From: Asterionella formosa
Taxonomy: Eukaryota
Assembly: GCA_002256025.1 (NCBI GenBank)
Contig: NKIB01014724.1
Location: 1-41,135, forward strand
Length of the DNA: 41,135 bases
Direction of reading: 5' to 3'
Numbering within the stretch: the first letter of the stretch is position 1; each line of letters begins with the position of its first letter. The notes beneath the pieces were generated by a model. That model saw only the letters and a list, made by a program, of their open reading frames with translations, was not told where the DNA came from and did not search any database. The position numbers were made by a program, and so were the translations under genes. Shown here in pieces: positions 1 to 41,135 of the stretch.

Positions 1-392
1 TGTTGATGAGGTTTTAATCCTATTGGATAATCCTACTACCTTGGATAACCATGGACGAGGTCCTTATTCTATTTATTCAAGTATATGCCGATGGTACAGT
101 TACTTTTCAACAAACTATGCATACTACAGAACGAATTAATATCCATTACATCAAACCTTTTCAAAGGTAAAAGGTTTTCCCTTGGTGTGGGAGAGTGAGC
201 GATCTTGCGCATCAATACAGATGTATATAGGGTTAGTGTTATATCATATATGAATAAGAACTCAATAATGAGAGAACTCGACTAACCCTCATTGTATACT
301 TTGGTGTCGACTTGGAGAACGAGTTACACACAAGGATTAACAAATAAGCTCATATATTCAACAAATACTACTACTTCTAGTTAGATACTTCA
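1..392 (+). mobile_element. 3' end of a Ty3/Gypsy LTR retrotransposon: frameshifted integrase C-terminus, polypurine tract and 3' LTR
   Basis: 2-170 translates (one extra T near 72-75) to VDEVLILLDNPTTLDNHGRGPYSI/IQVYADGTVTFQQTMHTTERINIHYIKPFQR*, matching the GPY/F tail of Gypsy integrases. Purine tract GGGAGAG at 189-195 is followed by a TGA...TCA-bounded segment. Confidence 0.75.
196..392 (+). repeat. Putative 3' LTR (~197 bp) of the Gypsy element
   Basis: Starts TGAG directly after the PPT and ends CTTCA, abutting a CCAGGTACCAGGTACC array. The 3' boundary could be 395. The partner LTR lies outside the window. Confidence 0.55.
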
Positions 393-926
393 CCAGGTAC
401 CAGGTACCGCTAGATCAAGATCCGCTCTCCACCCTATCTGCTCAGGATCGATGATACCTGCTACCAGGGTACCGTACATTTGTATGTTTCATCAGAATGA
501 CGCCTGTCCGTCTGGTCCAATTATGGACAAGACAATTGTTGTGTATGGACGAAATGTACCGGTACGATCAGGAATTCATGATGATGTGGACTGTACGTAC
601 AGTTTAGTCCTGATGCATGCGCTCGCGTCAGCGGCCGACTTAGAAACCTACAGGTAGTTAGTACATACTGGTTTTTGTCTGTTCCTTGTTCGGGAGGTCA
701 TTGCTACTGCAGATGCCACGCATCATCGAACACCGTGGCAGTTCAGCAATATGTAATGTCGACCTAGGTCCGGCGTGTGAAGTCATTATTAGCGAAGGGC
801 TGAACACTGGTGTACCTGGTAACAGGTACCTGGTACCCTGGTATGGTACCATCAGTAACCAACCTGAAATACCGGTAGTGCCACTCGTCGCGTAAAATAT
901 TTGATTTCATCTGACCTACCGTCACC

Positions 927-1709
927 ATGAGGTTCCATCGCTCGTCTATGGCGCTTCTGGGCATTGTGACCGGCATAAGGCTTGCTGCTGGATTTGCGCC
1001 TACTAAATTTGGTGTCACCAAGTTGTCGTACAGCATGTTGCAAAATATGAGTGAATGCAAGGAGGAGGAATGCGCCCTTCCAGATGACTTTTTTGATGTC
1101 GCGATTACTTCAGAGAAGAGTTCAGAGAAGAGCGCGATTCTTCGATCTACGGTGTTGTCCAATGTTCAAGGGAAAACCATCCTTCTTGGTGACACAATGG
1201 GACCCGACAAGTCGGTGGTAGTCTTTCTTCGACATCTCGGATGAGTGTTCTGCTGGAGTTATGCCAAGGATTGGTCTCAACTCCGGCCACAAATTGAGGC
1301 AGCAGGTGCTGTCGGTCCTATTTTTGTATCCATTGGAGATCAAGACAAGCTTCTGAAGTTCCTAGAGTTGAATCCATCTATTTCTCGAGACAGCATCTTT
1401 GTGGATGATCTTCAGATGGGCGCCTACACAGCGGTTGGATTTGGATCTATGGAGGATACATTCAAGAATCCTCCGAAGGACCTCAAGCTTAAGACTCCTA
1501 CAATTGGAGGTTTAGGTGCATGGATGAATTACTTGGGAAATGTCATGGAACTTTCTCCTGTTGATCGCAAGACAAAGAACTTTGAGGGAGTCAAACGCCT
1601 TGGAGGAACCTTTGTCGTTGACGGCGATGATGTTATCTACCAATGGAGTGATCGGTTGCCTGGTGACACCCCTGAACTTGTTGATGTCATGAAGTACGTG
1701 ACAGCCTAA
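927..1709 (+). CDS. Peroxiredoxin-like (AhpC/TSA_2; SelU/PRXL2/AAED1-like) selenoprotein, 260 aa, Sec at codon 106 (TGA 1242-1244), probable plastid-targeting presequence
   Basis: ORFs 927-1244 and 1245-1709 are contiguous and in frame across one TGA: VVVFLRHLG-U-VFCWSYA (UxxC). The downstream part has family motifs FVSIG and RLGGTFV...YQWSDRLPGD. SECIS in the 3' UTR. N-terminus has a hydrophobic stretch then AAG-FAP. Confidence 0.9.
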
Positions 1710-1780
1710 TTTTGATGGTGAAAGTGGTTGGTTTTGGGCAGTGTATCTTTTCCTCCCCATGGACTATCAACAATCACAAG

Positions 1781-1844
1781 TGTTTCTGTGAATGACTTCC
1801 TTTGACAAATCATTGCGACATCGAAGGAATGAAGAACAACAACA
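1781..1844 (+). promoter_or_regulatory. Eukaryotic SECIS element in the selenoprotein 3' UTR
   Basis: ATGA 1792-1795, 11 nt spacer, AAA 1807-1809, GA 1831-1832. Upper helix TTCCTTTGA (1797-1805) pairs with TCGAAGGAA (1821-1829) with one G-U. Lower helix TGTTTCT pairs imperfectly with AGAACAACA. Possible apical TC/GA mini-stem. Confidence 0.88.
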
Positions 1845-1947
1845 TTGATCGGGATTTGATTTTCTCATGATCATAAATTACAAGCTCTCTACCCTATTAT
1901 AAATAGTCATCCATTTTGTGGCAGTCTAATCGTCCTGGAAAGTGTGC

Positions 1948-2442
1948 TTACTCTTCCACATCCGCATTATTCTCCTTCGGAAGTTTGAGGCCCGCTAATC
2001 TTGGACGGTATCGTCTCCAAAAGACAACAGGGTCCACGGCGTTCGTACAAATCTTTTTGGTAGCCAGCGCCAGTCGTCGTAGCTCTCGATCACCTGTGAC
2101 AATTTGAACTTCATGGCCTGTAGATCCGGATTCGTAAATAGCCTTGATTTCGCTCAAGATATAGTCGTCAGCGGTCAATCCCTCTTTCGTCGTTATGGTG
2201 GTGAAAGTGTCACTGTTTTCTTCTTTGCTAGTATATCCGCCTTGGGTGCCTTTCTTACCATCCCAGACCAACACTACTTCGGTATTTCGTTGCTGAATCT
2301 CTTGCAATTTTGCTGATATGGCATCTCGATTTTTTGGAATTCCCTTGTGACCGAACATGTTATTACCATCAATGAACCATGTCACACGACGTGAACCCGT
2401 GGCGGCGAAGAGGAACGAAGGAAGGAATGCTAGGAGTTTCAT
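1948..2442 (-). CDS. NYN-domain (YacP/Rae1-like, PIN-fold) ribonuclease with hydrophobic N-terminus
   Basis: Acidic motifs FIDGNN, VVLVWDG, TADDYI and IVTGDREL. First ATG at 2442 (MKLLAFLPSFLFAA). Confidence 0.8.
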   Translation of the reverse strand: MKLLAFLPSFLFAATGSRRVTWFIDGNNMFGHKGIPKNRDAISAKLQEIQQRNTEVVLVWDGKKGTQGGYTSKEENSDTFTTITTKEGLTADDYILSEIKAIYESGSTGHEVQIVTGDRELRRLALATKKICTNAVDPVVFWRRYRPRLAGLKLPKENNADVEE

Positions 2443-2964
2443 GGTGGAATGGATTTTCGACTGGACGAAGAACAAAAACTTGGAAACGAAAAGGCCGAGA
2501 ACATCGGAAGTACCGGTTTACCGTACCGGTAGTACGTATGAAACATCATACCTACTGCAGTGCATATGCATAAAGTATTTTTTTAATGGTACCCCGACCA
2601 TCAAGTTCGTGCGTATACCGGGGGATGCCGTGTCACACTAGACTCCAACTGTCTAAATAATAACAGGACGAGTTGCATCAATTATTCAAATTTCTCCAGT
2701 GCCATTTCACTCCAAGCAAGATTTTCTCCGGCCTACTGTGCACCTTGCTCTTAGCAACAGGTCCATTAATTATATACCGGTATATCACATGCACCATTTC
2801 TGCGTCCAGGGCAATAGAAAATTATTTGTTAAAAAGAATTCTTAGGAGTCTTGTCTTGTTTTAATAGCTAAATTAACATTGTTTCATCATGCCCATCGAG
2901 CAATGAGGAAATGAGGGATAAATTGCTCTCATTTCGATTTTATTTTTAACTCTCAGCAAATCTC

Positions 2965-3012
2965 AGCAGCATTCCAGAATAGCAGCATTCCAGAATAATT
3001 CTGGAATGCTGC
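2965..3012. repeat. 16-bp tandem duplication plus 15-bp perfect inverted repeat
   Basis: AGCAGCATTCCAGAAT twice (2965-2996). GCAGCATTCCAGAAT-A-ATTCTGGAATGCTGC (2982-3012). Confidence 0.9.
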
Positions 3013-6000
3013 CAAGATTCACTTAGAGATGAAGATGTCGAAAATCGCAAATCGCATCGATTGCAGCAGGATTTCAGAGATTCATCGCTCATAGCATGTC
3101 TGTACGTAGAAACCTTCGTAGACTTTGTTCTGCCTCTGATCACAACAAGGTAAAGCTAGTACAGTGAACAATAAAACTTCACCATAAATATTTGGCTTTC
3201 ACACGACATCAATCTCTGCTGGCATCATCATCCTTTTCCTCTATTTGTCATGATTGCTTGGTGTCTTGTCTTTCAGCATCTCACTGCTGGTTGATTGTAT
3301 TTTTGAGGCAGCCGCCTGGGCTGAGGTAATTGTGCACATTGTCCCTGATGTGACAAACAAAGGGAGAAACTTCCAACAGTAATTGATGAGCAGCAGACCA
3401 GATATGGTAATACTTCTTTGTCCACAAGCAAGAATCTCATTCTGTTGTCCATTTTCGTTCCACTTCTTTCTTTTGGAAGCAGCAATAATGACAATGATAT
3501 GAGGAATGGTTTGATTCAAAAGATAGCTTGCGCAATGGAAGTCGAAATATCAAGTTGGAAATCGGCGACCAGACAAGCAAGGAACCAATTGGCAAAGGTT
3601 TGAAACAATACAAAAATCAACAGATAAGCGAGTAATTCTATGTTTAGACGCAGCGATGGAGGACAGTCAAAATGCGATTCTAAGATGGATTGTTGGGCAA
3701 TCAATATTTGGAATGCTAACTACATGCAAATTTCCTAGTGAACTGGCTGGGGGGGGGTATTGTGGTCTATTGTGCTAGAGGGTTATCTCAGTGATCAATT
3801 TTCCAAAATACTAAGCAAGGAGTAGTAACATAAAATACAATAGGAGTTTGTTGAATGGCTCAACTAAAATTTCGATGAGACTTGAAACTTGAAGAAGAAG
3901 AGTCAACTATAGGAAAAACAGGCTAAAACAACAACCCGGCTTTTATAAACATTTGAGTATGGCAAAGGTTGCATGTGATGTATAATTAATTTAATATTGG
4001 CAACTTTGTTACGAAACGACTTTTCTCTTTTAGGCTTTTTTTTGATTTTCACTTTTGCCCATCTAAAGCAAAATACAGATGCATGAGGCAGCCCATGAGG
4101 CAGGACACATTTTCTTTGAACCATATATTCTTAACATGCATACATCATATGAAGTAGGCTACAACAGTAGAACAAAATCCCCTTGTGCTCTATTTTGGAA
4201 TGTGCTACCGCAAAAGTGGCGATGATAGAAAAGAAGAAAATGATGATATGCTTGTTTTGATGTTTGAAACCATTAAATATCTAGTGGTATGGTCCATGTC
4301 AATGTAACAACCGTAGAAAGTATATGTGATGACATGCTTTACCGGTATTTGTTACCTGCAATAGTGTTTGAATGATGGCTGGACGATCATGTAAAATGGC
4401 ATTGGCAATATGGACATGCACCAAATGAGTAGTATATGTATGTTCACGTGGTTTCGAATAATTTATATAGATGCTAATAATTTGATTTCAGAAACATAGT
4501 TTATATTCACTTGTATGTACCAGTAACTCATTTAAAATGCATTTTTAGGAGTCCGCCGACCCTCAAAGAAATTTTTTCTGTTGTCTACGCAATCCTTCCT
4601 AAAGATAGTATGCATCTCCTCTCTGCCTTGAGTAGCTTCAAATCGCTGCAACTATCATTTTCGACCACCAGAGGGTGTACTATATGTAATGAACTCAAAA
4701 GACTAGTCACATGGTGCATTGAGTAACAGGTGCCACCTAAAAACTTACTTCTTTTGCATATATCACATCATCTTGCATTTTCTTCCGTTCCTGAGTGGCA
4801 GCCAGGCAGAATATTGGGTCCAAGTGCAAGCATTTTAGCTGATGCTAGTAGACAAGCAGTGATTCTCTTCTTGTGCCCCTTGAATTTGCTGTTTTGTTTC
4901 ATTTTATTGCTTGCGCTTCCTGGTCAACTCCATTTCAGGTGTCTTCAAATTTTCTGAAGTCATTTATTCTTTCTACAAGTGTACCAGCATTGCCAGTTCG
5001 GATATTCAATTTAGCTGGTGGGAGTGTGTTTGGGCAACAAGCAGGGGAGAAAGTGTGTTCTATATTCACATTTCTGTGTCAATGTTGAAAATGTGGTTTT
5101 TGTTGTTGATATTGAAGGAGTCGCAGTGCGCAGCAGCACCTCCAGCTGTACTACTAGTAGAAGTACTAATCGCATTGAGTGCATATTCAGAGGTAGAGTT
5201 CTGGTTGGCAAGCAAGCAATCTGATCTCTCCCAGAAGTATAGTTCTAAGACACTATAATAATGAAGTTAAATATATATTGAAACACACCAGCACAATCAC
5301 CCACAAATCCATCATGAAATTGGGAGCTACTAAGAACGACAAAGCCTCAAAGGCTGCAAAGAAGAGCAGGATATATTTCAAATAACAGCAAACCCTACAG
5401 ATCATTCTAAACAACATAGTGAGAGAGCTCAAAGTTCAGAAAGCTTACAGTACGTCTAAGACTTGGAGATAAAAATGCTGAATGGTTGCACTCTTTCTGA
5501 AGTTGTCCTTGCTAAACAGAAAATTTTACCTTGGTTAACAATTCATCAATTAAAAAGTGAATTAAAGAAAACTGCACAGTTTGAAGTTATGTCTACTGCT
5601 TTCAATTTCTTGTCAACAGCAACCTTTGGGACTAAATATGGAAGTAACACTACCGGGTAGCTAATTGATGAGTTCAAAGCATGATCATTATTGGTTAGTA
5701 CATAAATTGCTACAACATTGCTTTGAATAATGATGTTTGTATTTAGCATTTCAAGTCCAAAACATGAATGTACTCGATTGAACGTTGAATCTCAGTTCAA
5801 AATCTTCCAAACGTTAATTCTCAGCTCATAGGTGGTACCTGGTACTGTTAAGTGCTGGACTATTATGCATATAGAGGGGTGAGCCGTCCAAATTCATCCA
5901 CGAGTTCATACCCGTACATGCATTAGATATTCTTTTGTTATGTGCTGCCCAATTTCGACATCAAGTGCGTCTGGCATACAAAGGGATTCTGGATTCCGTC

Positions 6001-6792
6001 CTATCGTTCACTCATGAGGATGTGTACCTGGTTCCAGGTACCAGGTACGGTACACATATCATAGAATTCATTGCATGTGACCTTTTATCTCACCGACGTA
6101 AATTTTTCGAAGTTGCCTGTATTACTGATATGCAACTCATCATCAGTCCAAACGAATGGTTGTGGGACGTGCGTTCCGGTATCATGCATGTATTGCCATC
6201 TCGACCGTTGCGTCGGCCGGGTGCGTGTTGACATATTTTTGCTGTATGGGCTGGAGGTCTAGATACTCTTTTTCATAACATCATGGTAGGTGTAGTATCA
6301 CCACAACACCAGGATCTTGATTCTTGTGTTTCATTCGTAGTTTACGAATTGCTTATTACCGGACACAGTTGTGTGAGAATCAACGGATGGTTGAGTAAGA
6401 ACGGTTTTTTTTAATTTGACAGCCGGCTAAATGATAAATGTATACCACATATACCGGTATACTATTTGAGGATATGACATTGATACAGTTCTACCGGTAC
6501 CAGGTACCTGGAATTCGTCTGAAACGCATGGGGAACGGTTGAACGGGAGCCAGCAAGTATTCATACGAGCCAGCCGGCAAGGAAATGTCACTGTGTAATG
6601 TCACGGTCCTTTTTGGTCAAGCAGGGAGCGACGACGTGGTTGCTTGCAATGTACCAGTATTTAATCGTTTGGCTTGCTTTGTGTGTTCCATCAACTCGCT
6701 AATAAAGTGTACACAATCCATCGACTTGTTGCCTGTAAATAGTACTTCACTTATCTTCCAATAATTAACTCAGAAGTTCTATAACTTTGAAA

Positions 6793-8091
6793 ATGTCTTT
6801 TGATCTAGGATGCTTCAGCTTTCCTGAATCACCCAGCGAAGCAGGGATCGCACCGACCTTGAGCTGGCGCATGGATCCAGCGAAGAGCTTGAGTGACTGG
6901 ACACTAAATATTATTCCCAAGACAAGTCATGATGCAAGCGTGAAAGACGTCCATGAGGTACAAACCTATCATGTTCATAGGACCTCCCTTGCCACTGGTC
7001 CCAGATTTAGTTTGTATTTTGAACATGAATTTCAAACAAAAGAATCCGATGCCAAGACGACCACCATTGAATTCGAACCATCGACTGCAGAAGCTATTCC
7101 TGTTATGCTTGACTTCATATACAGCCCTATTGGAAAGGTGAATGCTACTACTGATAATGCTGTAGCCTTGCGACACCTGGCCAATTATTTTGGCATACAC
7201 GCATTGTTCGACGCTGTCAATGATTTTGTTCACGTTGATTTGTCTCCCACCACAAGCCCCGTTTACCTTTCAGAGAGTGCCGTTTATTACGACGAAAAGA
7301 TTATGGATGCCGCCTTCAAGTTGTGTGTGACAAATTTTGGAAAGCTAGATGAGGACAGTCTGGCAGACCTTCCCCCTAAATTGTTCCGAAAAGTGGTTTT
7401 AGCACCTGACTTGATATGTGACAGCAAAGCTCTAAGTGTCCGTGTGGCTACCTTTTGGAAGAAGCACTCTTTGAAGCTGGATACCGGCTTGTTGAGGGAA
7501 CTAACGGATAACACTCTTATGCCAGAAATTCATCCGGAGTCTGCGGTTTATTTCCTCAAGTTGGCACTGGAACACAACCTCACAAACAATGTGGAAGTTA
7601 AATCGACACATGTGGTGGACGTGACAACCACGGAAGATGTAGAAGTCAATACTGTCAACACATCACTCAAAAGCCGATGTGAAGCGGCAGCGGCCAAAAA
7701 TTGGGATATTTCCTTGACAAAAGCGTTGACGAATGATGCCACAGACGAAGCGAAGCGTACTTATGAGCAACTCCCAGACTCAATTCGGATCAAAATTCTC
7801 GAGAATGCCATAATGTCCGCTTCGAAAGAACGAAGTCAATTGCATCAAGACCTCGGCCGATTTATTCGAGTGCCAGTCGAACATAAATTTGATGCATATG
7901 GCTTTATCTCCCACTATGTGGAAGGCGACAAGGCATTGAGTCGACCTCCATCAGCGATGCCGATGCTAACAGATCAAACATTAGATGGTTATCTCTTCCA
8001 CGCTGGTAGCGATGTATGGCCAGTTTTTTACTATAGTGGCGTCGGAGAAAGTAAGAAAGAATCCCAAAACGAAGTGGCTTCAACCAAGTAG
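6793..8091 (+). CDS. BTB/POZ-domain protein
   Basis: SLSDWTLNI...YHVHRTSLATGPRFSLYF...AIPVMLDFIY...NAVALRHLANYFGIHAL is a typical BTB pattern. Intronless ORF; first ATG at 6793. Confidence 0.85.
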   Translation: MSFDLGCFSFPESPSEAGIAPTLSWRMDPAKSLSDWTLNIIPKTSHDASVKDVHEVQTYHVHRTSLATGPRFSLYFEHEFQTKESDAKTTTIEFEPSTAEAIPVMLDFIYSPIGKVNATTDNAVALRHLANYFGIHALFDAVNDFVHVDLSPTTSPVYLSESAVYYDEKIMDAAFKLCVTNFGKLDEDSLADLPPKLFRKVVLAPDLICDSKALSVRVATFWKKHSLKLDTGLLRELTDNTLMPEIHPESAVYFLKLALEHNLTNNVEVKSTHVVDVTTTEDVEVNTVNTSLKSRCEAAAAKNWDISLTKALTNDATDEAKRTYEQLPDSIRIKILENAIMSASKERSQLHQDLGRFIRVPVEHKFDAYGFISHYVEGDKALSRPPSAMPMLTDQTLDGYLFHAGSDVWPVFYYSGVGESKKESQNEVASTK

Positions 8092-8389
8092 ATATGAAGC
8101 AAAACAAAAATGCTGCCCGGCCCCCTTTCGCAGGCTGTTTATGTAGAATTGCCTCCACCAAAAAATTAAAGCACCCCAGTCTATCTGAAACAAGAAGTGA
8201 TACCTGAAGATCTAGAATGCTTCACTTCATGTTTTCCCTTTTCAGAATTATTATCCCTTTTATTGGTCACCTGACAGTTCATGTATCTACAATGCTGGAC
8301 TGTTACATAATTAGCAAGTATCGTGCATACCACCATGTTCTTTGTAATGACAAATAGATTCTGTTACATATATAATGAGCTGAATAAGC

Positions 8390-8459
8390 GTGGGATGGCT
8401 TAGTGGTTAGCACCCCTTCAGAGGTGGCAGGTTCAATTCCCACATTCTCCACCTGTTTT
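8390..8459 (+). repeat. tRNA-Ala-derived Pol III-type unit (pseudo-tRNA or SINE head), copy 1
   Basis: A-box TGGCTTAGTGG, B-box GGTTCAATTCC, 3' ATTCTCCA, then a T4 run. Anticodon/variable region shortened. Confidence 0.6.
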
Positions 8460-8937
8460 GCTTACGTAGTCCCTTGGGTTCTGCATGGCAGACAACAGGT
8501 CTAAGGCCCTCTTGGGAGAGGGGAGGGGGAGGGACCATGTGCGACTTTACAATCACCACTATTGTCAAGTTCTTGAATGCTAGCACACCATAAAAATGAT
8601 TTCATAATTTTTTAAATGAACTATCAAAGAAAATTGATACATGCATGATTCTAATATAAAATAGGCAGTCTACAATGCAATACACATGATAAAAATTTAA
8701 CCTCACTCATATTAAGCCTTTTAAGACTACTCATTTGCCAGAAGGGTAGACCGTGTAGCGTTTCCTGTCTCTACCAGCTCTGATTTTCATGTACCTATGT
8801 ACTTACTTACAAACCAGGATCATCCCAACAAAAGTGGTGACTTCCTTTGGGTGTTTAATCATCTGTACAGCACAACAGGAATCTGTCTTTTTTAATTCAT
8901 TAGCCGCACCCAGGAACCCCTGGAACTGAATGAACAA

Positions 8938-9012
8938 GAAAAACAGGAGGTGGAGAATGCAGGAATCGAACCCGCCACCTATGAAGACATGCTATCCAAC
9001 TAAGTAATCCCC
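8938..9012 (-). repeat. tRNA-Ala-derived Pol III-type unit (pseudo-tRNA or SINE head), copy 2
   Basis: Reverse complement reads GGGGATTACTTAGTTGGATAGCATGTCTTCATAGGTGGCGGGTTCGATTCCTGCATTCTCCACCTCCTGTTTTT. Intact T-arm GCGGG/CCTGC, acceptor stem with G3:U70, T5 run. Confidence 0.65.
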
Positions 9013-9746
9013 ATGTAATACACATCATATGTCAGGACTATATTTCTCCATCCCTCTTCCATAAGGGCCTGTTGGTCCATTGTTGCTGGGCTATAGCTCA
9101 TCCCTATACCCCTAATATCCTCATCTGGTACTACCCAGCTGGTGTGCTGGTCCTTTGCTGGTTTATTTTGCTCCTGCAGCATCACATTCATCACTTGACT
9201 CCTAACTATTACTGGCATTGTATCTCACCCTCATGTGTCATCAGACCCTTTCAGCCTTCTCTGTTCTTGCCTAGTCTTTGGCCTCCCAGACATGGTTTGG
9301 TTGTTGGAATTGAATGTGCAGTGAGCAAGAAGAGTATGTGATGCGAATTAATGAAGATGATAAAACATTCATCCACTGCCCAGTGAGCAAAAAAACTGAG
9401 TTGGCAATCTATGTAAAATTTGTTCTTTTGCTATTGTGTACCTTTTTACGACGAAATTCGTCTAGCGCATGCCAGCAGCATTCGAAATCATTTACAAAAT
9501 CATTTAAAAAAAATATCCATAAATGGATGAACTAAAAAACAATACAAGATCCTACGGAAGTTCTAGGGGGGGCTGTACCACTGGTCAAATCCAAAATTGG
9601 TCAGGGTTCTGGTTTTGTTTGGTCAGGTCAACACATCTACCTGATAGTGACCAGTTCCCCCCGTTCCACTCTCGTACCATAGTACCAGGGTACCATGGTA
9701 TTATATAATTTTAGCACTTTTTTTTCGTGCAGCATCCTTTTCCGCC

Positions 9747-10160
9747 ATGGGAGGCTTATACGACGACAGCGACTGGGACGAGCTTCCTGACCACGTCAAG
9801 AGTGCAGCTAGGATCCTAGGATACAACCAAGAAAAATGGGACGAAGATGAGACTCCTGAAGATATTGATGACAGTGACTGGGACGACTTGACCAAAGCCC
9901 AGCGGGATGCTGCGATCGTTTTGGGTTACGACCGAAAGAGTTGGGACGACAGTTCAGGAAAATACGATGAAGATGAATGGGACGATCTTCCTGTCCATGT
10001 CAAAAGTGCGGCGGCAGTCCTTGGATACGATCAAGAGAAATGGGACGAAGACGAGTCAATTGAAGAACTCGAAGATTTAGACTGGAATGATCTGTCCACT
10101 GTGCAACAGGCTGCTGCAACCGTTTTGGGCTATACTCCAAAGAGATGGAACGCCGATTGA
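9747..10160 (+). CDS. Small acidic protein (137 aa) of four W-x-x-L...AA-x-x-LGY...W repeats, function unknown
   Basis: Clean ATG-TGA ORF with GCCATGG start context. The repeats are conserved at protein level and diverged at DNA level. Confidence 0.85.
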   Translation: MGGLYDDSDWDELPDHVKSAARILGYNQEKWDEDETPEDIDDSDWDDLTKAQRDAAIVLGYDRKSWDDSSGKYDEDEWDDLPVHVKSAAAVLGYDQEKWDEDESIEELEDLDWNDLSTVQQAAATVLGYTPKRWNAD

Positions 10161-11495
10161 AACTTTCTTCACGCAGCGACTTTTCAAAGTCGACGCTGCT
10201 CTCTACATCTGTGGGTTACTACTATCGTCGTAAACTTTGGTACTCTGTAGGAGTACCTTTTATTATAATGACCAGGTTGGAATTGTTTCGTGCTTATTAC
10301 ATCGGCTGGGGCAAATTATTCTATTGTTTTGTCCAAGCAACAGCTTTATAATGCATGCGTCTATGGCCTATTAGTCTTCTATTTGTAGGTTTCATTTGCC
10401 ATGATAGCCATATTGAGTCTAGTCACCTGCCCCAAAAGGATATTTTCCCTAAAATATACAGTTTAATTCATTATTTAATGTATTGATTAAACTGGTTGTA
10501 AGTTAAGAACAATAATAACAACAAGAACAATAAATACAATGATGGAAGTGGAAAATAGTGCAATAAGTACAACAATTCAATGATAGAAGTTGGGAATACA
10601 AAGGAAAACATGCAACATTGATGACAGTTGAAAGGAGAACAAATAATTTTGCAATAAAGATCAATCGAACAGATGAGACCAACAGAGATGCATCAATTAT
10701 GAAAATAATATACTCAACAATAAAAGCTGTTGTAAAAGCTGCTTGAGAGGCAACACTTTATGCCCCGTCAATGAATGATGCACCACCATCAATCGCTCGA
10801 AAAAAGGAACTCCATTAGACTCTGTGGACACAAAAGCAATTAGGCGGTATGTGCACAAGGGTGTAATGACCACAGATCACTTCCATGGACTGCTTCAAGT
10901 AGACCTGTTTGAATCTTTGGATATGTTGCTCCATAAAAGGTTGAAGAAGGTGCTTGAGATACACAAGACATTAACACTATCATCTTCAATCTTCAGAATT
11001 TCACAAGTCATTATGGTATGAATGCTCTATGGTAAGATGGCTGCAGAAAATGCAACAGCATTGGCGAAACACATTATTCATTTCATCAAATGTCACTTCT
11101 TGTATTAGGGAGATTCCAGTCCAAGTCAGCTTGTCAAAGATTCATGGTTCCACCAAATCATCTCCACCTTTCCACAAACTCTTTCTGTTAAACAAGTGAA
11201 ACAAAAAAAGGAAGATGACAAGGCCCAGAAGGAAAACAACAATGAAATGTTGCAAACAGCTGCTCTAAAAGTGTTAGCTCCTTTGGTTTGTATGAAAGAA
11301 CCAGGTGAAAAAATGAGTAAAGAGTCAGGAACATGTGAGAATCTTGAATAACATATTAATTAAAGTTCAAAACTAGCAAGAGAGACCAGCATCGTTTGGA
11401 TATGGGATGTGGGAATAACACTATAGATAAGCCAAACAGGATATGGGGATTTAACAAAGGATGTTAAATATATACACAAAACTGGATTCTTTTCA

Positions 11496-13685
11496 CTAGA
11501 TATCAGCATATTGTGCAGAGTTCCTGTTCACAGGAGGAATTCCAACAATACGTACATCCTTAGCTCGTGCACTGCGTGGACCTTTATTTACGCCATGATT
11601 GGCACCCCGATTACCATGGAGTTCCGCGTGTCCTCGGATTGATATTTCCTTATTATTTTTAAATAGGTTGTCACCACCAGCATTCGAACCCTCTTCACTA
11701 GTATCCATGGACATTTCGCTGACGATATCATCGAATTCCGGGGATACTTGTGATGACTCTTCAGCAGTGCTGTTATTGCGACTATATGCACTGCTTTCTC
11801 GTCGCTTCACCACCAAATCCAAAATACTTGCTCTCCTGGAATCATTTTCGGCACTCCACAAGCCCAAGAATTCTGCATAGTCAACTTTGTGATCGTGACT
11901 AAGACCCATACCTTCTGCTTCATCAATGATAGTATTCAAGTATGAACTGGGTACCGACTCACCCAGCAATTCCCTCAGATCTCCAACAGTAATGAATCCA
12001 GAGTCATCAGCATCAATTCGGTCGAAAGCTTCAGCAAGTCTTTCTTCACTAATGGTGCCCCGGGCTTCAATAGTGGCAGCAATAAATTCCGAGTAGTGGA
12101 TCAAACCACTATTGTCTAGGTCCATTGCACGGAACAGTCGTTTGCATTCGTCTTTGGTGTATTCGTACCCCTCTAGAGCAACAGTAAAATCTTCGAACGT
12201 AACGTCCCCTTTGTTGGAACAGTCAAACTCTCTAAACATTTTTTCCAAGAATCCAATCTCGTCGGATGTAGATTTGTGCGCCACCACCATGAGGGCTAAT
12301 TTCTTCAAGGTACTGTATTCTGCAAAATTCTCAATCGATGCTTGAATTTGATCCATCTTTCTGGTATAATCTACGCTCTGAGATCGCCTTCGTTGTAACA
12401 GAGATTCCAACCATGGTGAATGGAGGGCCATATCTGCTGTCGGCCGCGCGACTGGATTAAACTCCAACAAATCGACCACAAACTGTTTGGCTTCAATTGA
12501 AATGTATTTCCAAGTCCTCGCTTTGAAACTAAATTTTCCCTTGAGTAGTTTTCGTATGACATCCTTCCGTGTTTTACCATAGAATGGCATTGAGCTGCTT
12601 AACAACATGAATGCCAATACACCCACCGACCAAATGTCCACTTTGTTGGTGTAGTCTCCAGTCAAAACTTCTGGTGACATAGAATATACTGTCCCCACAG
12701 CATCATGCATCATTTCATCATCATCCTTGGCGTACTTTTTAGAAAGTCCAAAGTCAATAATCTTGACATCGGCAGTTGGTTTTGGAGTACTAAACATCTG
12801 TGTGATGGGAGTGATGTTCCAAATTAGATTGAGACAAAAAGTGAGAATATTCAAATGATGCAACAGATTTTCCAAAGATTTTGTTCAATATATACTAGTG
12901 TGCACTCAAGTGGTCTCACTTACAATATTTTCATACTTTAAATCCCGATGAGTGATTCCCATGGAATGCATATAGGATACAGCACTCAAGACAGACGCGG
13001 TGATGTTGGCGGCCTCCTCCTCCGTGTATGGATCTCTTGTATACAAATCTCCACCCGAGCACAGTTCCATGATAATATAAATTTGATGTTTGAAATCAAA
13101 GGTTTCCATGGCACGAACAATGTGAGGGTGGTCCATTTTCTTCAACATCTCCACTTCATTCTTCATTTCATCAATCAAGGCCTTGGAGGTAGTCTTGTCC
13201 AAAGCGATGGATTTAAGCGCAAAGAATGTGTCCTGATGCCCAAAAGTTACCATGCTCGAGACACCATGAGACGACCCACTGATGGAATCGGCACTCTTGC
13301 GTGAATGCGATGACATGTCGACGCGTCTCATGGAGGGTATGTGCAGTATATCTCTCGTCCGTTCTTTTTCTTCCGCTGTGCCACAACAGAGTTTAAAAAT
13401 CAACGCAAGGCGTTCCAAAATGTGCGACCTGGATTCGGATTTTAAGTAGTGCGCTCGAGATGAACCACCCACAGCTTCAGAGCGTTTCTTCACCTTGGAG
13501 ACTGATCCCATGGATCCAACACCAAGAACTGTGATGATTTCATAGTACTTCAATGGATCTCGATTCAAACGCTGACGCGTCAAGTTGTCATGAAGGCCCT
13601 TGATGGGCGTGAGCAGTTCTTTGGTGCTCACGCTATCATTGCTGTCAAACAGCTGGTCCGCTGCTGCTGAGTGGGAATTTCCCAT
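11496..13685 (-). CDS. Calcium-dependent protein kinase (CDPK), 2 exons (13685-12924, 12797-11496), N-myristoylation-like start
   Basis: Kinase motifs GVGSMGSV, ALK, HRDLKYENI, DFG, GTVYSMSPE. EF hands DCSNKGDVTFED, DLDNSGLIHYSE, DADDSGFITVGD. GT-AG intron 12923-12798. Starts MGNSHS. Confidence 0.92.
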
Positions 13686-14956
13686 TGCTTTGTCCCTTTC
13701 GCCGAGGTTGTGACCAATGGATAAAGGAATATTAAAAATTATTAAAATGCAACAGTGGACAAGGGGCTGTGACCACCATTATACTGTACATGCTTACCGG
13801 TACTCGATATTCATCATCCCAAGTATTGTACATACATAAATATACTTATATTTATGTAGCACATATTGTTCATCGTAATAGGTAGACTCTATTTAAAAAT
13901 ATTGAAAGATGTTAGCATGTAACTATAGGTATAGTACGTCTGTCGCTATCCGTAGAGCAGTGTTTATATGTGATACCAGTACCTGGTAACTGGTGCTGGT
14001 ACCAGGTACCAGGTACTCTCTATCCACTTGCGGTACCTTTCTGGTCGTCTATGTAGTTAGTACTGGTACCAGGTGGTACTCCAGTACTCCGTGCTCCACC
14101 CATTTGCAAATTTCGATGAGATGATAGGAAATATTCAAAATATATTTAATACGATGGGCAATAGTAAGCTAAAACTGCCTTACATACTCCTCTCAGTGAG
14201 TGGGCAGTAGGTAAGCGAATGGCGCCACAATAGCAAGGTTGTGAATTGCCTCAACAAGAAATACCCTTCTCAGCGGCTCCATGCTGTCTCATGTACCGGT
14301 ACCGGTACCAGGGTACATCTGTTCTAGCAGACATGAGATCACCTCAGGCTTGTTTTGGCCCCTCGACACTCCCCAAAACTATAAATAAAATACATCAATT
14401 CTACCCAATTCAATAAAATCATATGGCAATACAGTCGACATGAAGGAGTGATTGACCCTCCCCATCGTTAGTTTCCTTGCATGTCATGACATCTGCGATG
14501 CACTCCTCTGTTGGTCTGGCTTGAGTGATGCAGCACAGTGTTATGATGCTTGCCAAACCACTCCTATCTTATGTCCTATGTATTATGTGCTGCTGCTCCT
14601 CATCGTTCTCACTGCCCCCCACGTCTGAGTGACAAGGCAGAACCGTAACAACCCTCCTCAGCCTTCGCTTTCTTGCCAGCATGTAGATATCACATTTTTA
14701 TTGTCAACTTATATATACATAATCGGGATTCAGTCTGCTCCTAGAAGATTCGATTCAGATTCAAAGTTCACATCGATCAACAGCGCTGTTCCCTCGAGAT
14801 TTGACAACCCACTGAAACCTTGTCAGCTCCTTTGTCTTATCCACAGACGCAACGAACTGTCAACAATTCTCATCCATCACACAAACCAAAGACAAGCAGC
14901 ACTGTGATTGTAATCGACAACACAGGCATTACTTACGATAGACTTGACAACAGAAA

Positions 14957-17397
14957 ATGACACTGATTGTTCGGACCAATGTAATTGGAAACAAAAGCGC
15001 ACATGATAAGCATGTGAAATTCATCGACACGGAGAGAACAGAGCAAATAAACCTGTCAGAGGGAACCTTATCGTCCTTGTCAGATGGGTCTCTCCTACTG
15101 GTCAAGGCCAAGACCGATTCCCCTACAGTATACCGAAATCAAGAGTTGCGCTCCAATTTGACTAGAAATCTTACAAATCGAGATCCATTCTTTGTAAGTC
15201 ACAGCTTCCAAAATTCGTATCAGTTCGGATTTGTGGCATTAACTCACTCTTTCGTTTCTATTGATGCAGTACTACCAAATTGACAGTGTACTCGGTGTTG
15301 GATCCATGGGATCAGTAGCCAAGGTCCACAAACGACCTGGTGCGATTGGTGGTTCTGCTCGAAGTGAAATTGTTGATTCCTTCAAACGAGAAAAGAAGTT
15401 GAAAGAGTGCCTCAATTTTCCTCTATTGGGAGGTTTGTTTCAATATTGCATGAGACCGAATTTGAGTCCGTCCAACAGTCAAAGGGATTTGCTCCAGCCG
15501 CAGTCGACACATTCGATCTGCTCTTCATCAGGTGGCCGATACCAGGTCAGCTATGCACTCAAATCCATTCACTTGACTCATGTGACCGACCCATCATTTG
15601 TGGAAGAGCTCAAGAATGAAATTGAAATATTAAAGACGTTGGATCATCCACATATCGTACGCCCGATAGAAGTATATCAATATCGGAATCAATTATTTAT
15701 TGTCATGGAGTTATGCTCTGGGGGTGACTTGTATACAAGAGACCCATACACCGAGGAAGATGCAGCTCGTATCGTGAGTTGCATCCTTAGTGCAGTTACC
15801 TTTATGCATGCAAAGGGTGTCATTCATCGTGATTTGAAGGTAAGAAACAACGTGAGAACTAGCGGTTTGCATGAAAGTCAGTGTTTCTAACCTGCTTCGT
15901 CCGGTTTTGATAGTATGAAAACATCATGTTCGTTAACAGCACTCTACGATCGGAGATCAAAATTATTGATTTCGGATTGTCGAAAAAATACTCCAACGAC
16001 AAGACACCGCTCACGGAGGGTGTTGGAACGGTAGGTTTGCGCAGAAAAGGTTTTGTTTCTTGTCAAAAGTTTAATCAGTGATTCACTCTAATGATTTATC
16101 TTTTATGGCAGATTTACACCATGGCTCCCGAAGTCCTCAAGGGCACATACACTTCTCAAGCGGACATTTGGTCCATTGGCGTCATTACTTACATGCTTTT
16201 GTCATCACAGATGCCATTTTATGGACGAGAGCGTTGTCACATCATTGAACAGATCATGAAGTGCGAATTCGACTTTAAAGGACGCCGATGGAAGCGAGTC
16301 TCACCTCAAGCCAAGGCGTTTGTGGAAGACTTGTTAGTTTTGGACCCGGATGACCGAGTCACTGGCGATTGTGCATTTGGATCGAATTGGCTAAATCGTC
16401 GGTTTGCCACTACCGTACGGGGACCAACTGACGATGAGTTGGATACCATCATCAAGTCGTTCCAGAAATTTATCCGCTATAGCAGGTTGAAGAAGTTAGT
16501 ACGTCATGAAGTCGAATGTTTAAGTACGTTGCATGTTCTTACTATTAACTAACGATGATGATTTGAAATCTCCTTCTGCAGGCACTGATGGTCATCGCCC
16601 ACAAATCCACAACAGAGGAAATTGGCATCCTTCGCAAGGTTTTTGATAAGTTTGACACTAAAAAGAAAGGACAACTGGTGTTTGAAGAATTCAGTGAATG
16701 TCTTAAACCGTATGGATTTTCCAACGACGATTTGATTAATCTATTTGTGGGCATAGTGAGTTGATTGTTTTCGTGGCATTTGTCTCCGTAGCTTTCATAC
16801 TTGATTATAACTAATTTTTCTTCTTCTCAGGATTTAGATGGTACGGGTATTATTCGATACACCGAGTTTCTCGCCGCAGCCATCGAAACTCAAGGTTTCA
16901 TCGACGAGGGCCGTTTAGCAGAAGCGTTTGACTGTCTCGACAGTGATGATTCTGGATTTATTTCAGTAGAAAACTTAGCGGGATTTCTTGGAGATCAAAT
17001 ACCAACAAATGAAATCTCGAGAATTCTGAAAGAATCGTCGCTCACAGCCGAAAGCCAGGTCTCGTATCCGGAATTCTTGGCTCTGTGGGATGACCGGTGT
17101 CAGCCAAGCTATGAAGGGACATATGCATCTAATTTATCAAAGCCCGACTATAATCATCGCAGCAGTGTTCCGAGCACCGTGGTAGAAGTAACAAGCAACA
17201 TGCAAGATGAGAGTGAGAGTGAAGTATCTTCCTTAGCTCGTGCAAACTACTTAGATGTAAAAATGTGCTCTCAACGCAAACTTGAAAAAGCCCAGAAAAT
17301 TGAGGTGAATGACGCCCTCAAAATTATCTTTGATGAGAAGCCAGAGCCTATCATGGCTTTTGAACATAATAATCTTGTCGTGAAGACTATGGCATGA
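14957..17397 (+). CDS. Calcium-dependent protein kinase (CDPK), 6 exons (14957-15193, 15270-15839, 15914-16030, 16112-16498, 16582-16755, 16831-17397)
   Basis: Five phase-0 GT-AG introns join a continuous kinase (HRDLK|YENIM, DFG, GVGT|IYTMAPE) to EF hands DLDGTGIIRYTE and DSDDSGFISVEN. Start codon is less certain. Confidence 0.9.
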
Positions 17398-17899
17398 GCA
17401 GCTGTCAGGATTCACTGAAAATTTACAAACCTTTTCTTTCTTTAATGATTTTGATGATTACATACTCAGAAAACGGAAGCCACTCAAATTGGCATACCAA
17501 TGAATATTAAATTTTTTCTATTTTCATTGTTAGTAGCAAAATGTTATTAATTTCCCCTAAAAATTGGGGAATGTTTTGTGATTTTGGGTATCCCTCTAAT
17601 TTGTAGTTTTCATTGGATTGTGGTCCATGCATGATTAGGGGCATTCCCAACTTGTAAGTGAATGGTTGTCATAGATTCTTCGAAACTCTTTTTGAGTTCT
17701 CTGCATTTAAAACAGCCTTAACGATCTTTTATCGCTCCTTTGATTCTTTAGATTGATACCTGTCCCTTTTTCTTTCAATGGTCAGCTTCCACAAATACCA
17801 TCTCCCTCTGTTGCCACCCCACCATGCCGTCCCATCATCTCTCAAACCTCGATGACCTCTGGCTTGACGATTCTCTCAAGTTGGGGGTGGTGGATCTGC

Positions 17900-18317
17900 A
17901 ATTTGGATGGATTTTTCAAGGAGTTCTCGGAAACTGCCACTGGTGTGAGTGCTTTTGGCCAGACACGAGTGTATACTATGGACAAGGATCAGATGGATTT
18001 GGCCTCACTGTTCACAATGATCCTTAAAGGACAAGCGGAAGGTTTGTATTCTGAGTGGGGTATTAGTAACACATCTTTGGATGAGGTCTTTTGTGCCATT
18101 ACTGCCAAATCGGAGGGTGCCCAGGCCAATGAATTCTAATTCTAGATAGTGTGGATATTTGGGTGAATTCGTCATGATGGGGGCAAGAAATATCATCCAC
18201 TCAGTAGTTGAGGTAAAATGTCCACATCAATTCAAAATACGCATAGCACAGCATCAGAAAGCTATAGAGACGGAGTTAGCAAAGAGATAATGGTATGAGC
18301 CTGTGATAATTAATGTG
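17900..18317 (+). pseudogene. Duplicated fragment of the ABCA gene 3' end and 3' flank (copy of 28296-28714)
   Basis: About 418 bp with about 8 differences by manual comparison. Encodes NLDGF...GAQANEF* with no upstream ABC sequence. Confidence 0.95.
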
Positions 18318-19813
18318 CATTAGGGGCAACATTTGTAAGAGTGTTTATGACATCTTCAGACGCATCATCATTATGCAATTCATGGTCTTGTGCATCTTCC
18401 ATTTGGGATTCCTTGATACCAAGTGCGTCTGCATTACCAGTAAATGTAAACATATTGGCTCTTGGATCGCATATTCCATGCCAGGTGGCCCATCGGATAT
18501 TTCTGCTGTTGATTACCTTTTTTGTCACAGGGTTGTACATCCGGTAGGTATTGCCAGCACGATCATCGGAGTATCCAATCATGACACATTTAACTGCCTT
18601 GGGGTCTAGTTTCTTTTGTTTTTGTCCAAGGGTGACATATCCGATGCGACCAAATTCAACAAGATTCCTGTAGATCATAGGTTGCTTGTCGTAGAATTTC
18701 CAGAAAGGACATTTTGAGCCACTGGAATTGGACACAATATTTGTGACTCTTGTGTGTGTTGGCAGCTTCCGCCCAGAGTGTTACTTGAGCCTTTTCAGAG
18801 AATTTCGCTTTTATCATGGCGGCAGAGCTGCGGTCACGTATGGTCGCAAATTTACGTTTGACAATGCCGTTCTGCTGAGGCGTGTAGGGGGCAGTTATTT
18901 CGATAGCAAGTCCGTGTTTCTCGCATAGCTCAGTTAATGCCTTGACATTTTCGCCACCATTGTCACATCGAAGTTTCTTGAGGATTTAATTAGCACTCTT
19001 CAACTTGATGACAAATTTTCGACAATTTTCGACATTTCACTTTTCTTCTTAACAAAGAAGCTCCATGCTTTGCTGCTATAGTCATCGACAACAAGGACCC
19101 AATAATTGCTTCCAATGATAGACTTTTTGTAGGGCCCGCTGATGTCAGTACACAAACGCTCACCTGCATGAGTTGCTCTTGTTGTAGAGAACTTTGGTAC
19201 TGCTTTGGCCTTAGCTTTGGCAAATGCGCACCCTTCACAAGGTGTGAGACTGCCTGTGACTTCGATATTCAGTGTCTTCAATGTAGCTCGTAGTGCCACC
19301 TCACCAATGTGTCCGAATTTATCATGTGCCTCGCATGTCAATTTTGATTTGCTTAGTAGGTATGATAACTGGTGGTTGCGTGGTAGTTGTACTAGTCATG
19401 ACGGTTTCAATAGTACCAAGGTCATGTGTGCCTTCAAAGTAGTACAGGAGCTCTTTGCCTTCTGATTTCAATTCAATGTTCTCGAGTTCATTTGTCTTAC
19501 TTAGACTGAGTGTCTGTCCTTTGATACTGACTTCGTATTCTGATTTCTGTACAAAGACTCCGATACTCACAATATTCTTGTGGAAAAGCGGAGTATATCG
19601 GACTTTTTTTTAATGTAGGGTCTTTCCATTGCTTGATGTCACCAAAACGTCACCTCGTTTTGTGCATAGCACTTCCTTTCCATCACCAACAATCACGCGC
19701 ACCTTGACTTTTTCAACGTTTGTCATACCAAGTTCACTGGATGTGATATGACTGGTAGCTCCAGTGTCGGCCAACCATCGTTCTTCTCCTCCACACGATG
19801 CACAATACTCAAA

Positions 19814-19836
19814 ATTATTATTATTATTATTATTAT
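19814..19836. repeat. (ATT)n microsatellite inside the Copia polyprotein (in-frame poly-Asn between gag and protease)
   Basis: Minus-strand frame reads SDNNNNNNNFEYCASCGGEERWLADTG. Confidence 0.85.
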
Positions 19837-20827
19837 CAGAAATAAATCCGAAACAATGGATCTCTTCCTCTTCTTCTTCAGCTTCGACAGCACAACCGAC
19901 AAAAAACGACGTCTCCTTCTTGTCAGCAGTCTTCTTCTTCTCATCAGGGCAGTCCTTGGCGATGTGACCAGCGAATTTGTTGCAATTGAATCACTTTATG
20001 CCTTTTCCGGTCTTCTCTCCATCCGCTTTTGATCCTTTAGAGCGACAATCCGCCGATTTGTGTCCTTGCTTTCTGCAGTTGCTGCGACAAAGACCTTTGA
20101 ACTTTCCTCCTGCAAACAGGGCTATCTCGTTAGATGACTTTTCAGTTTTGAACTTGTTGCGCTTGTAGAAAGCCCGGATTTTGTTCTTCAGTTCTGTTAG
20201 AGTGATTGCCGTCATTCCTTCCACAACTGTGATCACCTCACTATACTCAGAAGGAAGCTTGTCAATTATGTGGGCAATGACTTCAATGTCTTGTTTCTGA
20301 AAAGAGCTATTGATTTGCGTCATTCTGTTGCGAATCATGTCGAGTTTAATGAACCATTCATCAGGGTCACTCTTTGTAGACTCAAGGTTGCATTTGCTAA
20401 ACTCGCCGGAAAGTTGGATCAAATCAGATGTTTCATGAGGAGCATATCTGTCACATAGATTTTTCCAGGCTAGGAAAGCATCCCCATCAATCAAATGTGC
20501 AGTTTTTGCTTGATTCACCAAACCAAACGCAATGCCTGTGCAGCTCATTATTAGTTGTTGATATGCCTTGTCATTGGCTTCATAGATTTTCTTTTCTGCA
20601 TCAGTAGCAGAGGTTGCATATGTTGTGTCACTGCATGGTTTCGTATCACTTGCATAGACAAGGCGAAAGCCCTTGATCTTAGATAGAGATAGAGTTTTGA
20701 CACTCCATTCATGCCAGTTTGATTCCTCTCCATCAAACTTTATCAAGCAAATGACCTCGCCCAATTTCTCATCAGCCATGTTGCTGCGTTGGTAATCTGT
20801 GTAAAGCAATAGGTCCATTTATAAACA

Positions 20828-21096
20828 TGTTAAATTCCTTACACCAGTAGCAGTAAACGTTTGTACACGCTGTATGCTATAGTCTTTCTCTTAGACAAGT
20901 TAAATGTAGACAGCAACGTTTTGCTTCCTTATTTTATTGTGAGCTTATAAAACTAGAAATCGATTTACAATCGATTCAACTCCACTTATTTCAGATCAGT
21001 TGGATCTTGGATCTTTTGTCCAAACTTTCATACAGATAACCAAGTAATGATAATGATCTGTTCCTGATCATTCAATCATTCTTTTACTTCATAACA
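20828..21096 (-). repeat. 5' LTR of the Copia element (~269 bp)
   Basis: Minus strand begins TGTTA and ends TAACA (5-bp inverted termini). Contains TATAA followed by AATAAAA. Ends about 49 nt before the gag ATG. Confidence 0.75.
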
Positions 21097-22042
21097 CATA
21101 TTGAATATTGTTTTACTTACATTGTTGGCAGCTTCAATGGCGACGACATGCCTGTGAATAGTTCATTACATAGAACATTTAACTTTCCAAATATTCCATC
21201 CCATCTTATTAATTGTGTGTTCGTCTTCATTAACATTAGTTCAAATATTTCTTCACCGGAAACAGTTTCTCTGTATAATATTGACGACATGTACATTGAT
21301 GGAATGCTGTTAACCCTAACTCAAATCATCCTAGATTTTTTCAGCGACAACATGATGAAGGATTCTCCAGCTGCTCACAGCCACTACCGCCCTGTCTTCT
21401 CTTGTGTTTTGTATGTACAAATGAATCGCAACATGATAGCTAAATAATAATATTCTATTGCCTACGAGGACCTAAAGAATTATAGCACGTTCCTTTGTCT
21501 ATGACGAGAAAATTATTTGGTGTTTGGTTCCACCTCGAAAAAAATGTACAGGGGGGTCCAGAAACCAGGGGGGATCCAGGACAATGAAGTACCGGTATAC
21601 GGTAAGTCATATGTGAGTAAACTGACTCATGTTCATGACAAGACTCAAAGATTGATTCATATTTAAGTAAAGATTGATTCATGTTCATGACTAGACCCAA
21701 AATGGTCATGACTGGGCTAATTTGGAGACACAAACAAGATTCATTTAACTTGTCTGTTTCAACTCTCTTGACAAGTCCTTTGGAGTATGACCCTTGTGAA
21801 TCCCATAACCGGGTGCCTGGGAACCATGAGCTAGCTAATACCGGTACCGGTATACTGTATGAGCGATAGACCGGAGTCGTATGCATTATGCAGAAATATT
21901 GCTTGGTTTGCAAAAGACATTACCGCTATTCCTCTCATAATCTGTCGCCATCGCCCATCTACACTCAAAAAGCAAGCTCGTGTACATGCATTGTTACTGA
22001 TCATTATTGCTTGCTCTCTATTGCGAGTGTCCTACTGACACA

Positions 22043-25000
22043 ATGGAAGAGACAAATCAGCCTGTGCTTTCTCAATCAGATGTTCTTGTCGAGGAGGAGG
22101 ATCATCCTCTCGATGACATCGAATTCGTGGAGTCAGAGGGAGCTGCTGGTTCCCCGCAAACGTTGAAAGCTCGTTGGAGTGTATCCGTGGCAGCATTGAT
22201 AAGAAAGAACATACTCCTGGTATGGACTTCCAAGATTTCGTTGTTCGTAATGTTGCTATTCCCGGCCATGGCGGTTGGCATCTCCACCTACCTTGACACA
22301 TTATCAAGCACCAACTACAGTAACTATTATGAACAAGCTGTCATTGACAGCCTCGCTATCGAGACGTTGGACAACGGAGATCCATTGGAAGGGTGTCAAT
22401 GGTTTGACGTGTATGGCGAGATGACAAGAACTTATACCAGCGACTGTATCACGTTGTTGTTTACTGTGTCAGGTTTGAACAATGGCAATGATGTGGATTC
22501 TATCAATAGGATCATGGCATCCATTGCAGATGAATCTGATTTGAATTATTCTCCCATTGTTCTAGATTCTTTGTATATTCCTCAACCGCCATTTCAACAA
22601 CAAATTCTTGGCGTTCGTTCCTTGGACGACATTGGAGAATTCTTGGTGCAACACCCAGGACGTGCAGCTGGTATTGTAGTCTTTCAAGAAGCAAAAGGAA
22701 CTGACTTTCTTGTGGATATTTGGTACAACGTCACTGAAAATCTTGGAAACAATCGACCAGAAACACAAGAACGATTGCGTGCTGCGTTGGGACGAGGTGT
22801 TTTGAAGGCCATACTGGGCAAGACGGCTGTCGATGTGGTCATTCGGACTCGGAGCTTTCTATCGGATGTCGTTGTTGCTGAAGTGAATACAAAGCAAAAT
22901 AATACAAACTACTCTGAGGTCGGAATTGGAGCATATTTCATGGGTTTCAGTCTCGCATTGGCCTACGTTCTGGCCAGCATTGTTTTGTCAACCTACTTGG
23001 CTCGCGAGAAACAGGAAGGGTTGATTGGAAGTTTGCGGGTGGTTGGCATGACTGATTCCGCATATTGGGCTTCGTGGTTTTTCATTGGAACGACATTTGA
23101 TGTGTTGTCGTCGTTTCTGGCCATGGCGCTTGCCTACACTATTGATGCTCCAGTCTTGACGCAATCAGACTTTTTCACGCCTTGGATCTTTCTTATATTT
23201 GCTGGGATGTCTATGTACGCATTTGTCACTCTTACTGTTGGGATTGTAACTCAGCGACGTGCCGTGTATGGATTACAATTCGTCGTGATGATTCTTGTAC
23301 TTGTATCGTCTTCGTATGGCGCTTTAAGCTCGGGGACGACATATGACATAGCGGGTTTCGTCTTTCGGGCATTTATTCCAGGATTTCTCATTGAAAGTGT
23401 TTCTCTGCGTGTTGCTACGTATAGCTCATTGGCGAGTGCTAATGAGAATGTCACCTTGACATATACGTTCGCCACTCTTTTTGATCGAATTGGAGAGTGT
23501 AATGTGACAATTTTGCAGGAGGAAGCAAGGTGTGAATATGTGAAATTGTTTGATTCTGCATGTTGGAAATATGCCGACTGTAGAATAAGCGATTTGGCGC
23601 AAAATGGGAATTACAATTGCGCTCCTGAACATTGCTATTACTTTCCAGTTTCTGGCGCCTTTTCGCTATTGATAATGGCCCTACAAACTGCTCTCTTCGT
23701 ATTCTTGACGTGGTATTTCTTTAAGGTTATTCCTTCCGGAAATGGAATTCATCGCAAGCCTTGGTTTCTCGCTAGCCATCGTTATTGGCGACCTAGATCT
23801 GTTGTGTCTGATACAGCGATTGCAGCTGAACAGCTGTTATCGAAGCAGGAACAGAGTATTCGGATTTTTGGCATATGCAAATTGTTTGGGGGTTTCAAGG
23901 CTTTGGATGAAGTCAATCTAGAAATGGCAAATGGGCAGGTATGTGAAATTTGCTTGTTCGAAAAATGATACCCTTCCCAAATGGCTCATGTTTTTTTTCC
24001 TACTGCGCGCAGGTCTTTGTAATGTTGGGTCACAATGGTGCAGGTGTGTTTGGTGTTAATTTGCTCTTTGATGCTGTAAAGATATGATCGTCATTCTATG
24101 TGTTTGTAATGCGCTCGCCATTAGAGTACTTTTCCTCACACTCCCCTATTTTTGCAGGTAAAACAACTCTAATCAATCTTTTGACGGGGAAGATATCTCC
24201 TTCCAGCGGCGATGCATACGTCTTGGGACATTCTGTCGTCAACGATGTCGAAAGTATTCAGAAGTTGGTCGGATCAGTCCCTCAGCACGATTTGCTTTGG
24301 AGCGAGTTGTCTGCCTACGAACACATTCGGTTGTTTGCCACTATAAAAGGCATCGTACAAGCAAGGGGAAGAAATTCGAGAGAAAATGCGATTTCTAGTA
24401 TCCTGGAAAAAGTCCATTTGGAAAAGGAGGCCAAGCAATCCGTCGGAGGGTACAGTGGCGGTATGAAACGTCGCCTGTCGATTGCGCTAGCGGGAGTCGG
24501 GAGTCCGGCCATTCTCTTCATGGATGAACGTAAGTTATGTTCCCTTTTCCTTTCCTGTGATCGAGGCGTTTGTTGCATACTCGTGTTTCATATTTAATTC
24601 TAATCATCATTTCTCACCATCGTGTGGCATCGTAGCCACGACCGGTATCGATCCGTTGAATAGACGCCGCATTTGGAAGCTGATTCAAGATCTGAAGAAG
24701 GGAAGGGTCATTGTCATTACTACGCATTTAATGCAGGAGGCCGATTCATTGGGAGACTATGTGGCAATCTTAGACCATGGTCGGGTCCAAGCGAAAGGGA
24801 CTCCATTGAACTTGAAGACAGAACATGGCAGTGGATATACCTTAAACATAGTGACTGATGTCGAAAATGTCGATCGTGTGTGCGCATTGGCCAAACAGGC
24901 AATTCCTACAGTCGAGTTGGTAAATAATGCTGCCGGAAGTGTCGCGATTGGGATCCCTCAAGATGGCTTAGAGAAGGTTCCCCAACTGGCTAGGGATCTT

Positions 25001-28000
25001 GAGGAAGAAAATATTATCCGAGAATGGGGTGTGTCTCAATCGACGTTGGAAGAAGTCTTTTTGCGACTAGTAAAGCGTGATTCTGCTTCAAATGCTGCGA
25101 CTGTTACATCCTTGATCTCAAATCGGGTAAGAAGCGAGCGGGAACCTGGACAGTCTAATTTTGTCGTTGGTGCCATGGATCCTCCTTTCGAGGAGGGAGA
25201 TATGGAAGCTACCTTTGCGACAAAGCACATCTGGATTCTTCAGGTCCGGTCGTTGATGTGGAAGGCTTTGCTTCTCCAGCGTCGGTCAATAGTTAGCACG
25301 TTTGTCTTTTTTGCCATTCCAGTTGGCCTTTTGCTCCTACTATATTTCGTCGCATTCAAAGACCTAAAGGTGAACAATGAGAACGAAATTCTGATCTACC
25401 CGCAAGCAATTGCTAGTATTGATGTCGATTACTGTACGTTTCATTGGCTAGTTTCCTCTGCGATGCCCGCAGCTCCCGACCCGATGTGGTACCATAGCAC
25501 TCCAATTGGTATTGCTACCGCATTCCAGGTCGGTCAGACGCCTCCAGGATCATCATACGATCACCTTGCCTTGATATGGAGCTTGAGCATCGCCTCAAAC
25601 GTGACTGTGTCTCAAGTCGAAGATGCTATTCAATTTGCTTTTCGCAACGAGCTCAAGCGTGCTCTCAATTCAGTTGATCAAGCCATTGCCGATGCGGAAT
25701 GTAAGGGCGACGTTTGCGGGCCATGCTTCGTCGATCCATTTGCTTTGACTGTTACCATGGAGGACAATGATTTCTTGTTCTCCTTGCCTGGTTCATTTGG
25801 CATCAGGTTACCGCTCTGTCCTTTGTCTGGATCGTATGATGCATGTCCCTTGAATGTCGTTCGTTTTGTGGTTCTTCAGGCATCATTCGCGACGACTGTT
25901 GCTGAACAGCTTGGGACTCTCGTATCACTTATAACAGGGCCGTCGTATGTGTACCCAAATTCGTTCCAGTCAATTCCGAAAGTTAACACAGTAACCAAAT
26001 ATAACTCGTGTTTGTCGTGCGAGGACCATATTTTGCTTTGGCTCTCGGGGAATGGCGCTGGCAGTTTTGCCGAGCTAGTGAATAAAGATGGCACAGAAGC
26101 TGTGGTTACCGAACTTGATGTTCTTGCGGTGGTGCAGGCAAACCGACAAGAATTGGAAAAACGAAATGAAGATATTGACAACATGACTTATTCGGCCTGC
26201 GCATATTTGCAGGACCAGTATGACTATAATGGAGTTGAAAGGGGCTGGATCGTGAACAAGGAAGTCCCAGCTGTGTTACCCACTTCATGGAATTCCTCCG
26301 ACATTTGTGATATTGCGGAGGAAGCACGAAAAGCTTACCAGAGCTTATTTCCAGACGCGGCATTACAAGTATCGTCGTTCGATGTCCTTGGAGACCAGGT
26401 GGCTGTGAACATGGTTGTTGTAATGTTTGAAATGTTATATTATCCAACTATGGGGGTCTACAACCTTAAAGATCAAGCAGTTTTTTCTGTGTATTGCAAT
26501 GAATATGATGCCGACCAAAATGGAACTTGCTTTCCCAATGCCAGCCTAAGCTGCTCCATGATAGTGCCTCCGGCCAGTCAGGTTTGCAGCATACCTGATG
26601 AAGGCCGGTCGCTGCTTATAGAATCTACATACAACTTGCTCCTCAATGCAGCACAAGGCGGAACCCTTCGAGTGAATGAGAAAGCCAAAAGCCTTTACAT
26701 GTTACAGTATGAGCCTGCTCTGAGCCTCCAAGAATTGGCACTGATGGCGTGCTTCTATGCATTGTTCGTGGCCATGTTGATGCCAACCACGAGCAGTACC
26801 ATTGTCCTCGAGAAGCACCAACGCTACGTGTTTTCAATGCTGCTCAATGGGCTTTCGCTGCGCAACTACTGGATTGCCACCTATGTTTTCCATGCAATCA
26901 TGAGTTTGATGGTCGTGGCATTTTCCATTGTGTTTGGTGTGGTATTGCGTCTTAAACCACTTGAGAACCTTTCATATGCATACTTGACACTCATTGTCAT
27001 TACATATATTCATGCGCAGTTTGGCTTTGTTGCCCTGTTTAGTATTTTCTTTTCCAAAGAACGACTCTCTGCCATTGTGTTGAGTCTTGGTAGCATTATC
27101 CTTTTCTGTACAGCGTACATTTTGTTGGCTGTTGTGACCTCGATTTTGAGTCAATGGCCTGGAGCGCTTAGTCTTGTCCCCATGTTGGGGGCATCCCGTG
27201 CCATATTTCTGCTGCTTTGGAAAAGAAACTTTGACGAAGTTCTCAGCATTGCTGGTATTCTCTTTGGTAGTGGCACTCTTTATCTAATGATTGGTATTTA
27301 TGTGCACGGCGCTACCGGTGTTGGTGCACTTTGGAAACCCAATTGCAGTTCCAAAGTGACTGGTGGTACTAAGAAGGACGAAGGCCAAATTGAAACATTG
27401 AATGAGGAAGATGATGAGGAAAGCCATGACTTTGATATTCGACATGAAGCGATTCGAGCCCTTGCCTTGTCACCTGACGAAACAGCCATCAAGATGGCAC
27501 ATTTGGGTAAGGTTTTCCCCGCCCATCCAAATCCGAAATATGCTGTTGTGGATTTGAGCATGGCCATAGACTATGGAGAAATTTTCGGTTTGTTAGGACC
27601 AAATGGAGCTGGTGAGGAATAGTATAGAGTGTGATATGTGTTTGCAAATGCAGAAAATATGACTCACTCTTATTCATCTCGTCACAGGAAAGACAACTGT
27701 CATCTCGATGTTGGTGGGGCAGTTGGATCCCAGTCAAGGTGCTGCATATGTTGGCGGCTTCCATACTGTCGAGCAACGTAAACAGGCATTGAACGAGCTA
27801 GGTATCGTTCCTCAGTTTGATGTGCTCTATCCTGAGTTGAGTGTCAAGGAGCATTTGCAAATGTATGCAGCTGTGAAAGGAGTAGTTCGACAGGAAAATC
27901 TGATGTGGGCTACGCATATTGCCAATAAGGTATCTCTTGCAGGCGAGTTGTTCAATAAACCCTGCAAGAATCTAAGTGGAGGAATGAAGCGACGGTTGTC

Positions 28001-28535
28001 AATTGCTATTGCTCTGTTGTCAAATCCCAAAATTTTATTCTTAGATGAGCCAACAACGGGCCTTGATCCTGATATGAAACGTTCCATTTGGGAGATTGTT
28101 GAGCATATGCGCCATGGTCGATGCATCATTTTAACCACACATGCCATGGATGAAGCGGAAACTTTGTGTAACCGTATTGGTATTATGGCAAATGGAAGTC
28201 TCAAGTGCATTGGTACTCCTGCCCACTTGCGCAAGCGTTACGGGAGCACATTTGAGTTGACATTTACCATTGCACCATCAGCTGATGGTGATGGTAATTT
28301 GGATGGATTTTTGAAGGAGTTCTCGGAAACTGCCACTTGTGTGAGTGCTTTTGGCCAGACACGAGTGTATACTATGGACAAGGATCAGATGGATTTGGCC
28401 TCACTGTTCACAATGATCCTTAAAGGACAAGCGGAAGATTTGTATTCTGAGTGGGGTATTAGTAACACATCTTTGGATGAGGTCTTTTGTGCCATTACTG
28501 CCGAATCGGAGGGTGCCCAGGCCAATGAATTCTAA
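22043..28535 (+). CDS. Full-size ABC transporter subfamily A (TMD-NBD-TMD-NBD), ~2040 aa, 5 exons (22043-23938, 24013-24043, 24158-24529, 24636-27611, 27688-28535)
   Basis: Walker A GHNGAGKTT and GPNGAGKTT. Signatures YSGGMKRRLS and LSGGMKRRLS. DEPTTG twice, TTH switch, TLEEVF/SLDEVF. GT-AG junctions restore the frame (6123 nt total). Confidence 0.93.
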
Positions 28536-28779
28536 TTCTAGATAGTGTGGATATTTGGGTGAATTCGTCATGATGGGGGGCAAGAAATATCATGCACTCA
28601 GTAGTTGAGGTAAAATGTCCACATCAATTCAAAATACGCATAGCACAGCATCAGAAAGCTATAGAGACGGATTTAGCTAAGAGATAATGGTATGAGCCTG
28701 TGATAATTAATGTGTAATCCATGTAATACCCCCGTAAAAATTGCGGCAGCAGCCAGCTACCACCATGTACACGCAATCA

Positions 28780-29641
28780 CTACTTAATAAACTTGTCCAT
28801 GAATCTCTTGTGAAAGTCATTCCTCACTGTATCATTGATGAATCTCTTTTTCGGTTGTGGTTCTCCCTTGGCTTGATTCCGAAAAACAACATCGTCGTTC
28901 CATCGCCTCTTGAGCCGTCCGGCATCATTCGAAGCCGACGATAGGAGTGGATTCCCAACGAGTGCTGCTTCTTGGTCTTGTAATTCTTCTTCCTCTTGAC
29001 GTTGCTTATCTTGTTCAGCCTTTTGAGCATCTCGTTCGGCTCTAATTTTGGCCAGTTCCGCCTGAAGTGCTTCTTCATCGTCTTCATCGTCTCCATCGTC
29101 GTCGTCCGAAGAATTGTCCAAATCATCGGAAGAATCATCGGCAGACCAACCTTCGGAATCGTTGTCGTCGTTGTCAGCATCATCGTACTTGGCCTTGACT
29201 CTTTGTTTCATGGCGATGCGAGTGAAAAAGAATACCGGTAAGAACGAGTAGCAAGAAATAAAACGACCACACACAGAAGTAAACAGGATTCTTATACAAG
29301 AGAGGACGAAGCATCCATAAAACGGAAAAGGATATACTCAACTGTTCAACGTTCACTTCTTCCGTTTGTTTCAGTAACTTCATTCTTCCCTCTTGTTCAA
29401 TCATTGGATTCATAGTTCGACGTCCCAGCGTTGCTGTAGTTTTCGTGTGTACAGCTGCTGCTGCTTCCAATTTCATCAAGGATTCTTTCAAGGCTGCCTT
29501 CTTGTCAATAATCGCGCGATGTTTCAATTGCGTGTGGGACGCCAAATCCAAATGGGAGACAGCAATGCCAGTAGAACCATATCCTCCTTCGTTGCCACGA
29601 CCCACCGCAGCCTTCCATGTTGGTCGATGTGCCGTCGTCAT
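28780..29641 (-). CDS. CWC15: Spliceosomal protein Cwc15/Cwf15, 2 exons (probable intron 29342-29201)
   Basis: N-terminal MTTAHRPTW...DLASHTQLKHR and C-terminal KRRWNDDVVFRNQAKGE...RFINDTVRNDFHKRFMDKFIK. Splice sites are weak, so the exact junction is uncertain. Confidence 0.92.
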
Positions 29642-29997
29642 GATGGGAGAGAGAGAGGGGAGAGAGTCAAGGACTATATATATATAGATATATGTATGCA
29701 GAGGAATGACTGATGTGGGATGGTTTCCTGCTTGATTGAGGATTTTAGGGGACGACAATTGCCTACCGGAGTAAAATGTCGAACTGAAGGGCGGGGCGGG
29801 GCGGGGCCTCCTGTGATGTTCACGCCTTCTTCCAAGATCATGTAAAGAGCGAAGGTGCTTCCGTCGTATCCGGTCGATTTGTTCGACTACCTGTAGAAAC
29901 CAATAGGAACAGTAAGTATACTTACTTACTATGTACACTGTACATACGGCTATACCAAAAAACGTCCTTGACAATCATCAGCCGACGACACATCAGC

Positions 29998-30064
29998 ATA
30001 CCGGTACATGGGTACCTGGTACCAGGGTACCAGGTACCTGGTACTAGGAACCGTACCAGGTACC
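29998..30064. repeat. GGTACC/CCWGG/ACCGGT palindrome cluster between divergent CWC15 and NAF1
   Basis: taccggtac...ggtacctggtaccagggtaccaggtacctggtac...gtaccaggtacc. Confidence 0.85.
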
Positions 30065-30465
30065 ACACTCAACCAATGTTCGCGCACAAATGCACGAGCA
30101 AAGCACAGCAGCCAACCAAAAATACTACCGGTATGTACGCTAGGCGGTATGCCCGGAAGTATGATTATTTCTTTTTCCTCCCCCCGGCAAACTATCGGTA
30201 TGTCATAACATAGGATGCGACATGATATAAATATATTCATTTAGTGATATTCATATAGACTACTGTCATACCGATAGATAAAAACGTACGATAGTCTTGG
30301 TTCGTTGAGGATCGGCTCCTTCCTGCCTACCGGTACCTGGTACCGGTATCACCAAATCGTGACTGCTATCATATCAGATACATACCAGGTACATCCATCC
30401 ATCAATGCTGCTGATGCGCAACACTGACTGTTCACACAACACATCTTACCCCACTCTCCTTTCAA

Positions 30466-31737
30466 ATGACAACAACAATACCGATACAATATCAACACAC
30501 TACCGGTAGACAAGATGGAAAGCGTCAACAAGCAGAATATGAAGAAGTAGAACCTGTCGTGGATGATTTGGCCGTTGCCGCCTCATTTGCACAACAAGTG
30601 GCGCTGCAAAGTCACACCATCACAGCAACGTTCCATGAGCCAGATGAAAATGAATTGGATATCAATAACGATGATGAAGTGACTGCGGTTGATGAAACAC
30701 TCGTTGATACCAACACTGCCGAATCTTCTGACGATGAATCACAAGTGGATTTGTCCGAAGCCTTGGCCAATATGCAAGACAACGATGAGGACGACGAGGA
30801 CGTGATGGTTGCCACAATATTAGCACCACCCAAAACTCAACACGAAATTTTACAAGAGGAGATTGTGGCGCTGACGTTGTCAATTCAAGAACAAGACAAG
30901 CTGAGGCACCATCCTAGTTCCTTCATACTGGCGGGTCATGTCACAACTACCATGAGTGGGGGGACTGTCATTGTTCAAAGTGCTGAGGCTGCCTTGTTAG
31001 ATGAGGGGACATTATTACTTTTACAAAATGAAGATCAATGGCTACCATTAGGAAGGATTTTGGAAGTTTTTGGACCAGTGAGTCGGCCGCTTTATACTAT
31101 TCGCCTGCCAGATATAAAGAAGCAGTCCATCAAAGACGAAATTGATGATGACCAAAATTTAGACCTTTCCAAAGAACCACCATATTCAACACCAGAGGAC
31201 TACTCCATCATTCTTCAAACCAAACCACCTGTTTATTTTATTCAGGAGGAAGCCAAGGTTTTGGATACACATGGCATTATGCGAAACAGTGGAAAGGGAT
31301 GTGATGCTTCTAACTTTTACGACGAAGAGGTGCTAAATATCAATGATCTGTACTTTAGTGATGATGAGCAAGAAAGACTATTCAAAAATCGTCATAAAAA
31401 GAAGTCACTCAAGCAACCCGTTGCTAAAACAATGTCTTCGAATCGACCAGTTCCTACGGGCTTTTATGCACCTCCACCACAACAACAGCAGCACCCCTAT
31501 CCAATAAAACAACAAACAAACATGACATTTGGATATCCACCATCGAATCAGTCCAGCACTGTCTATTATCCAACTGGTTTCTATCCAATGTATCAAACAC
31601 CAGCTGTTCAAATGCATCCCTATCCCGCAGGTTATGCACACCCACCGCCACCACCACCGCCGCCGCCACCACCCCCACCACAGTGCGCTCATCGACTCCC
31701 GGAGGAAGAATCAGATACGGTTTATTATGACAATTAA
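30466..31737 (+). CDS. NAF1: H/ACA RNP assembly factor Naf1 (Gar1/Naf1 domain)
   Basis: LLDEGTLL, LGRILEVFGPVSRPLY, KGCDASNFYDEEV, FSDDEQE. Acidic N-terminus and Pro-rich C-terminus. Confidence 0.88.
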   Translation: MTTTIPIQYQHTTGRQDGKRQQAEYEEVEPVVDDLAVAASFAQQVALQSHTITATFHEPDENELDINNDDEVTAVDETLVDTNTAESSDDESQVDLSEALANMQDNDEDDEDVMVATILAPPKTQHEILQEEIVALTLSIQEQDKLRHHPSSFILAGHVTTTMSGGTVIVQSAEAALLDEGTLLLLQNEDQWLPLGRILEVFGPVSRPLYTIRLPDIKKQSIKDEIDDDQNLDLSKEPPYSTPEDYSIILQTKPPVYFIQEEAKVLDTHGIMRNSGKGCDASNFYDEEVLNINDLYFSDDEQERLFKNRHKKKSLKQPVAKTMSSNRPVPTGFYAPPPQQQQHPYPIKQQTNMTFGYPPSNQSSTVYYPTGFYPMYQTPAVQMHPYPAGYAHPPPPPPPPPPPPPQCAHRLPEEESDTVYYDN

Positions 31738-31940
31738 AATTGATTACCACTACTATTTCGACAAAGGCTAAACTAGAATCATGTGCCCACGACAATACCA
31801 AAACAAACATACAAATATCATTCCAATCATATTCTAGTCAACACCCCACAGAACAGCCAGCCACTGCAGGTTTCAAAACCATCGGGACCGTTCATTCCAA
31901 GAGTACTACCGGTATACTTGCCAAGAAAAATTGCATTTTC

Positions 31941-33500
31941 TCACGTCCAAGGCAACCAATTCACGTGCATGATTATCCCAAGGATATTGTAAATGATACA
32001 ATACGCCAGAACTGTCTGTCGACTAGAGATCCAATGAACGACAGTTTGGTCTCGTGTGTATAAGTGAGCAAGGAACCAATAAATGGCTGGACATGACGAG
32101 CAAATAAGCCTAGTCGAAATTTGAACATGAGCTACCGTCAGCCCCAGGATGCATGTTACGGCCAAAATAGCATAATCTGCCAGCATTTGGGGGCTCAGTA
32201 ATAGTGACATTGAAGTACTACTGGCAGTCGTAGAGCCGGTATCCACACTCCTGGCAAGGGCATCCCAGACCCATTGGACCAGGCTTATCAGTGACAAACT
32301 TGGTTGAGATGTGTGCACAAGGGCATACCAACTTGCTTTTATCCAAGAAATAACGCCGGCTGTGCCATAACATAAAATGGGAGTGGCTAACAAAAAATTT
32401 GGAATTTGCTTCAACTTGTAATAGTGAAGGAACCCAACGTTCCAGTGCTTTCGTTGAATGTATGCATAGAACGAATGGATTCTCTCATCGTCGCACCATT
32501 CAGGTTTGGTCGATCCTTCACTATTGCAATGCAGTTCTCTTCCTTGACGATCGTTGTACATAATAGGGACTAGTACCAATATGGCTAGTGCAAAGTACAA
32601 AAGTGACACACACACTTGCTTGCGGAGGCTCTTCTTCTCGTGACACGATGCCGCGCTTGCGGCGACTCCCTGGAGGATCAGCCATACCGCCGTCATACTT
32701 CCATTCGAGCGTGTGTACGAAGCCAACATCCATGGAACCATCGCTACATGATAGTTTCCCCGAGCTGCCTGTGCGTACCCAACAAACATCAAGGCAGAAA
32801 AGACGGCTTCGGAATATGCAGTGCTAAAAAAGACACCTGCTGGATTGATGCAAAACAGGAGACAAGTCGTTTCCGCCAGGTGTATGTCACCCCCTGTCTT
32901 GGAGAGCGTCAAATCATGTAATGCGATGGTTGCCACAAGAAATGCCACTAGATTGACAAGAAGCGCCGCTAGCATGGTGGTGCCGAGAAACGTGGGCGGC
33001 AGGAATCGGCGAGGGACGCACTGGTCCAAAGCTAGCGCCGTCCTGCCAAATACGTGTGGCACAAGAGGTAAAAAGGCGTGTGATTGTTCGGAGACTGTTA
33101 ATGAACAAGTTTCTTGTAAATGTACCGCACAGCTCCTTGGGCGTCGTTGGGCTGGATGGACGGCAAGGGAAAGAATTCTGGCAGCGTCCCACTTGGATAA
33201 AGGGCTCAACAAGCCGGAATACCAAAGCGACGGCTCCTCATTTAGCCGCTTCCGCGCCATTTCCTCATCCGCACACGATGAATCATAACTTCTTGAGATT
33301 GGATCGCAGATGTGTCCCTTGAAGCAGGAGCAGTCAACAGACCAATCGGGAATTGCAACGACTCCGTCCCCTGGATCGTGGTCAGGAATCAGTTCGTCAG
33401 AGATTACCATGAGCACGATAGTGGATAGTCTCGAAACGAGCGCCCATGATAAGACTCTTCGGCGGCTGAAAGTTCTCTTGGTTCCTGTTGCCTGTGTCAT
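31941..33500 (-). CDS. PIGV: GPI mannosyltransferase 2 (PIG-V/GPI18)
   Basis: KWDA, AFLPL, NPAGVFFSTAYSEA, RSNG, WNVGFLHYYKLKQIPNFLLA, HVQISTRL; multiple TM segments. Confidence 0.92.
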   Translation of the reverse strand: MTQATGTKRTFSRRRVLSWALVSRLSTIVLMVISDELIPDHDPGDGVVAIPDWSVDCSCFKGHICDPISRSYDSSCADEEMARKRLNEEPSLWYSGLLSPLSKWDAARILSLAVHPAQRRPRSCAVHLQETCSLTVSEQSHAFLPLVPHVFGRTALALDQCVPRRFLPPTFLGTTMLAALLVNLVAFLVATIALHDLTLSKTGGDIHLAETTCLLFCINPAGVFFSTAYSEAVFSALMFVGYAQAARGNYHVAMVPWMLASYTRSNGSMTAVWLILQGVAASAASCHEKKSLRKQVCVSLLYFALAILVLVPIMYNDRQGRELHCNSEGSTKPEWCDDERIHSFYAYIQRKHWNVGFLHYYKLKQIPNFLLATPILCYGTAGVISWIKASWYALVHTSQPSLSLISLVQWVWDALARSVDTGSTTASSTSMSLLLSPQMLADYAILAVTCILGLTVAHVQISTRLICSSCPAIYWFLAHLYTRDQTVVHWISSRQTVLAYCIIYNILGIIMHVNWLPWT

Positions 33501-33749
33501 GGTGAAAGCAAATGGTGTTTTTGAACGGCAAACAATTCAACCAGGGTTCCCATGACTGAAAATGGATGACATCAAAATCACAGGATCAGCGTACCAGGTA
33601 CCACATTATGGCTGTATGTAGCTACCGGTACGCCTGCCTGTTTTTGCTATGTAGGAATGCGACACAAAATATGTAGGAGACCGTTGATAGGTACTGGTAT
33701 AGTCGTCAAACATCACCTACGTACTGCTACTCCTACCAATATACCTTTA

Positions 33750-33815
33750 CCAGGTACTACCGGTATACCCGTAGATAATTACACCAGTACCGGTACCGGT
33801 ACCGGTACCGGTACC
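33750..33815. repeat. (ACCGGT)n/GGTACC palindromic array between divergent PIGV and cyclophilin genes
   Basis: gtaccggtaccggtaccggtaccggtacc at ~33787-33815, plus nearby copies. Confidence 0.9.
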
Positions 33816-34197
33816 TAAATATATGTACAGGTTTGTACTACCGGTATGATGTGTGTATATATCATACACATGTTTTTTTCTACGAGCGAATATTTTACAC
33901 ACCCGTTTCGAGGTACCAGGAACCACGTGGCTGACGTATTGTACCTAGTTATGCCGGTCATCTAAATCAATTGATCGGCTTTCGGAGTTAGATAACCGTC
34001 CGTTGTCAAAACACGCGTGTCATTCGCCAGTTGTGATGTGGATCTTCCTCATTCAAGGCCTGACGATGGACACCAAGCAATGCATTTTTAATCATAAACA
34101 AAGGAATTACCGAAAAGTGAACACGACAAAGATTCACCACTTGCTGAACCTTCTATAGCTTATTTGTACTAACCGTGGATGAGTAGAGTCCAGAGAA

Positions 34198-35757
34198 ATG
34201 CTTACAATAAACACAACCATGCTGAGTTTCACTCGAAAGTGCTTCCTTGTCGGCTTTGTCCTGAACTTCGCCATTGGCTTTCCGTCGCTTAGCATATCGA
34301 CTAGGAACAACAAACGAACAGCCAGTAGGCAGCTATATCAATTCGTCCATCCTGAGGAGACAGATGGAGCTCGACGAAGATTAGTCACCCTCACCTCGTC
34401 GGTCACTCTCCTTTCGTTCCTTTGTGAACCTCCGACTGCCTTGGCCGCGCCCCTCCGCCGGAGCACCAAGCAAAAAAAGAAATCAAATACGACTACCTTC
34501 GTCGAATCGCCTGAGCCAGCGGATTTATCACCGGACGTGGTGTTGTCCTCTGAGCGTTACTTATTGCAACTCCTTCCTGTCAAAAATTCTGTCTTTTTGA
34601 AACTGGTTGGATTTGTGGAAAGTCTCAATGCGTTACGATCCACAACGATACCCACGTCGGATACCTGGAGAACGGTTCACAAAACCATGGGAACTGCATT
34701 GGAGTATCTAGACAACCAAAGACGCCAATTGGAACCCATATTTGATCAAGAAGATTCAACTGTCAAACAAATTCGAAAGGGAGAACGGGGAGAACGATTG
34801 GCAGAAAGTTTGCGAGAAGAATTGGTTGCATTGGTACAATGTACCTACGCTGAACAAATGGAAGATACATTTATTCGACAAAAGAAAGCATTACTGATAC
34901 TTGCTGATATTGGAGAACTTTTAGTGCCGTCGTTTCCCTACAAAGTCCCCACCGAAGGCAAGTTTGCCAATTTGCCAAGGCTTGTTGGACGAGCTCGTGT
35001 CACTTTTACTTTCCGACGAGGAATTGATATATTGGGCAATGTCACTATAATGGCTGATGGATTTGCGGCTCCCATTACAGCTGGGAACTTTGTCGATTTG
35101 AGCGTTCGGAACTTTTACACGGGACTACCAATCAAGACGGTGAAGAAAAAGTTAGTGGGTGGTGCTGCTGCGACAGCAAGAACAGGCTTTCTCGGCTTGG
35201 AATCATTCGATTTTGATACCTCAGGCGATGAAAATTCCATAACGTCAATTCCAATTCTTGGTTCCTTTCGAGAAGGATTTTTCGATCCACTGACTGCAAA
35301 ACTAAGAAGAATTCCTCTCGAAATAGTCCGAATGGACAAGCTGTTTGGTGTATTCAGGCTCACTTATGCTAAAGGGTTCTCTGAACCTACTAGCGATGAT
35401 GAGTCGCTAAATATGTACAATACCAACAAACCCGTTTTGAGTTTCGATATTCCGGGCCTAGTGGCTATGAATCACCCAGATAGGATGATCAACGGAGGAT
35501 CTTCTGAATTTTTCTCCCTTCAACCACCGATTTATAATTCTGACAAAGACCAAGCGTTGCTTGATGGTCAGTATGCTCCCTTTGGATACATTATTGATGG
35601 CTATGATATATTTCAATCCTTGAAAGCGAGTGATGTAATCGAATCTACAATGGTGGAAGAATGGGGTCAAGGTAATCTAGTCAAGGTAAAAGGGAACAGT
35701 TTTTCTGACGTTTTGGGAGAACTCGATGATGACGGCACAGGTAAAAAAATTGATTAA
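34198..35757 (+). CDS. Plastid cyclophilin-type PPIase-like protein (CYP37/CYP38-TLP40 family)
   Basis: LPRLVGRA, DGFAAPITAGNFVDL, IPLEI, GLVAM, SSEFF, LDGQYAPFGYII. Signal-like N-terminus (AIG-FP) and a later RR/hydrophobic/ALA segment. Start may be the second Met (34219). Confidence 0.8.
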   Translation: MLTINTTMLSFTRKCFLVGFVLNFAIGFPSLSISTRNNKRTASRQLYQFVHPEETDGARRRLVTLTSSVTLLSFLCEPPTALAAPLRRSTKQKKKSNTTTFVESPEPADLSPDVVLSSERYLLQLLPVKNSVFLKLVGFVESLNALRSTTIPTSDTWRTVHKTMGTALEYLDNQRRQLEPIFDQEDSTVKQIRKGERGERLAESLREELVALVQCTYAEQMEDTFIRQKKALLILADIGELLVPSFPYKVPTEGKFANLPRLVGRARVTFTFRRGIDILGNVTIMADGFAAPITAGNFVDLSVRNFYTGLPIKTVKKKLVGGAAATARTGFLGLESFDFDTSGDENSITSIPILGSFREGFFDPLTAKLRRIPLEIVRMDKLFGVFRLTYAKGFSEPTSDDESLNMYNTNKPVLSFDIPGLVAMNHPDRMINGGSSEFFSLQPPIYNSDKDQALLDGQYAPFGYIIDGYDIFQSLKASDVIESTMVEEWGQGNLVKVKGNSFSDVLGELDDDGTGKKID

Positions 35758-35790
35758 TAAATAGGCAATATGCAGAAAGCTATGGAAACG

Positions 35791-38700
35791 TTATTCGTCG
35801 TCCGACATCTCCCACGATTGTGATTGCAAAAGCCCAAAACTCGCCGATGCTGTCAAAGGTTGATAATATGACGAAGAAACGCTACCATCGTCATGAACAG
35901 ATATTTGGCTTTGATAGTGCACGGGAATGCGCCTGAGTGAGACTCCGAATTGATTTTCGGTATGGGCAATGCTTCGGCCGAGGTGTTGGCTATTTGTCGA
36001 AGTACTGCTGGCTCTACTCTTGGAGGGACCCATAGACTGGGCACTTTTCAGGGAACTCTTTCCTCCAACCCGAGAAAAACTTGTGGGTGGCGGTACTGTT
36101 GGGACTCTTTGATCATTACTTTCGTCACTTTTACTTCGCCGGAGCCGCTGCTTTGGTTGACTTGGCTGAGATTCCAATCTAGGAGAAACGTTAAATCCTA
36201 CTTTTTCGCCTTGACTGACGCTTGCCATTCCCATTGCCTTTGCTATTAAGCTGTTCCTTGGAGAAGTATCTCGACGGGTGAGATCTGTATCAAGCTCAGA
36301 AGGGACAACAATGGCGGGTTCAATAGTCAACACTTCTGCGCTACTCGCGAGACAGACAGGAACATAGGCAGCCTTGTGTGCGTCAACAAGAAAGCGTCGA
36401 AATTCCTCGCGTCGGTCGACACTCGTCGGTACATGGTTATCCCAACCATCCAAACTCGATGACGTATACAGCGAGGTGTCAACATATGATTTCAAGAATC
36501 TTCTGTGCATGATTATTCTGAAGAAAAAGACCGGAACGAATGGCAGAACTGCGAAGACAGCAGGCCCGACAGCTTTCTTGAGAGCCATCATTGTACTAAG
36601 GAGAATCATTGCGGTAAACATTGATGATATGAGAATCTCAAACAAAAAGGGCCAGTGACCACCGCCAGCATCGTAGTTTGGTCGGTAAACAAAGATAAGA
36701 TTGCGACGCATCAAGGGCCAGCAAAAGAGGAAGTACATAAAGGCGAAGGGAGTGACCAGAGGAGCTGCTGGACCCAGGGCGACAGCACAGAGGAAAACAA
36801 CACCAGAATCGAGGTAAATTCTATAAGGGACAGGTCCCCCAGGTCCACCCCCACGGTTAATTCTAGAGCAACATTTCCATCCAAGAAATGTAAAGAGAAA
36901 CGAGTTCATTTGAATCAAATACTGAAGCGGAAGGGTGATTGTAGATCGTACAATGATCCAGTTCAGCCATGTAGCGCTGATAATTGTAGGAATTGTTGCT
37001 GCAACATTGGCCAACACTTTTGTGGCTTCGGCTCCGATGCTCAGACCTGCATTGAATCCCTGAATGACCATGTTTGCGAGAGAGTTTCCAGTGAAAGCCG
37101 TAAGAATAAGGAACCACCAGTAGTATTGCATTGCCTTGAACTCGGCCTTATAAACACTGTGAGCATTGCTTCCGAAATTTGCAATAGTCTTAAACATGGT
37201 TGGGCACAGGGCAAAAAAAGTAGTCCAGATTAAGGCTGGTAAGATACCAGAAAAGATGTTATTGATAATAACGCTCTTTTGTACCCACTCTTCATAACCA
37301 GGGATGAGCTCGTTCAACTTTGACGCATCAATCAAACTGGTAGCAAAAGTTAGGGGAATAGTGTAGAACACATAAATAGACCCAAGAAGAAGCAAAGAAA
37401 AATAGTAACGAACCAACTTTTGCTTGTCATTGAGGCTGATAGTGACTGGGCGACAGCAACCACGACAAGGGCAAAGGGCAAAAGGAGCTGCATCAGCAAG
37501 AGGTGAGATAGGAATTTCTTCGTAGGTCGTCCATCGGTCTAATGCTCGTCCATCAGCAAGGCACTGACGAGCAGCACAAGCTGCTTGTCGTGATGTAAAT
37601 GTTACAATTGCATACGTTGTTTCACGGGAAAGAGCATCTATAATATTTTTCCCTGCAAAACCCTTTGAATCAGTCAAAAACTCTGATGAACCTGAATGCT
37701 CAGTCTTTCCTTCATTTTGCCCAAAATACTCTTTAAATGTAGGAGCATGGACGACTCCAGTGTCTGCCTTGCCTTGCTTCATCAGGCGGCTCATGAGTGT
37801 AGTATTTGCTGGGTCATTGACAATTTTATTGACAAGCTCCCAATATCTGCTTGTCGTCTTTTTGGGCTTGATTGTCTTGGATTTTAGTGCACGAATGGAC
37901 ACTGAATTGGAAAGGTGGAATGCGCGATAGCTCTCATATGGCTCCATACTCATCTCCAAAGTAGACCTTTCATGACATGCTGCAGCACAATCTGCTATTG
38001 GTGCTTCCATATTCTGCGGATTAATAATGGCATGCTTCTGAGCCTGTCGTAGTAGTAAATTGGCAGTATGGACTTCTTCTTTGGCATCTTCTTCCAGTTC
38101 TCTTAGGTCGTCAATTCTCATACGCGCAATACGCCCTTCGAACATTCCATGTGGGCAACAAGCAGCAGCACTTTGTGCGAATTCTCGACTGTATACCGCA
38201 GTCTGTTCTGGACCAAATTCAAAGGATATAAATAAATTGGATTGATCAACATCTCCATCAAAACTGGCACCAAGAACATCGCGATAGTATCCCTTGTTCT
38301 CTGCCGAAAGATCATAAATGCCACTCGTCACCCTCTCTTCACTGTGACTTCGCCGAGGAGGCTTTGCTTTGCTTTTTTCCCCTGTGCTGGGCCTTCGACT
38401 AAGCGTGGACCCCTCACGTCCTGATGATGAGCGCCCTGAAGAAAAGGTGAGAGTCCGATTCTTGGTAGGGTCTGTAATTGCACCAGGCAGCTCAAATTCT
38501 CGGTCATCGTCATCGTCCTCGTCTTGCTCCTCGTTGTCTTCCGAAATATCATAGTGGACACGATCTCGTATCAGACCTCGAATGTACCGGAGTTTTCGTA
38601 GCTTCGCAGCGGCACTATACCACCTTCCCCATGCCCTTGCAAGGTCGGACGCTGATGGCAAGATGGTAATGGCGGCAATGGATGAACTATATCCAGGTTG

Positions 38701-39858
38701 ATTTGGGACACATCGATCAAAGTATTCCCCTGCAAATGTAAGCTGCCAATCAATATTTTGTCGTCTAGAGGCATTGATCGCGGCTTCCACGTCATCTTCA
38801 TTTATTTCAAAACTAGGAGCAGCTGGTAATCCACCTACCAAAACACTGTACAGTGCTATATTGGGAACTGTGTCTCGTTGTTCTGGATGAGGAATCCAAG
38901 GATCGCGGTGACGCACTGGGTCATCCCTTTTCTTTGGCACTTGTTCCGCTATTTTGTGAGCACTACCGGAAGCTGAAGCATTGTTCGTTCCTTCATATTC
39001 TTTCAATAGCGTCTGCTGTAATTCTCGCTTGCGTTCTCTCCAATGGTTATATTCCAAGTAATAGACACGTCGAAGGGCCAACATTTCAATCCATTCTTGT
39101 TGAATAGCCATGCAGGCGTACAGACAAATGAGCCAAGAACACAGAACAATCCCATATAATCGTCCCAGAATAGTGGACGGGGCTTGGGTGGCCGCGGCAA
39201 GCGACGGAATATTGGCCAACGTGGTTCGTTCATAGTTGGTCAGGTTGTAGGTCGCAATGTTACAATTCTGTGCGTCTGTGTTGCTAAAATTCCAACATCG
39301 CGCCGACAAATTGAGAGGAAGGATGATAACAAGGCATAGGAATGTCGCCACCAGGGTGATTCTCATGCATAGGGCTGAGTGCAGCAGTGTTCAGCAGTGT
39401 TCAGCAAGCAATTTAACGCAAGTGAGCCAGTGAGTGTGCAGAGTGCAACAATGCCTGTCGTTCCACGGAACAACACGGCCCCCTCCTCTAATTCCATGCT
39501 TCCATGCGCTGTGTCGCCACGTACCATGAAACCGCAACAGCACTATTCCGTCTAGATTGACCTTGAGTAAGGCCCCTTGCAGCCCGCCTTGACGAGTTCC
39601 CGTTCCTGGCACTCCCCGCAATAATTGGTCGTACGACAGTTCATTGCACCATGGAATCCACCCAAACATGGGCGACCCTCGTTTCTGCGCCTTGGACGAT
39701 GGCGATGGGTTGTAAATGACATCGCGGGGCCGTGCGGTGCAACGAGGAGCAATGTACGGCGAACGAGTCCGTACCACAACGCCGAAAAAGCCAAAGCTCA
39801 CAATCATGCACGCCGAGCCACCAACTAATGTGAAGCCAATGGCTTGGAGTGTAGTCAT
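35791..39858 (-). CDS. OSCA/TMEM63 (CSC1, DUF221) osmo/mechanosensitive cation channel, 2 exons (intron 39524-39375)
   Basis: LDGIVLLRF|ALCMRI, YERTTLANI, YSVLVGGLP, YAIVTFTS, APLVTPFAFMYF, LIFVYRPNYDAGGGHWP. GT-AG phase-1 junction restores the frame. Confidence 0.88.
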
Positions 39859-41135
39859 GATTGTTCTTGAGTGATCCTGTTCTTGTTGCTGCTGCTGCTG
39901 CTGCTGGGACACACGCTTCTAGTACAGGTACCTGGTACATATACGTAAGATTGTGACTGGTAGCTCAAAACGGAAATGGCAGCACTATAAAGCAAAAGGC
40001 AGAACAAATTCATGAAGCGGTAAGATAATTACCGGTACCGGTAGGTGATTTTAGAAAAATTGTTTTATCCATTCAAAATATATGTACTATACATGTACCC
40101 GTATATATGATATGTTATATATGTACCGGTATATATAATATGTTTGGAAAGAATGTACAGGCATGTTTGTACAAACCGTATGTAGCTAGTACATAGGAAC
40201 AGGAAACATCAAAGGAAGAATCCCAAATTTCTTTGCTTTCTTTGCCATTATGCTGCTCACCATCACGTGTTTGACATCCTACGTATACTTCTAGATTGCC
40301 GGTAGCTATACTGTTAACGGTAATTTCCCCTAGGTTATAACGGTTCTCCTATCCAAATTGTGATGTATGACACTGGGTCTTCTTGTAATTTAGCAGCCAA
40401 ATTATACGCTTGTTCACATACATATACATGTATATAAATTTCTTCTTCCCCTGCCTTGGCTGAGTTGACCATGCATATTCTCAAAAAAAGAACAGGTCCT
40501 GCTGAGACAAGCAAGGAGGAGAGCATGGCACCAACTTGACCCAATTTTGTTTTTGTCCAACAAAATCAGAGAGGGCTCACAACACACAACATCAACATTT
40601 ACTCTACAGTGGTGGTGGCCAATGCCACTTGCATTATTCATGCATAAACATTGATGGTGCTCTGACATGATACGACTACAAATGGTAGTACTATCCAAAG
40701 GAATGGCGAAGTCATTGTAGGATGTTGCATCCTGTCAACAAGGGTCTTTGATCGTTCCCCTGTGTTCCCCGCCATTCTGTTCAAATATTCCCTGCCTCTT
40801 TATTGGGAACAATGGTCATGGCATGATCATTATTGCTGCTCATCATCATCTGCCAGCCCCCTTACAGCATAATTGATGAGGGTGCTGGTGGTGTTCAAGG
40901 CAATGGTTTCCTGGTGCGGCATCTAAGCTAGCATGCATGTATTATGCAAGGTGACTTTCATGCAAATGAGCCTTGTTTGTTTTGAATGGATCACATGAAC
41001 TAATTGAATAGCTAGCTAGTAGCTTCATCAAAATGCGCACTTGAATACAGCAACGTGGTGTTTTCTGAACAATACATCACCTTCATTACTTAATCAAAAT
41101 ATCATGCACCATGCAGTACTGATCATCACTATATT

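What the first reader, a model, noticed from the sequence alone, without database searches (positions are those of the whole stretch)
927..1844. Hidden selenoprotein: UGA in a UxxC redox motif with a canonical SECIS, split into two ORFs by standard translation
Seen: ORFs 927-1244 and 1245-1709 join in frame across a single TGA, giving RHLG*VFC. The TGA lies where AhpC/TSA_2 (PRXL2/SelU/AAED1-like) proteins carry the first Cys of CxxC. About 82 nt after the TAA is ATGA-N11-AAA...GA with a 9-bp upper helix and a lower helix. Established: this is the eukaryotic signature for selenocysteine insertion, and diatoms use Sec. Inference: one 260-aa selenoenzyme that gene finders would truncate or mis-splice.
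Basis: partly seen in the sequence, partly recalled or inferred. Interest (0 to 1): 0.9.

Follow-up and report, generated by a model that had tools for sequence, protein, structure and literature searches.

The report
Diatom SelU-type selenoprotein gene with SECIS
This is a genuine selenocysteine-containing redox enzyme gene of the SelU/PRXL2 family, whose in-frame TGA makes automatic annotation cut it in two; the family is already known to carry selenocysteine in diatoms, so it is a correct but ordinary find.

Summary
ORFs 927-1244 and 1245-1709 join in frame across one TGA (1242-1244), giving a 260-aa protein with RHLG-U-VFC-W.

- The same column is TGA in 79 of 80 related metagenome or metatranscriptome loci and TGC in one. 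Sequence is conserved on both sides.
- The 3' UTR element at 1780-1846 has AUGA, a 9-bp helix, AAA and GA as described. A covariance model built from homologues' 3' UTRs, without the window, finds it as the only hit in 41 kb (23.6 bits, E 0.0036).
- RNA-library contigs from three studies carry the TGA unchanged and unspliced and cover the SECIS.
- The protein passes Pfam AhpC-TSA_2. Its model is closest to human prostamide/PGF synthase (PRXL2B), and U106/C109 align with that enzyme's C44/C47.

It is not new in kind. Two SelU selenoproteins were reported in Thalassiosira in 2007, and SELENOU is among the most widespread algal selenoproteins. Databases do truncate it: 46 of 76 relatives lack the motif.

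The N-terminus looks like a diatom plastid-targeting presequence. That reading rests on a recalled motif and was not tested with a dedicated predictor.

The parts
927..1709 (+). Single-exon coding sequence of a 260-aa SelU/PRXL2-like selenoprotein (stop TAA 1707-1709)
   Evidence: Translation with TGA=U. Pfam PF13911 scores 28.1 bits against a cut-off of 27. RNA contig X2 is colinear over 766-2441. 76 homologues were found.
927..995 (+). Presequence: signal-peptide-like hydrophobic core (residues 9-17) ending ...LAAG|FAP, with Phe23 at 993-995. Read as a diatom plastid-targeting (ASAFAP-type) motif, which is recalled
   Evidence: Hydropathy is 2.3 at residues 9-17. A hydrophobic core followed by [AGSP]F occurs in 46 of 47 distinct complete N-termini of homologous loci. 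Shuffles give a mean of 21.8 and a maximum of 29 of 47. Model pLDDT is below 55 for residues 1-60.
1242..1244 (+). TGA read as selenocysteine 106, the first position of U-V-F-C
   Evidence: TGA at the same column in 79 of 80 related loci and TGC in L027. No variant in RNA contigs. It sits between strand 95-103 and helix 107-118 of the model. It aligns with C44 of human PGFS.
1251..1253 (+). TGC, Cys109, the second (resolving) residue of UxxC
   Evidence: Conserved C in xxC in all 80 loci. Aligns with C47 of human PGFS.
1710..1920 (+). 3' UTR, minimum extent; the true end was not determined
   Evidence: The related contig L001 aligns to window 1920, where it ends. RNA contigs X7 (to 1896), X5 and X2 cover it, but X5 and X2 run on into the convergent gene.
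1780..1846 (+). SECIS element: lower helix 1787-1789/1836-1838, AUGA 1792-1795, helix 2 1797-1805/1821-1829, AAA 1807-1809, GA 1831-1832
   Evidence: Sequence and MFE shape. Model R1 scores 35.1 bits. The leave-out model R2 scores 23.6 bits, E 0.0036, and this is its only hit in the window. Covariation in the homologues' elements.

Best explanation
Window 927-1709 (+) is one intron-less nuclear gene of a diatom-like alga. It encodes a 260-aa selenoprotein of the SelU/SELENOU (PRXL2, Pfam AhpC-TSA_2) family.

Inferred from the established eukaryotic mechanism: the SECIS stem-loop in the 3' UTR (1780-1846) recruits SBP2 and eEFSec with Sec-tRNA[Ser]Sec to the translating ribosome. UGA 1242-1244 is then decoded as selenocysteine instead of terminating.

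Shown by the model and alignment: Sec106 sits at the N-terminal end of the first helix of a peroxiredoxin-like thioredoxin fold, in a U-x-x-C motif. This is the position of the catalytic CxxC of human prostamide/PGF synthase.

Inferred chemistry: the selenolate attacks an oxidised substrate (a peroxide, endoperoxide or disulfide), forms a selenenylsulfide with Cys109, and is re-reduced by a thioredoxin- or glutathione-type system.

Inferred from a recalled motif: the N-terminal presequence (signal peptide, then Phe at the predicted cleavage site) suggests the enzyme works in the complex plastid.
For: **1. TGA at the column.** The reading frame is continuous across a single TGA. Of 80 related loci kept from 250 confirmed relatives, 79 have TGA and 1 has TGC at this codon, with FLRH[LM]G before and xxCW after. 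Many loci are near-duplicates, so these are not 80 independent events.

**2. Coding constraint.** Against the closest relative L001, all 8 differences downstream of the TGA are at third codon positions. The upstream part differs at 11 sites and by an in-frame 12-nt indel. The TGA is identical.

**3. SECIS.**
- A core (G)UGA-AUGA-CG...CUGA recurs 30-190 nt after the stop in the homologues.
- A helix-constrained finder hits 51 of 80 real UTRs and 13 of 80 shuffled ones.
- On the 29-sequence alignment, 87.4% of cells pair. The lower helix, which was not selected for, pairs in 78% of cells with both-side changes in 3 of 3 pairs.
- Model R1 finds an element in 38 of 52 non-seed loci (24 at E<=0.01). 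All are on the + strand and downstream of the stop. It finds none in the Cys-form locus L027, whose 234-nt UTR has no ATGA.
- Leave-out model R2 finds window 1780-1846 as its only hit.

**4. RNA.** Contigs X2 (766-2441), X5 (909-1406) and X7 (1163-1896), from three studies, bridge the TGA with no other letter and no joint.

**5. Family.**
- PF13911 scores 28.1 bits against a gathering score of 27.
- The AF2 model has pLDDT 81.6.
- The Foldseek top three are human PGFS, at E 1.4e-6 to 2.1e-5.
- The best VIA Z is 18.8 to 9usa.
- The profile alignment puts U106/C109 on C44/C47.

**6. Print.** Diatoms have tRNA-Sec and 16 selenoproteins including two SelU (PMC2375036, passages). SELENOU Sec forms occur in more than half of 36 algal genomes (PMC7539508, passages).
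Against: - No Rfam SECIS family matches the window at E<=10. The same models also miss all 20 homologue loci tried, so this says little.
- The SECIS fold is no more stable than shuffles (z 0.03).
- The seeds for the SECIS models were picked by my own finder, which demanded ATGA, GA and four closing pairs, so those pairs are paired by construction. 11 of the 38 R2 seeds were found with R1, which contained the window, so the leave-out is not perfectly clean.
- The Pfam score is only 1.1 bits above threshold. The sequence match to PGFS is weak (E 0.15), and its structural lead over ordinary peroxiredoxins is small (Z 18.8 against 17.5).
- No genome is held, so Sec machinery in this organism is unverified. 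There is no tRNA gene in the window.
- RNA evidence is contigs only. They show neither strand nor the 3' end, and they could in principle contain DNA.
- No selenium incorporation data exist.
Confidence: 0.93

Rival explanations
1. The TGA is an ordinary stop. Either the locus encodes a 105-aa N-terminal product and the downstream 154-aa ORF is translated separately, or it is a decaying pseudogene.
For: Standard translation gives exactly these two ORFs. Public databases hold the 154-aa ORF as a protein (P0001).
Against: - TGA is kept at the same codon in 79 of 80 loci, with conservation on both sides.
- The active-site strand lies upstream of the TGA and the helix downstream, in one folded domain.
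- All 8 changes downstream relative to L001 are at third positions, so the region is under constraint.
- Cys forms are uninterrupted (L027; 18 database proteins).
Confidence: 0.02
2. The UGA is read through as another residue (Trp or Cys by near-cognate tRNA, or a deviant nuclear code) without selenium.
For: 11 of 76 database relatives show W at the column. No Sec machinery could be checked.
Against: - The one W protein that could be traced (P0008 = L036) has TGA, so W is a gene-caller reading.
- A conserved SECIS-type element accompanies the TGA forms and is absent from the TGC form L027.
- Trp at a catalytic CxxC position is implausible (established chemistry).
- Sec use in diatoms is documented.
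Confidence: 0.03
3. The TGA is an assembly or sequencing error for TGC/TGT, or it lies in an unrecognised intron.
For: None found.
Against: RNA-library contigs of X2, X5 and X7 all read TGA. No joint skips it, and contig X2 is colinear over 766-2441. The independent contig L001 has TGA.
Confidence: 0.01

Closest known systems
Selenoprotein U (SelU / SELENOU; Cys paralogues PRXL2A, PRXL2C, PRXL2B in humans), Pfam AhpC-TSA_2 PF13911
   Same: - Same Pfam family.
- Sec or Cys as the first residue of a CxxC-type motif on a peroxiredoxin-like thioredoxin fold.
- A mix of Sec and Cys forms among relatives.
- Sec forms reported in diatoms (two in T. pseudonana) and most algae.
- The naming SELENOU1/2/3 = PRXL2A/C/B comes from PMC13134290 (passages).
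   Different: - Very divergent from animal members: profile E 0.15 to PGFS, and 19-24% identity in structural alignments.
- It carries an N-terminal presequence of about 60-70 residues.
- Orthology to SELENOU1, 2 or 3, or to either published T. pseudonana SelU, was not tested.
Human prostamide/prostaglandin F synthase (PRXL2B), PDB 9us9 / 9usa
   Same: Best structural match: Foldseek E 1.4e-6 and TM 0.74-0.83 on the target; VIA Z 18.8, rmsd 2.3 over 158 of 163 residues. The CxxC (C44/C47) aligns with U106/C109.
   Different: It has Cys, not Sec, and no presequence. Its substrate (PGH2/prostamide H2) is not expected in a diatom. Ordinary peroxiredoxins score nearly as high (Bcp4 Z 17.5), so the fold does not fix the substrate.
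AhpC_b, an algal UxxC selenoprotein described in Thalassiosira oceanica (PMC7539508)
   Same: UxxC motif, antioxidant-type thioredoxin fold, diatom host (passages).
   Different: AhpC_b is described as carrying the AhpC_TSA domain, with only prokaryotic Cys homologues. The window protein hits only PF13911 at E<=0.01 and has many eukaryote-type relatives with presequences. No AhpC_b sequence was available for a direct comparison.
Canonical eukaryotic SECIS element (Rfam SECIS families; SECISearch consensus)
   Same: AUGA / GA quartet, helix 2 of 9 bp, unpaired AAA 11 nt after AUGA, a lower helix, and a 3' UTR location.
   Different: Not recognised by any Rfam model at E<=10, and neither are 20 homologues' elements. 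The family shares a lineage-typical extended core, (G)UGA-AUGA-CG ... CUGA.

Membership tests
Eukaryotic selenoprotein gene | In-frame UGA aligned with Sec or Cys in homologues | tested here: met
   79 TGA and 1 TGC of 80 loci. 18 C of 76 database proteins.
Eukaryotic selenoprotein gene | Protein conservation continues on both sides of the UGA | tested here: met
   The alignment has R73, G82, L87, G88, S96, L101, R102 and H103 upstream and W110, Y112 and W116 downstream nearly invariant. The codon-position pattern agrees.
Eukaryotic selenoprotein gene | SECIS element in the 3' UTR (AUGA...GA quartet, helices, unpaired AA) | tested here: met
   Anatomy. Covariation in homologues. Leave-out model hit E 0.0036, the only hit in the window. 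Rfam SECIS models give no hit, but they also give 0 of 20 on homologues. SECISearch3 was not available.
Eukaryotic selenoprotein gene | mRNA keeps the UGA and reaches the SECIS | tested here: met
   Contigs of RNA libraries X2, X5 and X7. These are contigs only, so strand and 3' end are unknown.
Eukaryotic selenoprotein gene | Sec machinery in the same genome (tRNA-Sec, SBP2, eEFSec, PSTK, SepSecS, SPS2) | not testable with these tools
   No genome is held for the window, and there is no tRNA in the window. The machinery is known in the diatom T. pseudonana.
Eukaryotic selenoprotein gene | Selenium actually incorporated | not testable with these tools
   Needs 75Se labelling or mass spectrometry.
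SelU / SELENOU / PRXL2 (Pfam PF13911) | Score at or above Pfam's gathering threshold | tested here: met
   28.1 bits against 27, E 2.7e-6, residues 118-243. This is marginal. PF13911 is also precomputed for many relatives.
SelU / SELENOU / PRXL2 (Pfam PF13911) | Peroxiredoxin-like thioredoxin fold, closest to a solved PRXL2 member | tested here: met
   PGFS takes ranks 1-3 in Foldseek and has the top VIA Z of 18.8. The lead over Bcp4 (17.5) is small.
SelU / SELENOU / PRXL2 (Pfam PF13911) | Sec/Cys at the first position of the catalytic CxxC | tested here: met
   FLRHLg-C-ty-C-W aligns with GLRRFG-C44-VV-C47-R of 9us9_A. That the SelU motif is UxxC is recalled.
SelU / SELENOU / PRXL2 (Pfam PF13911) | Orthology to a named subfamily (SELENOU1/2/3, or the two T. 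pseudonana SelU genes) | not tested
AhpC_b (algal UxxC selenoprotein) | AhpC_TSA (PF00578) domain | tested here: not met
   Only PF13911 is listed at E<=0.01.
Diatom plastid-targeted proteins (bipartite presequence) | Signal peptide followed by Phe at +1 of the cleavage site (ASAFAP-type motif; recalled definition) | tested here: inconclusive
   ...GIRLAAG|FAPT in the window. The core-then-[AGSP]F pattern is in 46 of 47 N-termini, against a shuffled mean of 21.8. No SignalP or ASAFind was available, and there is no localisation data.

The most novel reading that the evidence does not exclude
The whole Sec-containing clade is a plastid-resident SelU. On this reading a selenoprotein made on cytosolic or ER-bound ribosomes is imported across the four membranes of the diatom plastid, which would make part of plastid redox defence depend on selenium supply. 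The conserved presequence (hydrophobic core, then Phe) in 46 of 47 distinct N-termini supports it. I found no statement of it in print. Search one search returned one paper, unrelated by its title. The words plastid and chloroplast occur 0 times in PMC7539508. In PMC2375036 plastid occurs 0 times and chloroplast twice, in a passage on red-alga cell anatomy.
Probability: 0.55. Interest if true: 0.4.

Novelty: new member of a known kind. Interest (0 to 1): 0.3.

Why it matters
This is a clean, well-supported case of a selenoprotein gene that standard pipelines break. The database copy is the 154-aa tail, and 46 of 76 relatives are truncated while 11 show a spurious Trp. Correct annotation restores the catalytic residue.

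The set of about 66 homologous 3' UTR elements, with its shared (G)UGA-AUGA-CG...CUGA core that Rfam models miss, could seed a better SECIS model for stramenopile algae.

If the plastid presequence is real, it links selenium supply to plastid redox chemistry in diatoms.

The biology is otherwise expected. SelU selenoproteins in diatoms have been published since 2007.

Tried and rejected
- Rfam scans of window 1-6000 and 1700-1950 at E<=10 gave no SECIS family. The same scan on 20 homologue loci also gave none, so I treat the Rfam negative as insensitivity, not absence.
- My first strict SECIS finder (unbroken helix of at least 6 bp plus AA at 9-13) found only 16 of 80. A version demanding unpaired AA in the MFE found fewer. 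Both were too strict and were replaced and then superseded by covariance models.
- The whole-genome search failed because no genome is held.
- Earlier findings were not open.
- A sequence-only PDB search gave just one weak hit (E 0.15), so fold comparison was needed.
- A literature search for AAED1 in the chloroplast returned two unrelated papers by title.
- The CM hit at window 25862-25898 (-) scores 12.3 bits, E 0.94, with only a 1-nt insert where the hairpin should be. I rejected it as a SECIS.
- Parts of the stretch without RNA-contig cover in X5, X7 or X8 are not interpreted.

Full report
**Observation**

The sequence shows ATG at 927 and a TGA at 1242-1244 that joins ORF 927-1244 to ORF 1245-1709 in frame, with TAA at 1707-1709. 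Read with TGA=U, the product is 260 aa with the motif FLRHLG-U-VFC-W.

Eighty-two nt after the TAA lies ATGA (1792-1795), and eleven nt further is AAA (1807-1809). A 9-bp helix pairs 1797-1805 with 1821-1829. GA is at 1831-1832, and a lower helix pairs 1787-1789 with 1836-1838. The RNAfold minimum-energy structure has the same shape. Its energy is no better than shuffles (z 0.03), so the fold alone proves nothing.

**Is the TGA a coding position?**

A search of 5.8 billion proteins gave 76 relatives. I aligned the window protein with 33 of them, the long ones. Upstream residues (R73, G82, L87, G88, S96, L101-H103) and downstream residues (W110, Y112, W116 and others) are nearly invariant.

Over all 76 relatives:

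| Residue at the column | Proteins |
|---|---|
| Motif missing (most start just after it or at a later Met; P0049, a Fistulifera solaris model, skips it) | 46 |
| C | 18 |
| W | 11 |
| D | 1 |

One W protein (P0008) matches locus L036 exactly, and the codon there is TGA.

At the DNA level, a metagenome scan found 250 confirmed relatives, of which 80 loci were kept. 78 had TGA and one (L027) had TGC in my first count. The locus my regex missed (L034, PYCS instead of PYCW) also has TGA. So 79 of 80 have TGA. Several loci are near-identical, so these are not independent counts.

Against the closest relative, L001, the 8 differences downstream of the TGA are all third-position. Upstream there are 11 differences (6, 2 and 3 by codon position) and a 12-nt in-frame indel at 1109-1120. 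This fits a less constrained presequence.

**SECIS**

The homologues' 3' UTRs are otherwise unalignable, but they share a core (G)TGA-ATGA-CG ... CTGA 30-190 nt after the stop. A finder that demands ATGA, GA and four closing pairs hit 51 of 80 real UTRs (79 loci plus the window) against 13 of 80 shuffled ones. At energy of -8 kcal/mol or lower it hit 37 against 4.

On a 29-sequence alignment (A2), RNAalifold and my pair counts show changes on both sides in all 10 pairs and 87.4% of cells paired, against about 38-45% when the partner is slid. The first four pairs of the upper helix are paired by my selection. Three things were not selected for:
- the lower helix (78% paired, both-side changes in 3 of 3 pairs);
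- pairs 5-7 of the upper helix;
- the conserved letters around AUGA and GA.

Covariance model R1, built from A2, found an element in 38 of the 52 loci not used as seeds (24 at E<=0.01). Every best hit is on the coding strand and downstream of the stop. It found none in the Cys-form locus L027, whose UTR has no ATGA at all.

Model R2 was built from 38 elements, none from the window or L001. 27 were picked by my finder and 11 by R1, so there is a slight leak. R2 finds window 1780-1846 (+) at 23.6 bits, E 0.0036, as the only match at E<=10 in 41,135 bases on both strands.

Rfam's SECIS families match neither the window nor any of 20 homologue loci.

**Transcripts**

Twenty public runs hold part of window 800-2000, and 19 are on record as RNA. 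I laid contigs of four runs from four studies.

| Run | Library | Window cover | Bridges 1242-1244? |
|---|---|---|---|
| X2 | poly(A) metatranscriptome | one contig, colinear over 766-2441 | yes |
| X5 | poly(A) | 909-1406 and 1410-2439 | yes |
| X7 | metatranscriptome | 1163-1896 | yes |
| X8 | metatranscriptome | a contig starting at 1242 | no |

No run shows another letter at 1242-1244, and no joint skips it. The SECIS is covered in X2, X5 and X7.

These are contigs. They do not give strand, abundance or the poly(A) site, and X2 and X5 run on into the convergent neighbour. L001 ends at window 1920.

**Family and mechanism**

Pfam gives AhpC-TSA_2 (PF13911) at 28.1 bits, with a gathering score of 27.

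An AlphaFold2 model built from the 34-row alignment has mean pLDDT 81.6. Residues 1-60 are disordered. Strand 95-103 and helix 107-118 flank U106, which is the classical thioredoxin-fold active-site position.

Foldseek ranks human prostamide/PGF synthase (PRXL2B; 9usa, 9us9) first to third, at E 1.4e-6 to 2.1e-5. VIA-align gives 9usa Z 18.8 (rmsd 2.3, 158 aligned). Bcp4 follows at 17.5 and peroxiredoxins at 15-16.

A profile search of PDB sequences finds only PGFS (E 0.15). It aligns U106/C109 with C44/C47, the pair mutated in entry 9usa.

SELENOU1/2/3 are PRXL2A/C/B (PMC13134290, passages).

I infer a selenol/thiol oxidoreductase or peroxidase cycle: Sec106 acts as nucleophile, a Se-S bond forms with Cys109, and the enzyme is re-reduced by thioredoxin or glutathione. 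Its substrate is unknown.

A tree of 31 rows puts the window in a well-supported 6-row clade (5 Sec, 1 with D), apart from a 25-row clade that holds further Sec forms and a 15-row all-Cys clade (100/100). I dropped three rows that lack the motif. The tree needs at least three Sec/Cys changes.

**Location**

The N-terminus is MRFHRSSMALLGIVTGIRLAAG|FAPT. It has a hydrophobic core followed by Phe.

The same pattern occurs in 46 of 47 distinct complete N-termini of the homologous loci. Shuffled sequences give a mean of 21.8 and a maximum of 29 of 47 in 200 shuffles, under a loose regex. 26 loci had incomplete 5' ends and were left out.

From memory, this is the ASAFAP-type signature of proteins imported into diatom plastids. 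No predictor was available, so this stays an inference.

**What is known**

Lobanov et al. 2007 (PMC2375036; abstract and passages read) report 16 selenoproteins in Thalassiosira pseudonana, including two SelU, and a sequenced tRNA-Sec.

Jiang et al. 2020 (PMC7539508; passages read) report 20-44 selenoprotein genes per diatom, with Sec-containing SELENOU in more than half of 36 algal genomes.

The kind is therefore known. This is another member, unannotated or truncated in public protein sets.

**Verdict**

Novelty is low (a new member of a known kind). The probable plastid address and the lineage-typical SECIS core that Rfam does not model add modest interest.

Noticed in passing
window 637-765: A poly(A) metatranscriptome contig (X2) joins 636 directly to 766, skipping 129 nt with non-canonical ends (GA..CT). 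A contig of another run (X7) carries 637-769 between unlike flanks. This looks like a small repeated or mobile insertion that is polymorphic between strains rather than an intron.
   Followed up: no
window 2938-3073, core 2953-3024 (either strand): A long near-perfect hairpin, with arms of about 27 nt around a short loop, draws several sub-threshold Rfam miRNA-precursor matches. The best is MIR868 at 33.1 bits against a gathering score of 200, E 0.0012. It is probably just an inverted repeat.
   Followed up: no
window 1948-2475 (-): A convergent neighbour gene encodes a 175-aa YacP-like NYN-domain protein (PF05991, E 6.7e-9). Its stop lies 238 nt from the selenoprotein's stop, and RNA contigs run across both genes. 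The two 3' UTRs may overlap around the SECIS.
   Followed up: partly
L001-L080 (terminal stop codons of the homologous genes): The genes end in TAA (52), TAG (27) or TGA (1, L068) of 80. TGA as the true stop seems avoided in these SECIS-bearing mRNAs. No background stop usage was measured, and many loci are near-duplicates.
   Followed up: no
window 1109-1120: A 12-nt in-frame indel relative to the 95%-identical contig L001, inside a repeated SEKS/SEK stretch of the presequence.
   Followed up: no
P0005 (database relative, 205 aa): The nearest tree neighbour of the window protein has D and S in place of U and C (HLG-D-PY-S-W). It is either a redox-dead derivative or a sequence error.
   Followed up: no
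window 25862-25898 (-): A weak covariance-model match (12.3 bits, E 0.94) with GAATGA...CTGA but almost no hairpin between them. It is not a credible SECIS.
   Followed up: partly

Follow-up and report, generated by a model that had tools for sequence, protein, structure and literature searches.

A predicted plastid-stromal selenoprotein oxidoreductase of the PRXL2/SELENOU-like family in Asterionella formosa

The SelU1 and SelU2 selenoproteins of T. pseudonana belong to the SELENOU/PRXL2 family (PF13911; Lobanov et al. 2007, PMC2375036). We analyzed a gene of Asterionella formosa whose product falls in the same Pfam family. It lies in a window of 41,135 nucleotides, which is the whole stretch of DNA that we considered (contig NKIB01014724.1, positions 1 to 41,135, of GenBank assembly GCA_002256025.1). 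In the accessible part of the 2007 paper, SelU1 and SelU2 resemble our protein in having selenocysteine (Sec) as the first residue of a UxxC motif and a GG-x-F strand near the C-terminus. These portions also show RRPG-U in SelU1 and SelU2, as in the paralogue L006 (described below), while our protein has RHLG-U-x-x-C-W along with a bipartite leader and a C-x-x-P arm. By eye, the part of additional file 2 of the same paper that covers Chlamydomonas reinhardtii SelU shows U-x-x-C-W followed by a VSIG strand, as in our protein, and an R/A/S-rich N-terminal extension that resembles a chloroplast transit peptide. C. reinhardtii has a primary plastid, hence no ER step, unlike our protein.

T. pseudonana also encodes Thaps3a_1131, which is a clear homologue of our protein by shared motifs, PCxxP arm included. 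Its gene model skips the catalytic segment, which leaves no redox motif, and its row in Table S7 (PMC4329603), as far as that table is available, has no selenoprotein mark. The skipped segment presumably contains a TGA. By the description alone in the accessible part of Jiang et al. 2020, AhpC_b is a UxxC protein of the AhpC_TSA type with only prokaryotic homologues, while our family has many eukaryotic ones. The land-plant homologues have Cys instead of Sec and a single-step import. For example, mango XP_044470429.1 is 31% identical to our protein over 163 residues, with RHFG-CxxC-W and an N-terminal extension. The AAED1-like proteins At2g37240 and At5g65840 of Arabidopsis are presumably homologues as well. 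In the accessible text of two papers, At2g37240 was detected in isolated plastids (PMC10400147) and is listed without clear localisation or function (PMC8195503). The best structural match is human PGFS (PRXL2B; PDB 9US9 and 9USA), which has CxxC at the same place as our UxxC. PGFS is just ~20% identical to our protein, is not a selenoprotein, and lacks the plastid leader and the Cys arm; the likeness seen is in the fold.

Selenoproteins of the secretory pathway, such as SELENOM and SELENOF, have long been known, and there is an apicoplast-associated selenoprotein in Plasmodium. It would therefore be nothing unusual for Sec to be inserted by ribosomes bound to the ER. The available text of Pitsch et al. 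2010 (PMC3095285) calls Chlamydomonas Sec-GPx1 and GPx2 chloroplast-targeted in one place and only putatively organellar in another. These proteins are from another family than ours and from a primary plastid, but with them the literature already contains predicted chloroplast selenoproteins of Chlamydomonas, and the idea of a selenoprotein in a plastid is not novel. According to the accessible part of PMC8834552, none of the 24 selenoproteins of O. tauri has a predicted chloroplast transit peptide, which counts against a plastid reading; the same part describes a signal-peptide class among them.

We found no selenoprotein of a diatom plastid in the titles and abstract openings of the literature that we searched, a set that mostly leaves out subscription papers. 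The words "plastid", "signal peptide", and "locali" are absent from the accessible main text of the algal selenoproteome survey (Jiang 2020). The available parts of PMC7230881 (SELU1 included), PMC6254913, and PMC6155587 give no localisation for this family, and there is no row of experimental localisation for its homologues in the accessible supplements of PMC6683858 and PMC7403612 or in the available text of 10.1101/573709. In the part of the Schober 2019 supplement that is available, Thaps3a_1131 appears only in the search database.

Our main reading, with a probability of about 0.82, is that the gene encodes a nucleus-encoded, plastid-stromal selenoprotein oxidoreductase of the PRXL2/SELENOU-like type. 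The gene and its features are:

927..1709, + strand: selenoprotein gene, intronless; 260 amino acids with TGA as Sec; AhpC-TSA_2 (PRXL2/SELENOU-like) thioredoxin fold
927..992, + strand: predicted ER signal peptide, residues 1-22 (ASAFind matrix score, hydropathy)
993..1049, + strand: predicted transit peptide, residues 23 to ~41; starts with F, 0 acidic residues, transit score 5.41
1056..1058, + strand: C44, first Cys of CKEEEC; not conserved (Cys in 2/52 rows of alignment A3)
1071..1082, + strand: C49-A-L-P52 (C-x-x-P), with C in 47/52 and P in 40/52 rows; in an acidic, poorly ordered N-terminal arm
1242..1253, + strand: redox motif U106-V-F-C109, with TGA 1242-1244 as Sec codon; 52/52 rows have C or U at both columns
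1792..1833, + strand: SECIS-like element, with AUGA-C, a 9-bp helix, unpaired AAA, a small apical stem, and U-GA-A

The gene encodes a selenoprotein, as the first-pass annotation had claimed: it has kept its TGA and is accompanied by a SECIS-like element and by tRNA-Sec in the genome. Provided that TGA 1242-1244 is read as Sec, positions 927-1709 (+) form a single frame of 260 codons, and the active site is RHLG-U-V-F-C-W. We examined contigs from four sequencing runs (three are on record as RNA, and the type of the other one was guessed); runs that contributed only small shares were left aside. In all four, the TGA was covered and no other letter was seen there. None of the four had a joint within the gene, so we rejected an intron that would remove the TGA. 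(Run X2 has a joint at 636-766, upstream of the gene, with non-canonical ends, which we left unused.) The samples that best match the gene are from lakes and fresh water. We also collected 69 metagenome loci; in 62 of them, but not in the other 7, the motif could be read in a single frame. Among the 62 motif-bearing loci, the Sec position is TGA in 60 and a Cys codon in 2.

The helix of the SECIS-like element pairs 1797-1805 with 1821-1829 (9 bp). Relative to shuffled sequences, the 35-nt core is stable (z = -2.58) and the wider 86-nt fold is not (z = 0.21); folding of the whole 3' region or of the 86-nt piece was no better than shuffles. Where 150 nt or more of 3' sequence was available, a relaxed pattern (the SECIS core plus a paired helix), which was written after the UTRs had been inspected, matched 34 of the 54 distinct TGA loci, with 0.34 expected, and neither of the two Cys loci. 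A strict ungapped pattern, set earlier, matched 13/54 loci, with 0.7 expected. An Rfam scan of 900-2600 found no SECIS family, just three chance matches, and a loose SECIS pattern matched thousands of places genome-wide and was uninformative. For tRNA-Sec, the genome has four matches over the Rfam cut-off (one at G000:C5416, two at C1782, and one at C5787), and two of these are ~320 bases apart.

It had also been proposed, in the first-pass annotation, that the protein is targeted to the complex plastid, given a hydrophobic stretch, an AxG/FAP site, and an S/T/K-rich segment without acidic residues that together resemble a bipartite presequence. All three are present as quoted. The protein begins with MRFHRSSMALLGIVTGIRLAAG followed by FAPTKFGVTKLSYSMLQNMSECKEEECALP, with the predicted cleavage between the two. 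We scored this region with the ASAFind matrix (Table S2 of PMC4329603; published transit cut-off 2), which we applied by itself rather than after SignalP. The matrix agrees with the proposal. Of the 23 positions that we scanned, the best cleavage site is RLAAG/FAPTK, between G22 and F23, with a score of 6.50 (the runner-up scores 4.41). The transit score is 5.41, and F at +1 supplies most of it (3.25). F23, at +1 of the best-scoring site, is one of the F/W/Y/L residues of the ASAFind criterion. For comparison, matrix scores within the mature part reach 5.15 at most. In the accessible part of PMC4329603, F at +1 with a transit score above 2 is the criterion for a stromal protein.

The h-region of the signal peptide is MALLGIVTGI, the best 8-residue hydropathy is 2.41, and A at -3 and G at -1 fit the -3/-1 rule. 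The 20 residues past the cut include 2 K, 5 S/T, and 0 D/E. The first acid is E43, and the transit peptide probably ends at M41/S42, because this is where acidic residues begin. The sequence has no second hydrophobic segment past the transit peptide, so we rejected a thylakoid-lumen leader. The matrix gives very little weight to R at -5, where it is rare and where our protein has R18, and the score of 6.50 is 15th from the bottom among 54 family scores, in the lower third.

A single sequence is weak evidence for a presequence, because 21 of the 251 unrelated ATG frames within the window pass a loose four-point test for a bipartite leader (F at +1; A, G, or S at -1; transit score >2; hydropathy of at least 1.6). 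The main evidence is that 45 of 54 family N-termini, which share kinship and so are not 54 independent trials, pass this test from the first Met, ours included, while just 4.8 are expected if residues 2-60 are shuffled. (The 54 N-termini are 63 translations minus 5 duplicates and 4 incomplete N-termini.) If any of the first three Met may serve as the start, 47/54 pass. A small residue followed by F is kept at the equivalent place across the family. Also, Gruber et al. 2015 (PMC4329603), in the available portion of Table S7, give a SignalP D of 0.818 for the T. pseudonana homologue Thaps3a_1131 and list it as "Plastid, high confidence". The targeting route is not new. Plastid targeting of this homologue was already predicted in 2015. 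Since the import tag is common to most relatives, our gene is probably part of a widespread, under-annotated chloroplast redox family and not wholly new. One Sec subclade with RHLA-U-VYC (L061, L063, L064, L067, and L073) has several members with R-rich leaders, closer in appearance to mitochondrial than to bipartite ones, and their composition suggests that retargeting is possible.

The leader might be read in other ways. Its 42 residues are basic and acid-free, with R2, R5, R18, K27, and K33 and no acid before E43, so it might target the protein to mitochondria, or to both plastids and mitochondria, and members of the small subclade with R-rich, weakly hydrophobic leaders (L061, L064, L067) might fit this. 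However, a ten-residue hydrophobic stretch is followed by A-x-G/F-A-P, a small residue precedes F at the same place family-wide, and the T. pseudonana homologue is SignalP-positive. We consider mitochondrial or dual targeting to be unlikely. If the signal peptide acts alone, then the protein would go no further than the chloroplast ER or periplastid compartment, or it would be secreted. The transit peptide is short, at ~19 residues, and many known selenoproteins reside in oxidising compartments. But F at +1 with a transit score above 2 is what is expected for stromal proteins, and a KDEL-like end is absent from our protein, which makes a signal peptide alone very unlikely. Indeed, none of the 63 locus translations has a KDEL-like C-terminus, and we rejected ER retention by such an end.

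The protein might also start or stop at another codon. There is an in-frame stop at 912-914, so ATG 927, which is the earliest in-frame ATG downstream of it, is the first possible start (its context is ACC-ATG, with A at -3). Starting from the second in-frame ATG, at 948, would shorten the signal peptide to 15 residues and leave the cut unchanged. Starting from M37 (1035) or M41 (1047), which are immediately ahead of the mature region, would give a cytosolic enzyme, and the upstream stretch would be incidental. The favorable position of ATG 927 argues against this, and so does the leader frame, which is intact in the 95%-identical L009, with such leaders found family-wide. Also, RNA contigs of two separate studies reach 903 and 909, upstream of ATG 927, although this is a weak hint because contigs cannot prove the start or exclude DNA. 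We view a cytosolic enzyme from M37 or M41 as highly improbable; a minor leaky-scanning isoform is conceivable. Finally, if TGA 1242 were a true stop, in a pseudogene or a split gene, then only a piece of 105 residues would be imported. Rfam has no SECIS match here, and public databases carry both halves as separate proteins. Nevertheless, we give this almost no weight, given TGA at the catalytic column in 60/62 loci with Cys codons in the other two, the SECIS core in 34/54 TGA loci but 0/2 Cys loci, and the four tRNA-Sec matches. Returning to the plastid stroma, the features of the leader predict it as the likely location. Points that count against our main reading are the low-weight R at -5, the lower-third score, the 21/251 unrelated frames, the low confidence of the C49 arm in both AlphaFold models, the marginal Pfam score (see below), and the lack of an Rfam SECIS.

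By sequence and structure, the gene belongs to the PRXL2/SELENOU-like family, separate from the RRPG-type SelU paralogues. The match to Pfam PF13911 (AhpC-TSA_2) is 28.1 bits, just above the cut-off of 27, and the match to the NCBIfam model for SelL-related redox proteins (NF040769) is 56.5 bits, well below its cut-off of 120. The core is confident in both AlphaFold models (mean pLDDT 87), and it has a thioredoxin/peroxiredoxin-like fold with (U/C)xxC. When compared to PDB with Foldseek, the best match was human PGFS (E = 1e-7), followed by Bcp4 and Tpx; PGFS was also the sole match from a sequence search of PDB, at E = 0.98. In place of the canonical SelU context, RRPG-(U/C)xxC-R, our protein has RHLG-UVFC-W, and in a tree of 50 chosen rows, which has long branches, its subfamily groups apart from the RRPG-type paralogues L005 and L006.

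The same tree has two Cys groups nested among the TGA forms. The nested Cys forms are P0008/P0096 (Aulacoseira), L017, L062, and the CxWC group P0019-P0042. These are apparent Sec-to-Cys reversions, judging from the tree, and the SECIS pattern is absent from the two loci that we checked. In P0006, P0112, and P0144, the redox motif has been lost (D-x-x-S or S-x-x-T) and the remaining sequence has been kept. With a profile, we found 709 representatives (E up to 0.001); among the 150 that were listed, many start just past the Sec position. We looked up 20 relatives, and the named ones are from Euglena (2), an ochromonad, a pedinophyte, Nitzschia, and mango. The named relatives are all from plastid-bearing algae or plants (diatoms, the ochromonad, Euglena, the pedinophyte, and mango); among close homologues, those with names are from diatoms. 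Cys relatives exist in Euglena, a green alga, and mango. The Euglena homologue has two N-terminal hydrophobic segments; its transcript id, EG_transcript_15704, does not appear in the available text of Hammond 2020 or of the plastid-proteome preprint. Many homologues (such as P0012, P0018, L013, L040, and L059) have a C-terminal extension that ends in F/L-rich words, which is perhaps an amphipathic membrane anchor. Our protein does not have this extension.

CKEEEC, at the N-terminus of the mature protein, had been suggested as an extra redox or metal site, with conservation of CxxxxC in orthologues as the check. The pair did not hold up. At the C44 column of the 52-row alignment, Cys occurs solely in our protein and in its 95%-identical relative L009, while the second Cys is kept in 47/52 rows, so we discarded the idea that CxxxxC is a conserved site for redox chemistry or metal binding. 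(At 4/54 loci, there is CxC instead of CxxxxC.) What is conserved is the second Cys, as part of a single C-x-x-P. This C-x-x-P is ~50-60 residues before the Sec, is a family trait, and aligns in the Euglena gracilis homologue as well. In a Cys-only subclade, C-x-x-P was kept in 1 of the 14 database proteins, but these share ancestry, so this amounts to one event.

C49 (codon 1071-1073), the single conserved Cys, is the more interesting residue of CKEEEC. Its conservation makes it a candidate for a resolving or shuttle thiol. Ribonucleotide reductase and MsrA have shuttle tails, and C49 in its variable acidic arm might be similar by analogy, but this is a lead only. In both AlphaFold models, the arm with C49 has low pLDDT and is not positioned near any other part, which speaks neither for nor against docking of C49. 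The arm also contains an exact 12-nt tandem duplication at 1109-1132 (SEKS twice). L009, with 256 amino acids, does not have this duplication, so the arm tolerates changes in length.

The gene, TGA, SECIS-like hairpin, tRNA-Sec, bipartite presequence, and fold can be read from the sequence, and the import and chemistry that we propose come from this anatomy and from knowledge of the family. During translation in the cytosol, Sec would be inserted under the direction of the SECIS. The signal peptide would bring the chain into the chloroplast ER and would be cut off between G22 and F23. The transit peptide, which begins with F, would then take the chain across the remaining three membranes and would be removed near M41/S42. 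In the stroma, U106 might be an exposed nucleophile that reduces a peroxide or a protein disulfide. If it is a peroxide, then the likeness to PGFS and BCP would point, at low confidence, to a lipid hydroperoxide or endoperoxide. C109 would resolve U106 to a selenenylsulfide, and stromal thioredoxin or glutathione would re-reduce it. A tentative further suggestion is that C49, on its flexible acidic arm, relays electrons into the U106-C109 center or regulates it. The substrate is much less certain than the identity of the protein as a plastid-stromal oxidoreductase.

More speculatively, and rather unlikely as a whole, diatoms might reserve several selenoenzymes for their four-membrane plastid, namely the one encoded here, L007, and possibly others. 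In this subfamily, the conserved Cys of the mobile arm would be part of a three-center relay from stromal thioredoxin to UxxC, and selenium supply would directly set part of the plastid's peroxide or thiol-redox capacity. The family would have stayed hidden because gene callers split the gene at TGA or splice it out. Many diatoms need selenium for growth (according to the list in the accessible part of PMC6254913), and if this picture is true, then it helps to explain why. A widespread, expressed, and predicted plastid selenoenzyme is in any case a concrete candidate for the site of action of selenium in photosynthesis.

Our analysis also corrects annotations, as public models cut the protein at the TGA or splice out the active site (T. 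pseudonana, Fistulifera). The public models for P0050 (Fistulifera GAX16615.1) and Thaps3a_1131 omit the catalytic segment, probably through a false intron around the TGA. As a result, lists of plastid proteomes hold the protein without its catalytic motif. In the literature that we searched, the plastid members have no assigned substrate, and the conserved N-terminal Cys is a simple target for mutagenesis.

The genome encodes other members of the family. L007:915-1421 (G000:C2910) is a second Sec paralogue, which contains an intron and has RSLG-U-PLC. It has a strong bipartite leader (VDA/FTP, with a score of 7.94), an acidic arm with CGC at a place similar to that of the C49 arm, and a SECIS-like hairpin near L007:2022. 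From its leader and motif, L007 is probably another plastid selenoprotein. L006 (G000:C12845) is an RRPG-type SelU paralogue with TGA (RRPG-U-VLC), and the relaxed SECIS pattern had no match on L006. L005 (G000:C15072) is an RRPG-type SelU paralogue with Cys.

Within the window, the selenoprotein gene is tail to tail with a YacP-like NYN domain gene (1948-2517, - strand), which has a short hydrophobic N-terminus; RNA contigs span both genes. Further along are a BTB protein (6769-8091), two divergently arranged genes with kinase and EF-hand domains (CDPK-like; 11496-13778 on the - strand and 15243-17397 on the + strand), and pieces of a Copia-type LTR retrotransposon (gag and SH3-like domains; 18310-20818, - strand). 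Two further regions (22001-28535 on the + strand, and 29180-39390) encode an ABCA-like transporter, Cwc15, Gar1/Naf1, a PIG-V mannosyltransferase, a cyclophilin, and an RSN1/OSCA-type channel.
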